A program made the translations under genes and the position numbers. From positions 9,084 through 73,083 of the forward strand of contig JANMKN010000043.1 in NCBI GenBank assembly GCA_031372065.1: DNA of 64,000 nucleotides, read 5' to 3'. This document shows positions 1-64,000 of the stretch, piece by piece. The notes under the pieces are model-generated. The model did not search any database. It was not told the origin of the DNA and was given only the letters and a program-made list of their open reading frames with translations. The stretch's first letter is position 1, and the number at the start of each line of letters is the position of its first letter. This stretch comes from Abditibacteriaceae bacterium. Lineage in GTDB: Bacteria; Armatimonadota; Abditibacteriia; Abditibacteriales; Abditibacteriaceae.

Positions 1-681
1 CTGCTCCAAACCTATAAAAACACAGGCAAAACCTTCGTTTTGCAGAATTGGGAAGGCGATTGGTCACTGATTGGCGCTGGTTCGGAAAATGAGCCGACAG
101 AGCAGCAAATTGACGGCATGGTGGCGTGGCTGAATGCGCGTCAGGACGGCGTGGAACGCGCCCGCCAAGAAGTCGGCACGCCGGGTGTGCTGGTCGCGCA
201 CGCGGCGGAAGTGAACCTCATCAAACGCGCCATGACTGGCAAAAAATCGGTGACAAACGACGTTTTGCCGCGCACGCATTGCGATTTGTATTCGTCTTCG
301 GCCTACGACATTCAAGGCGATGCCCAAACGATGAGCGCCGGGTTGGATTACTTGGCTGCCAAAGCGCCAGACAGCGCGCTTTTTGGTGCGAAAAATATTT
401 TTATCGGCGAATTTGGCTTTCCTGAAAATAATATTGGCGGTGCAAGTGTGCAATGTGATAAAACTCAGAGTGTTTTGCAAGCTGCACTGCGTTGGGGAGT
501 GCGATATGCAGTTTATTGGGAGTTGTTTTGCAACGAACCGGCGAAAAAGTGGGAAGGCAATCCAACTAACGCCGATATGCGCGGCTTTTGGCTGATTCGT
601 CCCGATGGCAGCAAGGCGCCGGTTTGGAATTACTTGCAAAGTGTCATGGAACGCTCACCCGCTCAGGTTGGTTTACCTTAA
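1..681 (+). CDS. Hypothetical protein, 5'-truncated, possibly glycoside-hydrolase TIM-barrel-like
   Basis: Frame 1 is open from base 1 to the stop at 681. NWEGDW and FIGEFG motifs plus a YWE motif resemble clan GH-A catalytic strands. Confidence 0.6.
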   Translation: MLQTYKNTGKTFVLQNWEGDWSLIGAGSENEPTEQQIDGMVAWLNARQDGVERARQEVGTPGVLVAHAAEVNLIKRAMTGKKSVTNDVLPRTHCDLYSSSAYDIQGDAQTMSAGLDYLAAKAPDSALFGAKNIFIGEFGFPENNIGGASVQCDKTQSVLQAALRWGVRYAVYWELFCNEPAKKWEGNPTNADMRGFWLIRPDGSKAPVWNYLQSVMERSPAQVGLP

Positions 682-761
682 CGCCGTGCAGAGGCGAATT
701 CGTGCCGCATGGGGCCGATTTGGTAGAGAAGTGGTCTGTCTGCGTGCCGCAGCAGGCTGAT

Positions 762-945
762 GAGTAGAGAAGTGGCGTGTTCGCTTACAGAATCGGCTTG
801 TTGTCGTGTAGAATCGGTTAGTTGGCATAGAGAATTAGCTTGCTTTGATGCAGAAGCGGCCTGTCGGCGTAGAGAATTGGTGTGTTTTGATGCAGAATGG
901 GGCTGTTTGCTTACAGAATCGGTATGTCTTGGAACAGAATCGTGA
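762..945. repeat. Degenerate 21-bp tandem array, about 9 units
   Basis: Units such as cttacagaatcggcttgttgt, catagagaattagcttgcttt and gatgcagaagcggcctgtcgg carry a conserved AGAA every 21 nt. Confidence 0.7.
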
Positions 946-1102
946 ATCATTTGTGATAAAACGGTGATTTATCGTGAAAATCAAGGCTCTGCGGCATCAA
1001 AACGAGGGGCAAAGGTATGATAGGCCGTTTGTGAAAAGCGATTTGAAGAAGTTTTTGTGGCTCTGACTGTGTTGTAATCTGCCGTTAAAGGTTGTTTTTC
1101 CT

Positions 1103-3823
1103 ATGCCAAAACTACGCATTTTACACATCGAAGACGACCTTCAAGACGCCCAACGCGTGCAGGAAGTGTTGTCAAAAGCGGGTTATGATTATGAAATAAC
1201 GCGCGTGGCTACGCTGTCTTCTCTAAAAGCGGCTCTCGCACAGGACTTTGATGCCATAATCAGTGGTTACGGCACTTCTCAGGATGACGAAAATTTAAAT
1301 GGCCCAGCGGCGTTGGCTCTTGCGCGCGAGCGACAAGGTTTAACGCCGTTTTTATTTGTGAGCAATATTTACGGCGATGAAACGCTGATAGGAGCGGTGC
1401 GTGCCGGCGCGTATGATTTCATTTCCAAGCATCGTCTGGTGCGTTTGGGGCCGGCCATTGAGCGGGCGTGCCGCGAAGCGCAGGAACTTGCAGAATTGCA
1501 AAAGGCGCAGCGAAACCAACAATTGCTGGCCGATGGATTATCGGCTGTGCTGGCTGCCGCTGACGAATTGGTATCCTGTCCTGATGTTGACACCATGTAT
1601 CGTCGGGCCGTCGAGTTGGCCCGCGAGAAATTAGGCGTTGAGCGCTGTGGATTATATTTGCTGGATGCCACTAAAGAAGGTTTACAAGGCACTTACGGCA
1701 CAGATTTTCAAGGGCAAACTTCGGACGAGAATAGTATTTGTCATCTCCTTGGCGGCTGGTGGAAGATATGCTTTGACCCGCAAAATCAGACTACGCAGCG
1801 ATGGTTTGTAACCAAAGACGAGCCATATTCCGATTATGCGCAAGGCAATCATATCTTGGGTGCGCGGGGCTGGATCGCCGCGACGCCTTTGTGGGCGTCT
1901 TCGCGAATTCTTGGCGTTTTGTTCAATGATACAGCGATTTTCGGCGCGCCTTTAGATGAAATCCAGCAGGAATTGTTGGCGGTTTACGGCTCGTTTTTGG
2001 CGACTCTTATCGCGGCGCGGCGCACGGCGGGCGAGTTGCAAAGCGTGATGGCGCGGGCACGCTGCATTCTGTTCGATGCGATGCTTGAAGAACAACCCAA
2101 CGGTAATTTGAAATGGTTCATTCGTTTTACCGATGACACAGCAACACAACGCGTTTTGCCGTTGGATGTGCCGCCCGGCATGGAGTATTTCGAGGCTTGG
2201 AACAAGAGCCGCCATCCCGAAGATCAGCAGCGTATGTTGGAAATGATGCCCGAACGGGCTGCGATTGAGGCTGGTCTCGCTTCGTATTCTCAGGAATATC
2301 GCTGTTTGGATAAGTTTGGGAACTGGCATTGGCTGTTTGAAGAAACGACTCTGGAACCGTTGCCTGCTTCGGCGAATGGTCGGCGCCGGTTTCATGCCAC
2401 TGGCGTTTGCACCGACATTACGGCGCGCCGCCGCGCCGAGGAAAAAATGCGCCGCAATGCGTTTTACGATCCGTTGACGGACTTAGCCAATCGCTCGCTG
2501 TTTATGGATCGCTTGAAGCGCTCGTTTCAACGCGCCAAGCGGCATGAACACTTGTTCGCGGTTTTGTTTCTTGATCTCGATAAGTTCAAAAGCGTGAACG
2601 ATAATTTGGGCCACGAAACCGGCGATGATTTTCTGAATGCGGTGGCGCGGCGCCTTGAAGCGTGCTTGCGGCCCGGTGACACCGCAGCACGCTTTGGCGG
2701 CGATGAATTCGCGGTTTTGTTGGATGGTTTAGGCGGTGTCAACGATGCTTTGCGCGTGACCGAGCGCATTCAAGAGGAACTTTGTCGGCCCTTTCAATTG
2801 GCGCGTTATCAGCATGACGCACGAGAAGTGCTGGAAACCTCGCACCACGAAATGCTGACAACAGCCAGCATTGGCATCGCGCTTAGTCGTGTGCCGGGCG
2901 ATGAGAATTCGGTGTATGAGCATCCCGAAGAATTGTTGCGCGACGCCGACACCGCGATGTATCGCGCCAAGTCGCTGGGGCGCAATCGCCATGAAGTTTT
3001 CGATACGAATATGCACGCGCGGGCCATTGCGGAACTGCGCACCGAAAACGATTTGCGTCGCGCCCTTGGCCGCAACGAATTTGTGTTGCATTACCAGCCG
3101 TGTTGTGAAGCGGGCGGCAAAACTATTGGCTTTGAGGCGCTTTTGCGTTGGGAGCATCCGCAGCGTGGCTTGTTGGCGCCCGATCAATTCATGGCCGTGG
3201 CCGAGGGACACGGCTGGCTGATTTCCATCGGCGAATGGAGTTTGCGCGAAGCGTGTCGCCAGCTTTGCCAGTGGCGCGAACAAGAAGCGAATTCTGAACT
3301 TTTCGTCAGTGTGAATTTATCGGCGCGGCAGTTCGCGCAAGCGGATTTGCCGATTGTGATTCGCCATATTTTGCAGGAAACGGGTCTGCCGCCGTCGTGT
3401 TTGCAACTGGAAATCTCTGAAAAAGATTTAATGCATAATCCGACCAGCAACGAAACCTTGCGGCGCCTCAAAGAAACCGGCGTGCGTTTGGCGGTGGACG
3501 ATTTTGGAACGGGTTTTTCGTCGCTTTTGTGGCTGCAAGATTTTGAATTAGACGAATTTAAAATTGATCGTTCGCTGGTGTCCGCGTCGGCGCTGGATGG
3601 CGTGACGAACGCCAATTTAATCAGCACTATGGCGGCGTTAGCGCGTGCTTTGGGCGCCAATACCATTGCCGAAGGCGTCGAAAATGAAGCCCAGTGGGAC
3701 GAACTGCGTGCCCTCGGTTGCGACGGCGCGCAGGGTTTTTATTTTGAGAAACCTCTGCCCCCGGAAGAAGTAAGGGCGTTGCTGCAAAATAATGAGACTA
3801 CAAACGCCATAAACCCTGTGTAA
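1103..3823 (+). CDS. REC-GAF-PAS-GGDEF-EAL c-di-GMP cyclase/phosphodiesterase
   Basis: N-terminal receiver (ILHIEDD), GAF, PAC (DITARRRAEE), intact RFGGDEF, FEALLRW, DDFGTGFSSL and AEGVE motifs. Confidence 0.95.
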   Translation: MPKLRILHIEDDLQDAQRVQEVLSKAGYDYEITRVATLSSLKAALAQDFDAIISGYGTSQDDENLNGPAALALARERQGLTPFLFVSNIYGDETLIGAVRAGAYDFISKHRLVRLGPAIERACREAQELAELQKAQRNQQLLADGLSAVLAAADELVSCPDVDTMYRRAVELAREKLGVERCGLYLLDATKEGLQGTYGTDFQGQTSDENSICHLLGGWWKICFDPQNQTTQRWFVTKDEPYSDYAQGNHILGARGWIAATPLWASSRILGVLFNDTAIFGAPLDEIQQELLAVYGSFLATLIAARRTAGELQSVMARARCILFDAMLEEQPNGNLKWFIRFTDDTATQRVLPLDVPPGMEYFEAWNKSRHPEDQQRMLEMMPERAAIEAGLASYSQEYRCLDKFGNWHWLFEETTLEPLPASANGRRRFHATGVCTDITARRRAEEKMRRNAFYDPLTDLANRSLFMDRLKRSFQRAKRHEHLFAVLFLDLDKFKSVNDNLGHETGDDFLNAVARRLEACLRPGDTAARFGGDEFAVLLDGLGGVNDALRVTERIQEELCRPFQLARYQHDAREVLETSHHEMLTTASIGIALSRVPGDENSVYEHPEELLRDADTAMYRAKSLGRNRHEVFDTNMHARAIAELRTENDLRRALGRNEFVLHYQPCCEAGGKTIGFEALLRWEHPQRGLLAPDQFMAVAEGHGWLISIGEWSLREACRQLCQWREQEANSELFVSVNLSARQFAQADLPIVIRHILQETGLPPSCLQLEISEKDLMHNPTSNETLRRLKETGVRLAVDDFGTGFSSLLWLQDFELDEFKIDRSLVSASALDGVTNANLISTMAALARALGANTIAEGVENEAQWDELRALGCDGAQGFYFEKPLPPEEVRALLQNNETTNAINPV

Positions 3824-3869
3824 ATCGCCGTAGTGTTGCCTTTTCGCTTAAGGAAAAAGCTCTCCTACG

Positions 3870-3995
3870 GCTGTAAATGTGTTTTAGGGGAAGTAAAAAA
3901 CACATTTAGAGCCGTAAATGTGTTTTAGGGTGAGCAAAAAAGACACTTAGAGCCATAAATGTGTTTTGGGGTGAGCAAAAGATGCATTTTAGGCC
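3870..3995. repeat. Three 41-bp palindromic tandem repeats (REP-like) between convergent genes
   Basis: Units start at 3870, 3911 and 3952, each beginning gcyrtaaatgtgtttt. Unit 1 has the internal inverted repeat TAAATGTGTTTT...AAAACACATTTA. Confidence 0.8.
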
Positions 3996-4038
3996 GTTTT
4001 TGGCTTTTTCTTGCCGTAAAAGAGTCACACCTTAGCGG

Positions 4039-4764
4039 TCACGAAAGTTCTTTTTCCATTTCCCAGCGCGTAACGTCATAACCGGCGTGTTTATAAAGAG
4101 TTGCTGCTTCGGCGTTGGAAGCGGTGACTGTCAAGCGCACGCGACGCACGCCGCGAGAACGGAAAAAATCATCGGTGTAGCGCATCAATTCCTGGCCCAA
4201 GCCTTGACCGCGCCGCGCGGGAAGAACGTAAACGTTGTTGATATAACCGTAACGCTCGCCTGTCCAGTTATTTTCGCAGACGACAAGCCACAAAAAACCG
4301 GCTAAATCGCCTTTTTCTTCGCGACGCTCATCTAAAACGAACAAGCCATGATGATTATCTAAAGTTGCGCGCCGCAAATCGTGACGAAAGGCTTGCGCAA
4401 AGCCCGGCGTATAATGAAAGCTCGGAAAATTCAGCGCATACGTTTCTTCTTGAAAAGAGCAAATCGTTTCCGTATCAGCCTCGAAAGAAAATTCGCGCAA
4501 AGCAATGCGCCCGGCTTCGCCAACCCACCGCAGGGCCGGATTAGGCAAATCGCGCAAGCCTTTCACGCGTGCGGCGGGCAGAGAGGGCGGCGCCTCGGCC
4601 ACAGCGTGTGAGTTTTGGGAATGGCCGCGCGGCGTAGCGACCAGACCAAAAAACTGCGCGACTTCGGAAAGAACGCCAGTAGCCGCGCCCGCCAAAGCGT
4701 CGCTTGCTATGATTTCGTCCGCGTGCTGTTGCTTAGTCCGTTGCCGGAAAGACCGCCACTTCAT
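4039..4764 (-). CDS. GNAT family N-acetyltransferase
   Basis: YVLPARRGQGLGQELM acetyl-CoA motif and N.EA..LY...GY motif B. Confidence 0.9.
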   Translation of the reverse strand: MKWRSFRQRTKQQHADEIIASDALAGAATGVLSEVAQFFGLVATPRGHSQNSHAVAEAPPSLPAARVKGLRDLPNPALRWVGEAGRIALREFSFEADTETICSFQEETYALNFPSFHYTPGFAQAFRHDLRRATLDNHHGLFVLDERREEKGDLAGFLWLVVCENNWTGERYGYINNVYVLPARRGQGLGQELMRYTDDFFRSRGVRRVRLTVTASNAEAATLYKHAGYDVTRWEMEKELS

Positions 4765-4770
4765 GGTTTT

Positions 4771-7083
4771 CTATTCTACTGTGACCGAAAAGTTCTTTTC
4801 GGCGAGTTTGTCTAAATCGTCGTCATCGTTTGTCGAGGTCGGCTGATATTTGCCGCCCGCCAAGCGCACTACGACTAAGTTTAGACGAAGTTTTCCCGTG
4901 CGTGGTGGTGTCAGCGCAAACAAGAGCGGCACACTTTTGCCGGGTGGCACGTCAGCGGGCAGCCATTTGATTTCCCAACGAAAACGTCGGCCGGTTTTCG
5001 CATCGAACCAGCGCACTAACAAGCGGGCCGGATTATCTCCCGACGAACTCCACACACTTTTGCCCGTGTTGCGCAGCAGACAGGTGGCATCCGAGTCCTC
5101 GCCGCTTTTCAAATCCTCCGGCACCTCTAAGTTGATTTGGCTCGCGCCATTGCTGCGCTTGGAAACGGCAGGCTGCGTGGCTGTTTTTGCCGGAGTTTTC
5201 GCAGAATTCTTTCGCACCGGTGGAACTTCATTTTTTGCCACAGAAATGGCGGGTGTTTTCTCTTTTGGGCCTCCCAAAGTCTTAAACGGGGCGCGGGGGG
5301 CTACATTGCGGCGCACTGGCGGGTTCGCCAAATTTAAGGGGTTGGTGGCGCCGATTGTGGGCGTTGGTATTGGTGGCGCTATCGGCGGAGTGTTGGCCCG
5401 TGGCGCGCTGGCTTCCACGGGAGGTGCAACATCAATGAACGGCGCGCCTTTGACGGATGGCGGCGGCGGCAAAGCGGGCAGCGGCAAACTTTGCAAAGGG
5501 CCGCCGAAATCGTCTTTCACAGACGCGCGCGGCGTAATGGCGGGAATAGGCGCCACAACAGGTGGAGCAAGTGGAGCAAGCGGCGTGGCGCGCAAAGGGC
5601 TGGGAATGGGGGGCGTGACGTTGATAATTCCGCTGTTACTCAGGCTGGGATTGGGCACGGTGATATGATTTTTTTCGGGAAATGTTTTTGGCCCACGCGG
5701 GATAAATTTACCATTCACCCATTCGCCGGGAATGACTGCCGAACCAATGCCATGCGTGCCGATAATGCCCGCCGCGCCGCTGATGGGCGACACAAAAATC
5801 GAAACGTCCGGCGAAGTGTTGGTGACAGTTTGGCCCGCAGCCAGCGGCAAGCTCAGAGTCATGGAAGTTTGCGCCGCGTCGCCATCGGGACTGTTGGCTG
5901 TGAGGCGCACTGTCCAATCGCCTTGCGCGCCAGCGGGCGGTTGCCACTGCGCCAACGATTCTTTCTGCAAGGGCGCTTTGGGCGACGCTATTGTTTGCCA
6001 TTGTTCGGGCGCGGTGCCTTGTCCGGCTTCGATTTTTACGGCCACTTGAGGCGAGTCCTCGCAAAACACTGTGCCGATGATATTTAAGCCTGTTTTGTTG
6101 GCGCTCACACCCGTGATTTCAACGGTTGGCACCACGGGAGCGAGATTCATTGCCCATAAAGTGCGCGGGCCGTTGGGCGTCAGCGGCGCATCGAACAAAA
6201 GTGCGGTTCCATCAGGCGCAAAGCGTGGGCTGTGAGCGCCATCTGTATTGCGCAAAGCGCGCTCGCCCGAACCGTTGGGCGCCATAAAAAACAAGCGGCT
6301 CGGATTGCCTGTGCGCTCTTCGTCCAAGGCGAGGCACAACTGACTGCCATCGGGCACGACCGTCACTTCGCCGCTGCGAAAAGCAATGACTTGAGGTTTC
6401 GTTTTTAAGGGCAAAAGCGGCGGCCAATCGGTAGGGATTTCTAAACGATACAGGCCGTTTTTGCGCGCGTCGGAAAATAAGAGCGTGTTGCTATTCAGCC
6501 ATGCCGGACGGCGCCCTTCGATGACGCGCCGCGCGATCAGCGGCGCAATTTTATCATCCAACGAGATGAGAAAAAGCGTGCTGTTCTTATTCGCTTCGCG
6601 CGCGAAAACTAACGATTTGCCATCGGGCGACAGTGCGGGCGAATGCGAAGGCGCCGCATCTTGCGTCAAGGCTTCGAGTTGGCCCGTTTTTTCATGGAAG
6701 CGCGCGATTTGTGACGATTTATTGTCGCCCAGCGCATTAGTTACGCAAATAATAGTGCGGCCATCGGACGAAACTTGCGCTTCGTCCGCCCACAAAGGCG
6801 CCGCGAAATTCGTGAGCGCTTTCAGCGGCCACTCGCTTTCGTCGCTCGATGTCGCTTGCCACAAATTACGCGTGCCGTTGGCTTCGCGCGTGAAAATCAA
6901 AGAGATTTTTTTGCTTTGCGGATCAACGCGCCACGCGCCACGCACCGCAGCCGCGTTTTGCGAGTCGGGAAGCACTTCCAACGGCACTGGGCGCATGATG
7001 CCGGGCCGCCGCGCGGCGTGAGAAGCGGTCAGCGCGCCAAGCAAACTGCAAAACAAAAGAAAAAAACGAAAAAACTGTCGCAT
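4771..7083 (-). CDS. Secreted TolB/PD40 beta-propeller protein with Pro-rich linker and C-terminal Ig-like domain
   Basis: Signal peptide, PALSPDGKSLVF and PRFAPDGTALLF repeats, Pro-rich tract, LRNTG..W C-terminal Ig-like module. Confidence 0.75.
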   Translation of the reverse strand: MRQFFRFFLLFCSLLGALTASHAARRPGIMRPVPLEVLPDSQNAAAVRGAWRVDPQSKKISLIFTREANGTRNLWQATSSDESEWPLKALTNFAAPLWADEAQVSSDGRTIICVTNALGDNKSSQIARFHEKTGQLEALTQDAAPSHSPALSPDGKSLVFAREANKNSTLFLISLDDKIAPLIARRVIEGRRPAWLNSNTLLFSDARKNGLYRLEIPTDWPPLLPLKTKPQVIAFRSGEVTVVPDGSQLCLALDEERTGNPSRLFFMAPNGSGERALRNTDGAHSPRFAPDGTALLFDAPLTPNGPRTLWAMNLAPVVPTVEITGVSANKTGLNIIGTVFCEDSPQVAVKIEAGQGTAPEQWQTIASPKAPLQKESLAQWQPPAGAQGDWTVRLTANSPDGDAAQTSMTLSLPLAAGQTVTNTSPDVSIFVSPISGAAGIIGTHGIGSAVIPGEWVNGKFIPRGPKTFPEKNHITVPNPSLSNSGIINVTPPIPSPLRATPLAPLAPPVVAPIPAITPRASVKDDFGGPLQSLPLPALPPPPSVKGAPFIDVAPPVEASAPRANTPPIAPPIPTPTIGATNPLNLANPPVRRNVAPRAPFKTLGGPKEKTPAISVAKNEVPPVRKNSAKTPAKTATQPAVSKRSNGASQINLEVPEDLKSGEDSDATCLLRNTGKSVWSSSGDNPARLLVRWFDAKTGRRFRWEIKWLPADVPPGKSVPLLFALTPPRTGKLRLNLVVVRLAGGKYQPTSTNDDDDLDKLAEKNFSVTVE

Positions 7084-7287
7084 GAAAACGCATTGCCGCC
7101 AAACGGGGAGCATTGAAAGCCCGCTTTGAAAAGTATACTCCTCCCACTGTGATACAATCGCCGAAACTCGTCGATTAACGCCTTGGGGGTGCGCTTACAA
7201 GAAAATGCCAAATCACAAACGTGAAGGGACTTTGTAAAATGGAAGGGGCGCTTGCTGCCCACAGAAGACTTGGCGTGCCCCTTTTTT

Positions 7288-8247
7288 ATGCCCCTGCTTG
7301 ATTTACAAAACTTGAGTATCCGCTTTGCTTCTACTACCGTTGTGGAGGACATTAATTTGTCCATCGAAGCGGGTGAAACGTTGGCTTTGGTGGGCGAAAG
7401 CGGTTGTGGCAAAAGCGTCACAGCGCTTTCGATTTTGCGCTTGTTGCCCGCGCCCGGACGAATCGCGCAAGGCCAAGTCCTGTTTGAAAATCAAGACCTC
7501 ACGGCGCTTTCGGAAGAACAACTCGACGATTTGCGTGGCGGCGCCATTAGCGTGATTTGGCAAGACCCTTTAGCCGCTCTGAACCCGCTTTTGCCGGTCG
7601 GCGTGCCGATTATCGAAGGCTTGATGCGCCACAAAAATCTCAGCAAAATTGCGGCGCGTCAAAAGGCCGTTGAAATGTTAAGGCGCGTGGGCATTCCGCA
7701 GCCGGAAAAGCGCGTGGATGATTATCCGCATCAAATGTCGGGCGGTCAGCGCCAACGCGCCATGATTGCGGCGGCTATTGCTTGCGAACCCAAATTGCTG
7801 ATCGCCGATGAGCCGACAACCGCCCTGGATGTTTCAGTGCAAGCGCAAATTTTGGAGTTGCTGCGCGAATTATCCGCATCCACTCAAACCGCGATGCTGC
7901 TCATCACGCACGATCTCGGCGTGGTCGCGCAAGTCGCACAACGCCTGGCGGTGATGTATGCCGGTCAAATTGTCGAGTATGGCACCGTCGAAGAGATTTT
8001 TTCGCGCCCGCAGCATCCTTACACGCAAGGATTATTGCTGGCGACGCCGCGTCTCGAAAGCGATGCCATGCCGCTGCCCATTCCCGGCATGGTGCCCGCG
8101 CCGGGACGCTGGCCGCAAGGCTGCCGCTTCAAAACGCGTTGCCCTCTGCAACAATCAATTTGCGACACGATGCCCGCATTAATCGCTCACGATGCCCAAC
8201 CCGCCCGTTGTCACTTCGCGGGTCAAAAAGCGTGGAATTTAAAGTGA
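7288..8247 (+). CDS. Oligopeptide/dipeptide ABC transporter ATP-binding protein (OppD/DppD family)
   Basis: GESGCGKS Walker [25 protein letters not shown] and the C-terminal Cys motif. Confidence 0.95.
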
Positions 8248-8345
8248 AAACGTAGGCCAATGGCATCAAGGTAACCCGACTTGCTACCATATGGGGGTTC
8301 TGCGGCACTGCCAAATATTCCCGATGGTTGTTAAATTGAATCAGA

Positions 8346-9509
8346 TTATTGTTTGGGTGTGACTTCTTCTTCCAAAACTTTTTCCTGATGCGGATGTGGT
8401 TGCAAATAGGGCAGGGTGGTGCGGTCACCGATCCATTGCGTGGGGGAGGCGGCGAATAATTTGGCGAGGTTGTTCAGTTGCCACGCATAAGCGGCGCGCT
8501 TTTCGGAGAAGTCATGCCACGATTCGTCGCTTGGTTTTAGGGTGTAGCCCGCTTTTTGTAGGGCGCGGCGGGCGGCTAACCATTCGTGATTTTCCACGCC
8601 CGGATGCGCCGCGCCCTGCTTGTATTCGCGCAGTTTGGGCGGCAGCCGCACTCGAAAATAATTGCTCAGGTCTACAACGGCATGGCAGCCCAGACGATAC
8701 ATCATGTGCGCCGAACCAAGCGCTAATTTTTCGTTGCGAGGTGCGTCTTCCACTGTTGAAATCACCAGCGTTGCCGCATCTAAAACGGCGCCCATCGCGC
8801 TAATCCATGATTGATTGTCGTGCGAGGAACGGAAAAACGGCAAGAGCGGAAACGCCAGATGGCTGTCCAGCATATCGGCTGTCCACAATTCCCATGAGGC
8901 AAAAGTTGGATGTAATTCGCCCGTCATATCAAGCGCCGCATAGGTTTGTAAAAGCATGACGCCGGACGGCGGCGAACCAGCGCGGCCATCAAGTGTGAGA
9001 ACTAAGGACTCGCGGCGCGCGAATGATTGATACAATGTAAAAAGCCATGAAATGACCAGCGCAAAAGTGGCTAACCCGGCGGCGCCCGCCGATAAAAACA
9101 CAAAGCGCATTAAGCCCGTGGCCGGCACGAAATCGCCGTAGCCGATGGTTAAAAGCGAGGCTCCTGCAATGTAGCAGCAACCGCCAAAAGTTGTTGGCGA
9201 TTCACTCACATGGTCGCGCAAGTTATAAATAATCAGGCCATAGCCACAGATTAAGGTGCTAATCCAAGCCAGCAAAATCAAAATGACGCATAAGGGCGCA
9301 AAGGTGCCCAGCCAGTCGTCGCGCCGGTGCTGTTTGCGCAAGCGGGCCGCCACATAAAGCCAAAAGCGCCACAAAATATTAATTAAATGGGGCGCAATCC
9401 GCCACCGGCGACTTGTCCAGCGTGGCACAACCACAGTTTGAAAAACATCAAACAGCGCCAGAAAAATCAGCAGGAGGGCCAATGAAAGTTCGAGGATAGT
9501 GGAAATCAT
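8346..9509 (-). CDS. Potassium channel family protein (two-TM pore domain)
   Basis: SLLTIGYGD selectivity filter flanked by TM helices. Confidence 0.85.
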   Translation of the reverse strand: MISTILELSLALLLIFLALFDVFQTVVVPRWTSRRWRIAPHLINILWRFWLYVAARLRKQHRRDDWLGTFAPLCVILILLAWISTLICGYGLIIYNLRDHVSESPTTFGGCCYIAGASLLTIGYGDFVPATGLMRFVFLSAGAAGLATFALVISWLFTLYQSFARRESLVLTLDGRAGSPPSGVMLLQTYAALDMTGELHPTFASWELWTADMLDSHLAFPLLPFFRSSHDNQSWISAMGAVLDAATLVISTVEDAPRNEKLALGSAHMMYRLGCHAVVDLSNYFRVRLPPKLREYKQGAAHPGVENHEWLAARRALQKAGYTLKPSDESWHDFSEKRAAYAWQLNNLAKLFAASPTQWIGDRTTLPYLQPHPHQEKVLEEEVTPKQ

Positions 9510-9663
9510 GTAGCAGTGAAGATTGAGGCCAAGCGCAGACAGCGGGGAGTTTAATTGGTTCCGCTTGGCTCCGACGACCAAAAATCAAAGGCCAAAGACG
9601 CGCAGCTATGCTATATTAAAAGCGCCGCATTCTTGTGTATTTGTGTAAAATCGTGGCTTTTTC

Positions 9664-10398
9664 ATGAGCATTCCCATTTTTGACGCTTGCACTTTATTTG
9701 GCCCGTGGCCGCAGCATTCGGCTGATCTTTCAGTGGAAATATTGCTGCAAGGCATGGGGCAAAACAGCATCGCGCGCTCGCTGACAACAGCGACTTCGGG
9801 CATTTTTTACGATTACCGGCAGGGCAATACCGAAACGTTAGATGCTGCCAAATTGCATCCCCAGCACATTTATCCGGTAGGCACTCTTGATCCGCGCGCT
9901 TATCCCGAATGTTTGGGCGAAGCCGAAGCGCGGGCCGCTGAAGGTTTTCGCTTGTTTCGTTTTTTCCCCGACAGCCAGCAGTGGCCGCTGAATTATCGTC
10001 CGTTTCGCGAACTTTTGCAAAAATGCGATTCGCTCGGCGTGCCCATCGCAGTAACCGTCAGTCAGCCGGGCGCTTGCACCGAATTAGCAGACGCCGTCGC
10101 GTTTACACAAGCGCCGCTTTTGTTGGCGGGTGTGACTTCGCAAAATCTCGGCGAAGCGATGGCGGTTCTGCGTGGCGACGCGAAATTTTACATCGAAACC
10201 ACGCATCTAACTGCGCCCGGCGCGCTCGAAGCGGTGCGCGATTGCGCGCCGCATGGCGTGGAGCGCCTTGTTTTCGCTTCCTATTCGCCGTTGCGTTATC
10301 TGTCTACTGCGTTGGCGCCCGTTTTCGCCTCTTCCCTGACCAATGACCAAAAAGCCTTAGTCTTGGCGGGCAATATCATGAGACTTTTGACAAAGTAG
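9664..10398 (+). CDS. Amidohydrolase_2-fold protein with degenerate metal site
   Basis: IFDACTLFG start, ERLVFASYSP and KALVLAGNIMRLL C-terminus fit the fold. Confidence 0.7.
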   Translation: MSIPIFDACTLFGPWPQHSADLSVEILLQGMGQNSIARSLTTATSGIFYDYRQGNTETLDAAKLHPQHIYPVGTLDPRAYPECLGEAEARAAEGFRLFRFFPDSQQWPLNYRPFRELLQKCDSLGVPIAVTVSQPGACTELADAVAFTQAPLLLAGVTSQNLGEAMAVLRGDAKFYIETTHLTAPGALEAVRDCAPHGVERLVFASYSPLRYLSTALAPVFASSLTNDQKALVLAGNIMRLLTK

Positions 10399-10425
10399 GT
10401 TTTTGGTCTTGGGATTTTGGTCTTT
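10398..10425. repeat. Left 28-bp inverted repeat (heptamer-based) of four-helix-bundle element
   Basis: ggtttttggtcttgggattttggtcttt is complementary to 10815-10842. Confidence 0.75.
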
Positions 10426-10428
10426 AAA

Positions 10429-10824
10429 ATGGAGACTACGAATTTTGAGAACTTGCAAATTTATCAGCTTGCTGAACGTTTGTCTGATGAGGTTTGGGAA
10501 ATTGTGGCGCGTTGGGAGCATTTTGCGAAAAACACTGTTGGTAGTCAGATTGTGCGCTCGGCGGATAGCATTGGCGCCAACATCGCCGAAGGAAGTGGTA
10601 AGGGCACAACGGAGGATTATCGGCGCTATTTGCGTCATGCGCGCGGTTCGTTATATGAAACCAAACATTGGCTGCGTCGCGCTGAAAATCGAAATTTGGT
10701 AAACGCCAACGAAGCCGAAGTATTGCGAAACATCATGCAAGAGTTGATTCCTAAACTCAATGCCTATATGCGCACTATGAACGAGCGCATTCGACAGGAA
10801 CGAATTCAAAAACCAAAAGCCTAA
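10429..10824 (+). CDS. Four helix bundle protein (23S rRNA IVP/S23, Avd-like family)
   Basis: FENLQIYQ...QIVRSADSIGANIAEG...ARGSLYET signature. Confidence 0.92.
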   Translation: METTNFENLQIYQLAERLSDEVWEIVARWEHFAKNTVGSQIVRSADSIGANIAEGSGKGTTEDYRRYLRHARGSLYETKHWLRRAENRNLVNANEAEVLRNIMQELIPKLNAYMRTMNERIRQERIQKPKA

Positions 10825-10842
10825 GCCCCAAGGCCAAAAACC
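10815..10842. repeat. Right 28-bp inverted repeat of four-helix-bundle element
   Basis: aaaagcctaagccccaaggccaaaaacc ends immediately before the ATG at 10843. Confidence 0.75.
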
Positions 10843-11580
10843 ATGCCTTTAATTGATCTTCTTTGCCATTATGGTGTGACGGATACGACGCTGGCGATTC
10901 GTCCGCAGGAGTTGTCGCGTGCCAAAGCGTATGCCGATCAGTTCGGTGTGGAAATGCTTTGTTTCGTGTCCCGCGAAGCGGCCAGTGACATTCACGGGGG
11001 CAACGCGAAATTAGCGCAGGCTTTGGCGATGGATGCGCGCTTTCGTGGCTGGCTCACGCTGTCTATGCATCAGGCCGAAGCCTCTCACGAACTGGCGCGC
11101 TTGCATTTATTGCGCGCGCAATGGATTGGTGCGCGCCTTGAGCAAGATACTGATGACGATGCCATAAATACCGCCGGTGGGCGCGAAGTCTTGAATGCTC
11201 TGCGTCGCTACGGACGCCCGGTGCTGGTGACCGCGACAACGCCGGTAACTTTGCACGCTGTAGTCGAAGCAGCGGCAGAGTTTCACACGCTGCGCTTTAT
11301 TTTGAATCCGCAAAGCCCGTCGCTGGCTACGGACGCGGTTCACGCCATCAAGCAAACGATCAATGTGTCGTTGCTGCCTTCGGCGGCCTTTGCCGAACGC
11401 GATTTAATCGCTCATGCCTTTGCTATTTTGGGCGATAGGCGCGTTTTGTGGTGTTCCGATTGGGGGCGTCACCATCCGGCAGGCGCCTTGGGCATGATTA
11501 AAGACAGCGCTGTCACCGGTTTGCAACGCGAACGGGTCGGTTATCGCAATGCCCGCGAGTTGTTGGCCGCAGGCCAATAA
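10843..11580 (+). CDS. Amidohydrolase_2-fold protein, degenerate
   Basis: LIDLLCHYG start, RRVLWCSDWG and RERVGYRNARELL C-terminus. Confidence 0.7.
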   Translation: MPLIDLLCHYGVTDTTLAIRPQELSRAKAYADQFGVEMLCFVSREAASDIHGGNAKLAQALAMDARFRGWLTLSMHQAEASHELARLHLLRAQWIGARLEQDTDDDAINTAGGREVLNALRRYGRPVLVTATTPVTLHAVVEAAAEFHTLRFILNPQSPSLATDAVHAIKQTINVSLLPSAAFAERDLIAHAFAILGDRRVLWCSDWGRHHPAGALGMIKDSAVTGLQRERVGYRNARELLAAGQ

Positions 11581-11669
11581 CGATGCTTGAATTCAAGGCG
11601 CGTCTTGCGGGATAGTTTGTAAAATAAACGGTGCGCTTATTCACTAAAGTTCGGGGAGACGCTCGCTCC

Positions 11670-12920
11670 ATGCACGATTTGATGAATGAATTGAAAAATA
11701 CGCCCCAAGAAGGCGTAATCGAAAACGTGAAACCAACTAAAAACAGATTGAAACAGCTTGCCAAAACTGGTGGGGCCAAAGGCCTGTGGTGGAATGCTTT
11801 CTGGCCGTGCTTGGCTTTGGCATGCGTGATTGGGCCGGCTTTGCCAATTTTCGGCGGTTGCGCCTTTGTCAACAAAGTGCCGGAGGTAGAACCCACGCCG
11901 ACTCCTGTGCCGGATATTCCCATTCATCCCGATGTTTATAAGCCCGCGCCCATTACGGACGATACGACGATTAAGCATCTGACCGATGGTGATCCCAAGG
12001 ATAGCGGCGGCAAAAATCTGATTCCCGATTTTTACCAGTTAGTCGGTGCCGATGGTGGCGATAAACTTACGTTGCAGGCTTATCGTATCCCCCTGACAGC
12101 CGCAGGCAAAGAAGGCGTGCCTTACATTGTTCCGTTGGATAAGCCCGTCAGGGTGAAATTGGGCGGTATTCTGTGTCCTTTGAGAGATGAAAGAGGCTGG
12201 GGAGAAGCCAGAAGTGTCACGCAAAACTGGCTTGGGGGCCGTCGTTTGCAGGTGGACGAAGACAAAAAATATCCCATCGGCATTGATGGCCGAAATATCG
12301 TGCAAATTCGCATTAAAAGCGAAGTGAAAACCAAAGCGGCTGACGGAACCGTGACCAAAACCGAAGAAGAGCGTCCCTTCAACCAACTTTTGGTGCGCGC
12401 GGGCTATGCGTTTGTGGATTTAATTACTCCGACTTCCTTTGATTACAAAACGTGGATTGTGGACGAGGAATACGCGCGCGGTGTGCGCGAGGAACCAGCC
12501 CCGTGGCAACTAAAGAATGTTGCGGCAGGTCAACCAACCCCCAAACCGGCGCCCGGCACTCCGGTTGGATTGTGGGCACAAGGCATTTATCCTTATCCTG
12601 ATTTTCGTCCCGGCGCGACGCACGGCCCGAAAACCATAGTTATCGGTGCTGATAAATCAGCGGTGAAAGTAATCACTAAAGAAATTACGGTGTCCGCAGG
12701 AGCAAAGACGATCAGTGGGACGACTTCGCGTATGGCGATGACCAAAACATCAAGGACCGGCACCACCGAAAGCGGTAAAGTGTGGATAAATACTGATTCT
12801 AAAGAGAATGTTTATCACTATCCCAACTCACGTTTTTATCGCAAAACTAAAGCCGGGAAATTAATGAGCGAATCGGCAGCGAAGGCGGCAGGCTACCGTC
12901 CAGCCAAGAAAGGCCAGTAG
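11670..12920 (+). CDS. Thermonuclease (SNase)-like membrane/lipoprotein with C-terminal Ada-like module
   Basis: SNase pattern DGGDKL..VRVKLGGI..GR..FNQLLVRAGYA..EEYAR..GLW; C-terminal VYHYPNSRFY...SESAAKAAGYRPA. Start codon uncertain. Confidence 0.65.
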   Translation: MHDLMNELKNTPQEGVIENVKPTKNRLKQLAKTGGAKGLWWNAFWPCLALACVIGPALPIFGGCAFVNKVPEVEPTPTPVPDIPIHPDVYKPAPITDDTTIKHLTDGDPKDSGGKNLIPDFYQLVGADGGDKLTLQAYRIPLTAAGKEGVPYIVPLDKPVRVKLGGILCPLRDERGWGEARSVTQNWLGGRRLQVDEDKKYPIGIDGRNIVQIRIKSEVKTKAADGTVTKTEEERPFNQLLVRAGYAFVDLITPTSFDYKTWIVDEEYARGVREEPAPWQLKNVAAGQPTPKPAPGTPVGLWAQGIYPYPDFRPGATHGPKTIVIGADKSAVKVITKEITVSAGAKTISGTTSRMAMTKTSRTGTTESGKVWINTDSKENVYHYPNSRFYRKTKAGKLMSESAAKAAGYRPAKKGQ

Positions 12921-12968
12921 TCAGACATCTGATTTTCTCTTCGTCTTCTGACTGGTAAGTCAAGTTGC

Positions 12969-13000
12969 AAAAAAGGGACAGCGTGCGCTGTCCCTTTTTT
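12969..13000. terminator. Intrinsic terminator, potentially bidirectional
   Basis: aaaaaagggacagcg-tg-cgctgtccctttttt hairpin with A and T tracts. Confidence 0.85.
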
Positions 13001-13021
13001 GATGGTGTAATGATTTGAAAT

Positions 13022-13411
13022 ATGAACATTCGCCAACAACGCGGCCAAACGGGTGAAGACGCAGTGGCATCGCATCTGGAAAAAGCTGGTTTTCGTCTTG
13101 TGGCGCGCAACTGGCGCCCCGGCTCTAAATCGGGCGGCGCCGGAATGCGCGGCGAAATTGACATCATCGCGTGGCACGGCAAGATTCTTTGTTTTATCGA
13201 AGTGAAAACGCGCAGTGGTCAAGCCTTCGGAGCGCCGCAAGAAGCTGTCAATCGCGCCAAACAGCGCCAAATTTCGCGTCTTGCGAACGCCTATGTTTCA
13301 TTTCATCGCCTTGATGTGCCGTGTCGCTTTGATGTCGCCGAAGTCTGGCTTTCTACTGATGTCCCACCGCGCATTGTTGTCCATGAAAATGCTTTCGATT
13401 ATTGCGGTTGA
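13022..13411 (+). CDS. yraN: YraN (UPF0102) family protein
   Basis: G..GED.V...L...G.R.VARNWR, GEIDII, FIEVKTR, RFDV, ENAF. Confidence 0.92.
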   Translation: MNIRQQRGQTGEDAVASHLEKAGFRLVARNWRPGSKSGGAGMRGEIDIIAWHGKILCFIEVKTRSGQAFGAPQEAVNRAKQRQISRLANAYVSFHRLDVPCRFDVAEVWLSTDVPPRIVVHENAFDYCG

Positions 13412-13453
13412 GGCGGGGTTCTTTACTAAATTGGTGCTACCGTCCTGAATCGC

Positions 13454-14968
13454 TTACGCGCCTTTAGTGACGCGAATTTTATCAATGGTCTGGCCGCTTT
13501 CGTCAATTTGCGTCATGGCAAGCGCCTCGCCTTCGATTTCAAAAAGCGTCAGCGAATGGCGATCCGAAATAAATTTCGTGACATAAGACACATTGGCGTC
13601 TTCGGCGCGCGTCCATTTTGTCGGTTCGTTGTTCGCTTCGGGGTCATATAAATGCTTGCCGCCAGCGCCAGTTACGATGTGCAAAACGCCATCGGCGCGG
13701 GTGTGGTTTTCACCATCAAAAACGCGGTCAATCGCGAAAAGGCCGGGCGTCAGGCGGGCCTTGGTGTTCAAACGTCTGGCGCCATCAAGATTCGCTGGCT
13801 TAAAACGCAGTGGTTGCGGGCGTTGATAGTTATGTTCGTGTCCGTTTAACACGAAGTCCACATTATGCGCCTCGAAAATCGGCATCAAAATGCGCATCTG
13901 TTGTTCGGCGTAATGATCGGCTCCCACATTAAATGCCGGATGATGATAAACGACAAATTTCCAGCGCGCGTCGGTGTTTTTCAAATCATCCGAAATCCAA
14001 TTTTGCAGCGCCTCGTTTGTTGGATCAACATACAAATTGGAATCGAGACAGAGAAAATGCGCGTCGCCGTAATCAAACGAGTAATTCGCCATGCGAGGAA
14101 AACGCGCGCCCGCACAGATTTTAAATTCTTCGAGGCGTTTGGCATCGCCAATAGCAGGCGGCGCGATGGGCGGCAGCGGGCCGTTGAGTGGCAAGTGCAT
14201 ATTGGTGAAATACGCCAGCGAATCGGGGTTCTTGGTGAAATCGGCTACGGGACGTTTTTGCTCGTCTTTGTCATGCACGTCATGGTTTGCCATTACGGTA
14301 TAAAACGGCACGCTGCGCAATAAAGGCGCACCGATGCGCGGTCCGTTTTGGTCGGCATTGTAAACAGGAAAAAAGTAGCGCGCGTATTCGTTATCGAGGC
14401 CGCCATCGTAAACATTATCGCCGGTATTCATCACGAAATCGGGCTTCGCTTGATAAGCCTGATAAGCAATCGCGCGGTCACTGATGTCGCCGAACGAATT
14501 ATCGCCGAACGCCACGAAACGAATCGCTTTACCGCGCGGTTGACGCGTGGTGAAATAGCCTTCGAGCAGCGTTTTTTCGTTGCACAACACGCGATATTCG
14601 TAGCGACGGCCCAACTCTAAGCCGTCCAAAGTCGTCGCGTAGTTGAAGCGCGTTTCGCCATCATCGGCGTCGCCCGACCAGCGCATGGTGCGTTGCGGCA
14701 TTGCGGTGCGCGTTAGCTTTTTATCGGCGCCAAAATGCACCACGAAATTTGCCGCTTTTTCTTGCGTTTGCCACGCGATAACGATGCTTTCGGCGCCCGC
14801 CACCAAACGGCTCCTGTTTCCCGGCTGAATATAGGGCAACGCCGTGAAAATCGGCCAATCAGCGGCTTTTTCGGCGGCAAAAAGGCCGCTTTTAATAGGC
14901 GAAAGCGCTAAAAATGTGACGCCGCCTGCCGCTTTCAAAAATTGGCGGCGCGAAATTTCTTGGGACAT
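13454..14968 (-). CDS. Tat-exported purple-acid-phosphatase-like metallophosphoesterase
   Basis: SRRQFLK Tat motif; FGD, TGDNVY, ANHD, HHP and GHEHNY motifs. Confidence 0.9.
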   Translation of the reverse strand: MSQEISRRQFLKAAGGVTFLALSPIKSGLFAAEKAADWPIFTALPYIQPGNRSRLVAGAESIVIAWQTQEKAANFVVHFGADKKLTRTAMPQRTMRWSGDADDGETRFNYATTLDGLELGRRYEYRVLCNEKTLLEGYFTTRQPRGKAIRFVAFGDNSFGDISDRAIAYQAYQAKPDFVMNTGDNVYDGGLDNEYARYFFPVYNADQNGPRIGAPLLRSVPFYTVMANHDVHDKDEQKRPVADFTKNPDSLAYFTNMHLPLNGPLPPIAPPAIGDAKRLEEFKICAGARFPRMANYSFDYGDAHFLCLDSNLYVDPTNEALQNWISDDLKNTDARWKFVVYHHPAFNVGADHYAEQQMRILMPIFEAHNVDFVLNGHEHNYQRPQPLRFKPANLDGARRLNTKARLTPGLFAIDRVFDGENHTRADGVLHIVTGAGGKHLYDPEANNEPTKWTRAEDANVSYVTKFISDRHSLTLFEIEGEALAMTQIDESGQTIDKIRVTKGA

Positions 14969-15038
14969 GGTTTCCTCATCAAAACGGGGAAAGAACACCA
15001 GTTCTTTCCCCGCTCAAAGCTCTCAACAGATGAATAAT

Positions 15039-15935
15039 TTACGGGCGCTCTAAACCTTGCGAATTGCAGGAACCATCGCCACCCGCCAGATAATTGGGGT
15101 CAGAAGGCAAGAGATTACGACGCGGCGAAACCGTCGGCCCATCGCAATAAGTATCGTAGCGCGCCTTACTGTTGACGAATTTAACGTGGCCGTCCAAAAA
15201 CGCCATGATCATGCCGCCTTTGTGGAACACGTTCGGGTCGCCTTTGGTGGGGTTGACTGTTTCCCAAGGGCCGACAAAACAACGCATTACACGCTGTTCG
15301 GAAGGTCGCGCCGGAAAACTGAGCGGCATGGGAAATGGCGGTTCCATCGTGAAGCTGGCAGCAGGAATAGCCGTTGCACCGCCGGCAGGAGCCAACAAAG
15401 CTGTTGTAGCGGTCTGCGTGTATTTTGTGGGGTTGGCCGGAGCTGGTGCCCATGTTGAAGGCAACATAGACAAATTTTCTTTGGTGAATTTATACGAGGT
15501 GCCGTAAGCCTGCCAAACTTTGGCGCCTGCCGGAATATCCTTGCCGCCCGCTGTTGTGGTTCCCGCTGTGTAGGCGCTGAAACCCGCGTCGTTGGGGCAT
15601 TGCAAAACCTGTTGGCTTTTCAAATAAGGATAAATAAAAGCCGCCACGCTGAACTCTTTGATACCATAGGTTCCGGCAATCAGTGGCCCGACTTGTGCGT
15701 TTCCGCTAACCGAAAGCGGCATCGCTTCATCATAATCCTGCGTGTATTGTTGAATTCCGAGAATACACTGCTTCAAGTTGTTCTGGCAAGTCGCCAAGCG
15801 CGCTTTTTCACGGGCCTGAGCAAAAACCGGGAAAAGAATCGCCGCGAGGAGCGCTATTATCGCTATGACGACCAAGAGTTCGATGAGCGTGAACGCTTGG
15901 CGCGGAGGGCGGGTGAGACCGAAATGTTTTTTCAT
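15039..15935 (-). CDS. DUF1559 prepilin-type N-terminal cleavage/methylation protein with H-X9-DG domain
   Basis: [33 protein letters not shown]...C.NNLKQ and [16 protein letters not shown]. Confidence 0.92.
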
Positions 15936-16099
15936 AGTGAATCCGATGTCGAAAAATTTAATGCCGAACATCCGGCATCTTCTCGACTCAGATTAGCACT
16001 GTAACTTTAAATTTCGGTGAATTTTCGATTAAGGTTGGTGGCGAAACCGCTAAGAATCAGCTTAAAAGTCGCTTTTGGGACTTTATCTCCTTCAAGCCT

Positions 16100-16411
16100 A
16101 TGCCATTCCGCCAACTGAAGATGCTATCCGCCGCCAGCGGAATGGCATCTTCAGTTGGCGGAATGGCATCTTCAGTTGGCGGAATGGCATCTTCAACAGG
16201 GGAAATGGCATCTTCAACAGGGGAAATGGCATCTTCAACAGGGGAAATGGCATCTTCAACTGCTGGAATGGCATCTTCAACTGCTGGAATGGCATCTTCA
16301 ACTGCTGGAATGGCATCTTCAACTGCTGAAATGGCATCTTCAACTGCTGGAATGGCATCTTCAACTGCTGGAATGGCATCTTCAACTGCTGGAATGGCAT
16401 CTTCAACGAGG
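16100..16411. repeat. 13 x 21-bp tandem array preceded by an inverted copy
   Basis: gRaatggcatcttcaactgct units from 16139 to 16411; 16100-16129 is the near reverse complement of the first units. Confidence 0.95.
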
Positions 16412-16426
16412 AAAATGCCTTTTTCC

Positions 16427-19400
16427 TTAAGATTTCGTAGTCAACTGAAGAATGGCATCTACTAAATCGGCGGGTGGGATGGGTTTGACCAAGTGCATCT
16501 GATAGCCAGCTTTTAAGGCAGTTTCGCGATCTTGCCCACGCGCATAGGCTGTCAAGGCGATAGCGGGCACGGTGCTAATTTCGTCGGGATGCAAGGCGCG
16601 CACAAATTTGATGAGGGCATAACCGTCTTCGCCCGGCATTCCAATATCAGAAATCAGCACATCGGGCTTCCAGCGCGCCAAAATTTGTCGCGCGGCCATC
16701 GCTGAATCCGCGACTTCGACATCGGCGCCCGCTATAAGCAATATATGCGATAGCATATCGCGCGTGGCTGGCTCATCATCCACCACTAACAAGCTCAAAC
16801 CCAACAGGGCATCCGACGCGACAGAGACGCGCGCTGGCCCGCTGCTATTGGGCGCCCAATCTTGGGGCAATGGCGAGGCCGGAATCGAGTCCAGATGGGG
16901 TGTAAGGTTGCCGGAATCAAGGTTTTCGGGAGGTAAAAGCGGCAATGAAATCGCGAATGTGGCGCCTTTGTTGGCGCCGTCGCTGTGCGCTTCGACTTTG
17001 CCGTTATGCAATTCCACCAAGTGGCGCACTATGGACAAGCCCAAACCTAAGCCGCCGTGCAATCGGCTGGTTGAAGCATCGGCTTGCGAGAAACGATCAA
17101 ACACATGGGGCAAAAAATCTGGTTCTATGCCGATGCCCGTGTCTTTCACCACGATTTGCGCCATGCCATTGCGCTCGCTGAGTTGAATTTCGATGCGCCC
17201 CCCAAAGGGCGTGAATTTAACGGCGTTTGAAAGCAGGTTGCCGATCACTTGCTGCAAGCGGCGTGGGTCGCCTTCGATAAGGCCAAGCGCCGGATCAAAC
17301 GAAGTCCAAAATTGAATTTCTTTTTTATTGGCCGCAGGACGCACCACCGAAATAGCCGCTTCCAGTATGGTGCGTAAGCGAATCTGGTGAGTATGCAGAT
17401 GGGCGTTACCCGAAATAATGCGTGACACGTCCAACAAATCATCAATGATTTGCGATTGCACCTCGGCGCCCTGTTGAATGGCGTCCAAGGCATGAAGTCG
17501 CATTTCTGCGTCCAAGCTGCCTGCCATTTCGTTATCGCGCAAGGTCGAAACCCAACCGAGAATGGGTGTGAGAGGTGTGCGCAATTCATGCGAAACAACA
17601 GCTAAAAATTCGTCTTTCGCACGACTGGCTGCTTCGGCCTCGCGGCGCGCTTGTTGTGCTTCACCGTAAAGATGAGCGTTTTCCAGCGCCAGTGCGGCGC
17701 GGCGCATTAGTTCTTCGATGAGGCCGATGTCATGGCGTTCAAAAAACGGCTGACTTATGCTGCATAATTTCACCAGACCAACGACGAGGCTCCGCGCTAT
17801 CAAGGGAACGATGAGGCAGGATTTTATATTTAGCGATTGAATCAGAGCCAGATGGTCAGCGTCTTCTATGCCGGAAAGGAACATATTCACATCGAAATTT
17901 TCAATGTGAACGGTGCGGCCACTGGAAAAAGCGTCGCCACCGGGCACGCCAGCATCAAGCCGAGGCCGGTATAACAGCAGTGGCTCCAAGAGAGCCTGTT
18001 GGCTTTCGTCGCGGTGATGTGCAACGAAGCGCCGGACATTGTCTTCTGCACCTTCGGGCCATTCGACGGTAATGCCCCGCCCGACCAAGTCAATCACGCA
18101 AATTTCCGCTAATTCCGCCACACACAGGCGCGATAGGGTGCGCAAAGTGCCTTCGTAATCCAATGAAGAAGCGAAAGCAGCACTGGCTTCGGCTAACAAG
18201 CGCTGATTGCGCTCGGCGCGTTTGCGCGCTGTAATATCCTCGATGACGGCGATAAAGTAAGGCTCGCTCGCGGACTCATTACTGGGGCTTTCCACAAGCG
18301 AGGCTGTGAGGTTGGCCCACACCACGCGGCCTGACTTGTGCAGATACCGTTTTTCCATCGAATAGCTATTCAAAGGAGCGGTTAGGGCCTTTTCAAAAAG
18401 CGAGATATTGCGATCTAAATCTTCAGGGTGCGTAATGTCTTGAAAATGCATTCCCGACAACATTTCATCGCGTGTGTAGCCCAAGATTTCACAAAGTTTG
18501 TAATTAACGCGCAGCCAACGGCCATCGCTGCTAATATGCGCCACGCCCACCCCTGCTTGCTCGAAAGTGGAGCGGAAACGTTCTTCGCTGAGGCGCAAAC
18601 TTTCTTCGGCCTGCATACGGTCGGTAATATCCTGCGCCATCGAAAGCACGCCGGAGAATGTGCCGTCGCGCTCGAAGAGTGGCGTATTCGACCAAAGGCA
18701 AACGATGCGGCGACCATCGCGCGTCACGTTTTCGTTGACGATATGCGCCGAGTTGTCACCAGAAGACAAGCGCTGCCAGATTTCATCTACGAGCGGCTGC
18801 ACTTCCGGCGGCACAATAGATTTAAAGGCGTGCTGTCCTTTGACTTCAGCGGCGGTGTAGCCAAAAATTGTGGTGGCCGCCGGATTCCATGACTCCACGC
18901 GAAATTCGCTGTCCCACACGATGCAGCCAATTGGCATCCGCTCGAATTGTAAATTCAAGCGGCCTTGCAAATGGCGTGTTTCTTCCACTTCCCTTTGCAA
19001 GCGCCCCAGTAATTCGTCGCGTTCGGCTTCTAATAAGGCCCGCGTCTCTTCGGTTTTTTTGCGCGCCGTGACGTCGCGGATGACCGCTAAAAAGCCACTA
19101 TGCGCGCCGCCCGGCGCGCGCAAGGAACTAATAGAGGCTTCCACTAAAACTTCGCGGCCATCTTTCACCAAACGGTGCAGACATTCGCCTTTCCAGTAGC
19201 CGTTGCGCTCCAATTCTCGTAAGACGGTGGCTCGCCCACCTTGATTGAGCCATTCGTATTCATAAATCTCGGCGAGAGGCCGCCCCAGCACATCATGCGC
19301 CTCCGCGCCGTAAAGCCGCGCCGCCGCGTTGTTCCAATAAATCACCCGCCGTTGCGGGTCTATGACGTTGACGGCATCTTCGACTTGTGCCAGAATGCGC

Positions 19401-20395
19401 GCTTGAAAGCCTTGCCATTCGTCTTCTTCAAGGCGATGGCTATGTAAATCCTGCGCCACCACCAAACCGCCGGTGATGGAATTGGTTTCATCGCGCACTG
19501 GCAAAGCGCGCATCAGCAAAATGCGATTCTCCTCGTGCCCATTTGCCGTTTCTGCCGTGGGCATCGGCACCTCAAAAGTTGTCGAATGACCGCGCAAAGC
19601 CGCATGAAAATGAGGCTCCAGTAGCGTTGCGAATTCGGCAGAGAAAACTTCGGATGGTTGTTTGTGAAGCAAACTGCCGGGGTTGTGGCCCAGCAACATC
19701 AAACCTTCGCCCTGCTCGGCGGTAAACCGCAATTCATAGTCAAAATAAAGGCCCGGCGCATGGGCGAAATCACGCGCTAACGCATGAAATAATTCGCGGC
19801 TTTGGCGCAAGACTTCGAGTGAGGTTTCAAGACCACGCTGGCGTGCCACAACTTGCGAGGCCAACTTCGCTAATTCCTGCGGGGGCGCTGATTTTTCGCT
19901 GCGATTATCCGTAGCAGAGTTCAGCGTGGCTTGCGCGCGGCTGACATCCAATTGATGCGCTATGCGCGCTATAAGCTCGTCGGGCGTGAAAGGTTTGGTG
20001 ACATAATCCTGCGCCCCGGCGTGCAGCAAAGCAACGCGCACATTGGCATCACGCGTGGCCGTTAAAACCACGATGGGCACAGCCGCCAAATCGTCTCGTT
20101 TGCGAAGTTCGCTCACCATGTCCGGCCCTGACATTTGAGGCATCTCTAAATCGCTGAGGATTAAATCGGGATGCAGTTCGAGGGCTTTTTCCAGACCTTC
20201 GATGCCATTGCGGGCCGTCTCGATACGGTAAAACGGCTGTAGCACATAGCTTAAAAGTTCAGCCATGTCATTGTCGTCTTCGACGATGAGCAACAAAAGT
20301 CGCGCATCTTCCGGCCCAGTTGGCGCTGCGCTTGACGAGGTCACTGGATTGGTTTGAGAATCTATAAGAGGATTCATATCAGTCACCCTTAACAT
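16427..20395 (-). CDS. Hybrid sensor kinase REC-PAS(n)-GAF-HisKA-HATPase-REC
   Basis: N-terminal receiver, several PAS/PAC domains, SHELRTPL, NAVKFT, GGLGLGL and a C-terminal receiver. Confidence 0.95.
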   Translation of the reverse strand: MLRVTDMNPLIDSQTNPVTSSSAAPTGPEDARLLLLIVEDDNDMAELLSYVLQPFYRIETARNGIEGLEKALELHPDLILSDLEMPQMSGPDMVSELRKRDDLAAVPIVVLTATRDANVRVALLHAGAQDYVTKPFTPDELIARIAHQLDVSRAQATLNSATDNRSEKSAPPQELAKLASQVVARQRGLETSLEVLRQSRELFHALARDFAHAPGLYFDYELRFTAEQGEGLMLLGHNPGSLLHKQPSEVFSAEFATLLEPHFHAALRGHSTTFEVPMPTAETANGHEENRILLMRALPVRDETNSITGGLVVAQDLHSHRLEEDEWQGFQARILAQVEDAVNVIDPQRRVIYWNNAAARLYGAEAHDVLGRPLAEIYEYEWLNQGGRATVLRELERNGYWKGECLHRLVKDGREVLVEASISSLRAPGGAHSGFLAVIRDVTARKKTEETRALLEAERDELLGRLQREVEETRHLQGRLNLQFERMPIGCIVWDSEFRVESWNPAATTIFGYTAAEVKGQHAFKSIVPPEVQPLVDEIWQRLSSGDNSAHIVNENVTRDGRRIVCLWSNTPLFERDGTFSGVLSMAQDITDRMQAEESLRLSEERFRSTFEQAGVGVAHISSDGRWLRVNYKLCEILGYTRDEMLSGMHFQDITHPEDLDRNISLFEKALTAPLNSYSMEKRYLHKSGRVVWANLTASLVESPSNESASEPYFIAVIEDITARKRAERNQRLLAEASAAFASSLDYEGTLRTLSRLCVAELAEICVIDLVGRGITVEWPEGAEDNVRRFVAHHRDESQQALLEPLLLYRPRLDAGVPGGDAFSSGRTVHIENFDVNMFLSGIEDADHLALIQSLNIKSCLIVPLIARSLVVGLVKLCSISQPFFERHDIGLIEELMRRAALALENAHLYGEAQQARREAEAASRAKDEFLAVVSHELRTPLTPILGWVSTLRDNEMAGSLDAEMRLHALDAIQQGAEVQSQIIDDLLDVSRIISGNAHLHTHQIRLRTILEAAISVVRPAANKKEIQFWTSFDPALGLIEGDPRRLQQVIGNLLSNAVKFTPFGGRIEIQLSERNGMAQIVVKDTGIGIEPDFLPHVFDRFSQADASTSRLHGGLGLGLSIVRHLVELHNGKVEAHSDGANKGATFAISLPLLPPENLDSGNLTPHLDSIPASPLPQDWAPNSSGPARVSVASDALLGLSLLVVDDEPATRDMLSHILLIAGADVEVADSAMAARQILARWKPDVLISDIGMPGEDGYALIKFVRALHPDEISTVPAIALTAYARGQDRETALKAGYQMHLVKPIPPADLVDAILQLTTKS

Positions 20396-20452
20396 ACAGG
20401 AAACGAAGAATGCGACACTCTTGTTGTCATAGATTTTACAGTGAATTCCAAC

Positions 20453-20487
20453 GACAAGGCCCGGAAAATTATTTCCGGGCCTTGTCC
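20453..20487. terminator. Hairpin, likely terminator of the DHS-like gene
   Basis: gacaaggcccggaaa-atta-tttccgggccttgtc perfect stem. Confidence 0.65.
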
Positions 20488-20503
20488 GTCAAGCGATTGC
20501 GCT

Positions 20504-21862
20504 CTAAATGTCGCCGATGTCCAGCGCGCCTTGGGCGCGCAGTTCATCTAAAGTGCCCAGCAATTCTTTGTTGCCCTGATACCACTCTTTAATGCGCGCC
20601 ACGTTTTTCTTGGAGCCGGCTATTTTGTAAAAGTCGGTCATCAGCTTTTTGCGCTTTTCAAACAAGCGCGGCGGCCCTGATGGACGCAATAAGCCGCGCG
20701 CTTCGGAATTCTCCTTGAAAAACTGCTTTTTGTCCTTCTCCGACAATTCCGCGACTTGTTTTTCCACCGCGCGGCGCTTTTCAAAAATCGCATACGCCAT
20801 CGGCCAGAAAAGTTGCGTGTAATCGCCGTAAACGCTGACTGTGGTGTCTTGAAAGGTGTCGCGATCTACCTTGCCCCAACTGACAGCTTCGGATGGCGGG
20901 CACGAGGAAAGTGAGCCATCGGAAACCGGCGCGGACGTGATTTGCAAATCGTATTTATAGCCGCGCACCGTATGTTTGCCTTCGTCGAGCATGAAGTTTT
21001 GCAAGAGCGATGGCTCCGGTTGCAGCGCGAAGTTTTTTGGCACGCCGCCGCCCATAATTACAATGCCCAATTCGTTGACAGGATTGCTGAATAACCCCCA
21101 AAAATGATAAGCGCAGGCTTCCATCACGTCGCCGAGCGGATCGTAATTGAAACTAAATTTTTCGCCGTGCAATTCGTCGTTGAGGCGAAGCGGCAGCATT
21201 CCCAGCGAGTTCGAGCCATCGCCCGGCGCGCCAATGAAAATCGGCACGGCGTGTTTGTAGCACGTCGAAACCAAACCCGATTCCACGCCGCGCACTTGTT
21301 CGAGCGCATCGAACAATTTGCCCATGCGAAAATTGCGCTCGGTGGTCGTCATGGTGTGCCCGAATTCTGGTTGCTGAAACATCCAGCGTGTGACGCGATC
21401 TTGCTCTTCTAAAATTTCTTCTTTGAAGCCGACATCGTAAACGCGAATGATGCGGTTGTCGCGGTAAACGCCGTCGTCTCCGGCTGGGTTCACTTCGCGC
21501 ACCGGACGCTCAACTTTGCGCCCGCGCGGAGTTTGGCGCAAAGCATCGTGCCCATCGTGATAAACCAGCGCATCAGTAGTGGAAATCACCGCAATGTAAC
21601 CGGCTTCGACCATCGAATTAATCCAAAAGCGCGTTTGATTGGAAAGCGAACCAATGCCCGAAATCGAAAGCACCAGCGGCACTTCTTCGGTGATGGCGCG
21701 ATACAAAATGTTATAAGCCGACGACAAATTCGTCGCGCCGCAGGCGCGCGGCAAGGCCATAAACGCCTCGTGCATCGAAGCACACTCGGTCACCGGCACA
21801 GTGCTAACCGGACGCCCCAACAAACTTTCATTCGCCTTGCGGCGCTGTGATTTAGAACGCAT
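20504..21862 (-). CDS. Deoxyhypusine synthase-like protein (probable homospermidine synthase)
   Basis: GGGVPKNF, DGSLSS.PPSEAVSWGK with the catalytic Lys, and VYGDYT. Confidence 0.88.
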   Translation of the reverse strand: MRSKSQRRKANESLLGRPVSTVPVTECASMHEAFMALPRACGATNLSSAYNILYRAITEEVPLVLSISGIGSLSNQTRFWINSMVEAGYIAVISTTDALVYHDGHDALRQTPRGRKVERPVREVNPAGDDGVYRDNRIIRVYDVGFKEEILEEQDRVTRWMFQQPEFGHTMTTTERNFRMGKLFDALEQVRGVESGLVSTCYKHAVPIFIGAPGDGSNSLGMLPLRLNDELHGEKFSFNYDPLGDVMEACAYHFWGLFSNPVNELGIVIMGGGVPKNFALQPEPSLLQNFMLDEGKHTVRGYKYDLQITSAPVSDGSLSSCPPSEAVSWGKVDRDTFQDTTVSVYGDYTQLFWPMAYAIFEKRRAVEKQVAELSEKDKKQFFKENSEARGLLRPSGPPRLFEKRKKLMTDFYKIAGSKKNVARIKEWYQGNKELLGTLDELRAQGALDIGDI

Positions 21863-22174
21863 GAAAAACCTTTCTTTTGCCAAAAACAAAATACAGCGGA
21901 CGTTTCCATTTTACCGGACGAGGAAACAGCGTGTGTAAAGCTGGCTGGAAAGATACTTGAATAGCTCAATTGGGAACAGAGATTCAAAAGCTATTCACTC
22001 GGTATTCATTTTCTGTTCAATCAACAAATAAAGTGCTTATTCTGCGCATAAACGGTCTGCTTTGCCGTGGCACGGTGCTGACTTTGCAAGCGCTTCGTAA
22101 CAGCGCTAACGGCTTGGTTGAGATTTGGTTCAAAACAGGCCCGCAACGTGAATTTTATGTAGGAGAAGAGCATC

Positions 22175-22903
22175 ATGGCTCATCAAATGACTCACAGAGA
22201 AGCACCGTCAGCATCCGCTGGCAAAGCAACTTCGTCCGAACTCTCACGCCGGGCCTTTTTAGTGCGCACTTTGTGCGCGGGAGGCGTATTAGCCGCCGGA
22301 ACCGTGCTAACGCCCGGTAAGGCACAAGCCGACATTCTGGATTTCCTCAACAAGTTGTATGACTTCGACCCGGTTGTGCTGAATTTTGCGCACGAGATGG
22401 AAGAATTGCAGGCCGAGTTTTTCGAGCGCGCTGCTGCCTCGTCGGTGTTTGACGCTTTGGAACCGGCGCAACGCAACGTGATTTATGGCATTGCAGCCCA
22501 AGACCGCGCGCACTTTATGGCACTGGACGAACTCACGCGCTTAAACGCGACCCGCAACGGCGGCGCTGCGCGCACGCAGCATACAAGCACAACATGGCGT
22601 CCGCGAAAGTTCACCTTTGGCAAAGCCTTCAAGAACAAGGAAATGTTGCTGGCCTCTGCTGTTGAACTCAAAGAAGATTGCGTTTCGGCCTATCACGGCG
22701 CGGTGCATTTGATAAAAGGTAGCGGCTTGCTGACGCCCGCAGCGGCCATCGCAGGCGTGGATGGACGTCATCTGGCCGTGCTACGCGAAATCGCTGGCCT
22801 TGATCCGGTGCCGTTTTCCTTTGAAAATCAGGTTTCGGCACACAAAATTGGCAACAGACTCAGTCGCTACGGTTTTCAGGGCGGCATCACGCAGGAGGGC
22901 TAA
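22175..22903 (+). CDS. Tat-exported ferritin-like domain protein (Ferritin_2)
   Basis: SRRAFL Tat motif; VLNFAHEMEELQAEFF, QDRAH, ELKEDCVSAY and GVDGRH. Confidence 0.8.
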   Translation: MAHQMTHREAPSASAGKATSSELSRRAFLVRTLCAGGVLAAGTVLTPGKAQADILDFLNKLYDFDPVVLNFAHEMEELQAEFFERAAASSVFDALEPAQRNVIYGIAAQDRAHFMALDELTRLNATRNGGAARTQHTSTTWRPRKFTFGKAFKNKEMLLASAVELKEDCVSAYHGAVHLIKGSGLLTPAAAIAGVDGRHLAVLREIAGLDPVPFSFENQVSAHKIGNRLSRYGFQGGITQEG

Positions 22904-22908
22904 AAACC

Positions 22909-23775
22909 ATGAATGAACAGAATTTCCATTTAGATAAAGCGGCTGAAAACGAACCGATAGAAGCCGCTACTGAAGCGCGCAACGAACGCCGGGCCGCATT
23001 GAAACAATCGGGATTGTTGTTGGGCGCGGCGCTGCTGGGAGGCTTGGCCAAGACGCGCAGCGCACACGCCGACGACAAAGGCGCCATGATGAAACCCGGC
23101 ATGATGGCGGGTGGCATGATGATGGGCAGCATGATGAGCGAGCCAGCGCAGGCGCATTTGATGAAAATCACCAATATGACGCCGCGCGATGCGGGCATGG
23201 GCATTCCGGTCAACGGCGTGGTCAAAGCCGTTGGCACGCCCGGTGCTAAAGAGCAAAGCGACGCCGCGATTTTGAATTACGCGCTGGCGCTGGAATATCT
23301 CGAAGCCGATTTTTATACGCGCGTCGTGCAAGCCGATAATGCGCGCCCGTATTTGCGGGGCCGTGTGAAAGATTTAGCGCGTGTTTTACAACGCGACGAA
23401 ACCACTCATGTGCAAGCTGTAAGCGATGCCATCCGCGCTTTAGGTGCTACGCCGATTAGCAAACCGGAATTCGTTTTTCCCCAAAACGCTTTTATTTCGC
23501 CGATTGGCTTTTTGACTTTAGCTTCAGCGCTTGAAGAAACCGGCGTTAGCGCTTATTTGGGACAAGGCGCCTATGTTCATCGCACCGACGTGCTGAATTT
23601 TGCCGCTTCGATTTACGGCAACGAAACGCGCCATGCTGGATTAATCAAGCACCATTTGGGCGATCCTAATCCACACAACATGGAAATGCCGCTTTCGATG
23701 GTAGAAATCGGCATGAAAGTGAAGCCGTTCTTTGCCAATCCGCAAATGATTCCGGCTTCGATGATGATGTCGTAA
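22909..23775 (+). CDS. Ferritin-like domain protein (Ferritin_2) with Met-rich linker
   Basis: ILNYALALEYLEADFY, DETTH, LEETGVSAY, NETRH; twin-Arg-like leader. Confidence 0.88.
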   Translation: MNEQNFHLDKAAENEPIEAATEARNERRAALKQSGLLLGAALLGGLAKTRSAHADDKGAMMKPGMMAGGMMMGSMMSEPAQAHLMKITNMTPRDAGMGIPVNGVVKAVGTPGAKEQSDAAILNYALALEYLEADFYTRVVQADNARPYLRGRVKDLARVLQRDETTHVQAVSDAIRALGATPISKPEFVFPQNAFISPIGFLTLASALEETGVSAYLGQGAYVHRTDVLNFAASIYGNETRHAGLIKHHLGDPNPHNMEMPLSMVEIGMKVKPFFANPQMIPASMMMS

Positions 23776-23905
23776 AGCTTGGGAAGCAGAGAAGGGCCAG
23801 TTGCCCTAATTTCAGGCTTGCCTTTGCGCAAGAAGGTCATTTCTGTATAATATCCTCCTGCAAGTGGCGAAAAGAGCGTCGTTTCTTGCAAAATAAGGTG
23901 AATAT

Positions 23906-23977
23906 TGGGGAATGGCCAAATGGTAAGGCACCTGATTCTGGATCAGGCAATTGAAGGTTCGAGTCCTTCTTCCCCAG
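23906..23977 (+). tRNA. tRNA-Gln (anticodon CTG)
   Basis: TGGGGAA/TTCCCCA acceptor stem, CCTGA-TTCTGGA-TCAGG anticodon arm, GGTTCGAGTCC T-arm. CCA is not encoded. Confidence 0.96.
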
Positions 23978-23982
23978 TCAGC

Positions 23983-24013
23983 AAAGGATGAAAGAGATAA
24001 TCTTTCATCCTTT
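23983..24013 (+). terminator. Terminator after the tRNA
   Basis: aaaggatgaaaga-gataa-tctttcatccttt. Confidence 0.75.
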
Positions 24014-24132
24014 CGTTTTCTGCGGCGGTTTCGATTTTAACTTGCGCCGCTCGAAAAGGCCTTGTTATACTGCGGAGGCTTCAAGAGAACGACAACTCAA
24101 AACACGGATTGAAGAAGAAGGACTGAATTAAC

Positions 24133-24384
24133 ATGGCAAATCGTTGTGAAATTACCGGCAAGGGGCCGCTTTCAGGCAATAACGTGTCGCATTCGATGCG
24201 TCACACCAAGCGCCGTCAAATGCCGAATATGCAAACCAAACGCATCTGGATTCCCGAAGAAGGTCGCTTTGTGCGGATGCGCATTTCGACTACGGCTATC
24301 AAAGCCATCACGCGCAACGGCGCCAGCGTCATGCTGGCAAAAGCCAAAAAGCGCAAACTGACGGCGCGCAAGCCCGGCAGCTAA
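24133..24384 (+). CDS. rpmB: 50S ribosomal protein L28
   Basis: MANRCEITGK.P.SGNNVSHS..HTKR...PN. Confidence 0.97.
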   Translation: MANRCEITGKGPLSGNNVSHSMRHTKRRQMPNMQTKRIWIPEEGRFVRMRISTTAIKAITRNGASVMLAKAKKRKLTARKPGS

Positions 24385-24387
24385 ACC

Positions 24388-24423
24388 AAACGACCTCGCA
24401 GATTCAATCTGCGAGGTCGTTTT
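24388..24423. terminator. Terminator between convergent rpmB and the downstream gene
   Basis: aaacgacctcgcagatt-c-aatctgcgaggtcgttt. Confidence 0.8.
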
Positions 24424-24430
24424 GTTTCTG

Positions 24431-25468
24431 TCAGCTTTCTTTCGGCCCTTTTGCCTTCTCTTTTTGAGGTTCTCTTTCAACAGCCTCAAATTCAAACGAC
24501 TCAAAAAACTTCTTCATCGCAGAAGTCGCAGCTTCTTTTTTCTCGGCTGCCACCACTACATCAAGAGTAAACATCCGTTGCTTTACGGCAATCAATTGCA
24601 TTTGGTGGATAATGCCAATGCTGTCTTTGATTTGCAGTTCGCGTCCCGGCCATTGGTTCCGCGTGATATTTTTTACGCTGAGTAAAGTAGCATTTTTGAT
24701 TCCCTTGAGCATACCCGCTTGAAACTCCTGCAAGCCTTGCTCCGCTTCGGGCATGGGTTGAGGGCCGTTATAATCAACGTAAGTTATAAGATAGGCCGCG
24801 TTTTCGTCGTAAGCAACAAAACTGAACGCAGACGGTTGGCTTAACTCTTTATTTACTATCTTTTGCTTGGGCACGCCGGGAAACAGCGCAGAAAAATGTC
24901 CTTTGTCGGAGGAAAACTTCTTCCATTCCGTTGCAGGTGCTGGCGGCAGGGGAAATAGTTGCAGCGAGCTGAGAAATTTCTCAATGGTGGGCGTCGCTTT
25001 TTTGGTATCTTCTTCAAGGGAGCTTGCCAACACATAATAAATGCGCCGGTTTGCGACGAAGGAACGGCTACGAAATATCAGGCCGTCTTCGTTTTTCAAG
25101 CTAACAGCGCGCCCGGAATACTCTTGTAATTTTATGTCTCTTTCGCCTAATTTTTTTCCTGCCATTTGCCGCATCCCATCGCGGAAGCCATCTAACAAAA
25201 CGTTGATAGGCGCAATGGCTTCCTGCTTGGAAATTTCGCTATAACCCGCGATAAAAGTAACGACTTCATCGGTCAAAGTTAATGTGTAAGTCAGCAGCTT
25301 TTCGTCTTCGCGTTTCTCAACTTCTTTTTCTTCCAGCGGCTTGCCAAGCATTTGCACTGTAAAACCCGATTCAGCGGGCGCGACCTGACGCCACGGCGCC
25401 GCCCCGCACGAAGCAGAAAACAAAGTCAACAGCAAAAAAAGACACATCTTCCAGCGCATAAGAGACAC
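24431..25468 (-). CDS. Exported protein with two tandem PsbP/Mog1-like domains
   Basis: Signal peptide; duplicated W......GF....PG.P ... G...R.Y ... KF..S pattern. Confidence 0.6.
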   Translation of the reverse strand: MSLMRWKMCLFLLLTLFSASCGAAPWRQVAPAESGFTVQMLGKPLEEKEVEKREDEKLLTYTLTLTDEVVTFIAGYSEISKQEAIAPINVLLDGFRDGMRQMAGKKLGERDIKLQEYSGRAVSLKNEDGLIFRSRSFVANRRIYYVLASSLEEDTKKATPTIEKFLSSLQLFPLPPAPATEWKKFSSDKGHFSALFPGVPKQKIVNKELSQPSAFSFVAYDENAAYLITYVDYNGPQPMPEAEQGLQEFQAGMLKGIKNATLLSVKNITRNQWPGRELQIKDSIGIIHQMQLIAVKQRMFTLDVVVAAEKKEAATSAMKKFFESFEFEAVEREPQKEKAKGPKES

Positions 25469-25471
25469 TCC

Positions 25472-26662
25472 TTAGTTTTCTGAGGCTGCTTTTTCTGACT
25501 CTGCTTTCTCCTGCGCGTTTTTCAGCGCGGCGCGATTGAATGAGCTTTTCATGGCAATTGTGGACACGCGGCGCGCCACTGTGCCAGCGATTTCGCTATA
25601 AATCTGGCCGATGGGACTGTCGGAATCGGTAACGGTGATTGGCAAACCTTTGTCGCCGCCGCGTGTAACATCCAAATGGCGCGGCACTTGGCCAAGTAGA
25701 GGCACATTGAAGGCTTTGGCTGCGATTTCGCCGCCGCCTTCGCCAAATAAATAAACGCGCTCGCCTTGCGGCGTTTCATACCACGCCATGTTTTCGACAA
25801 CGCCCAAAATCGGCACCGGCGTGCCATTGGCGGCCATTTTTTCAAACATTCGTCCGGCGCGAATGACATCTTCAAGTGCCACAGCTTCGGGCGTTGTCAC
25901 GATGACCGCGCCCGAAAGCGGCGCGCTCTGGCAAAGCGTTATCTGCGTGTCGCCGGTGCCGGGCGGCATATCAATGATTAAATAATCGAGTTCGCCCCAC
26001 ACCACGGACGACAAAAACGTTTGAATCATCTTGCCAACCATCGGGCCGCGCCACACGATGGGATTCGATTTTTCAGTCAGAAAGCCGATGGACATCAATT
26101 TAATGCCGTGCCGCTCCAGAGGATGAATGCGCTGGCCTTCGGGCGTGTCTTCGCCGAGTGGTTGTTCGCCATCGGCCACGCCGAGCATAATCGGAATTGA
26201 AGGGCCATAAATGTCGGCATCCAAAAGTCCGACTTTGGCGCCGGTTAATGAAAGCGCGATGGCTAAATTGACGGCGGTGGTGCTTTTGCCAACGCCGCCT
26301 TTGCCGGAAGCTACGGCAATAGCGTTTTTCACGCCGGGCAGAGTTTTCTGCGGGTCGAAAGGTTGGCGCGTTTGCGCTGTCATTTCGACGGCGACTTTTT
26401 CGATGCCGGGCAAAGCGCCGACAAACTCACGCGCCGACTGCTGCATTTGATCTTTCACCGGGCACGCCGGTGTGGTCAGTTCGATGGTAAAAGCCACATT
26501 GGGGCCGCAAACGCGCAGGTTTTTGATGAAGCCTAATTCGACGATATTGCGGCCTAAGTCGGGGTCTTTGATTTGGGAAAGCGCCTGCAAAACGTCTTGT
26601 TTGGTGGCAATCGAAAAATCTTCGGGAGCGTCAGGTGACGCGTCGTTTTGAATGTCAGTCAT
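25472..26662 (-). CDS. apbC: Mrp/NBP35 Fe-S cluster carrier ATPase with N-terminal DUF59
   Basis: ELTTPACP, VASGKGGVGKST, DADIYGPS, DMPPGTGD. Confidence 0.93.
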   Translation of the reverse strand: MTDIQNDASPDAPEDFSIATKQDVLQALSQIKDPDLGRNIVELGFIKNLRVCGPNVAFTIELTTPACPVKDQMQQSAREFVGALPGIEKVAVEMTAQTRQPFDPQKTLPGVKNAIAVASGKGGVGKSTTAVNLAIALSLTGAKVGLLDADIYGPSIPIMLGVADGEQPLGEDTPEGQRIHPLERHGIKLMSIGFLTEKSNPIVWRGPMVGKMIQTFLSSVVWGELDYLIIDMPPGTGDTQITLCQSAPLSGAVIVTTPEAVALEDVIRAGRMFEKMAANGTPVPILGVVENMAWYETPQGERVYLFGEGGGEIAAKAFNVPLLGQVPRHLDVTRGGDKGLPITVTDSDSPIGQIYSEIAGTVARRVSTIAMKSSFNRAALKNAQEKAESEKAASEN

Positions 26663-26718
26663 GGGAATCTAAAAAAGAAAAACAGGCAGGTAAGGCCAGC
26701 GAAGCAAACTGCATTGCT

Positions 26719-28311
26719 TCAACCGCGCGATTTTTCGCGGGCGTTTTGCGCGAACTGCGCGGCATTGCCGCGAGGCACGCGCGCCCAAATGCTCATTGTT
26801 ATGCGCGAGCCGCTTATCGAAGCACGCAGGTAAATGGGATGCGGCAAAGTATTTTTAAATTTAAAATCGCGATTTGGCCATGCCACCGTCGCATCCAGAC
26901 CGCTTTCGATATAAGGCACCGGCAGCGAATGCATTTCGCGCTGCACAATTTGGAAGGCCGCTTCTACTTTTTGATTGCCCCGGCGCACCGCATTGTAAAG
27001 CGTGGTCGAAACCTGACAGGTGCCACCCGCCAAGCCATCCACCACTTCGCTTTCCGTTTTACCCGGTTTGCGCTCGTAGATATGGGCCATGCGATAGCCC
27101 TTATCGGCAGTGCGTTCGCCCGTGGCGGCGTTGAAAGAAAAAGTCTCGCCCGGCATCAGAACTTTGCCGTTGACAGCCGCCGACGCGACATGAAGATTTT
27201 TTGTGCGCCCGATTTGATCGCTATCGAAACGTGTCGTGAAGGTGCCGATTTTGACATCGGTGCCTTCTAAATCGGCTGTAATGAGGCGCGGTTTGACTCC
27301 CTGCACCTTGGTTTCGATGGTGGTGCGATGCAAATTGTAACGATGCTGCAAATCCCACAAGGTCGCGCCCACATTCATCGCGCGCCCCTTGACTTCGGGC
27401 AAAATTTGGACACTGGCATCGCTCACCTGCAATTCGGCATTGCGCGGCGAGCGTTTGTATTGACTGGCAATCTGGCGCATCCGAGTTTTTAAACGGTCTT
27501 TGTGCCAACGCACGCCCAAATCAAGATGGCGCTCTTCAAAATGCGCTTTCACGAGGCGAGGCACATTGTTCCACAGGCTGCCTGTGCGCCCGAACCAATA
27601 AGCATTATTCACAGCGCGATTGAAATCGGGCGCGCCGCCCAAATTATAGATGGGCAAATGCCATTTCTTATCGGGAGCGACCAAAGTGATGTCCAATTTG
27701 CCAAATTGCGACTTGAGAGTATCCAAAGCCTGATCGCGCGTCATTCCTCCTACCGGCTGCCCGGCAATGAAGAAGTTCGGCGCAATTTGTCCGCTGCCCT
27801 GCCACGATTGATAAACGCCAAAGGCACCGCCGCCCAGTATCAGCAACAAGGCTAATAAGCCGCCGCCAATCCATAACGGCCAGCGTTTCACGGGCGCGGG
27901 TGCAACGACGGGCACCGGTGCCACCGGCTGCCATATCGCCGGCTGTCGCATCGCCGGCGTTTGCGAAGCAATTGGCGCGGCAGTTGGTGGCATTTTCGGT
28001 GGCCCCGCTTTTCCCTGCGGCGCTTCGCTGACGGCCTTTTGAGGCGCCACTGTTTCCGGCACGCTGTTAGATGAGGAAGTTGGCGGCGCTACCATTTCAG
28101 GCGGCGTCAGATTTACTTTCGATTCCAGTTTTTGTGTTTCGGTCTTAACAACTTGATGAATAGGCCGCTTTTCGACAACGCGACGCTGTGCGCCCTGCGT
28201 TTTGGCTTTTTGCGCTTGAACTTTGCGCCGCCGCGCATTTGCCGCCGGATTAGGGGCGCTCCTTTTTGATTTTTTCGTTGCGGCTGGGGACGACAAACTC
28301 TTCTGGCTCAT
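26719..28311 (-). CDS. VanW family protein with peptidoglycan-binding domain
   Basis: TM anchor, RTKNL..A...VNG..LMPGETFSFN, GGTCQVSTTLYNA, DATV. Confidence 0.9.
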   Translation of the reverse strand: MSQKSLSSPAATKKSKRSAPNPAANARRRKVQAQKAKTQGAQRRVVEKRPIHQVVKTETQKLESKVNLTPPEMVAPPTSSSNSVPETVAPQKAVSEAPQGKAGPPKMPPTAAPIASQTPAMRQPAIWQPVAPVPVVAPAPVKRWPLWIGGGLLALLLILGGGAFGVYQSWQGSGQIAPNFFIAGQPVGGMTRDQALDTLKSQFGKLDITLVAPDKKWHLPIYNLGGAPDFNRAVNNAYWFGRTGSLWNNVPRLVKAHFEERHLDLGVRWHKDRLKTRMRQIASQYKRSPRNAELQVSDASVQILPEVKGRAMNVGATLWDLQHRYNLHRTTIETKVQGVKPRLITADLEGTDVKIGTFTTRFDSDQIGRTKNLHVASAAVNGKVLMPGETFSFNAATGERTADKGYRMAHIYERKPGKTESEVVDGLAGGTCQVSTTLYNAVRRGNQKVEAAFQIVQREMHSLPVPYIESGLDATVAWPNRDFKFKNTLPHPIYLRASISGSRITMSIWARVPRGNAAQFAQNAREKSRG

Positions 28312-28525
28312 AATTCGGCGGTATTTTCAGCGATGGATTGATGTCAGGCGATTGCGATCATGGACAACGGAGGCGGGACGCAGTCTATTTTAAGCAGTTC
28401 CTTTTCGGCGTCCCTGCGATCAATTGGTGGTTTCACGCATTTTCTGTTTCAAAAGCGCAAAAATGCTTCATGCAAAGGTTACATCATGGCAGGCCATAGC
28501 GTCAAAAGCGGCTTGCTCACCACTC

Positions 28526-29176
28526 TTATTGTGTCCAAAACATAAATTGTTCTTTTCCCGCCCAAGCGATGTCGCTATCCACGCCCATATATCTACTTGT
28601 TGTCCACACCAAATTCCAAAACGAATCATTCACAGCAGGAATACGCAAGAGAATAAAAATCAAGAAAATCCCCATCATGCCCAGACTTTCCATTGTGGCG
28701 CGCGTTTGCCCGTCAAGATGTCCTTTGATTGCATTGTAGCCATCCAGCGGCGGAATAGGAATTAAATTCAGATATACAGCGGAAATTTGCAAGACGCAGA
28801 GGAAGGCCAGAGCAGGGCGGCCTCCATCCACAGGCGGCGGCACAAAGCGTAAAATCAACGCGATAATCACCGCCAGCACCAGATTGGAGGCAGGCCCGGC
28901 CAAAGCGACCATCGTGCGCCATGTCGCATTTTTCAAATTCTGCTCGATAATATAAACCGCGCCGCCGGGCAATCCGATACCGCCCATCACCAAGAACGCG
29001 ATAGGCAATAGAATCGAAAGAAACGGATCGGTATACGCCAGCGGGTTGAAATTTAGATAGCCTTTGTCCTTTACCGAGAGATCGCCGCCCTCATACGCCA
29101 CACGCGCGTGCGCCCATTCGTGTAAACACACGGAAAAAATCCAGCCAACTAAAACATAAACAAATGTGAGATTCAT
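28526..29176 (-). CDS. Site-2 protease (M50) family protein
   Basis: HEWAH, AGPASN, NLIPIPPLDG. Confidence 0.93.
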   Translation of the reverse strand: MNLTFVYVLVGWIFSVCLHEWAHARVAYEGGDLSVKDKGYLNFNPLAYTDPFLSILLPIAFLVMGGIGLPGGAVYIIEQNLKNATWRTMVALAGPASNLVLAVIIALILRFVPPPVDGGRPALAFLCVLQISAVYLNLIPIPPLDGYNAIKGHLDGQTRATMESLGMMGIFLIFILLRIPAVNDSFWNLVWTTSRYMGVDSDIAWAGKEQFMFWTQ

Positions 29177-29261
29177 GAGGAATTAAGGTTTCTGGTGTGC
29201 CGGTTGACGAATAATTAGGCCTTTTGCCTAAGTGGATTGAGCGGGCAAAACGCGGGAAAAC

Positions 29262-29409
29262 GCGTTTTTTTGCTCTCCAAAAAGTCGTTTGCCGTCGTGA
29301 ACGGCTTTTTTTCTTCCTCGAAAAGTCATTCACGGGCGTGAACGCAATTTTTTGCTCCCCGAAAAGTTATTCGCCGCCGTGAATGACTTTTCGGGGAGCA
29401 AAAAAACGC
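29262..29409. repeat. Three 41-bp tandem units ending in an inverted copy (REP-like)
   Basis: cgtgaa recurs at 29296, 29337 and 29378; ttttttgctccccgaaaagt pairs with acttttcggggagcaaaaaa. Confidence 0.8.
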
Positions 29410-29515
29410 TCCGGGCGCGCCACAAGAGCAAAATTGCGTCTCATTTTGCGGTTCGGTCACTGCTGTTGAAAAATGCCCACGCTATGACCGGCAACCGGCA
29501 CACAGGAAACGGGCC

Positions 29516-30328
29516 TTAGCGCCGAATCGCCAAAAGCGAATCCAGTAAGGCTGGCATTTGCTCCAACGGCACCATATTCGGGCCGTCGCTTTGCGCGCTA
29601 TCGGGATTCGGATGAGTTTCGACGAACAAGGCATCCACGCCGACAGCCATCGCTGCCCGCGAAAGCGTGGGCACAAAACGGCGGTCACCGCTGGATTTAT
29701 CGCCGCCGCCGCCCGGTTTTTGCACGCTATGCGTGGCGTCGAAACAAACGGGCGCAAATTGGCGCATGATTTCCAAGCCGCGAAAATCTACGACCAAATT
29801 GTTGTAACCAAACGTTGTGCCGCGTTCGGTGAGCAGGATATTTTCGCAGCCCGCCTCGCGCAATTTCGCGGCGACGTTTTTCATATCTTCCGGCGCTAAG
29901 AACTGCCCTTTTTTCACATTGACAGCGCCGCCATATTTGGTTGCGGCTTGCGCGGCGGCGACTAATAAATCGGTTTGGCGACATAAAAACGCGGGAATTT
30001 GCAGAATCGCGGCGACTTTCGCCACGGCTTCGCACTGATGCGGCTCGTGAATATCGGTTGTCACCGGCACGCCAAGTTCGTCGCGCATGGCGGCCAGAAT
30101 TTCGAGGCCTGTTTCAAAACCCGGCCCGCGCGCCGAAAAAATGGAAGTGCGATTGGCTTTGTCAAACGACGCCTTGAAAACGTAATTCACGCCGCGCGCC
30201 GCGCAAACTTCCTTCATAAACGTGCCGATTTCACGGCAAAGTTCGACACTTTCGATAAGACACGGCCCGGCAATCAGCAAAAGCGGCTGACCTTCGCCGA
30301 CTTGATAAGGGGAAACTTGAATTGACAT
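29516..30328 (-). CDS. kdsA: 3-deoxy-8-phosphooctulonate (KDO8P) synthase
   Basis: [40 protein letters not shown]. Confidence 0.97.
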
Positions 30329-30392
30329 GACTGTCCCAGTGTAACCGCCGCGAAACGCTCTGCGACTTGTTGAAAAGTTTGCTTTGCGCCGT

Positions 30393-30495
30393 GGAAATGC
30401 CTTTTTGGAGAGTCAAAAAACCGATTTCCGTAGCGGAAATCGGTTTTGGGAGAGTCTGAAAATCGATTTCCGCAGAGGAAATCGATTTTGGAATT
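30393..30495. repeat. 42-bp palindromic tandem repeats, about 2.5 units
   Basis: ggaaat recurs at 30393, 30435 and 30477; ggaaatcggtttt / aaaaccgatttcc inverted halves. Confidence 0.8.
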
Positions 30496-30511
30496 CGTTT
30501 GCAAGCAGATT

Positions 30512-31447
30512 CTAAGGTGCTTTAAAGGAGTCGCGAATTTTCTGGGCGTCTTTGCTTCTATCTGTATCAATAATTTGATACAATCTGCTTCCTTTAGCAG
30601 CTACTACTGAATTGACTGCGGGAAGGGTTATATTTTGTCCATTCGCGCGAAACGTGGTGACAGGATTTTTTATATAGTAAGCCTTCATTCCACCCCATTT
30701 CCCCGGTGTGGTTAAGTGCTTAAGCGACGGGTTAGTGGCTTGCATACCCGCTTGCATCTGGCTCAACCGTTGAGCAAAACTACCTGGCCCTCCCACCGCG
30801 CCACTTGGTTTTTTACCGCTATACATCTCCAAAAACTGTTCCGCATTCTGTCCGGGCCAATTGGTAGTCTGTATGATGACGGCACCCTTACTACCCTTGC
30901 GCTGAAAAACATCAGTATTGATATGTAATCCTGAAAATTCACTACTACCGCTGTTGACACGACGCCAACCGACAGGAATTTTGACAGAAGATTCATTGTC
31001 GGCCAGCTTCACTAAACGTTCGCTGGCCACAAAATCGGTCACACTTCCCGGCGCTTGTCCGAAGATTACTGCTGCTTCTTTTGGTTGGCAGGTTGGGTCG
31101 GCGCGATAGCCACCCTCCTCGGCGTCGGCGCTGCCAGCAAAACCGATCACAATATCCGCCGACTGCTTGAGCATATTCGGGCAAGTTGCGCGGTGATAAT
31201 AGGTGTCGAGTTGCGTCGAAACCACTTTCCACACGCCGCCCGCGATTTTGTAGCGGTCATCGCCCAAATAATGTTTCAGATAATTCTCAGGCGGATGATA
31301 TTTCAACTGCGCGGCCATTTTTGCCGACGGGCCTGACGGCGACTTGGTGCCAATTGTGGGGCCAGTCGGTGCATCTTGCGCGAAGGTTGGCGCTAAAGTC
31401 AGCGAAATCGCAGCGCCAAGCGTGAGGAGTGAAAAATGAAGTTTCAT
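30512..31447 (-). CDS. Secreted protein with Ada-like (metal-binding-type) module
   Basis: Signal peptide; YYHRATCP...IGF..S.DAEEGGYRADPTCQP. Confidence 0.65.
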   Translation of the reverse strand: MKLHFSLLTLGAAISLTLAPTFAQDAPTGPTIGTKSPSGPSAKMAAQLKYHPPENYLKHYLGDDRYKIAGGVWKVVSTQLDTYYHRATCPNMLKQSADIVIGFAGSADAEEGGYRADPTCQPKEAAVIFGQAPGSVTDFVASERLVKLADNESSVKIPVGWRRVNSGSSEFSGLHINTDVFQRKGSKGAVIIQTTNWPGQNAEQFLEMYSGKKPSGAVGGPGSFAQRLSQMQAGMQATNPSLKHLTTPGKWGGMKAYYIKNPVTTFRANGQNITLPAVNSVVAAKGSRLYQIIDTDRSKDAQKIRDSFKAP

Positions 31448-31523
31448 AGCCGGATTTCACCTGTAAGGGAATACCAGAAACAAAGCGCCCGGCACGTTTT
31501 GCAGGCGGGCACTTGCAACATCG

Positions 31524-32735
31524 TTACTGAATGGGACGGTTGCCCGAATTGGCCGGCACGTTGGCAAGGCTTCCGGCGCGATTGGAGAAGCTGCTGAACT
31601 CACCTTCGCGCCGATCGGTGTTGCCTGCTTGTAAGCCTGCCATTGGTGTAGAACCGCTGCCCGAACCCATTGATGAACCACCGGCTGGCGCACCGGAAAA
31701 TTCGGACGAAAAGCCTGCGCCTGCGCCATTATTCAAGCTGGGGGGCGGTGGTGGCGGCCCGCCTACGCTGGTAGGCACGCTGCCTTCGCCCAGAGAGGCC
31801 AACAGCACTTTGTTAATGGTGTCATCCAACATAGACGGTGTGCTGGGATAGCGGCGCTTATAATTATTCAAAATACCTGCGACTTGCGCGATATATTGAT
31901 AATTACGCGTAAAGACAGCAGGCGAAACCTGACCGGCATACACGAATTCAATGTAGCGCGTCATGCCTTCGCCTTTGCTATAGCTCGCCATTTGTATCAA
32001 TTGCGGCGCTGGTTCGGGCCGCGAAATGGGATCAGGGCGATAGCCTGCCATCATGGCATCGTGCCAAGTGCGGAAACCGATGACATGGTTGGGGTCGGCT
32101 TTCAGCATGGCGGCTGACCACGGACGAAAATAAAAACGGCTGGTGCGAGTGGTCATGAAATTCCACAAGCCTGAAGTGATTTTGTAACGGTCTTCCTTCA
32201 GATAATGCGCCAGCCAGTTTTTAGGACGAATATCATATTTTTGCATCACAAGCCGCTTGCGTTGCGCCTCGCTCATGTTCTTAATTCTCTTGGACAACTC
32301 GGCCTGTCCACGCGGAGAACGGCTTTTGCCAATGGGCGACGGAATTTTGGGCATCGAACGTTGACCAGCCAGAAGTTCGCCCAATAAAGCGTCACCTCGT
32401 TGCAATCCATAAACGCGTGGCTTAGGCGGTGCGGGCGGCGCAGCCACCCCACCGGGGCCAACGCCGCGTCCCATTCCGCCTTCACCCATTGAAGGGTCGC
32501 CCATTTCGCCGGAGCCAGACCCCATGCCACTTGCGGATTGGCGTGCGCGGCGCCCTGTTTCCATCACGCCACTGCTGCTCATGCCGCTCATCGAAGACGA
32601 TATGCCAGACGCCACGCCAACTCCACCCAACGATTCTTGTGCGTGCAGTCCGCCAGCCGTGAGGCTCAAAATGCCCAGTGCCGCACCGGGCATCAAAAGT
32701 TTTGAGAAAAATTGTTTCATTGCCATGATATTCAT
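31524..32735 (-). CDS. Secreted Gly/Ser/Met-rich protein, partial paralog of the adjacent gene
   Basis: Shares P.N.L.HYL..DRYKI..G.W and the GYR.DP module with 30512-31447. Confidence 0.65.
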   Translation of the reverse strand: MNIMAMKQFFSKLLMPGAALGILSLTAGGLHAQESLGGVGVASGISSSMSGMSSSGVMETGRRARQSASGMGSGSGEMGDPSMGEGGMGRGVGPGGVAAPPAPPKPRVYGLQRGDALLGELLAGQRSMPKIPSPIGKSRSPRGQAELSKRIKNMSEAQRKRLVMQKYDIRPKNWLAHYLKEDRYKITSGLWNFMTTRTSRFYFRPWSAAMLKADPNHVIGFRTWHDAMMAGYRPDPISRPEPAPQLIQMASYSKGEGMTRYIEFVYAGQVSPAVFTRNYQYIAQVAGILNNYKRRYPSTPSMLDDTINKVLLASLGEGSVPTSVGGPPPPPPSLNNGAGAGFSSEFSGAPAGGSSMGSGSGSTPMAGLQAGNTDRREGEFSSFSNRAGSLANVPANSGNRPIQ

Positions 32736-33139
32736 GAAGTCTCCTGCGTGGAAAAGCTATCCCTTATTTTAGCAAGTTCTGTGGTTTAACGATTTGGAAG
32801 CGATAATGAGCGCAAATTCGCCGCCGTGTGTTGCGCTAAGAGCGTTCCCTGTGGTGGCAGAGCGCTGTTGTATACTGCTGTGTGCATTTATCAAAAACCT
32901 CGTTCTGTGAGAACTTTCCTCACGATAAGGAGACTAATCACCTCTTAAACTCCCATTTGTGTAAGAAGCCAAAGTCCGCTCTCTTGACTTCTCTTGTCAT
33001 CAAAAAGGAATTCTCAGTGTTGTTGAATGCAGTCCACAACTCACGGGGCGTGCGAGAGGCATATGCCACCCGCGTCGTATTACCATAGGCCCGCCAATGA
33101 AAAAAGTTGGCGAGCGAATTGCTGCGAGGTGAAACCATA

Positions 33140-33454
33140 ATGAGCAACAAACACAACGCCATTGGGAACAAAGACCCTCTCTCGTCTGCTGACTCAACTT
33201 CTGAAAAACCGCACGATGCGACGCATAACGTGCGGGAGCGCCATGCCAAAGATAACGGGGAAAAACAAGGCGCCCAACCCGTAGCGCGTCCGACCATAGC
33301 GCGTCCGGGAATTCCTTTTGTCACTTGCCCCGCTTGTAATACAGGCGATCTTTGCCCACGCCGCCGTAGTAGCTTGAAAGATTGGCTGGCGTTTCTTGTA
33401 GGGTTAAAGCCTTATCGCTGCAATCGGTGCAACGAGCGGAGTTATCGTCGTTAA
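33140..33454 (+). CDS. Small zinc-ribbon protein
   Basis: CPAC...PYRCNRC; gaggtg RBS-like sequence upstream. Confidence 0.6.
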   Translation: MSNKHNAIGNKDPLSSADSTSEKPHDATHNVRERHAKDNGEKQGAQPVARPTIARPGIPFVTCPACNTGDLCPRRRSSLKDWLAFLVGLKPYRCNRCNERSYRR

Positions 33455-33458
33455 AACT

Positions 33459-33653
33459 ATGAAAAACAAACCGGACGCCGGTTGGACGCCTGAACAATGG
33501 GCGCAATTGAAAGTGGCTCTACATACGCCATTGCGCTTGCGCACTGTGGCTCAAAGCCGTCTAATTTTTTATTGGCGTGAAGGACACGGTTTTCGCTCCA
33601 CAAAAGAAGTTTGGAATTGGCGCGAACGCGGTTTGCCGGAGCCGGAATCGTAA
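33459..33653 (+). CDS. Small hypothetical protein
   Basis: ATG 5 nt after the previous stop; followed by a terminator. Confidence 0.4.
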   Translation: MKNKPDAGWTPEQWAQLKVALHTPLRLRTVAQSRLIFYWREGHGFRSTKEVWNWRERGLPEPES

Positions 33654-33676
33654 ACTCAATCCTAAAAGGCAAAAAT

Positions 33677-33716
33677 AAAAAGGACTCTCTACTCGAAAGT
33701 AGAAAGTCCTTTTTTT
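33677..33716. terminator. Bidirectional terminator
   Basis: aaaaaggactctctac-tcgaaa-gtagaaagtccttttttt. Confidence 0.75.
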
Positions 33717-33728
33717 GTTTTTGCGGAT

Positions 33729-33935
33729 TTATCGAATTGGTTTGACGTTGGCAGCGCGCAAACCTTTTTCATCGCTGTTGATGTCGAATTCGACTTTGGC
33801 GCCCTCTTGCAAGGAACGATAGCCGTCCGATTGGATCGCGCTCTGATGGACGAAAACGTCTGCTCCGCCATCTTCCTGCTCGATGAAGCCGAAGCCCTTC
33901 GAGTCGTTAAACCATTTCACTACACCTTTAGCCAT
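33729..33935 (-). CDS. Cold-shock protein (CspA family)
   Basis: [16 protein letters not shown] and DVFVHQSAI (RNP1/RNP2); AGGAGG RBS before the ATG at 33935. Confidence 0.96.
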
Positions 33936-34200
33936 GAGGCCCTCCTGTGTGTCGCCAGTCTTGCGTTGGGCCTGGCTCACCTAAATGTTCAAGGACGCTG
34001 CACGCTAATTGATCGACAAATTTAAATTGGGTTTTTGTCAAAACCTCGCCTTCAACGTCTCGACATATAGATCGTTCCTTTTATTTTCAGTTTTTCCAAA
34101 TAATTTTGGAGAACGCCTTCAACACCTCGCAAAACAGTTCGCGCCGTCATAGAAATACGGCACACTAAGCAACGAACTCAATTCAGAAAGCTAAATTTCA

Positions 34201-34971
34201 ATGCGAATTTTATTAACAAATGATGATGGCATTCATGCCGATGGTCTGCACGCTTTGTGGCGCGCTTTAAATGCCGCTGGACACGACGTTTTCGTCTGCG
34301 TTCCTGACCGCCAGCGTTCGGCTTGTGGGCACGGCATCACTATGCACGAGCCGTTGCGCGCCAAAGAAGTAAAAACGCCCGATGGCACAGCGTGGGCTTG
34401 TTCGGGGTTGCCCGCCGATTGCGTGCCGTTGGCGATTTTGCAACTAATGAATGCTCATCCAGAAGTTGTCATCAGCGGTATTAATCTGGGGCCAAATTTA
34501 GGCGACGATGTGCATTATTCGGGCACCGTCGCAGGCGCGATGGAAGGTTTGCTCAATGGCATTCCCAGCATGGCGATTTCGTTAGCCGATTATGAAAATC
34601 CGCTTTGGGAAATTGCCGCGCAATTCGCGGTGCAATTCGCGCCGCAATTGGCCGCTTTGAAGTTGCCTCCAGACACTTTTGTCAATGTAAATGTGCCCAA
34701 CGTGCCTCAAGATGAAATTCGCGGCGTAAAAATCACCACGCAAGGCAGCCGCCGCTATAAAGGCGACATTGTGCGCTATGAGGCGCCGCATATTGGCGTG
34801 TATTATTGGCGCGGCGGCGAGGTTATGGACCGGCCCGACAGTGGCGAAAGTGATATTTCAGCGGTTAAAGACAATTATATTGCGGTCACGCCGCTGCACG
34901 TTGATTTGTCTAATGTCCCAGCGCACGCAGCCTTACAAAAGCTATTTGGAAATTCCTCAGAAATCGTTTGA
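34201..34971 (+). CDS. surE: 5'/3'-nucleotidase SurE
   Basis: MRILLTNDDGI, SGINLGPNLG, YSGTVAGA. Confidence 0.97.
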   Translation: MRILLTNDDGIHADGLHALWRALNAAGHDVFVCVPDRQRSACGHGITMHEPLRAKEVKTPDGTAWACSGLPADCVPLAILQLMNAHPEVVISGINLGPNLGDDVHYSGTVAGAMEGLLNGIPSMAISLADYENPLWEIAAQFAVQFAPQLAALKLPPDTFVNVNVPNVPQDEIRGVKITTQGSRRYKGDIVRYEAPHIGVYYWRGGEVMDRPDSGESDISAVKDNYIAVTPLHVDLSNVPAHAALQKLFGNSSEIV

Positions 34972-35083
34972 ACTTCGCTGGCGTGCTTCTTTTGTTTCTT
35001 GGGCGAATGTAACAACTCTTTGAGCGATTCGGCATGGCCTGAAACCATCAATTTGTAGGGCAATCGGTCAAAACTATTCACTC

Positions 35084-37519
35084 ATGAAAAGCAGAAAAAC
35101 CGTGTGCAAAATGGCTTTGTTGCCCGTTGTTATGGGCGTCGCAGCGGCTTTGAGTGCCGACGAAGCCAAACCGCGCAGCATATCGGGCATTTATCCGCAT
35201 TTGGCGATGTTCAATGATGAAGGCGAATGTGGAACCGGCGCGGTTGTGCCGTGGGCGGGCAAATTGTGGGTTGTCACTTACGCGCCGCATCAGCCCAAAG
35301 GCTCGTCCGATAAATTGTATGAAATCACGCCCTCTTTGCAGCAGATTATCCGCCCCGAAAGCATCGGCGGCACGCCTGCCAATCGCCTGATTCACCGCGA
35401 ATCGAATCAGCTTTTCATCGGCCCCTATGCCATTGATGCAAGGGGAAAAGTGCGCACGATTCCCTATGCGCAAATGTTCGGTCGGCCCACAGGAAACGCG
35501 CGCCATTTGTTCGATCCGGCAAATAAAATCTATTGCGCGACGATGGAAGAAGGCGTTTATGAAATTAATGTCAAAACGCTGGAAGTCAAAGAATTATGGG
35601 CCGATGAGGCCAAAAAAGAAGGCCGCCATTCCGATTTGCCGGGCTATCACGGCAAAGGTTTTTATGCCGGGCAAAATCGCCTTATTTACGCCAATAACGG
35701 CGACCACGCGGCGGCAGCTTTAACCAATCCAACGGTGCCATCGGGTGTGTTAGCCGAGTGGGACGGCAAGGCCGATAAGTGGAACATTGTGCGGCGCAAT
35801 CAATTTACCGAAGTGACTGGCCCCGGCGGAATTTACGGCAACGAACATCCCGAAACCGACCCGATTTGGGCCGTTGGTTGGGATCATCGCTCGTTGATTT
35901 TGCAAGTGCTGGATAAAGGCGCGTGGCACACGTTTCGCTTGCCCAAAGGCTCGCATTCTTACGATGGCGCGCATGGTTGGAACACCGAATGGCCGCGTAT
36001 TCGGGAAGTTGGCGAAGGTGATTTGCTGATGACCATGCACGGCACATTTTGGCATTTCCCGAAGACGTTTTCGGCTGAAAATTCTTCTGGCATCGCGCCT
36101 CGCTCCAATTACATCAAGGTGATTGGCGACTTTGCGCGCTGGAACGACAAAATCGTTTTCGGCTGCGACGACACGGCTAAATCCGAATTTTTGAATAAGC
36201 GCAAAGTCAAAGGCGAGATCGCCGGGCCGGGACGCTCGCAATCGAATTTATGGTTCGTCGAACCGGCAAATCTCGACAAAATCGGCCCGCTGATCGGGCG
36301 CGGCGGCGTGTGGGTCAATGATGCCGTAAAGGCGAACGCGCCGAGCGATGCGTTTTTGTTTGATGGCTACGATTTTCGCGCGTTGCACTTGTCTCACGAC
36401 AACGCGCATCCCGTTGTTTTTACTCTCGAAGTAGATAAAACCGGCAACGGCCACTGGACGAAATTGCGCGGTGTTTTGGTGCCTGCCAAAGGCTACGCGT
36501 GGACAGCCTTTTTGCCCAACGAAAGCGGCGTTTGGCTGCGCCTCAAAACCGACCGCGACTGCCAAAGCGCGACGGCGTTTTTTCAATATCGCGACGAAGA
36601 TAAGCGCACCAATGAAGACGACAAAATGTTCGACGGCCTCGCTGAAATTGGCGATGCTAAGGTAAACGGCGGTCTGCTGGCGGTGCGTGGCGCCGATTTT
36701 AAAACGCTGCGTTTTGTAGCCTCCGATGCCAAAGGCGAACTGGGCGTTTACGATTTGGGTGGCGATTTGAAATTGCAAAAAGCCAACGATCCCGAAGGCA
36801 TGGCATGGACAAAAAAGAACTTCGCCATTCCACAAAATGTGCTGACAATTGATGGCGCCTCGGTGCTTTATGACGATGGCAAAAATCGCTGGCGCTTGCC
36901 CAAAGGCGATTCCGCTTTCGATGCGCCCGGCGCGCTGGGGAATGAGCGCATTGACCGCGAAGTTTGCACCGAACGCGATTTATTCAATGCGGCAGGCACC
37001 TTTTTCGAATTGCCTGCCGAAAACGCCGGTGGTTTCGCTAAAATTCGGCCCATCGCCACGCACAATCGCCGCCTCAAGGATTACGCCAGTTACAGAGGAA
37101 TGTTGGCAATTTCCGGCCTCGAAAACAGCGCGCAAGGCGAACATATTGTGCGCTCGGACGATGGCAAATGCGCGTTGTGGCTGGGCGCAGTGGACGATTT
37201 ATGGAAACTCGGTAAGCCTCGCGGCTTGGGCGGGCCGTGGAAAAACAGCGCAGTTAAAGCCAATGTGCCGAGCGACCCGTATTTAATGACCGCTTACGAT
37301 AAAAAACGCGTGGCGCTTTCGCACGAATCGGCAGCGCCAGTCAAAATGCGCCTTGAAATTGACCCGACAGGTAGTGGCGATTGGGTAACTTATCAGGAAT
37401 TTATCGTCGCGCCGAATCAGACTTTGCAACACATTTTTCCGCAAGCCTTCAGTGCTTATTGGGCGCGCCTTGTAAGCGACAAAGACACAATGGCCACGGC
37501 GATTTTTACTTACGAATAA
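35084..37519 (+). CDS. Large secreted hypothetical protein, probably beta-propeller plus repeated beta-sandwich
   Basis: 811-aa ORF with signal peptide; internal duplication GG.W....VKAN.PSD..L...YD occurs twice. Confidence 0.7.
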   Translation: MKSRKTVCKMALLPVVMGVAAALSADEAKPRSISGIYPHLAMFNDEGECGTGAVVPWAGKLWVVTYAPHQPKGSSDKLYEITPSLQQIIRPESIGGTPANRLIHRESNQLFIGPYAIDARGKVRTIPYAQMFGRPTGNARHLFDPANKIYCATMEEGVYEINVKTLEVKELWADEAKKEGRHSDLPGYHGKGFYAGQNRLIYANNGDHAAAALTNPTVPSGVLAEWDGKADKWNIVRRNQFTEVTGPGGIYGNEHPETDPIWAVGWDHRSLILQVLDKGAWHTFRLPKGSHSYDGAHGWNTEWPRIREVGEGDLLMTMHGTFWHFPKTFSAENSSGIAPRSNYIKVIGDFARWNDKIVFGCDDTAKSEFLNKRKVKGEIAGPGRSQSNLWFVEPANLDKIGPLIGRGGVWVNDAVKANAPSDAFLFDGYDFRALHLSHDNAHPVVFTLEVDKTGNGHWTKLRGVLVPAKGYAWTAFLPNESGVWLRLKTDRDCQSATAFFQYRDEDKRTNEDDKMFDGLAEIGDAKVNGGLLAVRGADFKTLRFVASDAKGELGVYDLGGDLKLQKANDPEGMAWTKKNFAIPQNVLTIDGASVLYDDGKNRWRLPKGDSAFDAPGALGNERIDREVCTERDLFNAAGTFFELPAENAGGFAKIRPIATHNRRLKDYASYRGMLAISGLENSAQGEHIVRSDDGKCALWLGAVDDLWKLGKPRGLGGPWKNSAVKANVPSDPYLMTAYDKKRVALSHESAAPVKMRLEIDPTGSGDWVTYQEFIVAPNQTLQHIFPQAFSAYWARLVSDKDTMATAIFTYE

Positions 37520-37523
37520 AATT

Positions 37524-38192
37524 TCAAGAAGGCGCGCGCGAGGTGTTATCGTCGGCGAATTCGACATCGCTGTAAACGTCGTCAATTGATAGCTGGCATG
37601 AAATAAAAGGCAGTTCGAGAGTGCCTTGTGATACGCTTTGCCACAGCCATGAGCCATCGTTTTGCTTGGTGTAAATTTCGAGATAACGCTTGTCTTGCGC
37701 CACCAAAACATACATTTGCAGCGAGGCGATTTTTTGATAGTGCGCCCATTTATCGCCGCGATCATAACTGGCGGTTGATTTGGAAAGCACCTCGAAAATA
37801 ATCGCCGGGTTGAGCAGCAACTCTTCGTCGTCAATTTCAATCGGTGCGCAGGCAATGGTTAAATCGGGGTAGCAATAAAGGCCCGTCGCGGTCAGGCGCA
37901 CTTTTAAGTCGCTGTTGAAAGGACGGCAACTTTTGCCGCGCAGTTGGCTGCCAATTGCCAGAAAAAGATTGCCGCCGATGATGGCGTGTTTGGAACTGCC
38001 GCCCGCCATCGCTTCGAGGCCTTTGCCAGAGAGGAAATCTAAAATTTCCCGCCGCGTCAGCAAGCGATCCGGCTCGCCGACGGGCCAAACCATGCCGTTG
38101 AAATACTCGTATTTCCACTCGGCGCGGCGATCAAATTCCAAATACTCTTCGACAGGGACAAAATCGGGCTTGAATGGAGTGTGGGCGACCAT
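37524..38192 (-). CDS. Uma2 family (PD-(D/E)XK) endonuclease
   Basis: EY..G, YPDL, FEVLSKSTASYDRGDK, Y.LV.QD. Confidence 0.92.
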   Translation of the reverse strand: MVAHTPFKPDFVPVEEYLEFDRRAEWKYEYFNGMVWPVGEPDRLLTRREILDFLSGKGLEAMAGGSSKHAIIGGNLFLAIGSQLRGKSCRPFNSDLKVRLTATGLYCYPDLTIACAPIEIDDEELLLNPAIIFEVLSKSTASYDRGDKWAHYQKIASLQMYVLVAQDKRYLEIYTKQNDGSWLWQSVSQGTLELPFISCQLSIDDVYSDVEFADDNTSRAPS

Positions 38193-38225
38193 AACTGAAC
38201 CTCTGAGATAAGTAAAACAAAACCT

Positions 38226-39707
38226 CTATGCTACAGGCGCCGCAGGCGAAAGCGGCAAGCAGATTTCGATTTCCAAGCCGCCGCCTTGCGCGTTGCGCGC
38301 TCGGACGGTGCCGTTGTGGGCGCTGACGGCGCGTTGTGTAATCGCCAAACCCAAACCCGCGCCGCCGCTTTGACGGTCGCGCGCCTGCGCCACGCGATAA
38401 AAAGGACGAAACAGGTTTTCCAATTCTTCGTGTGGCACGCCCGGCCCGTGGTCGCGAACGGTAATGATCGCGTTTGATTTGTCCTCTTGACACATCAAAT
38501 TGAGAATCACGCTGCTGTTTTCTGCTGTATAACGCAAGGCATTGCGCGCCACATTTTCGATGGCGCTGCGCAACAGTTCTTGGTCGCCGGCTACGATGCA
38601 GTCATCGCATTGCGCGATTTGCACGCGCTTGTTTTTATTTTGCGCTTCGAAATCGGCGTCGGCGGCGATTTCATTCAATAAAAGGGCGAGATTGACGGCT
38701 TCGTTTTTGTGCTGCTTCGCGCTGCTTTCCAAGCGCGAAAGTGTCAGCAGTTGCCCGATTAAGGCATCAAGACGCTGCGTTTCGCTGCTAATGCGGCCTA
38801 AATCGTCGTCGAGTTCATCCAATTTGCCGGTTGCGGCATGATGCAGCGCCAAATCGTGCGCCACATTGAGGCGCGCCAGCGGCGAACGCAATTCGTGTGA
38901 AATATCGCCGAGCAAGCGCGTTTGCGAAAGCAGCAAACTTTGCAGTTGCTCGGCCATGAAATCGAAATCGCGCGCCAACACGCCCAATTCGTCTTTGCGT
39001 TTGTCTAAATCGCTGCCCATGCGCGCTTCCAATTCGCCCGAAGCCAAGCGGCGCGCGGTGCTTTGCAGTTGTGTAATCGGCGCCGTCAGATGACGCGCCA
39101 AGAAAAAGCAAATCAAGCCTGTCGTGAGGAAAACCGCGCTGCCGCGCAGCAATTGCGTGGGCCACGGGGCGCGCAAAACACGTTCGATGCGCGTCCACGC
39201 GTTGCGCGGCACGCCGGAACTTAGCTCGGCAGCGACGAGATACCAATGGCCGCGTCCATCGTTTGTCCAACGCGCGCCCGCAACGCCGTCGTTGAGCGCC
39301 GTCCATTGAATTTCCGAGTCCGCCGAATCTTGGGGAAGGCCTGCCGTGCGCAATTGTTTGACGAGGGCGCGCACACGTTTGGGCACATCTTGAACATTAA
39401 CCTCGACACCCTGATTATCGAACAGCCAGAGTTTTAAAAGGCCATCGTGTTTGCGCCGCTCGCCACGCCGCAGGCGGTTGAAGTAAGTCATCACGGCGCG
39501 CGATCCTTTGCGCGCATAATCTTCGGCAGCGCTGGCGCCGGAAATGTCCAGCACTTCTTCCAAACGCGCCTTTTGCACGTGCGAATTGCTGTCGGGCTGC
39601 GTGACGGCCACCGCCAAAACTACCACCAAGCCAACCGTCGCCATCGCCAACCAATACCACACGAAAATTTTGAAATAAAGGTTGCTGACCATGATAATGT
39701 TCGCCAA
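38226..39707 (-). CDS. HAMP sensor histidine kinase (CpxA-like)
   Basis: Two TM helices, HAMP, DISHELRSPLARL, ENVARNALRY, GGAGLGLAI. Confidence 0.93.
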   Translation of the reverse strand: MANIIMVSNLYFKIFVWYWLAMATVGLVVVLAVAVTQPDSNSHVQKARLEEVLDISGASAAEDYARKGSRAVMTYFNRLRRGERRKHDGLLKLWLFDNQGVEVNVQDVPKRVRALVKQLRTAGLPQDSADSEIQWTALNDGVAGARWTNDGRGHWYLVAAELSSGVPRNAWTRIERVLRAPWPTQLLRGSAVFLTTGLICFFLARHLTAPITQLQSTARRLASGELEARMGSDLDKRKDELGVLARDFDFMAEQLQSLLLSQTRLLGDISHELRSPLARLNVAHDLALHHAATGKLDELDDDLGRISSETQRLDALIGQLLTLSRLESSAKQHKNEAVNLALLLNEIAADADFEAQNKNKRVQIAQCDDCIVAGDQELLRSAIENVARNALRYTAENSSVILNLMCQEDKSNAIITVRDHGPGVPHEELENLFRPFYRVAQARDRQSGGAGLGLAITQRAVSAHNGTVRARNAQGGGLEIEICLPLSPAAPVA

Positions 39708-39798
39708 AACGATGCTTTTAAAGTATGCCGTATCAGCCCAAAACCGCGCGTGGGAGACGTTTTATTAGTGAAAAGGGGCGTTTTTCGCCGTTTTGACC

Positions 39799-39882
39799 CC
39801 TTGCACGTGCTGCGGAATGCCTAACCGGAGCGGTCAGAGGCCTTGCAGCAGCTTCGGAGTGCCTAACCGGAGCGGTTAGAGC
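39799..39882. repeat. Two 42-bp tandem direct repeats in a divergent intergenic region
   Basis: ccttgca...cgga.tgcctaaccggagcggt.agag at 39799 and 39841. Confidence 0.75.
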
Positions 39883-39979
39883 CTCCAAAACACCTTGTCC
39901 GCGAAAATAACCGTCGGAAGGCTGGCAAAAATGCCATAATTAGCTTTGTAGCAGCAATTTTACGAAGATAGGGATCGGC

Positions 39980-41566
39980 ATGGAGAGCAATCTCACCACG
40001 AGCGCGCTGGCCTTGGGCCTGATTAGTTGGTGTTGCGGCCTTTTCGCGGCGCGGGCGAACACCAACGCTGCAAATAGCCAAGCCGCACAACCGAAAATCG
40101 CTTTAACGTATTGGCTTTTTGCCATTGGCGCGCCGTTGTTATTTTGGGTGCTGACGTTGCCCGAAGCGCCGCCTTTTGGCATCGGTCACGCGTCGGGTAA
40201 CGGCGTTTTGCTCGGCGGATTTTGCGCGCTTATGGGCGCTTTCTCGCTGCTCAAAGCCGTTCAATGGAACAGCGATTCATCACGCGCCGCCGGGTTGGGA
40301 ATGTTGCTGTCTTTGGCGGCGTCGGCTGTCGTTTTGGTGCCGCTTTTGTGGAAACAAGGGCGTTTTGATGCCTTGATGGGCGTTGGCATCGGCTGGCTGG
40401 CGGTATTGTTTTTGTTGTCGCTGGGTTACGCCTCGCCGCTATTTGCCAAAGCCGCCGCGTTTGGCGTGACGTGCTGCGCGTGTCTGGGCATGGGAATTTT
40501 CCGCGACGCCATGATGCCGGGCGCGGCCAACGCGACATGGGGCGGTTTGATGGCGCTTTTGTGCGCGGCGGTGCCCTTTGCTTTGCTGCTATGCGCCTTG
40601 CCCGCCGATTTGATGGCGCGCAAAATTCCGTTTCCGCAATTGATGCCGCGTCGCGCCGCCGATTCGCAAACGAACGCCGCGCGCGGTTGGCAAATCGTTT
40701 TAGCGGCAATTTTGCTGCTCATTTTGACGCAATTGTTGGCGACCAAAGTGGCCGACAAGCCCGAACTTTTGTTTTGCGCGGCGTGCGGCGCCCTGGCCGG
40801 TTTTATCGCGTGGCGTGTTTGCGCCGATGCCGAAGAAAACAGCCCGCCGTTTTTAGCCGCCTTGGTTTTGCTCTCAGCGTTCATTGTTTCCTATCGCTTG
40901 ATGCAAGGTTTTGGCGGCGGCGTGATGATTTTAGCCGCATGGCTGCCGGCATTGGCCGATGATGAAACGCAAACTCGTCAATCGTCAATCGGGGCATCTT
41001 CTGAGTCGAATCGTCAACCATCAATTGGGGCACCGTCTGGGTCGAATCGTCAATTTGAAAGCCTGCTCGCCTTTGGCGCTGTGGCGATGCTTTATCGCTT
41101 TGCCGCGACGCGTTTTCGTTACGACCTCGACGCGTTGCAACTGGACGAATACTTTTCGTTTTTCGCTTTAATGCTCGGCGCGGCGCTGCCCGCATTTTTG
41201 GCCCGCCTGCAAGCCAACAAAGAAGAACAATCGCCCCTCGAATCGGGTCTGCGCGCTTTATTGTGCGGCGCGCTTTTGTTGGCGGTTCCGCTGGTGGGAA
41301 TTATGTTATGGGGCGCGCAAACGGCTTTGGTTTTAACCGCAGGCGCGGCGCTGGGGCTTTTATTGGTGCCCGCGCAAAATGGGCGCATCGCTCCGGCGTT
41401 TTACGCTCTGGGCGGCGCTTTGGCGCTGGCGCAATGGACAAAACACGCCTTGCCGCTTTACGAAATCACGCGCGCCGACAAAGCCAAATATTTAGGCACG
41501 CTGACCATCGGCTTGGCTGTTTTGCTTTTGGTCGTTGATTTAATTTCGCGCCGCAAAACGCGATGA
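39980..41566 (+). CDS. Polytopic membrane protein of unknown function
   Basis: 528 aa with more than 12 hydrophobic segments; co-oriented directly upstream of the A2M gene. Confidence 0.75.
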   Translation: MESNLTTSALALGLISWCCGLFAARANTNAANSQAAQPKIALTYWLFAIGAPLLFWVLTLPEAPPFGIGHASGNGVLLGGFCALMGAFSLLKAVQWNSDSSRAAGLGMLLSLAASAVVLVPLLWKQGRFDALMGVGIGWLAVLFLLSLGYASPLFAKAAAFGVTCCACLGMGIFRDAMMPGAANATWGGLMALLCAAVPFALLLCALPADLMARKIPFPQLMPRRAADSQTNAARGWQIVLAAILLLILTQLLATKVADKPELLFCAACGALAGFIAWRVCADAEENSPPFLAALVLLSAFIVSYRLMQGFGGGVMILAAWLPALADDETQTRQSSIGASSESNRQPSIGAPSGSNRQFESLLAFGAVAMLYRFAATRFRYDLDALQLDEYFSFFALMLGAALPAFLARLQANKEEQSPLESGLRALLCGALLLAVPLVGIMLWGAQTALVLTAGAALGLLLVPAQNGRIAPAFYALGGALALAQWTKHALPLYEITRADKAKYLGTLTIGLAVLLLVVDLISRRKTR

Positions 41567-41606
41567 ATTAGCACTGGTGTTTGTGTAGTTTTCTGTGAGG
41601 TGTTTT

Positions 41607-44600
41607 ATGTCGGAAATTGCTTTTCCCCGCTTTCGTTATGGCAGCGCGATTTTGGCGCTGTTTTGCATCGGCGCGGCGCTTTGTTATGCCGTGTTGCAGG
41701 AAACGCCGCGCGGCAAACTAAGCGGCCAAATCACGCGCTCGGATACGGGTGCCGTTGTGCCGTTCGCGCGTGTTGTCGCTTACAGCGCGGCGGGCACCTT
41801 TTACGCGCGCGCCGATAGCAAAGGGAATTTTGCCTTTTCCGCTTTGCCTGCCGGTAAATACGAAATCACGGCCTATTCGCGCTCCGAAGCCTTTCGCGCC
41901 ACCGGCGCTAAAACGACAGTTGACGAAGGCTTAAACACCGACCTTCCGCTCACGCTGCATCGCGCGCGGCCCGATTTACAGCAAACGCAGCAGCAAAATG
42001 TTTTCGCGCCCGGCGAAGCGGTTTTTCTGCCGGTTCATGGCTACGTCAATCCCGATAAAGCGAAAAACGCCGACATGCTTCATGTGAAAGTTTGGAAAAC
42101 GCGCTTATCCAGCATCATGCAAGACGAGGAAGCGGCGCGCGCGCTTTCGGCTGTGGCCTCGCGCTGGGAGCGCAAAGATTCGCTGCCGACAGTGCTGATT
42201 AATCCAGCAGGTCAAAGCGGCGCACGACTGATTTCTGACGCCGATATTCCCATCCGCGAAGCCGATGCCGAAGGCTTTTATCACAAGCGTGTGGCGTTGC
42301 CCGCGCAAGGCGTCGGCTTATATTTAGTCGAGGTTTCGCACGCGCAAGACAAGGAAACCAAAAGCGTTTGCGGTTGGATGAATGTCACGTCAACCTCGCT
42401 GATTTTAAAGAAAACGCGCGAATCGGCTTTGGCTTTTGTCACCGATTTGCAAAGCGGCGCGCCCAAGAAAAATTTTGAAGTCGGCTTGTTTTATAAAGGC
42501 CAAAAATACGGCCATGCCAAAACCGATGTTAGTGGTTTAGCGACCTTGCCTGTGCCACAAACGAGCGAAGGAAAAATCATCGCCATTGCGCAATTAAACG
42601 GTGACGAAGCGGTTTTAGGCCGCGAATTATACGGAGAGGAAAACAGCGGCAACGTCGTCACGCACGTTTATACAGACCGTCCGATTTATCGCCCCGGCCA
42701 GAAGATTTCGTTTAAGGGCGTGACGCGCCTGCGCGCCCCAAAACCTGACAATTCAAAGTTCCTTTTTGCCGATTGGCACGTTAAACAGCAGGCGCACGGT
42801 TTTCTGTTTTCCAATACGTCTGCTGGTTTTGCTCAAATTGAAGTGCGCGACCCATCGGGCGTGCAGATTTTTAAATCACAAAAACCGATTAACAATTACG
42901 GCTCGTTCGCGGGCGATTTTGAACTTTCGCCTCAAGCGCCCACCGGCAATTATTCTTTGATTTCTACGGTTGATGGGCAGGAAACTTCGACGGACATTAC
43001 CATCGCGGCTTATCGCAAACCGGAATTTGAAGTGAGCGTCACGCCCGCCAAAGAGCGCTATTATGCGGGCGAAGGCATGAGCGCGACTATAGGGGCAAAA
43101 TACTATTTCGGCACGCCCGTCGCGGGCGCCAAGGTGCGTTTTGAGATTTATCGCAACGCCGATTGGAGCAGCGAGGGCGATTACAACGAAGACGATGGCG
43201 AAAGCTACGACTACGGCGAATTTATCCGCGAGGGCGAAGGCGTTTTGGATGAAAATGGCAAATTAATCGTCCCATTTTCGGCCCAAAGCGCAGGGGAACT
43301 CGAAGCGCTGTCCGGCAAAAAACGGGAAGTGCAAGAAGAGAGCGAAGATGAACTGCACAATTTCAGTTCCGATCATGCACAGGTCTTCACGGCTCATGTC
43401 ACCGTTACCGATCAGGCCGAGCGCGAAGTGCAAGCCGAAGGCAAAACGCGCCAAGTGGCGGGCGATTTTACGCTCGACTTGCAGCCGCAAGGCTACGTCG
43501 CCGAGCCGGGCAAAGCCACTGCGCTTACCATCGCCGCGCGCGATTACGAAGGCAAGCCCGTCGCCAATTTGCCGCTTGAAGTTGAACTGGGCTATTGGCG
43601 CTCTGCCGAAAAAGAAAAAGGCAGCACCTTTATCGCTTTGCGGTCGCAAAAATTTACAACCAACGCGCAAGGCGTGGCAACGGGTAGCATCACGCCGCCG
43701 CGCGGCGGCGATTTGCAACTCACGGCGCGCGCCAAAGATTCCGGCGGGCGCGCCATTCAAGACCGCACGAATTTATGGGCTGTGAGTAGCAGCGGCGATT
43801 ATTCGGATTACGGCAGTTACGACAGCGATTTATCGCTTTTTACCGACAAAAAACAATATGAAGCGGGCCAAACGGCGCGCGTTTTAATCAACAGCGGCAA
43901 AACCGGCCAAAGCGTTTTGCTCACCCTCGAAGGCGAGCGCATTTATCGTTCGTTTGTGGTGCCGATTAAACAGCGCAGCACACTTGTGCAAGTGCCGATT
44001 CAAAACGAATACGGCCCGAATGTGTATTTGGCGGCGTGCTATGTCAAAGACAAAAAATTCGCGCAAAGCGAGGTGCCGCTGCGCGTTCATGTGGCGGACA
44101 GGGAAGTGAAAGTTGCCATTCGCGCCGATAAAACCGATTACGCACCGGGCGGAAAAATCAGCTACGCCGTGCAAACCACCGATGCCAAAGGCAAGCCGAT
44201 TCCTGCCGAGTTTTCGTTTGGCGTAGTGGACGAAAGCATTTATGCTTTGCGCGAAGATAAGCCCGAATCTTTGCGCGAAACGTTTTATCCGCGCCGCGAA
44301 AATCGCGTTTCGACTTCGTATTCGTTCGCCACGGAATATCTCGGCGACGCCAACAAAGCAGGCATGAAAATCGAGCCGCGTCGCAAGTTTGTGGACACCG
44401 CGTTTTGGCAGCCGCTTGCGCACACTGATGCCAACGGACAGGCAAAAATCTCCTTCGCATTGCCCGATAATCTCACCAAATGGCGCGCCACGGCTATCGC
44501 TCAAACGCACGACACGGCGTTTGGTTTTAACACGCAAAAAGTGACGGTGAGCAAAGAGTTTTTCGTGCGCCTCGACAAGCCGCGTTTTCTCACGCAAAAC

Positions 44601-46499
44601 GACAACGCGCAATTAACAGCCTTCGTGCATAACGAAACCGGCAAAGCGCAAAAAGTGAGCGTGCAATTGGATTTGCAAGGCCTTGATTCGTCGCTGGAAA
44701 AAACGCAGAAAATTGAAATCGCGCCGAATGAAGTCAAAGAAATCTTGTGGCCGGTGAATGCCAAAACCTTCGGCGAGGCAAAAATCACGCTGTCGGCGTG
44801 GACAAGTAACCGCCAGTTTTCGGATGCGCTCGAAGACAAATTGCCTGTTCGTCCTCATGGCCGCGAAACCATCAGCGGCAGGGCCGGACAAGTCACAAAT
44901 AAAGCCAGCGAAACCATCAAACTCGAAGCCAACGCCATCAAAAGTGCCAGTCATCTGAGCGTGCGCGTTACGCCTTCAATTATGTCGGCATTGAGCGGCG
45001 GCTTGGAATATCTGACGGGTTTTCCTTACGGTTGTGTAGAACAAACACTAAGTCGGTTTCTGCCGGATATTTTGGTTGATCGTTTAATGAAAAACGGCGT
45101 GTCGTTGGGCAACAGTCAAGCGCGGTTGCAACGCGACCTGCCCGCGATGGTGCGTGATGGCTTAACGCAACTTTATGCCATGCAGCACGAATCGGGCGCG
45201 TGGGGTTGGTGGGAATACGACGAAGATCATCCTTGGATGACGGCGTATGTTTTATATGGTCTCACGCAAGCGAAAAGCGCCGGTTACGCCGTGGATGAAG
45301 AGCGCTTTCGGCGCGGACGACAAGGCGGTTTGGCTTTGCTGCCCAAGGCGCAGGGAGTGCATCGCGCCTTTTTGCTTTATTCTTTGGCGCTTTCATCGCA
45401 AACGAGCGCCGAACGCGCCGCGATTGCCAAAGAACGCGGCAAAACCAAGTGGAACGGCTGGGACGCCGAGCCGATTTCGTATTTGCTTTTGACTGACCAC
45501 ATTTTGAATTCTCCCGATCCAAAATTAGGAGCCGCCTTCGAGCGTCGCGCTGTTTCCGCTGACGGCATGACGCATTTCACGCATTGGCCGACGGGCAAAT
45601 GGGAATTTCACGATTACGATTACGATGATATAACTGCCACCAGTGCCGCGCTTCGCGCGATGCTGAAAAAGAACCCCAACGACGCGCGCATCGCTGGCAT
45701 TTTGCGCTGGCTGATGGCGCGGCGGACCGGCGATTTTTGGGAATCCACGCGCGATACCAGTTGTGTTTTAAGCGCCTTGTGCGATTATCTGCTTGCCAAA
45801 CCAAACGCGGCCCAGTTGGGCGGCGCTTTAACGGTAAAACTCAATGGCGCGCCTCTGAAATCGTGGACGCTTTCGTCCTCGGCCAACTACGCTGCCGATT
45901 TGCAAATCGCTGTTTCCGGCGACAAATTAAAAGCTGGAATCAACAACATTTCGCTGGAACGCAGCGGCGGCAGCAGTCCGGTTTTCTATGCGGTGCAACT
46001 GCGACAAACCATCGGCAGCGAAGACATTGCGCCTTTGCCGGGCAACTTGAAAATCAATCGAGAATATCTGCGCGTTTCCACGCCCGAACGCGCCCGCAAG
46101 TGGCAAACAAAAACCGAGCCGACGAATAATCGCTTGGCGCAAGGCGATCAGATTTTGGTGAAGCTAACTTTCACCGCGCCGCGCGATATGGCCTATGTTC
46201 TTATCGAAGACGCTTATCCTTCCGGCTGCGAAGTGACAGAACGCGGCACCGCCGACCAAGACCTTGCCGGCGAAGATTACAATTACGGCTATTCGTCCAT
46301 TCAAGTCTCAAATGTAGATGTGCGCGATGACCGCATCGCCTTTTTCGCGCGCAAAGTGTCGGCGGGCACGCACACAATTTCGTATCATTTGCGCGCCCAA
46401 ACGCCGGGCGTTTATCACGTCATGCCCGCACAAATGCAAGCGATGTATGACCCGCAGTTGCGCGCCGAAAGCGCCGAAAACAGGGTGGAAGTGCGGTGA
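41607..46499 (+). CDS. Bacterial alpha-2-macroglobulin with intact thioester motif
   Basis: YTDRPIYRPG (MG2), LPDNLTKWR, FPYGCVEQT thioester, C-terminal PAQMQAMYDP. Confidence 0.93.
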   Translation: MSEIAFPRFRYGSAILALFCIGAALCYAVLQETPRGKLSGQITRSDTGAVVPFARVVAYSAAGTFYARADSKGNFAFSALPAGKYEITAYSRSEAFRATGAKTTVDEGLNTDLPLTLHRARPDLQQTQQQNVFAPGEAVFLPVHGYVNPDKAKNADMLHVKVWKTRLSSIMQDEEAARALSAVASRWERKDSLPTVLINPAGQSGARLISDADIPIREADAEGFYHKRVALPAQGVGLYLVEVSHAQDKETKSVCGWMNVTSTSLILKKTRESALAFVTDLQSGAPKKNFEVGLFYKGQKYGHAKTDVSGLATLPVPQTSEGKIIAIAQLNGDEAVLGRELYGEENSGNVVTHVYTDRPIYRPGQKISFKGVTRLRAPKPDNSKFLFADWHVKQQAHGFLFSNTSAGFAQIEVRDPSGVQIFKSQKPINNYGSFAGDFELSPQAPTGNYSLISTVDGQETSTDITIAAYRKPEFEVSVTPAKERYYAGEGMSATIGAKYYFGTPVAGAKVRFEIYRNADWSSEGDYNEDDGESYDYGEFIREGEGVLDENGKLIVPFSAQSAGELEALSGKKREVQEESEDELHNFSSDHAQVFTAHVTVTDQAEREVQAEGKTRQVAGDFTLDLQPQGYVAEPGKATALTIAARDYEGKPVANLPLEVELGYWRSAEKEKGSTFIALRSQKFTTNAQGVATGSITPPRGGDLQLTARAKDSGGRAIQDRTNLWAVSSSGDYSDYGSYDSDLSLFTDKKQYEAGQTARVLINSGKTGQSVLLTLEGERIYRSFVVPIKQRSTLVQVPIQNEYGPNVYLAACYVKDKKFAQSEVPLRVHVADREVKVAIRADKTDYAPGGKISYAVQTTDAKGKPIPAEFSFGVVDESIYALREDKPESLRETFYPRRENRVSTSYSFATEYLGDANKAGMKIEPRRKFVDTAFWQPLAHTDANGQAKISFALPDNLTKWRATAIAQTHDTAFGFNTQKVTVSKEFFVRLDKPRFLTQNDNAQLTAFVHNETGKAQKVSVQLDLQGLDSSLEKTQKIEIAPNEVKEILWPVNAKTFGEAKITLSAWTSNRQFSDALEDKLPVRPHGRETISGRAGQVTNKASETIKLEANAIKSASHLSVRVTPSIMSALSGGLEYLTGFPYGCVEQTLSRFLPDILVDRLMKNGVSLGNSQARLQRDLPAMVRDGLTQLYAMQHESGAWGWWEYDEDHPWMTAYVLYGLTQAKSAGYAVDEERFRRGRQGGLALLPKAQGVHRAFLLYSLALSSQTSAERAAIAKERGKTKWNGWDAEPISYLLLTDHILNSPDPKLGAAFERRAVSADGMTHFTHWPTGKWEFHDYDYDDITATSAALRAMLKKNPNDARIAGILRWLMARRTGDFWESTRDTSCVLSALCDYLLAKPNAAQLGGALTVKLNGAPLKSWTLSSSANYAADLQIAVSGDKLKAGINNISLERSGGSSPVFYAVQLRQTIGSEDIAPLPGNLKINREYLRVSTPERARKWQTKTEPTNNRLAQGDQILVKLTFTAPRDMAYVLIEDAYPSGCEVTERGTADQDLAGEDYNYGYSSIQVSNVDVRDDRIAFFARKVSAGTHTISYHLRAQTPGVYHVMPAQMQAMYDPQLRAESAENRVEVR

Positions 46500-46500
46500 T

Positions 46501-48150
46501 TTACTCGCCCGGTGTGTCTTGTTGCGGATCGTGAGGGATGACGAAGATAAATTTGGAGCCTTTGCCGATTTCGCTTTCGGCCCAGATTTCGCCTTGATGA
46601 CGATCGACTAAATGCTTTACCAAAAACAGGCCAATGCCGGTGCCGCCTGCCATGCGGGTGTCTTGGTTATCCACGCGCTCGAACTTTTCAAAAACGCGGC
46701 TCAATTTGTTGGCCGGAATGCCGATGCCTTGATCGCTGATGCAAACTGTTAAATTCTTTTCGTCGCTGTTGAAATCCACCAGCACTTCGCCGCCATGCGG
46801 GGAGTATTTGATGGCATTGGAAACGAGATTGGTGATGATCTGATCGAATTTGTCGCAGTCGCCAGTGATAGGCGGAATGGTGCTGCGTGTTTTGAGTTTG
46901 AGATGATGCTTATCGCTGGCGTAGGAGCGTTGCACGCGCAGGGCTTTTTGAGCAATTTCCACCGGATCGAACGTGCTCCAGTTCATTTCCAGCGCGCGGC
47001 CCGATTCGATGCGCGAAACGTTTAATAAATCGTCAATCAGGCGGCGCAAACGGTCACATTCGCTATCAATAATCTCGTAGAACTCCAAACGGTCTTCGTT
47101 GGTGAAATAACCTTCGGTATCTTGCAAAAGCGTGGAGATAAAGCCCTTAATGGAAGTCAGCGGCGTGCGCAATTCGTGCGAAACGGTGGAGACGAACGCG
47201 GTTTTCATGCGCTCGACGTTGCGAATGGCCGTGATGTCGTTGAAAACCACGGCGACGCCCATTAATATATTGGAGCCGCCGTGTTGGGCGCGCACAAAGG
47301 CGGTTTGCGCTTGAAAAATGCGCGTTTCGCTGTCGTCGCCGATGCCCAATTGCACTTCGATTTCGCGATGCGTTTCGTGGCGTTGATCGAACACTTCGTC
47401 CAGCATTTCGCGCACTGTCGGGTTTTGAATGGCGTCGCGGAAATGTTTGCGCAGCGAATTTTCGCCCATGCCGAAAATCTGCGCCGCCGCCGGGTTCATC
47501 AGCGAAATCGTGCCGTCCGGGTCCAGCATGATAACGCCTGCCAAAAGGCTTTGCAGCGTGGCTTGCAACTGTTCTTTTTCTTCGGCAAGGCGCAAATACA
47601 TTTGCGCGTTGGTGATGGCGGCAGTCACTTGCCGCGCCATAGTGTTTAAAAGCAGTAAATCTTCGCTGGAAAAGTCTTCGCCCGCGCGTTTGTTGATAAT
47701 CAGCAGCACGCCCACTGTAACGTGCGCGATGACGCGTTCTTGTTCGTCGCGGCGCTCCATAACGAGCGGTTGCGCGATGAGATTGCGCACATTTAAGGGG
47801 CCAAGGCGCGCGCGATCCGCTTCGGAAAGGCTTTCAAATTGGGCCGCCGTTTCGATGACAACAGGAGCACTATGGTGATAAACCTCGCCGCCCAAACCGG
47901 CGTTGGACGACAAGCGGAGTTGGCGAATTTGGTCGGGCGTAAGGCCCAAAGAAGGCGCTCTGGCTACCAAGTCGCTGCTTTCGTGATCGTAAAGCAGAAA
48001 CGCACAGCGCTCGGCCTGAAGCATCATCGCCACGCGGCGCACAAGACGCTGGAGCGTTTGTTCCAACTCAGTGGCCGAAGGCATTTGCGGCGAGGCGCCG
48101 TTGCCTGCCTGACCGTTGGAATGAGAATGCGTAGCGGGAGTATCTTCCAT
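46501..48150 (-). CDS. GAF-PAS sensor histidine kinase
   Basis: VSHELRTPLTSIKG, NLVSNAIKYS, GGTGIGL. Confidence 0.93.
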   Translation of the reverse strand: MEDTPATHSHSNGQAGNGASPQMPSATELEQTLQRLVRRVAMMLQAERCAFLLYDHESSDLVARAPSLGLTPDQIRQLRLSSNAGLGGEVYHHSAPVVIETAAQFESLSEADRARLGPLNVRNLIAQPLVMERRDEQERVIAHVTVGVLLIINKRAGEDFSSEDLLLLNTMARQVTAAITNAQMYLRLAEEKEQLQATLQSLLAGVIMLDPDGTISLMNPAAAQIFGMGENSLRKHFRDAIQNPTVREMLDEVFDQRHETHREIEVQLGIGDDSETRIFQAQTAFVRAQHGGSNILMGVAVVFNDITAIRNVERMKTAFVSTVSHELRTPLTSIKGFISTLLQDTEGYFTNEDRLEFYEIIDSECDRLRRLIDDLLNVSRIESGRALEMNWSTFDPVEIAQKALRVQRSYASDKHHLKLKTRSTIPPITGDCDKFDQIITNLVSNAIKYSPHGGEVLVDFNSDEKNLTVCISDQGIGIPANKLSRVFEKFERVDNQDTRMAGGTGIGLFLVKHLVDRHQGEIWAESEIGKGSKFIFVIPHDPQQDTPGE

Positions 48151-48249
48151 CGAACTGTAAAAATTTGAGATATTGAAAAGGCGGAGCCACCCCGTTATTC
48201 AAAGAATCAACGTGGAATGGCCCCGCCCCAATGTGGGTCGGTAGCGCGA

Positions 48250-48744
48250 TTACCCAGTGTTGCCAGAATCTTCAGGACGCGCCTCGCTACCGGTGCCCTT
48301 ACGTTTTTCGTCTTTGCGCTTGTCTTCCTTGCGCTTGTCGTCCTTGCGTTCGGGTTTCAAATTCAGACGGGGCGCTTCGCTCGCGGGCGGTTTTTCGTCG
48401 CCTGCGGGCGGTGCGTGCTGGCGCAAAGCCGCCAAATCGTTGAGTTCCTTCAAATGCACTGAAAAATCAAGCAATTCCGCTTCGGAGATAGGCCCAGCTT
48501 CCGCCAGACGCTCACGCTCGTTGTCCGAAAGCTCATCGTGGTCTGGTTCCAATAATGTCCAGTCCCAACGCGCTTCGGGGACGAAAGTCTGCCCCATTCG
48601 CTTGCAGCGACGGCAGCGAAACTTGACGTAAACGTAATTTTGCCCCGGCGCCCGTTCGTATAAATCGGTGCGCATGATTTCTCTGGCTTGAATCCGATGC
48701 CCACAACAACGGCACTGCACTTCTTGTTTGCTCATACTGCCCAT
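48250..48744 (-). CDS. Zinc-ribbon hypothetical protein
   Basis: CRCCG...CRRC and a charged C-terminal tail. Confidence 0.7.
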   Translation of the reverse strand: MGSMSKQEVQCRCCGHRIQAREIMRTDLYERAPGQNYVYVKFRCRRCKRMGQTFVPEARWDWTLLEPDHDELSDNERERLAEAGPISEAELLDFSVHLKELNDLAALRQHAPPAGDEKPPASEAPRLNLKPERKDDKRKEDKRKDEKRKGTGSEARPEDSGNTG

Positions 48745-49068
48745 AAGGAGATGACCTCCGAACGACAGTATAGTAGGTGGCGAGTGGTGAGTGGTAGGAT
48801 GAAGCGAATGTGTTCAGGGCAATCGCAGAAGAAATACTTGTGACGAATCGGCACCCGTCGGGACGTAATTCACTCCATCCGTTGCTGCTGTGTCATCTGC
48901 GCCTGCCCGTTTGGAAGAGAGTCCGCACCTGCCCACAGATGGGCGCCCGGCGCCCGACTCCGCTAAATGACTTAGCGGCTCCGCCGAACCAGTGATTTTC
49001 CGGCGAATCTGTTGGGTTTGAGTTAGTTTTGGAGTGCGGCCATCGTCGTTTGATGTGTGACGCCAAAT

Positions 49069-51780
49069 CTACTGCAAGCGAACGACGAATGTTACGGTGC
49101 CGCTGGCGCTGGGCGCTAAAGTGCCCGCGAAAGTCCATTTCAGCGCGCCGAAGGCATTCACAGCGGGTGTGGTAGCGGTAATGCCGGTTAAATTGGCGGG
49201 CAGGGCGCTGTTGGTTTGCGAAACAAAGAGTGTGAAGGCAGGAGTGGTGTCGTTGATGACTAAATTGCTCAGTGGCGTGCCACTGCCGTTGCGATAAGTG
49301 ATGGTGTAGGAAATCAAATCGCCCGATTTGGCGGTGGCGCGATCCACGCTTTTGGAAAGCACAAGGCCGGTTTCGCCCGCCACAGTGGTTGTATCGGTGT
49401 GCGTAAGGGTGCTACTCAGTGCTGGAACCGCGTTGGTGTAGGTGAACTGCGCCGTGGTGGTAATCAGATCGCGGGCGCCAATGGGCGCGTTGGCGGGAAC
49501 GAACTCTTTAACAATAATGGCAACTTGTTGATTGGCGGTGACGGCAAGCGGCGCCGTGATAATCGGTTCGCCTGCATCCAAGACGCCGTTAGCGTTGCTG
49601 TCGAGATAAATCACGTTTTGCCAAAGGTTGTTGGCGGGCGTGGCGATATTCGTAGTAGAAAAAGTGACGCTTCCGGCACTTCCGGCAGTGAAAACGTGCG
49701 GATAAGTGACGGTGGCACCGGGCACGCCGTTTTGCGCGCCATCGTTAGTAAAGATATTGAGCGGCACATCGCCAAAATTGACGTTTGAATAAGTTGTGCC
49801 GACAGCGTTGGTGAAAGTCGTGGCGTCCGTGGCGCGATTATAAGTGCCGCCAGTATTGCCTACCGTGGCGCCCGTCGAAAGGTAATTGGCCGCGTTGGTT
49901 TCTTCGACGCGCAGAATTTGCGCGCCGATGGCAGCGCGAATATAAAGCGTATAATTACCAGCGCCGTCGGTGGTAGCCGTATCAAAAATGGTCGTATCCG
50001 CCGCGTTGGTTAAAGCCACCGTCACGCCGCTGACCCCTGCTTCGCCGCCGTCGCGGATGCCATTGTTAGCCGTGCCACCGCCCAGTCCATTGTCGTTAAA
50101 AACGCGCCCGCTCAATTTGCTGCCGTTAAACAAGCCAAAATTCTGGTTTATTACGTTAGTATTATCGGGCACTGTCACGTCAATGGCGCCTGTAGGCGCT
50201 TGCGTAGCGATGTAACCTGCCGGAATTGCCGGAGTAATATCGGTGAGCGTGTTGTTGTCGTCCAAAACAACGGTGTAGTTGCCGGTTGCCACGCCCAAAA
50301 TCTGATAACCGCCGGTGGTCGGATTAACCGCGACGGCTTGCGTGGCGACGGCGCTGTTTTGCGGCACCAGTTTCACAAAAAGAGTCGCCAAACCTGTTCC
50401 GGTTTCGTTGTTGCCCAGATTACCATTGTGATCGTCATCGGCGTAAACCACGCCTGAAATGGTGCTTTGCGGCGAGATATTAGTGGTTTTGGTAACAAAC
50501 AGCGTGGTAATGGTGCCCGGCGCGACTTTGGTATCCATCAGCGAAGTGCCGTTGATACGCGTGCTGTCGGTAGCGGCGGCTCCGGCGGTTGGTGTGACGC
50601 GCAAGATAAAATTCTTGGTTTGATTGGGCGTCAAAATGCCCGTATCCACTTTGCCGTCGCCATCGGTATCGGTCAGCGCCGCGCTACCGCTATCCAGCAG
50701 TTGCACTGTATAATTCGCCGCTGTGTTGGATGTCGTCAACTCAATGATGTCGTTGGTAAAAAACAGGTTGGTAACCGAAAAAGGATGATCTACCGGCACT
50801 CCGATAGTCGTGGAAAGCACATCATCGGGCGTAATACGGAAGTTGCCGGCGTCGCCAGTGACCGGATTTTGGTCAAGCAAAACCAACCGATTGCCAGCAT
50901 TGGCTTCGAGAATGAACTGGTTATTAGCCGAGATATTGTTGACATTGATTTGCCATACGCCCACATCTGGCAAGGTGCCTGTTGTGGTGTTGACTACGAT
51001 GGTGTCCTGCCCTGTATTAAGCGTCGGGGAGGGGCCGTTCCATAAAGCATTGCCTGACACCGTGCCAGCCACTGTAGTGCTGTTGGGACGGGTGTAAACC
51101 AAGGTGCCGGAACTGTCCATGTCGAAGTTTCGCAGGGTCAGATTCGGGTTGCCGGGGCCGACCAAAAAATAAAAAGTGTAGCTTTGCGGCGTTGCCGCGA
51201 AATGCACCAGCGTGCTTTGGTATTGACCAATCAGGGTGGATGTGCCGGGAATGGAAATGGTGTAAGAATTGTCGTCGTCGTTGAGCGTTGTTGTATTATC
51301 GCCATTAATCGGTGTGGCACCAGTGACGGTTACCACTTGATACGAACCCGCCGCGTTAATGTTGAAGGTGACAACGGTGCCATCGGGCGAACCCGAAGGC
51401 ACCGTTGTGGATTGCAAAACTGTGATGCCGTTTGGCGCTCGCAATTCAAAACGCGTTGGGTCGGGCGTGCCGGTTACTTCATCGCCGCCCGCACCATTCG
51501 ATTCGGCATCGCTGATGGTCACCGTCACGTTGCCGCCGTTGGCATCCAGCAAGGCTTGACTGACTTCGACGATAAAGCGATGAGTGCGGTCTGTGCTGCT
51601 ACTGGTGGCTGTTGTATACCAGTCGCCGATACCCGGCGGGCGCTGTTGGCCGCTGGTTTGAAAAGCGAGATTGGGCTGCGAAGGCAGCGTGCCCGCAAAG
51701 GCAAGCGATGAAGCGAAAAACAACGCGCCGCACAGGAAGCCTAAAAGCCAACCAAATTTTTGCATTTGCGCTGTTCTCAT
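49069..51780 (-). CDS. Secreted DUF11/SdrD-B protein, putative fimbrial tip adhesin
   Basis: Signal peptide, unique N-terminal domains, two SdrD-B-like repeats (SG.V..D...NG), truncated C-terminal DUF11; ATGA overlap with the upstream gene. Confidence 0.8.
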   Translation of the reverse strand: MRTAQMQKFGWLLGFLCGALFFASSLAFAGTLPSQPNLAFQTSGQQRPPGIGDWYTTATSSSTDRTHRFIVEVSQALLDANGGNVTVTISDAESNGAGGDEVTGTPDPTRFELRAPNGITVLQSTTVPSGSPDGTVVTFNINAAGSYQVVTVTGATPINGDNTTTLNDDDNSYTISIPGTSTLIGQYQSTLVHFAATPQSYTFYFLVGPGNPNLTLRNFDMDSSGTLVYTRPNSTTVAGTVSGNALWNGPSPTLNTGQDTIVVNTTTGTLPDVGVWQINVNNISANNQFILEANAGNRLVLLDQNPVTGDAGNFRITPDDVLSTTIGVPVDHPFSVTNLFFTNDIIELTTSNTAANYTVQLLDSGSAALTDTDGDGKVDTGILTPNQTKNFILRVTPTAGAAATDSTRINGTSLMDTKVAPGTITTLFVTKTTNISPQSTISGVVYADDDHNGNLGNNETGTGLATLFVKLVPQNSAVATQAVAVNPTTGGYQILGVATGNYTVVLDDNNTLTDITPAIPAGYIATQAPTGAIDVTVPDNTNVINQNFGLFNGSKLSGRVFNDNGLGGGTANNGIRDGGEAGVSGVTVALTNAADTTIFDTATTDGAGNYTLYIRAAIGAQILRVEETNAANYLSTGATVGNTGGTYNRATDATTFTNAVGTTYSNVNFGDVPLNIFTNDGAQNGVPGATVTYPHVFTAGSAGSVTFSTTNIATPANNLWQNVIYLDSNANGVLDAGEPIITAPLAVTANQQVAIIVKEFVPANAPIGARDLITTTAQFTYTNAVPALSSTLTHTDTTTVAGETGLVLSKSVDRATAKSGDLISYTITYRNGSGTPLSNLVINDTTPAFTLFVSQTNSALPANLTGITATTPAVNAFGALKWTFAGTLAPSASGTVTFVVRLQ

Positions 51781-54700
51781 TCGTTCACCAACTGATTCAA
51801 ACTGCCGGGACGATCTCCGCTAAGTGGATTGTCATTGCGCGCGACTGCCGGGGCCAAACCTGCATTAGCCACAGGCTTAAAGGTTTCGTCGTTTAAAGTC
51901 GCACCCGGCTTGCGGAAGCCGCTCCAGCCGTTCAAGGAATTTTCGTCGAACTTGAAACGAAGTCGCAAATAGGCGCCGCGTTGCGTCCATTCGTCGGCGG
52001 ACAAATCGTTGTCGTAGAAGCCGAAGAAATTGTAGCCAGCCGAAAGCATCATATCGCGCGTTAGCAGATAACCAAATTCCACTCCCATGCCTTGTTGACT
52101 GCCGCCGCCCCACAAACGGCTGCCGATTAAGCTCAATATCATGCGGCGATTTAAATCTTTGGTCAGGCGCGCCGACAGCAAATGCACCGAAGTGCGGCTC
52201 GATAAATCGGGCGTGGCTTCGTAGGCTTTTTTCCACGCGTAATGCAAGCGCATTTGCACGCTCGCTGAGGGCTGATAATTGCCGTCCAGCGACAAAATAT
52301 GCACGCGGCGTGTCAGGTTTTGCGCGAACGTCGGATTGCCGGACGTCGCGCCGAATTGCGACGGATTGTCGTCAAAGCGATATTCGTATTTCATCAGTGC
52401 ATTAAAGCGATCTGTATCGGTTTGGCGATACGCGAGGCCCATTTGCAAGCGGCCTTGCGTGCGGTCATTAAGCGCAGTGTCCGAATTAGTCTTGGTATAG
52501 GCTTCGCGCGCCAAAAGCGTTAAATTGCGGCCCGGTTTCCACGCAATGCCCGCTGTGGACAGAAAGTTATCGCCGCCGCTGGCTTTGCGGCCTTCCAAGC
52601 GGCCTGTGGCGCGAAAAGTTTCGCCACGCAAAAATTCAAGGCCGATGCCTGCTGCCGTCCCATCGTCCAACAAAACACCGCCGGGGCCGTTTAAGGTTTG
52701 CACGCGCTCAAAATTGGTGCTGAGTTTGAGGCCCGGCGCGAGATTCCACAAATTGCGTAGGCCCAGCGCGGCCTGTGCGCTACGGCCATCAATGCCGTTG
52801 CCCAAGCGATATTCACCGAAAAGCGAGCCATTTTTCATGTAATCGCTTTCGATGCCAAAACGCGTGTTATATTGGCGCTGCGATTCATTAAGCGCGTAAA
52901 GTCCGCCGAACGAATCGAGAAATTCATGCGCCACATAAAGGCGACTGCGATTGGCAATTTGATATTCGCCACCGATTTGAAAACTTTGTTTGCTATCACT
53001 CAAAGAACGTTCGTAGCGCGTAAACGCTGTAATTTTGGGATGATTTGGCATTTGCGCGGCTAAACGGGCAAAAGCCGTGGTGAAATTCACGTTGCCAAGG
53101 CCAAGTTGCGGCGTGTTTGAAGCGCCGCCTTCGCTGGAAGCGTGACGAACGCCAGTTTGCAAGCGCAAACTCTTGCCCAGCGCTGTGTCCATCGCCAACT
53201 GCGCGCCGGTGAGGGTGCCGCCGTTGAGGGCATCGCCAGTGCGCATCACTTCGCCATTCAAGCGCGTTTTGGTGTTCAACTTATAAGAAGCGCGCGCCGA
53301 AATTTCGCGGCGGCCATTGCTCAAAATGGATTCGGGATTGTCAAAAGCCGCGTCGCTGCGGCCCACAAACAAACGCGCTTGCATCCGTTCGCTGTTGTGC
53401 AAGAGTTCCAATTTTTTCGCGTCGCCCTTGCCCAAATTGGTATCCGTGCGCGCCCATTCGCCGAACAAAACGGTTTGCTGATTGAAGCGATAAACCGCGT
53501 TTAGCGATTGCAAGGTTGTCGGGTCTTGCGGGTTGGCATCTTTTGTCCATGCCGCGCCAACTTGAAAATTGTTGCCGATTTTATACTGGCCGTTCAATCC
53601 CCAAACGTTGAAATTCGGGCCGCCTTGGTCAACTTCGTAAGTAATGCGGATGAAAACCGGATTGCCATCGGGGTCAATTGAAGGAACCGGACGACGAAAC
53701 AAAATGCCTTCGGTCAGGCCGTCAATGGAATAATCAGTGAAGCGTTCTTGGGCCGTGGTGCGCAAAATAAGGCCCGGCTGATTGCGGTCGCGCACGATGA
53801 TTTCCACTTTTTCGCTGCCATCAATGGCGCCGGTTGTCAGCAAGCGATACGGGCCGGAAATGCCGCGTCCGGGAATTTCGTCAATCACGCGGCGATTATT
53901 ATCGCGGGCGAAAAAGAAATTGGTCGAATATTTTTGCTTTTCGCCGTGCAATTGCACGCCGTTGAGCGAGCGCGAATAACGGCTGAGGCTGTCACTGGTT
54001 TCGGCGCCCGAAGTCAGAAAGTCGCCGTATAAAACGTAGCTTTGATTTTTGTCCACGCGCACATAAAGGCGGCTGGTAGATTGTGCGTCGAAGCCTTTAA
54101 TCGAAGAATCGCCGTAAACCGGATAATATTCGTCCGGCTGAATATCGCGGAAGAGGCGCTCGCCGCTTTCCAGTTCCGAATCGTAGCGCATCGTCAGCAG
54201 ATATTTGCCTTGCACGCTGCCTTTGAGAAACATCGCGCTGCGGCCTTCCAAGCGCGTCGAATTGCTTTGCGAAATTTTACGTAAATCGTCTTCAAACAAG
54301 TCGGATGTGTTGATGGGGCGCGCGCCGGACGGACGGAAGCGGAACAAATTTAATTTGGCATCCAGCACGCCGGTGGCCGTAAGCGGGCGCAGTTCCGGCA
54401 CGAAGCTGATTTCGCCGGTTGAAGCCATCAATCCGCTGGAAACGCGAATCAGGCATTGGCCCGGCTCGGAGGGCGACACGAGGAGAAATTCGCCCCGCCC
54501 ACCTTCGATAAATAATTGCACGCCCGGCTCGACTTCGTTGAGGTCGCGCTGCAACCACTCGCCCCGGCTGGATTCAAGCGTAATCGGCGTGCGCGCCGTA
54601 ACGAAAACGCCGCGCTTGTCCACCAATTCGACACGAATTTTAATCGGCGTCAGGCCATCGGCGGGCAAAGTTTTGTCGGGCAAAAACAAGCGCAAGAGGC

Positions 54701-57700
54701 CCAAATCGCCGGGCGCCGTAACGCTGATTTTCACGCGCCCTTTTTCGTTGCCAAAGCTATCCAATTGCACGGCTTCGAGCGTGTTGGCGCCCGCTTCGAG
54801 GCCAACGCCAATATATTCCCACGCTTGCAACTGCTTGGCGGCCAAAGTGCTGCGTGTGCCGACGCGCGTATCGGCGAGTTCCTGCCCGTTGACAAACAAT
54901 TTGAAACTGGCGCCCGCCATGCCCTTCACACGCACATTGGTTTGGCGCTGGGCCAGCGTGTCGCCGTCTTTGAGGTCAATAAAGCCGAGTTCGTTGGTGA
55001 CGGTGGGCAAAATTTCTTCGAGCGGCACCGATGAGGGCAACGTCGCGGGCGACGGGGCAATCGGCAGGCCGATTTGACTGTCCAGCGGCTTGGAAAGCAC
55101 ATTGACATCGTTTAAACCGGCGGGAATATTCGGCGTGATATTAGTTGTTTGCAAATTGCCGCCGGTTTCCGAGTCGCGCATTCCCGGCGCGCCATTGTTG
55201 GCGACAATCGGGTTTTTCAAGCGCGTGTTGAACGAACCGCTGCCCGGATTGCCGCTGGGCGTGTAAGCAGAATTCTGGCTCGTATTGGTGGGGAAACTGC
55301 CCGGCGCGCTGCCCGCCGAAACGGTGCCGCTGGCCGGCAAAGCGCGCGGGTCGGAGGGCGTGATTTGCTGCCCGTCCGGGTTCAAATTGGCGCGCACGCC
55401 GCCGTCAATTTCCGAAATCTGTTTGGCTAAAGCGCGGCGTTTTTCCACTTGATCTAAAATCTGTGGCGTGGCGGCGATGTCGGCGAAGTTGACTTTTTGC
55501 ATTTCGCCGTTTTTCAGGTCGGCAAAAGCCGAATCGCCGCGCCGTCCGTGGTTCGTCGTCAGCGGCTCCAATTGCACACCGGCGGGCAAAGTTTGCGCGT
55601 CCACTTTGACCGTATGCGTCGTAGCGCGCACGCCGTAAAGGGAATATTTGCCTTCTTGATCTGTTACCGAAAACGTGCCGTCTTCAAGCCAGATGCGCAC
55701 GCCGGGAATGCCGTCTTCGCCTTTGTCCTGCACGCGGTTGCGGTTTTTGTCCACAAACACTTTGCCGAAAATAATACCGCGCGTGGTGAAGACGCCGCCG
55801 ATAATTTTGACGGGCGCCGAGGCCACATTCGACTGCACTGTGCCAAAAACCGTGGCGCCGTTGGCCTGTGCGCGGTTGATATTTTCGCCCGTGGCCGCGC
55901 CGGGGCCGATTTTGGTGCGATACGAAATAATCGTTTCGGCGCCAATGGCGAAATTGCCCAAATTAAAGGTCAAACGCGGGCCGCGTCCACCCGACGGATC
56001 GGCGATGGCATTGCCGTCGCGCCGCGCGCTTTTTAATTGATATTCAAAACCACGCGGCAGCAAATCTTCGAGCGTGACATTGGTGAGTGCAAAACCTGTG
56101 GTGTTGCGCACGCGCACTTGATAATCCACCCAATCGGCGATTTCGGCTTGCCTTTTGGACGCGATTTTTTCGAGAAACAAACCCGCAGGCGGCGGGCCAT
56201 CAAGCGGCACATCAAGCGTGACGGTGCCGGTTTGAATCGTCACTTGAAACGGGCCACCATAGGAGCCGGAAATATCAATAACGCGTCCCGGCGGCAGCGA
56301 ACCGGGCGGCACTTGTGAAGGAAAAGTGAAGCCCGCTGGCGGCTCAATAACCAGACGATAGGTGCCCGGAATAATTTGCGGGAATTGAAACGCACCATCG
56401 GGGCCGGTGATAACAGTGGCTGATACAACCGTGACGCCATCGAAATCCAAAACGCGGGCTGGGCCTCCGGCATTGCCGCCGTTGCTGACGCCATTGACAT
56501 CAATTAAAGTGACGCGCGCGCCTTGAACCGGCAAATTGGTGCGCGAATCGAAAACCACGCCCAGTGGGTCAATCAAGATAATGGCGACGGCATCGGCTTG
56601 TCCGGCGCAATCGCTCAGGCGCGCAGTGAGCGAATCGTCAGCGCGGATGGACAAACTGTTATCTGCCGGGTCAGCCGCGCCATTATTGGTTGGCACCGAA
56701 GGCAAAACGCGAAAAATGCCGGTGTTCGGGCCGGTTTCGGTGGCAAGGCGCGCGATGGAATCGCCAGTGAGCAGTGAGCGAATCGTGATGGTAATTTGCT
56801 CAATGCGCGTCGGGTCTTGGTTGCACGAAGCGGCGGTGCCTTGCACGAAAAGCGGGCGTCCTAAGCCGGTTACTGTAGTGGGGCGCGCGAAATTATCGTC
56901 TGTATAATACGAAATCGTTGGCGGCACACGCGGCAGTGTCACTTGAACGGGGTTGGACGGCGTTTCGAGGCGCTGATTGGTAAATGACTCGGCGCCAAAT
57001 AAAACCGCCGTGTTGCTGATAATGCCGCTGGCGTTGGCATTGGCGCGCACGCGCAGCGTCAGGCGCACTTCGCCACGCGGCGGATAGATGACTAATCCGG
57101 CAGCGATGGCATCCACGCTGCCAAGCGGCGGCGGTGTAGTGACATAGGTGTGCAGCGGATCGCCAATGCGATGATAAAGTTTGATGGCCGTGCCGGGAAC
57201 GGCGAAATCAATCAGCGTGGTGTTGGCCGGAATGACATCGCGCAAAACCACAAGCGCGCGGTTTTGGCCGTCAACAATCGTTGGAATGCCAACCGGCTCA
57301 ATGGCGCCGAGGCTTTGCGACAACACGCTGAAAACTATTTCTTCGCCGGGCGCTGAATTCAACTTTTGCACGGCTTTGCTTACGCGCAGCGACACGCCGG
57401 GCACGGTTTGAATGGTATCGGTGTTAAATTCGCGGGCGCCTTGCGTCAGGCTGATGGCCGTAATGCGCACTTGCGCCGATTGTCCAACGGGCGCGGTAGG
57501 TGGGACAGTGCCAACAACGAGCAAATCAACGAATTCGTTGGGCGCTAAAGCAATACGGTCATTGGCGCTGAGTTCGGTTTCGCCCGGATCAAGCTGTCCG
57601 TTGCTGTTAGCATCGCGCAAAACGCGCAAGTCCGTCAAATCGTAGCCATCGCCCGCGAGATTTGCCACGATAACCGAATAATTCGTGGGCGTGTTGCCGG

Positions 57701-57974
57701 TATTGGTCAGGCGATGAGGCAAAGTCACTGAGGCGCCCGGCGGCACTGTTACATTTTGGTCACTGGTAAGAAGCAGGGCTTCTTGCGGCAGAATGGAAAT
57801 TTGAACTTCGTTGGAATCAATGGAAAAAAATTCTTCGCCGCTTTGATAAGTCGCTGTGGCTTTGTTGTTTACGAAACTGCCCGCCTGCGGCACTTGAGCG
57901 CGCACCACGCCACTGGCGAAAAAGCTCAATAGTAGGGCAGTCAGCAAGAAAAAGCGAGTCACGCGGGTGCGCAT
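51777..57974 (-). CDS. DUF11/SdrD-B protein with large C-terminal outer-membrane beta-barrel, putative anchor/usher-like
   Basis: Signal peptide, two complete DUF11 domains, IFGKVFVDKNRN SdrD-B module, long amphipathic beta region ending GAYLRLRFKFDE. Confidence 0.8.
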   Translation of the reverse strand: MRTRVTRFFLLTALLLSFFASGVVRAQVPQAGSFVNNKATATYQSGEEFFSIDSNEVQISILPQEALLLTSDQNVTVPPGASVTLPHRLTNTGNTPTNYSVIVANLAGDGYDLTDLRVLRDANSNGQLDPGETELSANDRIALAPNEFVDLLVVGTVPPTAPVGQSAQVRITAISLTQGAREFNTDTIQTVPGVSLRVSKAVQKLNSAPGEEIVFSVLSQSLGAIEPVGIPTIVDGQNRALVVLRDVIPANTTLIDFAVPGTAIKLYHRIGDPLHTYVTTPPPLGSVDAIAAGLVIYPPRGEVRLTLRVRANANASGIISNTAVLFGAESFTNQRLETPSNPVQVTLPRVPPTISYYTDDNFARPTTVTGLGRPLFVQGTAASCNQDPTRIEQITITIRSLLTGDSIARLATETGPNTGIFRVLPSVPTNNGAADPADNSLSIRADDSLTARLSDCAGQADAVAIILIDPLGVVFDSRTNLPVQGARVTLIDVNGVSNGGNAGGPARVLDFDGVTVVSATVITGPDGAFQFPQIIPGTYRLVIEPPAGFTFPSQVPPGSLPPGRVIDISGSYGGPFQVTIQTGTVTLDVPLDGPPPAGLFLEKIASKRQAEIADWVDYQVRVRNTTGFALTNVTLEDLLPRGFEYQLKSARRDGNAIADPSGGRGPRLTFNLGNFAIGAETIISYRTKIGPGAATGENINRAQANGATVFGTVQSNVASAPVKIIGGVFTTRGIIFGKVFVDKNRNRVQDKGEDGIPGVRIWLEDGTFSVTDQEGKYSLYGVRATTHTVKVDAQTLPAGVQLEPLTTNHGRRGDSAFADLKNGEMQKVNFADIAATPQILDQVEKRRALAKQISEIDGGVRANLNPDGQQITPSDPRALPASGTVSAGSAPGSFPTNTSQNSAYTPSGNPGSGSFNTRLKNPIVANNGAPGMRDSETGGNLQTTNITPNIPAGLNDVNVLSKPLDSQIGLPIAPSPATLPSSVPLEEILPTVTNELGFIDLKDGDTLAQRQTNVRVKGMAGASFKLFVNGQELADTRVGTRSTLAAKQLQAWEYIGVGLEAGANTLEAVQLDSFGNEKGRVKISVTAPGDLGLLRLFLPDKTLPADGLTPIKIRVELVDKRGVFVTARTPITLESSRGEWLQRDLNEVEPGVQLFIEGGRGEFLLVSPSEPGQCLIRVSSGLMASTGEISFVPELRPLTATGVLDAKLNLFRFRPSGARPINTSDLFEDDLRKISQSNSTRLEGRSAMFLKGSVQGKYLLTMRYDSELESGERLFRDIQPDEYYPVYGDSSIKGFDAQSTSRLYVRVDKNQSYVLYGDFLTSGAETSDSLSRYSRSLNGVQLHGEKQKYSTNFFFARDNNRRVIDEIPGRGISGPYRLLTTGAIDGSEKVEIIVRDRNQPGLILRTTAQERFTDYSIDGLTEGILFRRPVPSIDPDGNPVFIRITYEVDQGGPNFNVWGLNGQYKIGNNFQVGAAWTKDANPQDPTTLQSLNAVYRFNQQTVLFGEWARTDTNLGKGDAKKLELLHNSERMQARLFVGRSDAAFDNPESILSNGRREISARASYKLNTKTRLNGEVMRTGDALNGGTLTGAQLAMDTALGKSLRLQTGVRHASSEGGASNTPQLGLGNVNFTTAFARLAAQMPNHPKITAFTRYERSLSDSKQSFQIGGEYQIANRSRLYVAHEFLDSFGGLYALNESQRQYNTRFGIESDYMKNGSLFGEYRLGNGIDGRSAQAALGLRNLWNLAPGLKLSTNFERVQTLNGPGGVLLDDGTAAGIGLEFLRGETFRATGRLEGRKASGGDNFLSTAGIAWKPGRNLTLLAREAYTKTNSDTALNDRTQGRLQMGLAYRQTDTDRFNALMKYEYRFDDNPSQFGATSGNPTFAQNLTRRVHILSLDGNYQPSASVQMRLHYAWKKAYEATPDLSSRTSVHLLSARLTKDLNRRMILSLIGSRLWGGGSQQGMGVEFGYLLTRDMMLSAGYNFFGFYDNDLSADEWTQRGAYLRLRFKFDENSLNGWSGFRKPGATLNDETFKPVANAGLAPAVARNDNPLSGDRPGSLNQLVNE

Positions 57975-58021
57975 TATGTGTTTTGTTCTTACTAAAAAGT
58001 AAATTTTGAAATTTAGGGTTA

Positions 58022-58057
58022 AGGGAGCGAGGCAAATTTGATTTTGCCTCGCTCCCT
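58022..58057 (-). terminator. Strong intercistronic hairpin after the putative major pilin
   Basis: agggagcgaggcaaa-tttgat-tttgcctcgctccct perfect 15-bp stem. Confidence 0.75.
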
Positions 58058-58082
58058 TGTGCTAACGGAAGAAACCGAAGTT

Positions 58083-60656
58083 TTAGCCGTTGATCGTCAC
58101 GCCAAAGGTAATCACAGCCGATTGGCCGGGATTGAGCGTGCCGATGTTGAATCGCAATGAGCCAGCGGCGTTATTAGCGGGCGTCGCACCATTGGCGCCT
58201 GTCGCAGCCGTAAAAGCTCCACCATTGACCGAGAAGCCGCCAACGCCTGTGATGGTATTGGTGCCGTCGCCGATGTTATAGGTGGTGAAAGTCGGTGTGG
58301 CGTCATTGACAACCACGTTGGTCACTGGCGCGCTACCCGTATTGGTTACCACAATGCGATAACGCACAATGCTGCCGGGCAGGGCGGTTTGGCGGGCCTG
58401 CGTGAACGGGCCGCCATTGACCGATTGGAATTTGTCCACTTTCAGGTCACCCGAAACCACGGTGGTGGTGTCAGTGGCCGTATCGGTGGAAACGCCATCT
58501 GTGCCAGTGATGGTCGTCACGTTGACCGAACCATCGGAAGCGCCCGCCGGAGCGAAGACGCGCACGAAGATGGGAATGCTGACGCCGGGTGCCAGCGAGG
58601 GAATCGTAGTCAGTGGGATCGCGGCTTCGGCGGGATCAAGGATGCCGTTGTTGTTGGTGTCCTGATAAATCACGCTGGTGAAGCCGGGCTGCGTGTTGAT
58701 TCCGGTCAGCGCCACATTGGTCAACGTGGTGTTACCCGTGTTGGTGACTGTGTGCTGATAGGTAATCGCGCTGCCTTGGAAGACCTGGCCGGTGTTATTC
58801 GGTTCAACGCTGATGCCATTGACCGGATTGACCGTTACGCGATCATGAATAATGTCGGCGGAACCCGTCGTTGGCGAAATGGAACGGAAGAACAGTTCCA
58901 CGTTGCCCGGCGAAGCGTTGGCCGGAATCGTGATGCGCGCCGTGAGGTTAGCCGAAGCGCCGGGCGCCAAAGTGCCGGTATTGGTGACAACTGCGCCAGT
59001 GGAATCCACGAAGACAACCGTGAAGCCAGCAGGTAGGCCAACCGGTGGTGAGAAGACAGCCGTGTTCGACACTTGCAAATTGTAGTTGTCGGGCACAGGG
59101 CCGGTATTGACGACCACGACAGGAATCGTCACCGTCGCGCCGGGGTTGCCAGTGACTGTTGTCACGGGAGCCGCTTCAGGGCCAGCCCCTGTTCCTGCAC
59201 CAGCCGCATTCCGAATGTCCACGCTGGCCGCAGTAATAGCGGTTAAGGTGTCCGTTGCCGGATCGCTCACTGACGGATTATTGGTTGACGTGGCGATCTT
59301 GTTAATACTGAAGGGGCCGCCAGTCGCTGGGCCGGGTAGTGTCACTTGTAACACTACATTGTAAGTGCCGCCAGCCAAAACGGGGCCGGTATCGGGGATG
59401 CCGTTGCCGTTTGAGTCAAGTAGCGGTGTTACGCCATCGCTTTGATACAACTTGTAAGATGAGCCAGCCGGGAAGGTCGAAGCCGCCGTATTCAGCGTGA
59501 TGTCGAAGGTGTCGGTGCCGTTGCCCGTGTTGGTCAACAAGTTGGAGAATGTTACCACGCCGCCTTGCGGGACGGTCGCCACTGTTTGTCCATCGAAGGT
59601 TACGCCTGCATTCTGGGTGATGGTGAAAATCACCGTGTTCGACGTGCCGTTTTTGTTCGGTGTGGCACCGTTGTTATCGTCGTCGTAGCTAAAGTTCGCC
59701 GTGTTAGGAATTGTGCTGGGCGGAACGTTGGCGTTCACGTTCACTTGGAACGTGACGCGTCCTGTGGCACCAGCGGGAACTGTGGCAACGACGGCTGTAA
59801 CAGTGCCAGCCGCGAAGCTGTAATTGATGCCTGCTGGGTCGCCGCCTGCCGGATCAGTCAGTGGCGTGGCGCCCGAAGCGCTCCAACGTCCCGAACCGGC
59901 CACATAAGTCATACCGGTGGGCACTATGTCGGTCAATTGCAACGCTGTCGCTGCTTGGTTGCCGGTGTTGGTATAGGTCAAGGTATAAGTGCGTGGGCCG
60001 CTGGGCGAAGCGCCTTGCCCCACGTCAATGCTCTTGACCACATTGATAACCGCGTTGACCGAAACCGTAACGGTATCCGTATTGGTGACAGTCACCGTAT
60101 TATCAAAACCGCTGGTCGCTCTTACCAGAACGTTGGCCGTTTGGCCTGCTGTGGCCGTCGGCGGCACAACACCAGCGACAACGAACTTAAAGTTGGCGCC
60201 AGCAGCCAATGGGCCGGTTGAGGTAATCGGCGTGTTATTGTCTGGCACACCATTGCCATCGGCGTCGGCATACATAACCGGCACGATGTCGAAGTTGTCT
60301 CCGCCCTGATCAACCACAGTCAGCCCGATGGTGTCGGTGCCGTTGCCATTGTTGACAACCGTGTGCGGAAAGTAAATCGGGCTACCGGGAGCCGCGATTT
60401 TGGAGTTGTTCGCCGTTAAACTGATAGCGGCGACTTGCTGCACTGTCGTTTGCACAGTGTTCGATGTGGCAGTGCGCGTGACATTGGAGCCATCCGTATA
60501 GGTGGCGGTGGCTTGGTTTCCAATAACAGAGTTAGCCGGTGGCGGCGTCTGAGCGCGGACTGCGCCGCTAAATGCACACAAAAAAACCGCTACAGCGAAG
60601 ATCGTCAGTAACGGCTTGAATTGTTGCAGGATGCGGCAAAAATTGCTTTGCGTCAT
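58083..60656 (-). CDS. Secreted DUF11 repeat protein, putative major fimbrial subunit
   Basis: AAAGGAG RBS, signal peptide, T/N/G-rich Ig-like repeats, one complete and one truncated DUF11 domain. Confidence 0.85.
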   Translation of the reverse strand: MTQSNFCRILQQFKPLLTIFAVAVFLCAFSGAVRAQTPPPANSVIGNQATATYTDGSNVTRTATSNTVQTTVQQVAAISLTANNSKIAAPGSPIYFPHTVVNNGNGTDTIGLTVVDQGGDNFDIVPVMYADADGNGVPDNNTPITSTGPLAAGANFKFVVAGVVPPTATAGQTANVLVRATSGFDNTVTVTNTDTVTVSVNAVINVVKSIDVGQGASPSGPRTYTLTYTNTGNQAATALQLTDIVPTGMTYVAGSGRWSASGATPLTDPAGGDPAGINYSFAAGTVTAVVATVPAGATGRVTFQVNVNANVPPSTIPNTANFSYDDDNNGATPNKNGTSNTVIFTITQNAGVTFDGQTVATVPQGGVVTFSNLLTNTGNGTDTFDITLNTAASTFPAGSSYKLYQSDGVTPLLDSNGNGIPDTGPVLAGGTYNVVLQVTLPGPATGGPFSINKIATSTNNPSVSDPATDTLTAITAASVDIRNAAGAGTGAGPEAAPVTTVTGNPGATVTIPVVVVNTGPVPDNYNLQVSNTAVFSPPVGLPAGFTVVFVDSTGAVVTNTGTLAPGASANLTARITIPANASPGNVELFFRSISPTTGSADIIHDRVTVNPVNGISVEPNNTGQVFQGSAITYQHTVTNTGNTTLTNVALTGINTQPGFTSVIYQDTNNNGILDPAEAAIPLTTIPSLAPGVSIPIFVRVFAPAGASDGSVNVTTITGTDGVSTDTATDTTTVVSGDLKVDKFQSVNGGPFTQARQTALPGSIVRYRIVVTNTGSAPVTNVVVNDATPTFTTYNIGDGTNTITGVGGFSVNGGAFTAATGANGATPANNAAGSLRFNIGTLNPGQSAVITFGVTING

Positions 60657-60824
60657 GTTCACTCTCCTTTGAGTGGGGGAAATGGCACTGCGAAACTACA
60701 AAAACGAAACGTCAAAATTACTGTCTTACGACGGGATTGGGCGAAGGTTTTCGTGGTCAAATCTGCTTACGCAACCTCGCTTCACAAACCGCTGCTGTCG
60801 CAGAGCGATAAAAGAGGCGAAGTT

Positions 60825-61397
60825 TTAGCGGCCCGCCTCCTTTCCCACCGTGACTGTCTCGGCGGACTTGGACGCAGATTTAACAGGCCCCAAAACGCGG
60901 ACGCGGGCGAAGACCGTGACTTTTTTGCCAGCGGCCAGTTCGCTTATGCTCCAACGCAGGGCGCGGTATTGGCTAAGAGGAATTAGTTCGACTTTGGTGC
61001 TGCCGTCAGCGCTTTTGCTAACGCGCTTAAGAGGCAGCGAAGCGAAGGTTTTGCCGTCGGTGCTAGCTTGCGCATCATCCGGCAGAGCGCTGCCCGACAC
61101 GAATTCCATGCCACCGGGAATCGGCAGCGTGGCGGCTAAATTTTTCACGCTTTGCGTGCCATTGTTGGCATAGCGCGCCTGATATTCGATGGTTTCGCCC
61201 GGCTTGATTTTATCGGCGGCTGCCAATTCGTCTTTTTCGCCTTTGGCGACGATTTTATAAGCCGTCAATTGCACATCAACCGGCCCTTTGCCCGCTTGTG
61301 CCCACAGAACACTGGTGCAACCAATTCCTGCCAAAAATCCAATAGCACACGTCAAAGTGCGGCCTCGTGCAAGAAATGGCTTGTTGAGATTTTTCAT
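60825..61397 (-). CDS. Small secreted single DUF11-like protein, putative chaperone
   Basis: AAGGAG RBS, signal peptide, PGETIEY...N.G....NL....PIP.GM.FV.GSA...LRW.I..L.AG. Confidence 0.8.
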   Translation of the reverse strand: MKNLNKPFLARGRTLTCAIGFLAGIGCTSVLWAQAGKGPVDVQLTAYKIVAKGEKDELAAADKIKPGETIEYQARYANNGTQSVKNLAATLPIPGGMEFVSGSALPDDAQASTDGKTFASLPLKRVSKSADGSTKVELIPLSQYRALRWSISELAAGKKVTVFARVRVLGPVKSASKSAETVTVGKEAGR

Positions 61398-61478
61398 GAA
61401 ACTCCTTTTGTCTTTTTGCCCTGTGACACCAGCATTGCCTCATAATTTGCGAGGTAGTAGGTGCAAACAACTTTTCCC

Positions 61479-61484
61479 ATTATA
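61479..61484 (-). promoter_or_regulatory. Candidate sigma70 -10 box of the DUF11 operon
   Basis: Perfect TATAAT on the minus strand about 80 nt upstream of the first gene, in an AT-rich divergent region. Confidence 0.45.
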
Positions 61485-61771
61485 ACCTGAATACCGGTTT
61501 TTGAAACAATATCTCTTCGAGTATTTTTGGCCAATTATAGATTTTTTTGCAATTGCAAATTGCAATGAAATATCAATATATTGTGCTGTGAAAAGAATTG
61601 AAGGCCGTATGTTGTGGTTTTTGCATAGATGTTTTAGTATGATAAAACTGGATTTCAGTGGTGAAGCGAGAAAGCGCGGTTAAAATTAACGCATTCTTCA
61701 CATCACCGTAATCGAATTCGAGCAAAATAAAGTGTCGGTAGGATTTGCAGAAGATGCAGGAGAAACCCGTC

Positions 61772-62650
61772 ATGTCACAAACAATGGCCCAAAACGCCCG
61801 TCAGAACAACCACTCAAACAGATTGCACCGAGCTTTTACGCTCATTGAACTCTTGGTCGTCATAGCGATAATAGCGCTCCTCGCGGCCATTCTGTTTCCC
61901 GTTTTCGCCCGTGCTCGTGAAAATGCGCGCAAATCAAGTTGTCTGAACAATTTGAAGCAGATTGGCCTTGGCTTTCAGCAGTATTCACAAGACTATGATG
62001 GCATGACGCCCGGTTCCAGTAGCACTGGTGGTAATGCCTCGTGGCCGAGTTTGTTGATGCCTTACGTTAAAAGCGAGCAAATTTTCGCGTGTCCTTCGGG
62101 CACAACCTCTCCTGCCATTCGCAGCGATGTGATGCCCGCTTCAACGCGTGCTTATTGTGGCACTACTTCCAATGGCGATGGTTCAGCAACGGCGGAGAGG
62201 AAGTTGAATTTGGGCCTGTCTTATGGCGTTAATGCCATCACGGTGACCGCAACGTCTAACTTCACTACACCGGGTTTCACAGGGACAACAAGCGCACCGG
62301 GCGCAAATGGGCCAAAGTGCGGTTATGTAACGCCCGGCAACACGACTACTGTTGGTTTAGCGGACAGTGACGTTGAAGACCCGGCGGGCACAATCCGCGC
62401 TTTCGATTCGATGGCCGGCAGTGTTGGTGCCACAGATTGCAATCACGGCAATTCAATTCGCGCCATCAGTGCCGAAGATCGAACGGATCGCACTTTAACA
62501 GATACGGCTTCCAAAGTAGCACGGCGCCATTTTGAGGGTTTTAATGCCATGTATGGCGACGGACACGTTAAATATTACGTTAAGTGGGGCACAACCAAGG
62601 CTTCCGACTGGACAATTCAGCGCGATAATCCCGACGGCACACCGAAATAA
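61772..62650 (+). CDS. DUF1559 prepilin-type protein with H-X9-DG domain
   Basis: [37 protein letters not shown] and [16 protein letters not shown]. Confidence 0.92.
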
Positions 62651-62667
62651 GATTTGTAAAAACCGCA

Positions 62668-62706
62668 GACAAAGAGCAGAAAACAACTTGTTTTCTGCTC
62701 TTTGTG
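62668..62706 (+). terminator. Hairpin after the prepilin-like gene
   Basis: acaaagagcagaaaaca-act-tgttttctgctctttgt. Confidence 0.7.
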
Positions 62707-62720
62707 TTCTAAGTAGCACA

Positions 62721-64000
62721 ATGAATCTGAAATTTTATTTATTGACACCGCTGTTTTTGGCATCTTTTGCTCAAGCACAAACTAAAATCGGCGCGGTGCA
62801 AGGTGTGGGAGCTAAATCGCCGGTGACGGGCAGAACCGTCGAAATTGAAGGCGTTGTGACGGGCGATTTTCAAGATGCCGACCAATTGGGCGGCTTTTTT
62901 ATGCAAGATAACGGCGATGGTGACGAAGCCACTTCGGACGCCATTTTCGTTTATGCACCGTTAAACCGCGCCGATTCTGTTGATGTGCAAGCCGGAAATT
63001 TCGTGCGCGTGAGCGGCATCGCCGAAGAATACAGCGGCCAAACGCAAATCGGGCGTCCAAAAGTGCAAGCGGTAGTGGGCGTTAAAGTCAAGCAACCGCA
63101 GCCAGTAGTTTTAAAGTGGCCGCTGCCCGTCGGCGTTTCGGCGGAGCGTTACGAAAGTATGCTGGTGACCTTGCCGCAGTCTTTGACCGTAACCAGCAAT
63201 TACGAACTGGCTTCTTACGGTTCGCTCACACTGTCGGCGAACGGACGCTTGTTTGTGCCGGGAGCGATGGGCGGCGATAAAAACACGGAAAGCGCGATGG
63301 CGCAGGAAAATACGCGGCGCGCTTTGGTTTTGGACGATGGACGCAGCAAACGCGGCTCGAAACCGGTGCCATATTTAAATGCAGAGGGCACGCGGCGTAG
63401 CGGCGATACTGTGGCGAATTTGACAGGGATTTTAAGCGAATCCTTTGAAGCGTATCGCATTCAACCAACCGTTGAACCGCAAATTACCGAGGCTAATCCG
63501 CGCCCACCTTTGCCGGCTGTTGGCGGCACTTTGAAAATCGCTTCATTCAACTTGCACAACTACTTTACGACGCTCAAACGCAGCGGAAACGAAGCGCGCG
63601 GCGCGGAAAGCGGGCCGCAATTAGCACGTCAAAGTGCCAAATTGCTGGCGGCTGTGCGCGCCATGAATCCTGATATTTTAGCGTGCATCGAAGTAGAAAA
63701 TAATGGCGAAAGAACCGTGCTGGACTTTTTAAGCAAACTCAACGCAGTGACAGAGAATGCTTACGCGTCCGTTGGCGCCCCCGCCACTGGCATAGGCGCC
63801 GATGAAATTCGCGTGGCGCTGTTTTATAAAAAAGACAAAGTCACACCGCGCGGCGAGGCAAAATCAGATACAACGCCTATTTTTGATCGCCCGCCGCTGG
63901 CGCAAAGTTTTTCAACTCCAAATGGCGCGGTTTTCACTGTTATTGTCAATCATTTTAAATCGAAGGGCAGTTGCCCCGAAAACGGTGATATAGACGAGGG
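62721..64000 (+). CDS. ExeM/NucH family extracellular endonuclease, 3'-truncated and absent from the ORF track
   Basis: Manual translation gives MNLKFYLL..AQAQTKIGAVQG....SP..G..V..EGVVTGDFQ...GFFMQD, ERYESMLV, IASFNLHNYF, EVENN, DRPPLAQSF, VNHFKSKG. Confidence 0.9.
   Translation, partial: MNLKFYLLTPLFLASFAQAQTKIGAVQGVGAKSPVTGRTVEIEGVVTGDFQDADQLGGFFMQDNGDGDEATSDAIFVYAPLNRADSVDVQAGNFVRVSGIAEEYSGQTQIGRPKVQAVVGVKVKQPQPVVLKWPLPVGVSAERYESMLVTLPQSLTVTSNYELASYGSLTLSANGRLFVPGAMGGDKNTESAMAQENTRRALVLDDGRSKRGSKPVPYLNAEGTRRSGDTVANLTGILSESFEAYRIQPTVEPQITEANPRPPLPAVGGTLKIASFNLHNYFTTLKRSGNEARGAESGPQLARQSAKLLAAVRAMNPDILACIEVENNGERTVLDFLSKLNAVTENAYASVGAPATGIGADEIRVALFYKKDKVTPRGEAKSDTTPIFDRPPLAQSFSTPNGAVFTVIVNHFKSKGSCPENGDIDE

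Follow-up and report, generated by a model that had tools for sequence, protein, structure and literature searches.

Four secreted proteins encoded in a row by an Abditibacteriaceae bacterium likely assemble into a surface fibre of the form barrel-(shaft)n-tip, in which CLIPPER (DUF11) domains cut in complementary ways complete one another between chains, with joints that are probably bonded from Asn to Lys. The complementary split, the triad shared across chains and the gene order are read from the sequence, while the covalent bond and the polymer are what we infer. The operon lies within a window of 64,000 nucleotides (the whole stretch of DNA that was analysed), and the four open reading frames named by the first-pass annotation are present there on the minus strand, with the following features:

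60825..61397, minus strand: small protein gene, 190 aa (open reading frame; DUF11 profile match), encoding a signal-like N-terminus followed by a single truncated domain of CLIPPER/DUF11 type, in which Leu91 takes the place of the catalytic Asp
58083..60662, minus strand: shaft (major subunit) gene, 859 aa (open reading frame, alignment, model), laid out as donor hairpin, Ig repeat, complete CLIPPER domain, three Ig repeats and truncated acceptor
60435..60542, minus strand: shaft donor hairpin, aa 41-76, with Asn49 at the reactive position and a Ser67-Asn68 bulge
59613..60056, minus strand: complete CLIPPER domain inside the shaft, aa 203-350, with Lys210, Asp245 and Asn320
58086..58451, minus strand: shaft C-terminal acceptor, aa 738-859, with Lys744 and Asp787 and without the last two strands
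58021..58058, minus strand: 16-bp perfect RNA stem-loop just 3′ of the shaft gene (z -8.0)
51777..57974, minus strand: barrel (base) protein gene, 2065 aa (open reading frame, profiles, model), laid out as donor hairpin, Ig repeat, two complete CLIPPER domains, SdrD_B-like domain, more Ig-like region and large C-terminal beta-barrel
57789..57890, minus strand: barrel-protein donor hairpin, aa 29-62, with Asn37 (tblastn, alignment)
55470..56189, minus strand: complete CLIPPER + SdrD_B-like module of the barrel protein, aa 596-835
51915..54404, minus strand: predicted outer-membrane beta-barrel, aa 1191-2020 (structure model)
49069..51780, minus strand: tip protein gene, 903 aa (open reading frame, profiles), laid out as variable N-terminal region (no Pfam family), SdrD_B-like domains, Ig repeat and truncated acceptor
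49072..49374, minus strand: tip C-terminal acceptor, aa 803-903, with Lys810 and Asp844

The shaft probably begins at the ATG at 60656, where the Shine-Dalgarno sequence is better spaced, giving 857 aa, and the barrel and tip genes share 4 bases, the tip start overlapping the barrel stop codon. All four proteins match DUF11/PF01345 (27.5-53.6 bits against a cut-off of 24.6) and likewise TIGR01451 in the NCBIfam scan. A crude hydropathy check, which is not a signal-peptide predictor, finds a hydrophobic N-terminal stretch in each of the four and, combined with a motif check, no LPxTG and no later membrane helix in any of them.

Central to the proposed assembly is the manner in which the DUF11 domain is divided across the termini of the four proteins, a complementary split that had been claimed at first pass and that proves to lie far above chance. 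The shaft begins with the last two strands only; tested on a profile built from the final two strands of its own complete internal domain, these reach 40.3 bits (a value attained by none of 500 shuffles), and its C-terminal domain ends after the F-x-V strand, at a cut point shared by 120/120 aligned relatives to within 0-4 residues. The barrel protein carries the N-terminal hairpin and no truncated domain: by tblastn it can be aligned to the N-terminal end of the shaft (E 1e-14 over aa 8-175), and a C-terminal acceptor match occurs in 0/120 barrel relatives. Taken alone, the barrel hairpin scores 8.5 bits against the internal-strand profile, a value that 1 of 500 shuffles reached. The tip has the truncated C-terminal domain and no hairpin, its Pfam match ending at model position 83 of 114, with ends at 84-85 in six other tips. 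Across loci, a regular expression for the hairpin motif matches 22/24 barrels, 21/24 shafts and 0/23 tips; the misses are two split barrels and three shafts, the hairpins of these shafts being found by HMM, and one match in a small protein was set aside as spurious. As a control, we examined 150 giant single-chain DUF11 adhesins, taken from a search of 50% representatives in which the small-protein profile mostly drew such giant repeat proteins. None of the 150 has an N-terminal hairpin and, among the 137 with a recognisable core, five end in a cut domain.

Because some of the operon's proteins are donor-only and others acceptor-only, partners are needed in trans. A shaft hairpin that completes its own C-terminus, as a ring or circular permutation, with the other truncated domains folding alone, is very unlikely. 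The hairpin is confident in the shaft monomer model with no partner chain present (pLDDT above 90, at 91-96, its strands following the pattern of residues 316-348), which may reflect closure in cis, and the five giant adhesins of the control likewise end in a cut domain. Barrels, however, have a donor and no acceptor, tips have an acceptor and no donor and retain Lys and Asp without an Asn in cis, and closure would have to work across the five domains that separate the shaft ends here as well as the one domain in mini-shafts L024 and L025.

The internal domain of the shaft is predicted to adopt the CnaA/CLIPPER fold. Model residues 201-349 superpose on the solved isopeptide domain 9IFR with Z 13.3 (rmsd 2.2, 121/123 aligned), and the domain also resembles those of BcpA (Z 15.1, rmsd 2.4, 131 aligned) and SpaD (Z 13.4, rmsd 2.8, 130 aligned). 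Sequence searches of the PDB give 0 matches with the shaft and, with its internal domain alone, two antibody chains that are chance matches, and Foldseek with the whole shaft returns generic Ig arrays only. Lys, Asp and Asn of the shaft internal domain align to SpaD chain positions 163/200/275 (a weak profile match, E 0.12), which a single offset of 24 converts to the bonded triad Lys187/Asp224/Asn299 (PMC4014117). By this alignment, the putative bonding residue of the donor hairpins is the Asn of N-x-A (Asn49 in the shaft, Asn37 in the barrel protein), and the Asn of S-N was rejected for that role. Asn49 of the donor and Lys744 and Asp787 of the acceptor are invariant in the alignment of 120/120 shaft relatives, with no Asn in cis after the acceptor, and Asn37 is conserved in 105/120 barrel relatives (Ser in 11, a gap in 4). 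Both Lys and Asp are retained in 24/24 shaft acceptors and 20/23 tip acceptors, and the remaining three tips have lost the two together.

Among the closest known systems are single-chain adhesins built from CLIPPER (DUF11, PF01345) domains, such as B9T28_05395 of Acinetobacter silvestris (PDB 9IFR; PMC12617251) and GhlA of Litorilinea aerophila, probably a trimer (10.1101/2025.08.19.671072, PMC13319060). These share with the operon the domain family, the CnaA-like fold and the Lys-Asp-Asn triad, which is complete within one chain in three internal domains of the shaft and barrel protein. Their bond is intrachain, in one long polypeptide. The operon instead divides its terminal domains among chains: those of the shaft, tip and small protein end before the Asn strand and thus lack the one-chain triad that marks CLIPPER adhesins. 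None of the three papers uses the word 'donor' in its main text.

Loss of the triad residues in 3/23 tips, and of Asn (to Ser) in 11/120 barrel donors, indicates that covalent locking is not universal. It also fits a strand-complemented fibre joined by non-covalent contacts only, with Lys, Asp and Asn retained for folding, as does the Asn mutant of BsaA, which stays oligomeric until boiled (PMC11580942). Such a fibre is quite unlikely here, given that the shaft triad is invariant, that those tips lose Lys and Asp jointly, and that the small protein retains the fold yet has Asp in none of its 120 relatives. Keeping the fold but never the Asp is sensible only if true acceptors need the Asp for catalysis.

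The first-pass annotation described the 190-aa protein as one truncated domain, which holds, but it overlooked the absence of the catalytic Asp, whose position in the relatives is occupied by Leu in 116, Val in 3, Met in 1 and Asp in 0 (n=120). Pfam and NCBIfam scans find one DUF11-like domain in this protein and no PapD match. Modelled with the shaft hairpin, it gives a complex score of 0.86, the best control giving 0.01, where the mark used is attained by 116/157 solved complexes and 2/215 mismatched pairs; the runs share at least 98% of contacts, with a partner pLDDT of at least 91. As both partners are halves of a split domain, this pass may reflect likeness to solved CnaA domains. The small protein is by sequence a catalytically dead acceptor, which the model predicts to bind the donor hairpin in its groove, and the missing Asp together with the predicted binding points to a likely role as a cap chaperone for donor hairpins. 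It also has an inserted hairpin of its own (aa 123-140). In the modelled interface, Leu44 contacts Asn49 of the shaft, a register that rests on the model. Lys48 was considered as a reactive Lys and discarded, being Lys in only 70/120 relatives and absent from the residues listed for the modelled interface.

At the other end of the proposed fibre, the C-terminal region of the barrel protein is predicted to form one large outer-membrane beta-barrel. The model is of moderate quality (pLDDT 72.8, pTM 0.66, the first 130 residues being weak) and shows about 38 strands by our own count, strand seven being followed by an insert that is not part of the barrel. Structural searches return generic barrels only and no specific relative, and the Atlas look-alikes are mostly unnamed clusters, where the lack of a close match is no proof of a new fold. 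Two ushers, PapC (Z 9.6; 291 residues aligned at rmsd 10.7) and FimD (Z 9.1; 326 residues aligned at rmsd 10.1), come below porins in the ranking, a generic barrel likeness only. The usher family PF00577 matches 0/20 barrel members and is absent from the 94%-complete genome, with the E. coli control detected. Barrel homologues are preceded by a segment or gene ending in a CLIPPER + SdrD_B-like module at 9/9 loci examined.

The N-terminus of an even-stranded barrel is normally periplasmic, and subunit export through this barrel is itself a proposal, which would suit a chain of the same chemistry that stays in the periplasm or serves as an envelope strut or coat. We consider this most improbable as compared with an external adhesive fibre, since the tip N-terminal regions are highly variable in an adhesin-like manner (open frames of 655-2317 aa, with beta-helix, SdrD_B or DUF11 arrays), and CLIPPER domains are reported in the stalks of surface adhesins (PMC12617251). 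Atlas leads for the tip N-terminal region are all sub-0.9.

How many shafts enter each fibre can be approached from specificity and expression. The acceptors of shaft and tip differ in their sequence patterns, and barrel relatives also adjoin single-chain DUF11/SdrD adhesins, making a split adhesin a plausible origin; both observations would suit a modular adhesin of fixed length, in which the same trans joints are specific enough to yield barrel, one shaft and tip. That outcome is unlikely in view of signals for excess shaft. The perfect 16-bp stem is single copy in the genome, and a stem of z <= -3 follows the shaft gene in 22/25 loci, with 6/24 for small, 6/24 for barrel and 5/23 for tip genes, control gene ends that often run directly into coding DNA. 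The stem-loop likely lowers the transcript level between shaft and barrel. A look-up for RNA listed no holder, and scanning for promoters and terminators gave no information. Among 2437 open reading frames, codon usage places the shaft at the 97.8th percentile, the tip at the 83rd, the barrel at the 69th and the small protein at the 60th. The stem-loop and the top-3% codon usage thus point to an excess of shaft, favouring the polymer. The hairpins of shaft and barrel are moreover alike, and in models the shaft hairpin fits a third groove too, suggesting loose specificity.

A survey of homologous operons bears out both the gene order and the donor/acceptor pattern: all four genes stand in the order small-shaft-barrel-tip in 15 of 20 fetched regions, from loci picked by shaft match, many of them close kin. 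The order, with variants, also occurs in several other phyla. Shaft relatives number 1327 among 8000 candidates scored, a genome-contig scan with the single shaft protein gave two loci, and a search by place among relatives yielded nothing. The small gene was not found in Deinococcus region L042, nor the tip in Pacificitalea region L040, and G059 has its two halves ~210 kb apart. Donor stalk and barrel are separate genes in Thermus, Deinococcus and two cyanobacteria, so that anchoring there needs another contact. A version with five genes (TTH_RS10905-10925) is found on plasmid pTT27 of Thermus thermophilus HB8.

The donor-hairpin complementation first suggested, with its roles of base, shaft, tip and chaperone, agrees with the sequence, its conservation, the synteny and the models, and the following assembly can be proposed. 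The subunits would cross the inner membrane via Sec, and the small protein would grip each donor hairpin without bonding to it, preventing early polymerization in the periplasm. The tip, having no donor, would begin the chain and go out first through the barrel, and shafts would join at the base, the N-terminal two-strand hairpin of each completing the C-terminal domain of its neighbour. Every joint would be locked by loss of ammonia between Asn and Lys, with Asp as the catalyst, so that the joints probably lock covalently without an enzyme. Finally, the hairpin of the barrel protein would cap the last shaft, stopping growth and anchoring the fibre, while the variable tip would attach to surfaces or cells.

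The claim that this assembly logic is undescribed does not stand for the logic itself. Donor strand and isopeptide together have a precedent, in another protein family and a single-membrane bacterium, in the biofilm fibres of Clostridium perfringens, where BsaA combines donor-strand exchange with an autocatalytic intermolecular Asn-Lys isopeptide, supported by mutants (PMC11580942). As in BsaA, an N-terminal donor is predicted here to enter a neighbour and an isopeptide would lock the joint, with no need of a sortase. BsaA, however, is of the TasA family, with a Glu catalyst, a short N-terminal donor segment, SipW processing and a single-membrane host, whereas the present system has the CLIPPER fold, an Asp catalyst, a two-strand hairpin, multi-domain subunits, an outer-membrane barrel and a cap protein. 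Pfam and NCBIfam scans of the four operon proteins find no TasA family match and no peptidase family match, and the acid is Asp, not Glu.

Chaperone-usher pili (Fim, Pap) share the outline of acceptor-only tip, donor and acceptor shaft, donor-bearing terminator, periplasmic helper and outer-membrane barrel. Their helper, PapD or FimC, donates a strand (PMC13721041), whereas the small protein here is predicted to receive the donor. In addition, terminator and barrel here form one protein, the donor would supply two strands, covalent joints are probable, and the barrel, which has no PF00577 match, is predicted to exceed the 24-strand usher in size. Sortase pili (SpaD, BcpA, RrgB) have CnaA domains, the same triad positions and a covalent head-to-tail fibre of tip, shaft and base, as proposed here, but the operon lacks LPxTG and a C-terminal membrane anchor, and its inter-subunit bond would be autocatalytic. 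The genome's one sortase lies on another contig (C244), unlinked to the operon; with the lack of a PF00577 match, a linked sortase and an usher of that family were rejected. The archaeal thread Saci_0406 has donor-strand complementation and a putative cap protein, and an isopeptide between its subunits has been proposed (PMC9715654), but there the N-terminal amine of Asp24 is linked to Asn57 of the next subunit but one, in an archaeon with no outer membrane. Tat-fimbriae were dismissed as relatives, as 'DUF11' in the accessible portion of PMC11821415 stands for DUF1102. Type V pili are made from a lipoprotein precursor, with the donor strand released by a protease, a design not seen here: the 101-sequence shaft consensus has no conserved Cys close to the N-terminus, and the Pfam and NCBIfam scans match no fimbrillin family.

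For the parts and the diderm route, no literature precedent was found: the literature covered, mainly open-access main texts, holds no description of such a pilus system, which is likely undescribed. More tentatively, and at slightly less than even confidence, it may form a new class of pilus, secreted by a route of its own and distributed across many diderm phyla. In this class, natural CLIPPER tag and catcher halves would polymerize covalently and enzyme-free, a dead catcher would set the timing by capping the donor, and the fibre would exit through an undescribed ~38-strand barrel, possibly the largest single-chain barrel known, whose family would also display single-chain CLIPPER adhesins ending in the shared CLIPPER + SdrD_B module. 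If true, a covalently linked, sortase-free pilus would be added to the surface fibres of double-membrane bacteria, with a chaperone predicted to act in reverse of PapD. The split domains would then be natural peptide-protein ligation pairs, some of them thermophilic, and the T. thermophilus HB8 version makes the system testable in a host that is tractable and harmless. A function would also be provided for more than 1000 proteins now labelled just 'DUF11', and for an unnamed family of large barrels.

The operon comprises four genes on the minus strand, the products of which (termed small, shaft, barrel and tip) all matched DUF11 and TIGR01451 in profile scans, with a perfect stem 3′ of the shaft stop codon.

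60825-61397, minus strand: small ORF, 190 aa
58083-60662, minus strand: shaft ORF, 859 aa
58021-58058: perfect 16-bp stem 3′ of the shaft stop (z -8.0, 0/200 shuffles)
51777-57974, minus strand: barrel ORF, 2065 aa
49069-51780, minus strand: tip ORF, 903 aa

The genome holds one operon of this type, and its nearest named relatives are Abditibacteriaceae/Abditibacterium records. Directly downstream of the tip gene, and upstream of the gene for a GAF-PAS histidine kinase (46501-48150), the minus strand encodes a 164-aa protein at 48250-48744, which carries two CxxC motifs and matched neither Pfam nor NCBIfam. Also nearby are a 1634-aa bacterial alpha-2-macroglobulin (41595-46499, plus) and, divergent from the operon, a prepilin-type DUF1559/H-X9-DG protein (61745-62650, plus). 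A sortase-family gene elsewhere in the genome (contig C244:3711-4382) is not linked to the operon.

As judged from sequence, the complementary division of a DUF11 domain between the operon proteins is real, as the first-pass annotation had proposed. The donor, an N-terminal two-strand hairpin, scored 40.3 bits in the shaft when compared with a profile built from the final two strands of the internal domain (0/500 shuffles as high). In an alignment of the shaft with 119 relatives (the best of 1327 matches), Asn49, Ser67, Asn68, Lys744, Asp787 and Pro790 are each present in 120/120, and every C-terminus falls within 0-4 residues of one common point. The barrel pairs a hairpin with no truncated domain, as claimed: among the loci examined its hairpin motif occurs in 22/24 (shafts, 21/24), and a terminal acceptor, the C-terminal domain lacking those strands, in 0/120 relatives, in 113 of which the barrel runs to the C-terminus. 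Alone, the barrel hairpin scores weakly (8.5 bits; 1/500 shuffles equal), and it can be aligned to the shaft N-terminus; Asn37 is kept in 105/120 relatives, with Ser in 11 and a gap in 4. The tip has the reverse arrangement, with the hairpin motif in 0/23 and both Lys and Asp kept in 20/23 acceptors (shafts, 24/24); two frameshifted shafts are left out of these counts. In giant single-chain adhesins, used as controls, a cut terminal domain was found in 5/137 and an N-terminal hairpin in 0/150. Five giant DUF11 repeat proteins with a cut final domain (P0164, P0227, P0230, P0254, P0260) could be either fragments or tips of great length. We think it likely that hairpins would be donated between subunits and locked by an Asn-Lys bond, forming a barrel-(shaft)n-tip fibre; closure in cis, within one chain, is quite improbable.

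The fold agrees with known isopeptide domains. DUF11 has been renamed CLIPPER; the domain is CnaA-like, and its intramolecular Lys715-Asn806 bond has been solved, with Asp748 as presumed catalyst (passages of PMC12617251). In the shaft model (mean pLDDT 91.3; hairpin region 91-96), the strands of the hairpin region are arranged like those of residues 316-348, and structural comparison of the internal domain gave 9IFR (Z 13.3, rmsd 2.2, 121 aligned), BcpA (Z 15.1) and SpaD (Z 13.4) as matches. In SpaD, the Lys, Asp and N-x-A Asn of a profile of 23 internal domains fall on chain positions 163, 200 and 275 (E 0.12), which a single offset of 24 converts to the bonded triad Lys187, Asp224 and Asn299 (part of PMC4014117). 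Because the N-x-A Asn falls on the bonded Asn299, the donor residue would be Asn49 in the shaft and Asn37 in the barrel. The hairpin Asn proposed to form the bond would be that of N-x-A; the S-N motif is probably a bulge of the last strand. A fibre held without covalent bonds is rather improbable as a general account. Three tip acceptors do lack both Lys and Asp (L048:6055-8022, with five DUF11 matches; L051:10262-12229; L054:10438-12414) and are probably non-covalent; two of their host genomes carry a second operon.

The small protein is one truncated domain, as first described. A profile comparison (probability 94.7) set its Leu91 on the catalytic Asp position, which in 120 relatives is Leu in 116, Val in 3, Met in 1 and Asp in 0; none of the 120 has the hairpin motif. 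A complex model with the shaft hairpin (aa 38-82) scored 0.86 against 0.01 for the best control, a mark attained by 116/157 solved and 2/215 mismatched pairs, and one that could stem from resemblance to solved CnaA domains, because both partners are halves of a split domain. Contacts agree by at least 98% between runs (partner pLDDT at least 91), placing Leu44 against Asn49, Ala51, Ser67, Asn68 and Val70, and Leu91 against Ala51. The best reading is that the small protein would be a dead catcher, a reversible donor cap.

Several features bear on subunit number. The stem is present in a single copy, and comparable stems occur at 22/25 shaft gene ends versus 5-6 of 23-24 other ends, where kin are non-independent and many of the control ends lie in coding sequence. 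Shaft codon usage lies at the 97.8th percentile (n=2437 ORFs). Clear Shine-Dalgarno sites precede the shaft and small genes; the barrel gene has no clear one, and its stop is overlapped by the tip start. A comparable step comes after the gene for the major subunit in the fim and pap operons. That the proteins instead form a fixed three-piece adhesin is unlikely.

No usher family match was found in the barrel or genome. The barrel model (pLDDT 72.8, pTM 0.66) is made up of 7 long strands, an insert and a further 31 strands, counted by hand, and structural matching gave generic hits (TM no higher than 0.26 on query; top Z 14.0 at rmsd 7.0). Because porin matches span the first and last strands, a single closed barrel is consistent. 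A chain that serves as a periplasmic strut is very improbable. Distant relatives occur in 16 plasmid records. In three of six examined (Eleftheria, Pseudochrobactrum, Ralstonia) the barrel lies 3′ of a gene for a single-chain adhesin, and neither a donor nor a small gene was detected at these loci. Two-gene systems, in which the barrel homologue comes after a single-chain DUF11/SdrD adhesin, occur at L065:4356-16589, L066:11074-16667 and L067:7366-16559; the homologues carry the annotation OmpA family or TonB-dependent receptor, or none. All of the loci tested (9/9) have a CLIPPER plus SdrD_B-like module ahead of the barrel, and we infer that the barrel family may be a shared display platform.

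The shaft profile matched, at some level, in 51/201 genomes of the phylum, and the four genes stand in order in 15/20 regions fetched around strong matches; the others are L052 (no tip end inside the region), L060 and L061, and L062 and L063 (contig ends). L060 and L061 are halves on one contig of genome G059, small and shaft versus barrel and tip, ~210 kb apart, divided at the same point as the stem-loop divides the window's operon. Several copies are broken by frameshift or stop, through decay or sequencing error (shaft: L041, L043, L053, L069; barrel: L044, L059, L069). Tips combine a constant Ig-plus-acceptor end with a strongly variable upstream part. Related operons were found in Thermus, Deinococcus, Pacificitalea, Sinorhizobium, Acinetobacter, Novosphingobium and two cyanobacteria. 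Those of Thermus, Deinococcus and the cyanobacteria encode donor stalk and barrel in separate genes. A proteome table (in PMC8779699) lists D. radiodurans DR_0685 as a DUF11 protein. One family of the phylum, going by its open frames, appears to have a different, donor-only partner: L027-L032 encode donor hairpin plus Ig repeat proteins (560-720 aa), which in the scanned L027-L029 run on into a PQQ/BamB-like beta-propeller with no acceptor seen. Mini-shafts of ~310 aa, consisting of hairpin, one Ig repeat and acceptor (L024:1315-2370, L025:1504-2544, L069:8639-9649), are suited as minimal test constructs.

Donor strands combined with self-made isopeptides are known in BsaA (passages of PMC11580942) and proposed for archaeal threads (passages of PMC9715654), and GhlA is one chain of 49 DUF11 domains. 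In a 2026 review, sortase links are described as covalent and those of chaperone-usher pili as non-covalent; neither DUF11 nor CLIPPER occurs in its first 300,000 characters (PMC13721041). Passages of PMC11821415, PMC8779699, PMC12357932, PMC1274311 and PMC4229858 hold nothing relevant to a split-CLIPPER system, and our literature search of main texts found no description of one. Tested for membership, the operon system did not qualify as a chaperone-usher, sortase, TasA/BsaA or type V pilus; it would work like a blend of chaperone-usher and TasA/BsaA. We regard the split-CLIPPER system as a probable new form of donor-strand fibre, and the chance that it represents a pilus class of its own is real.

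Follow-up and report, generated by a model that had tools for sequence, protein, structure and literature searches.

How a domain of an isopeptide-forming family is completed when it ends before the strand that should carry the bond-forming asparagine is the question raised by this locus, since a copy of the missing part stands at the other end of the same protein. The protein, p859, is encoded in a window of 64,000 nucleotides from an Abditibacteriaceae bacterium, the window being the whole stretch of DNA that was analysed. It is a secreted, multi-domain protein in which a single CLIPPER (DUF11) isopeptide domain is divided in two, one half on either side of five Ig-like domains. With a probability of roughly 0.65, p859 is the shaft subunit of a fibre, in which the split CLIPPER halves pair head to tail and are likely locked by an isopeptide bond between Lys744 and Asn49.

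The two ends of p859

The p859 open reading frame (58083-60662, minus strand, 859 aa) is genuine. The end at 60656 given in an earlier note on this DNA is an ATG at residue 3, while the frame itself opens at a GTG at 60662. Residues 16-30 form a hydrophobic helix of low pLDDT in the AlphaFold2 model, and conservation in the alignment starts immediately past the predicted signal peptide, for which the inferred cleavage site lies between VRA and Q. The same model (mean pLDDT 89.6) bears out the claim of the earlier note that about five Ig-like domains separate the two ends (Table 1). The C-terminus (...ITFGVTING), inspected for the features of sortase-assembled Gram-positive pili, has no LPXTG motif, hydrophobic stretch or charged tail. 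When 48000-62000 was scanned for promoters and terminators, the number of sites was near the shuffled expectation. Four metagenome runs on freshwater sediment, all from one study, contain DNA of this stretch, and one of the four is possibly its source; no RNA run is listed.

Table 1. Positions of the p859 segments and of the partner genes in the window
Feature	Position	Strand	Description
p903, acceptor-only partner	49069..51780	-	903 aa; acceptor domain 49072-49368 (Lys810, Asp844)
p2065, donor-only partner	51777..57974	-	2065 aa; donor hairpin 57780-57896 (Asn37); beta region about 51948-54374
p859 acceptor half	58086..58457	-	residues 736-859; C-terminal CLIPPER domain without the last two strands; Lys744 58431-58433, Asp787 58302-58304
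p859 D3-D5, Ig-like	58458..59606	-	residues 353-735; AlphaFold2 model; Pfam NPCBM_assoc and DUF7507 matches
p859 D2, complete CLIPPER (DUF11)	59607..60050	-	single-chain triad K210, D245, N320
p859 D1, Ig-like	60051..60431	-	residues 78-204; AlphaFold2 strands, block pLDDT about 87-97
p859 donor half	60432..60551	-	residues 38-77; mature N-terminal two-strand hairpin; invariant Asn49, codon 60516-60518
p859 signal peptide	60552..60662	-	residues 1-37; predicted cleavage between VRA and Q
p190, acceptor-like secreted single domain	60825..61397	-	190 aa; truncated CLIPPER/DUF11-like, without Lys and Asp

Whole p859 matches Pfam DUF11 (PF01345) with 53.6 bits against a gathering cut-off of 24.6, and the C-terminal domain alone and the internal domain alone score 31.9 and 30.7 bits, respectively. 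A search of PDB sequences with whole p859 returned no match at E up to 0.01, and the whole-protein model in Foldseek led to generic, uninformative multi-Ig proteins such as axoneme central-apparatus (ciliary) chains, titin and complement. D2 alone (residues 201-349) found just chance-level antibody matches among PDB sequences (E 0.18-0.37), and PDB 9IFR was reached by fold comparison only (VIA-align Z 13.4, rmsd 2.2 A, 121 residues aligned, 123-residue chain). As modelled, D2 has the CLIPPER, CnaA-like Ig fold; the fold comparison was made with D2, and the split terminal domain is tied to D2 by profile alone. In 9IFR, as described in the available part of its report, a Lys-Asp-Asn isopeptide bond was solved (K715, D748 and N806), so far as fold, family and triad are concerned in common with p859 (PMC12617251).

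The earlier note had recognised in the mature N-terminus a counterpart of the two final strands of the complete DUF11 domain inside p859, and this holds for residues 46-78 when set against residues 317-352. By profile-profile comparison with hhalign (70 homologues), the donor aligns with template columns 115-150 of the 150 columns of the complete domain (probability 91.4%, E 9.2e-7), in comparison with E 0.086-0.7 for the five other domains of p859. The acceptor aligns with columns 16-109 (E 3.9e-11), and thus the two alignments tile the complete domain; likewise, the complete-domain HMM matches the N-terminus at positions 110-150 and the C-terminal domain at 16-111. The latter, as the earlier note had also stated, is cut before the Asn strand: its Pfam DUF11 match covers positions 10-84 of 114, with 2 residues left ahead of the stop codon, whereas the internal domain spans positions 5-104. 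The terminal Lys and Asp are retained, as had been claimed, K744 being the second K of LKVDK and D787 the Asp. The counterpart of the missing asparagine, Asn49, is found 695 residues upstream, at the N-terminus of p859. A Lys-Asp-Asn triad in one domain of one chain is thus present in D2 and absent from the terminal domain, which, as judged by its profile, is a split variant of the CLIPPER/DUF11 family. It differs from 9IFR in that it is cut after the strand preceding the Asn strand and that the Asn hairpin resides at the N-terminus of p859 and of p2065. The bond in 9IFR is formed inside one domain of one chain (PMC12617251, in the part available), whereas the bond predicted for p859 would join two chains. 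At about 33-40 residues, the donor hairpin is longer than a short tag, and donor peptides alone have no Pfam match because they are too short.

Conservation of the halves and of the triad

All 70 homologues have K744, D787 and N49, in contrast to K741, the neighbour of K744, which is found in 16. K210, D245 and N320 of D2 are as invariant (70/70 each), and so are A51, D57, S67 and N68 of the donor. The donor is the best conserved segment of p859, with a mean column identity of 0.75 against 0.56-0.65 elsewhere (70 homologues), and 67 of the 70 homologues terminate 1-3 residues past the last strand. Among the 120 best homologues, from 70 of which the HMMs used for scoring had been built, neither the donor nor the complete internal domain is missing from any, and the terminal match is cut short in 108. 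The p859 family comprises 2,377 clusters at 50% identity (E up to 1e-30), and both the N-terminal donor and the terminal acceptor are found in 123 of 144 cluster representatives.

These figures bear on the reading that p859 is an ordinary fibrillar adhesin, of which the terminal pieces are decayed remnants without a pairing role and p2065 is merely a neighbouring transporter or porin. DUF11 repeat proteins are indeed common adhesin stalks, according to the accessible text of PMC12617251, and the sources name the homologues of p859 just 'repeat protein' or 'trimeric autotransporter adhesin'. Decayed remnants, on the other hand, would not be the best conserved segment, would not share a break point in 123 of 144 distant representatives, and would not recur as matching halves in the three other operon proteins, and this reading is highly improbable.

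Operon partners and tandem fusions

Among 18,058 open frames of at least 100 aa in the 6.1-Mb assembly, the donor HMM matches only p859 (3.4e-20) and p2065 (0.0031). Residues 990-2065 of p2065 form 32 consecutive long strands in the AlphaFold2 model, with 32 or more across about 800 residues, and the matches of this C-terminal model in Foldseek include LptD, SlpA, MtrB and SprA, all at a low TM-score of 0.15-0.22. From the strand pattern and these low-scoring matches, the giant C-terminal region is a candidate outer-membrane barrel; a match to Pfam Porin_4 is weak and below the cut-off (E 1.9e-4), and the usher family PF00577 has no match in p2065 in Pfam and NCBIfam at E up to 0.1. A classical type Va autotransporter was considered and rejected, in that the 12-strand barrel PF03797 has no match and the model has 32 or more long strands. 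Taken together with its donor, p2065 is likely the base and anchor of the fibre and a candidate for an outer-membrane pore.

The start of p903 overlaps the stop codon of p2065. Its Pfam DUF11 match covers positions 2-83 of 114 and ends where the protein ends, and its acceptor aligns with columns 4-108 of the 150 columns of the complete domain (E 2.5e-13) and with the p859 acceptor at E 1.2e-22 (hhalign). No match to the donor HMM was found in p903, and no Pfam family in its N-terminal 440 aa. This variable N-terminal part could bind a target, and p903 is therefore likely the tip of the fibre. The third partner, p190, matches Pfam DUF11 at E 4.3e-6, and its family profile aligns with columns 7-130 of the 130 columns of the p859 acceptor (probability 97.4%, E 9.4e-12). 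In the listed homologues of p190 no conserved Lys is seen and ATLPIP stands where the Asp motif would be. It may serve as a non-covalent cap or chaperone for donor hairpins. A PapD-like two-domain chaperone was not found, p190 being a single DUF11-like domain, and the one match of a chaperone-like kind that it has, to NCBIfam SteC, scores 12.8 bits (E 0.056) where the cut-off is 417. Neither an usher nor a chaperone family is found in Pfam or NCBIfam among the proteins of the operon, nor is there a TasA or camelysin-like Pfam family in any of the four; the domains found in them are all Ig-like, of the DUF11, DUF7507, SdrD_B or NPCBM_assoc type.

The set of genes was followed in 22 bacterial loci sampled from Opitutae, Eisenbacteria, Terriglobia, Alpha-, Beta- and Gammaproteobacteria, Balneola and others. 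Of these loci, 19 have a p190-like ORF, which opens the cluster in each, and 21 have an adjacent p2065-like ORF; a p903-like ORF is found in 12, some loci stopping too early to reveal one. Every complete p903-like protein (10/10) ends in a truncated acceptor. All 21 p2065-like proteins have an N-terminal donor match, with Asn at the bond position in 18, Ser in two and Ala in one. Carriers are Verrucomicrobia-like, acidobacterial, proteobacterial, Bacteroidota-like and candidate-phylum genomes, including those of the cultured Thiothrix caldifontis DSM 21228 and Montanilutibacter psychrotolerans ZS60. Among relatives the distribution is patchy: with p859 as query, the system was detected in 8 of the 18 further genomes that belong to this family and in none of 12 from the rest of the phylum. 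The neighbouring genes, to judge from their sequences, fit a fibre, and their order recurs across many phyla.

In two proteins, P0124 (3865 aa) and P0125 (2023 aa), p859-like units are fused in tandem, up to four or five like units standing in series. At the junctions, an acceptor match is followed 3-5 residues on by a donor match with no intervening signal peptide, and the complete-domain HMM spans the junction, as at residues 755-886 of P0124 (HMM positions 11-150). Pfam matches also cross the two junctions compared, those of the P0124 piece to DUF11 (22.3 bits, cut-off 24.6) and of the P0125 piece to DUF7927 (20.3 bits, cut-off 31) both being below the cut-off. Lys and Asn are kept at all five junctions, and Asp at four with Glu at the fifth. 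Since the acceptor runs straight into the donor of the next unit, these fusions support head-to-tail pairing by the 'Rosetta stone' logic of gene fusion.

The fusions and the partner genes also weigh on closure in cis, by which the hairpin would complete the C-terminal domain of its own chain to give a closed ring, a circularly permuted CLIPPER in a monomeric adhesin. Both halves are on one chain, and the hairpin has a pLDDT of >90 in the AlphaFold2 monomer model, in which it may have been docked in cis. Such closure is nevertheless quite improbable: the acceptor-only p903 and the donor-only p2065 each need a partner in trans, in the fusions it is the following unit's hairpin, and not that of its own unit, which completes each acceptor, and the two ends of p859 are parted by five Ig-like domains, the hairpin being joined to D1 in the model by a link of just about five residues.

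It is also conceivable, and rather unlikely, that a single p859 bridges the p903 tip and the p2065 base in a defined three-protein stalk without a polymer. The joints of chaperone-usher pili are ordered and specific. A 1:1:1 chain would account equally well for a gene content in which one protein is tip-like, one dual and one base-like, and the two p859 paralogues present at four loci (L012, L017, L020 and L021) hint at ordered adaptors. Against this bridge, the p859 acceptor is closely related to that of p903, a single HMM matches the donors of both p859 and p2065, no barrier is seen to p859 accepting its own donor, and like units are lined up by four or five in the fused proteins.

A further reading retains the complementation without a covalent lock, as in classical donor-strand pairing, with Lys, Asp and Asn conserved for packing only. 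It would agree with the three p2065-like donors that lack Asn, owing to which a covalent bond is not required in all cases, at least at the base joint, with the absence of both Lys and Asp from the acceptor-like p190, and with BsaA, the oligomers of which are stable in SDS even without the bond, according to the part of PMC11580942 available. This reading is unlikely in view of the invariance of K744, D787 and N49 beside a variable K741, of the bond that this triad forms in the homologous family of complete domains (PDB 9IFR; PMC12617251, as far as its accessible text goes), and of the retention of the triad residues at the fusion junctions. The covalent head-to-tail lock is thus the preferred reading.

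Comparative evidence at the sequence level gives strong support to the split of the domain, namely the triad invariant across both halves, the acceptor-only and donor-only partners in the operon, the conserved architecture and the tandem fusions, and in this respect the split-domain reading of the earlier note stands. Its remaining parts, binding of the halves, formation of the Lys744-Asn49 bond and homopolymerisation of p859, are what we infer from it.

Proposed assembly and known systems

In the proposed mechanism, all four proteins would be exported by Sec, and p190 would reversibly hold free donor hairpins in the periplasm. The distal tip, p903, would be followed by p859, in one copy or many, and each p859 would complete the truncated C-terminal domain of the preceding subunit with its N-terminal hairpin. 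Each joint would probably be locked by a spontaneous isopeptide bond between Lys744 and Asn49, with Asp787 as the catalyst. The donor of p2065 would plug the last acceptor, by which the fibre ends and is rooted at the predicted outer-membrane barrel, and this barrel may double as an export pore.

Type 1 (Fim) and P (Pap) pili have an acceptor-only tip and an outer-membrane barrel protein, to which p903 and p2065 are likened. In the general scheme of chaperone-usher pili, as outlined in the available part of PMC11821415, an incomplete Ig-like fold is made whole by an extension at the N-terminus of the next subunit, and an analogous layout is seen in the p859 sequence. Chaperone-usher systems have the usher PF00577 and a PapD-like chaperone, neither of which was detected in the p859 operon, and their donor is one strand, whereas that of p859 is a two-strand hairpin. 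The p859 system further differs in its subunit of seven domains, in a likely covalent lock and in a donor-only base fused to a predicted barrel.

To our knowledge, spontaneous bonds of this type between subunits have so far been found in phage capsids, in archaeal threads and in a fibre of the TasA family from a Gram-positive host. In BsaA of Clostridium perfringens, a member of the TasA family, an N-terminal Asn-bearing donor enters the next subunit, as proposed for p859, and a spontaneous Asn-Lys bond is formed with an acidic catalyst (N35, K74 and E56), as given in the accessible text of PMC11580942. The single-domain BsaA has a TasA-like fold unrelated to that of p859, its catalytic residue is Glu where Asp is predicted for p859, and its Gram-positive host employs the SipW signal peptidase and has no outer-membrane component. 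The thread filaments of Sulfolobus acidocaldarius combine donor-strand complementation with isopeptide bonds between subunits, again as proposed for p859, so far as described in the part of PMC9715654 available. They are archaeal, are built from a different subunit family and have no outer membrane, unlike the p859 system.

Engineered split isopeptide pairs include SnoopTag/SnoopCatcher and isopeptag/pilin-C. In engineering of the SpyTag/SpyCatcher type, cutting of an isopeptide domain yields a tag, which bears a strand, and a catcher, and the two react spontaneously (PMC6539128, in its accessible part). Engineered pairs have been cut from naturally whole domains, mostly of the CnaB fold, whereas the halves of p859 are split by nature, have a CnaA-like fold and include a hairpin of 33-40 residues as the donor. 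It is reasonable from the sequence to regard the donor and acceptor of p859 as a putative Tag/Catcher pair.

No description of a split DUF11/CLIPPER fibre was found in the main articles of the open-access literature searched. Apparent 'DUF11' matches in the available text of PMC11821415 were rejected as a prior description; they are actually DUF1102, matched by the start of the word. Somewhat more probably than its opposite, the locus may represent a new and widespread class of pilus of double-membraned bacteria, made without a sortase, an usher-family protein or a PapD-like chaperone, in which split-CLIPPER subunits would be self-welded by Lys-Asn bonds and rooted in, and perhaps exported via, a giant donor-bearing barrel, with a ready-made Tag/Catcher. 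If this is true, a very common gene set encodes a hitherto undescribed type of surface fibre, and isopeptide bonds between subunits would be extended to the CnaA-like fold and to diderm bacteria. A further question would then be how folded subunits of seven domains cross the outer membrane. Cultured carriers would be on hand for testing the system, and tags and catchers that have co-evolved in nature would be provided, thousands of homologues being a source of orthogonal variants.

A domain divided between the two ends of p859

The proposed shaft subunit p859 carries one domain split between its two ends. In Pfam, the match of its C-terminal domain to DUF11, a domain recently renamed CLIPPER, ends at profile position 84 of 114, 2 residues short of the stop codon, and that of the internal domain (residues 205-352) extends to position 104 of 114. 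By hhalign between sub-alignments cut from A1, an alignment of 70 p859 homologues, the N-terminal piece (residues 38-80) aligns with columns 115-150 of the 150 columns of the complete internal domain (probability 91.4%, E 9.2e-7), compared with E values of 0.086-0.7 against the five other p859 domains, and the C-terminal piece aligns with columns 16-109 (probability 97.2%, E 3.9e-11), so that the two ends tile one domain. The earlier note had proposed that the N-terminus resembles the last two strands of the protein's own complete DUF11 domain and that the C-terminal domain stops before the Asn strand, and both proposals hold. On raw genome frames, the complete-domain HMM places the N-terminus at its positions 110-150 and the C-terminus at 16-111. 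In an AlphaFold2 model of p859 (mean pLDDT 89.6, pTM 0.54), the N-terminal strand segments 46-49, 52-56, 62-66 and 70-74 form the same run as those at the end of the complete domain (316-320, 322-327, 337-340 and 344-348), and five Ig-like domains are counted between both ends, in agreement with the previous estimate of about five. The modelled internal domain has the CLIPPER fold, matching PDB 9IFR with Z 13.4 and rmsd 2.2 A over 121 residues of the 123-residue chain, and is also similar to domains of the CnaA type in Gram-positive pilins, e.g. BcpA (Z 14.9).

Asn49 in the N-terminal hairpin (the donor) and Lys744 and Asp787 in the C-terminal domain (the acceptor) are each invariant in A1 (70/70), as are K210, D245 and N320, the internal-domain triad; the Lys and Asp that had been noted as kept in the C-terminal domain are thus present throughout. 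K741, the first Lys of LKVDK, is found in only 16/70, which makes K744 the candidate bond partner. Conservation within p859 is highest in the donor segment, whose mean column identity is 0.75 vs 0.56-0.65 for the domains, and 67 of the 70 sequences end 1-3 residues past the last strand.

Judged from its sequences, the p859 family is large and uniform. A word-index search finds at least 3,059 p859-related proteins at E ≤1e-5 among 8,000 scored candidates, and the best 120 of these 3,059 matches are all of 839-896 aa with a query coverage of 94-100%. The N-terminal donor and the complete internal domain are matched in 120/120 of them and the truncated terminal domain in 108/120, counts that are partly circular because the HMMs were built from 70 of those sequences. 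When 1.84 billion cluster representatives are searched with a profile, 23,709 match at E ≤0.001, 10,048 at E ≤1e-10 and 2,377 at E ≤1e-30. Among the matches listed, donor and terminal acceptor are both present in 123 of 144 further representatives, and the rest comprise 11 with an acceptor only (several being N-terminal fragments), 3 with a donor only, 5 with neither and 2 fusions.

Both fusions, the cluster representatives P0124 (3865 aa) and P0125 (2023 aa), are single chains in which p859-like units are repeated in tandem. P0124 has four pairs in which a full acceptor match precedes a donor match (721-845 then 848-887, 1584-1704 then 1707-1747, 2413-2533 then 2537-2575, and 2841-2954 then 2959-2992), and P0125 has one pair, with the acceptor at 776-901 and the donor at 905-939; no signal peptide lies between the fused units of either. 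The complete-domain HMM spans the junctions (e.g. P0124 residues 755-886 correspond to HMM positions 11-150), and Pfam matches on two junction pieces cross the junction with scores below the cut-offs. Read from the sequences, the junction domains have Lys and Asn in 5/5 and Asp in 4/5, with Glu in the fifth. The fusions show that the hairpin completing an acceptor is the one heading the next unit. This layout has the head-to-tail order suggested earlier and argues against closure within one unit. P0124 and P0125 finish with additional Ig-like repeats and two short repeats rich in Asp/Asn (GDLNCDGIVNIDD...), which resemble dockerin repeats; if they are dockerins, anchoring of the fused forms would be quite unlike that of the barrel-rooted split forms.

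Complementary halves in the operon

All four operon proteins have signal-peptide-like N-termini and contain DUF11 (CLIPPER), and p2065 and p903 also contain SdrD_B (Pfam). The span 58083..60656 given previously for p859 has the right ORF; 60656 is an ATG at residue 3, and the GTG start extends the gene by two codons.

Features in the window and p2065-like genes without the bond Asn in other loci (L numbers)
Feature	Position	Strand	Remark
p859	58083-60662	minus	single ORF, 859 aa, GTG start; second in a co-directional set of four
p190	60825-61397	minus	co-directional operon gene
p2065	51777-57974	minus	co-directional operon gene
p903	49069-51780	minus	co-directional; start overlaps p2065 stop codon
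164-aa ORF and histidine kinase	46501-48744	minus	two genes directly 3' of fibre operon
Prepilin-type N-terminal methylation motif + DUF1559 protein	61745-62650	plus	divergent from operon
Alpha-2-macroglobulin gene, preceded by 528-aa ORF	39980-46499	plus
p2065-like, Ser for bond Asn	L004:3704-9613
p2065-like, Ser for bond Asn	L019:11485-17382
p2065-like, Ala for bond Asn	L008:12423-17861

Among the 18,058 open frames of at least 100 aa in the whole 6.1-Mb assembly, the donor HMM has just two matches, in p859 (E 3.4e-20) and at the N-terminus of p2065 (E 0.0031), and the acceptor HMMs match only the four operon proteins. In p2065, the candidate base, SFVNNKATATY...SNEVQ follows right after the signal peptide, and Asn37 occupies the bond position. 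In p903, the candidate tip, the C-terminal DUF11 match reaches the protein end at position 83 of 114 (Pfam); by hhalign this domain covers columns 4-108 of the 150 columns in the complete domain (E 2.5e-13) and also aligns with the p859 acceptor (E 1.2e-22). It retains Lys810 and Asp844, and the donor HMM finds no donor half in p903. The smallest product, p190, aligns with columns 7-130 of 130 of the p859 acceptor (E 9.4e-12) and ends soon past the same strand; its family shows no conserved Lys and has ATLPIP at the Asp site. From these matches and the retention of Lys and Asp, the operon holds two donors (p859 and p2065), two acceptors predicted to be reactive (p859 and p903) and one unreactive acceptor-like protein, p190. 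Resembling an acceptor that lacks both Lys and Asp, p190 might serve as a cap or chaperone with reversible binding to donors, a role given somewhat less than even odds.

An AlphaFold2 model of p2065 residues 990-2065, made with 19 orthologous pieces (mean pLDDT 76.6, pTM 0.61), has Ig-like domains followed by a beta-rich region, in which about ten strands precede 32 consecutive strands of 10-19 residues (model residues 450-1020, p2065 1439-2009); the last 49 residues are disordered. Foldseek matches include large barrels of the outer membrane (LptD, SlpA, MtrB and SprA) and TonB-dependent receptors, at low TM-scores (0.15-0.22), and in a language-model Atlas the region falls within 'outer membrane protein' clusters without a common Pfam family. 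The beta region is predicted to be a giant barrel.

The 164-aa ORF, which matches no Pfam family, contains two CxxC pairs and a tail rich in Lys, Asp and Glu, and the kinase has a GAF-PAS-HisKA-HATPase architecture; both may regulate the operon. DUF1559 prepilin-like genes, one of which lies on the other side, are typical of Planctomycetota and Verrucomicrobiota. The window also encodes a 1634-aa bacterial alpha-2-macroglobulin (MG2, A2M bait region, TED and bMG10 domains), and the 528-aa ORF ahead of it has no Pfam family.

Proposed assembly and known systems

Sec export of the subunits would come first. The p903 acceptor would then take a p859 donor, more p859 subunits may join likewise, and the p2065 donor would fill the last acceptor to tie the fibre to the predicted barrel, which may double as an export pore. 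Lys744 would attack Asn49 with Asp787 as the catalyst, by likeness to the intramolecular bond of 9IFR (K715, D748 and N806; PMC12617251). The operon layout would work like that of chaperone-usher pili, but Pfam/NCBIfam detect neither an usher nor a PapD-like chaperone in the operon proteins; an autotransporter barrel is likewise not matched. The lock would work like those of BsaA of Clostridium perfringens (PMC11580942) and archaeal threads (PMC9715654), but those have a fold and a host type unrelated to the p859 system. CLIPPER domains have so far been described only with intramolecular bonds (PMC12617251), and full-text literature searches outside subscription journals found no paper on a split DUF11 fibre.

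Distribution of the operon

A one-genome-per-species scan gives 23 loci, of which 22 are bacterial, in Opitutae, Eisenbacteria, Terriglobia, Alpha-, Beta- and Gammaproteobacteria, Balneola, a deltaproteobacterial MAG and others, including the cultured Thiothrix caldifontis DSM 21228 and Montanilutibacter psychrotolerans ZS60. Of the 22 loci, 19 have a p190-like ORF ahead of the p859-like gene and 21 have a p2065-like ORF adjoining it; a p903-like ORF is found in 12, several loci stopping before one could appear. A donor match lies close to the start of each of the 21 p2065-likes (19 at E ≤5e-4, 2 weak); 18 have Asn at the bond position, 2 have Ser and 1 has Ala, so the base joint may be non-covalent in some lineages. 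In 2 of the 12 p903-like ORFs the C-terminus runs into the edge of the locus; the other 10 are complete, halt right past the same strand and have the Asp, and the Lys is seen in 9, while in the tenth its strand lies upstream of the C-terminal segment examined. L012, L017, L020 and L021 each carry a pair of p859-like paralogues, arranged in tandem or flanking the barrel gene, which may be major and minor subunits; in L020, no p190-like or p2065-like ORF is found within the available stretch. With p859 as a query (E ≤1e-20), the gene is found in 8/18 other genomes from the window's own bacterial family and in 0/12 genomes from other families of the phylum. This distribution, patchy within the family and wide across phyla, suggests that the operon is accessory and transferable.
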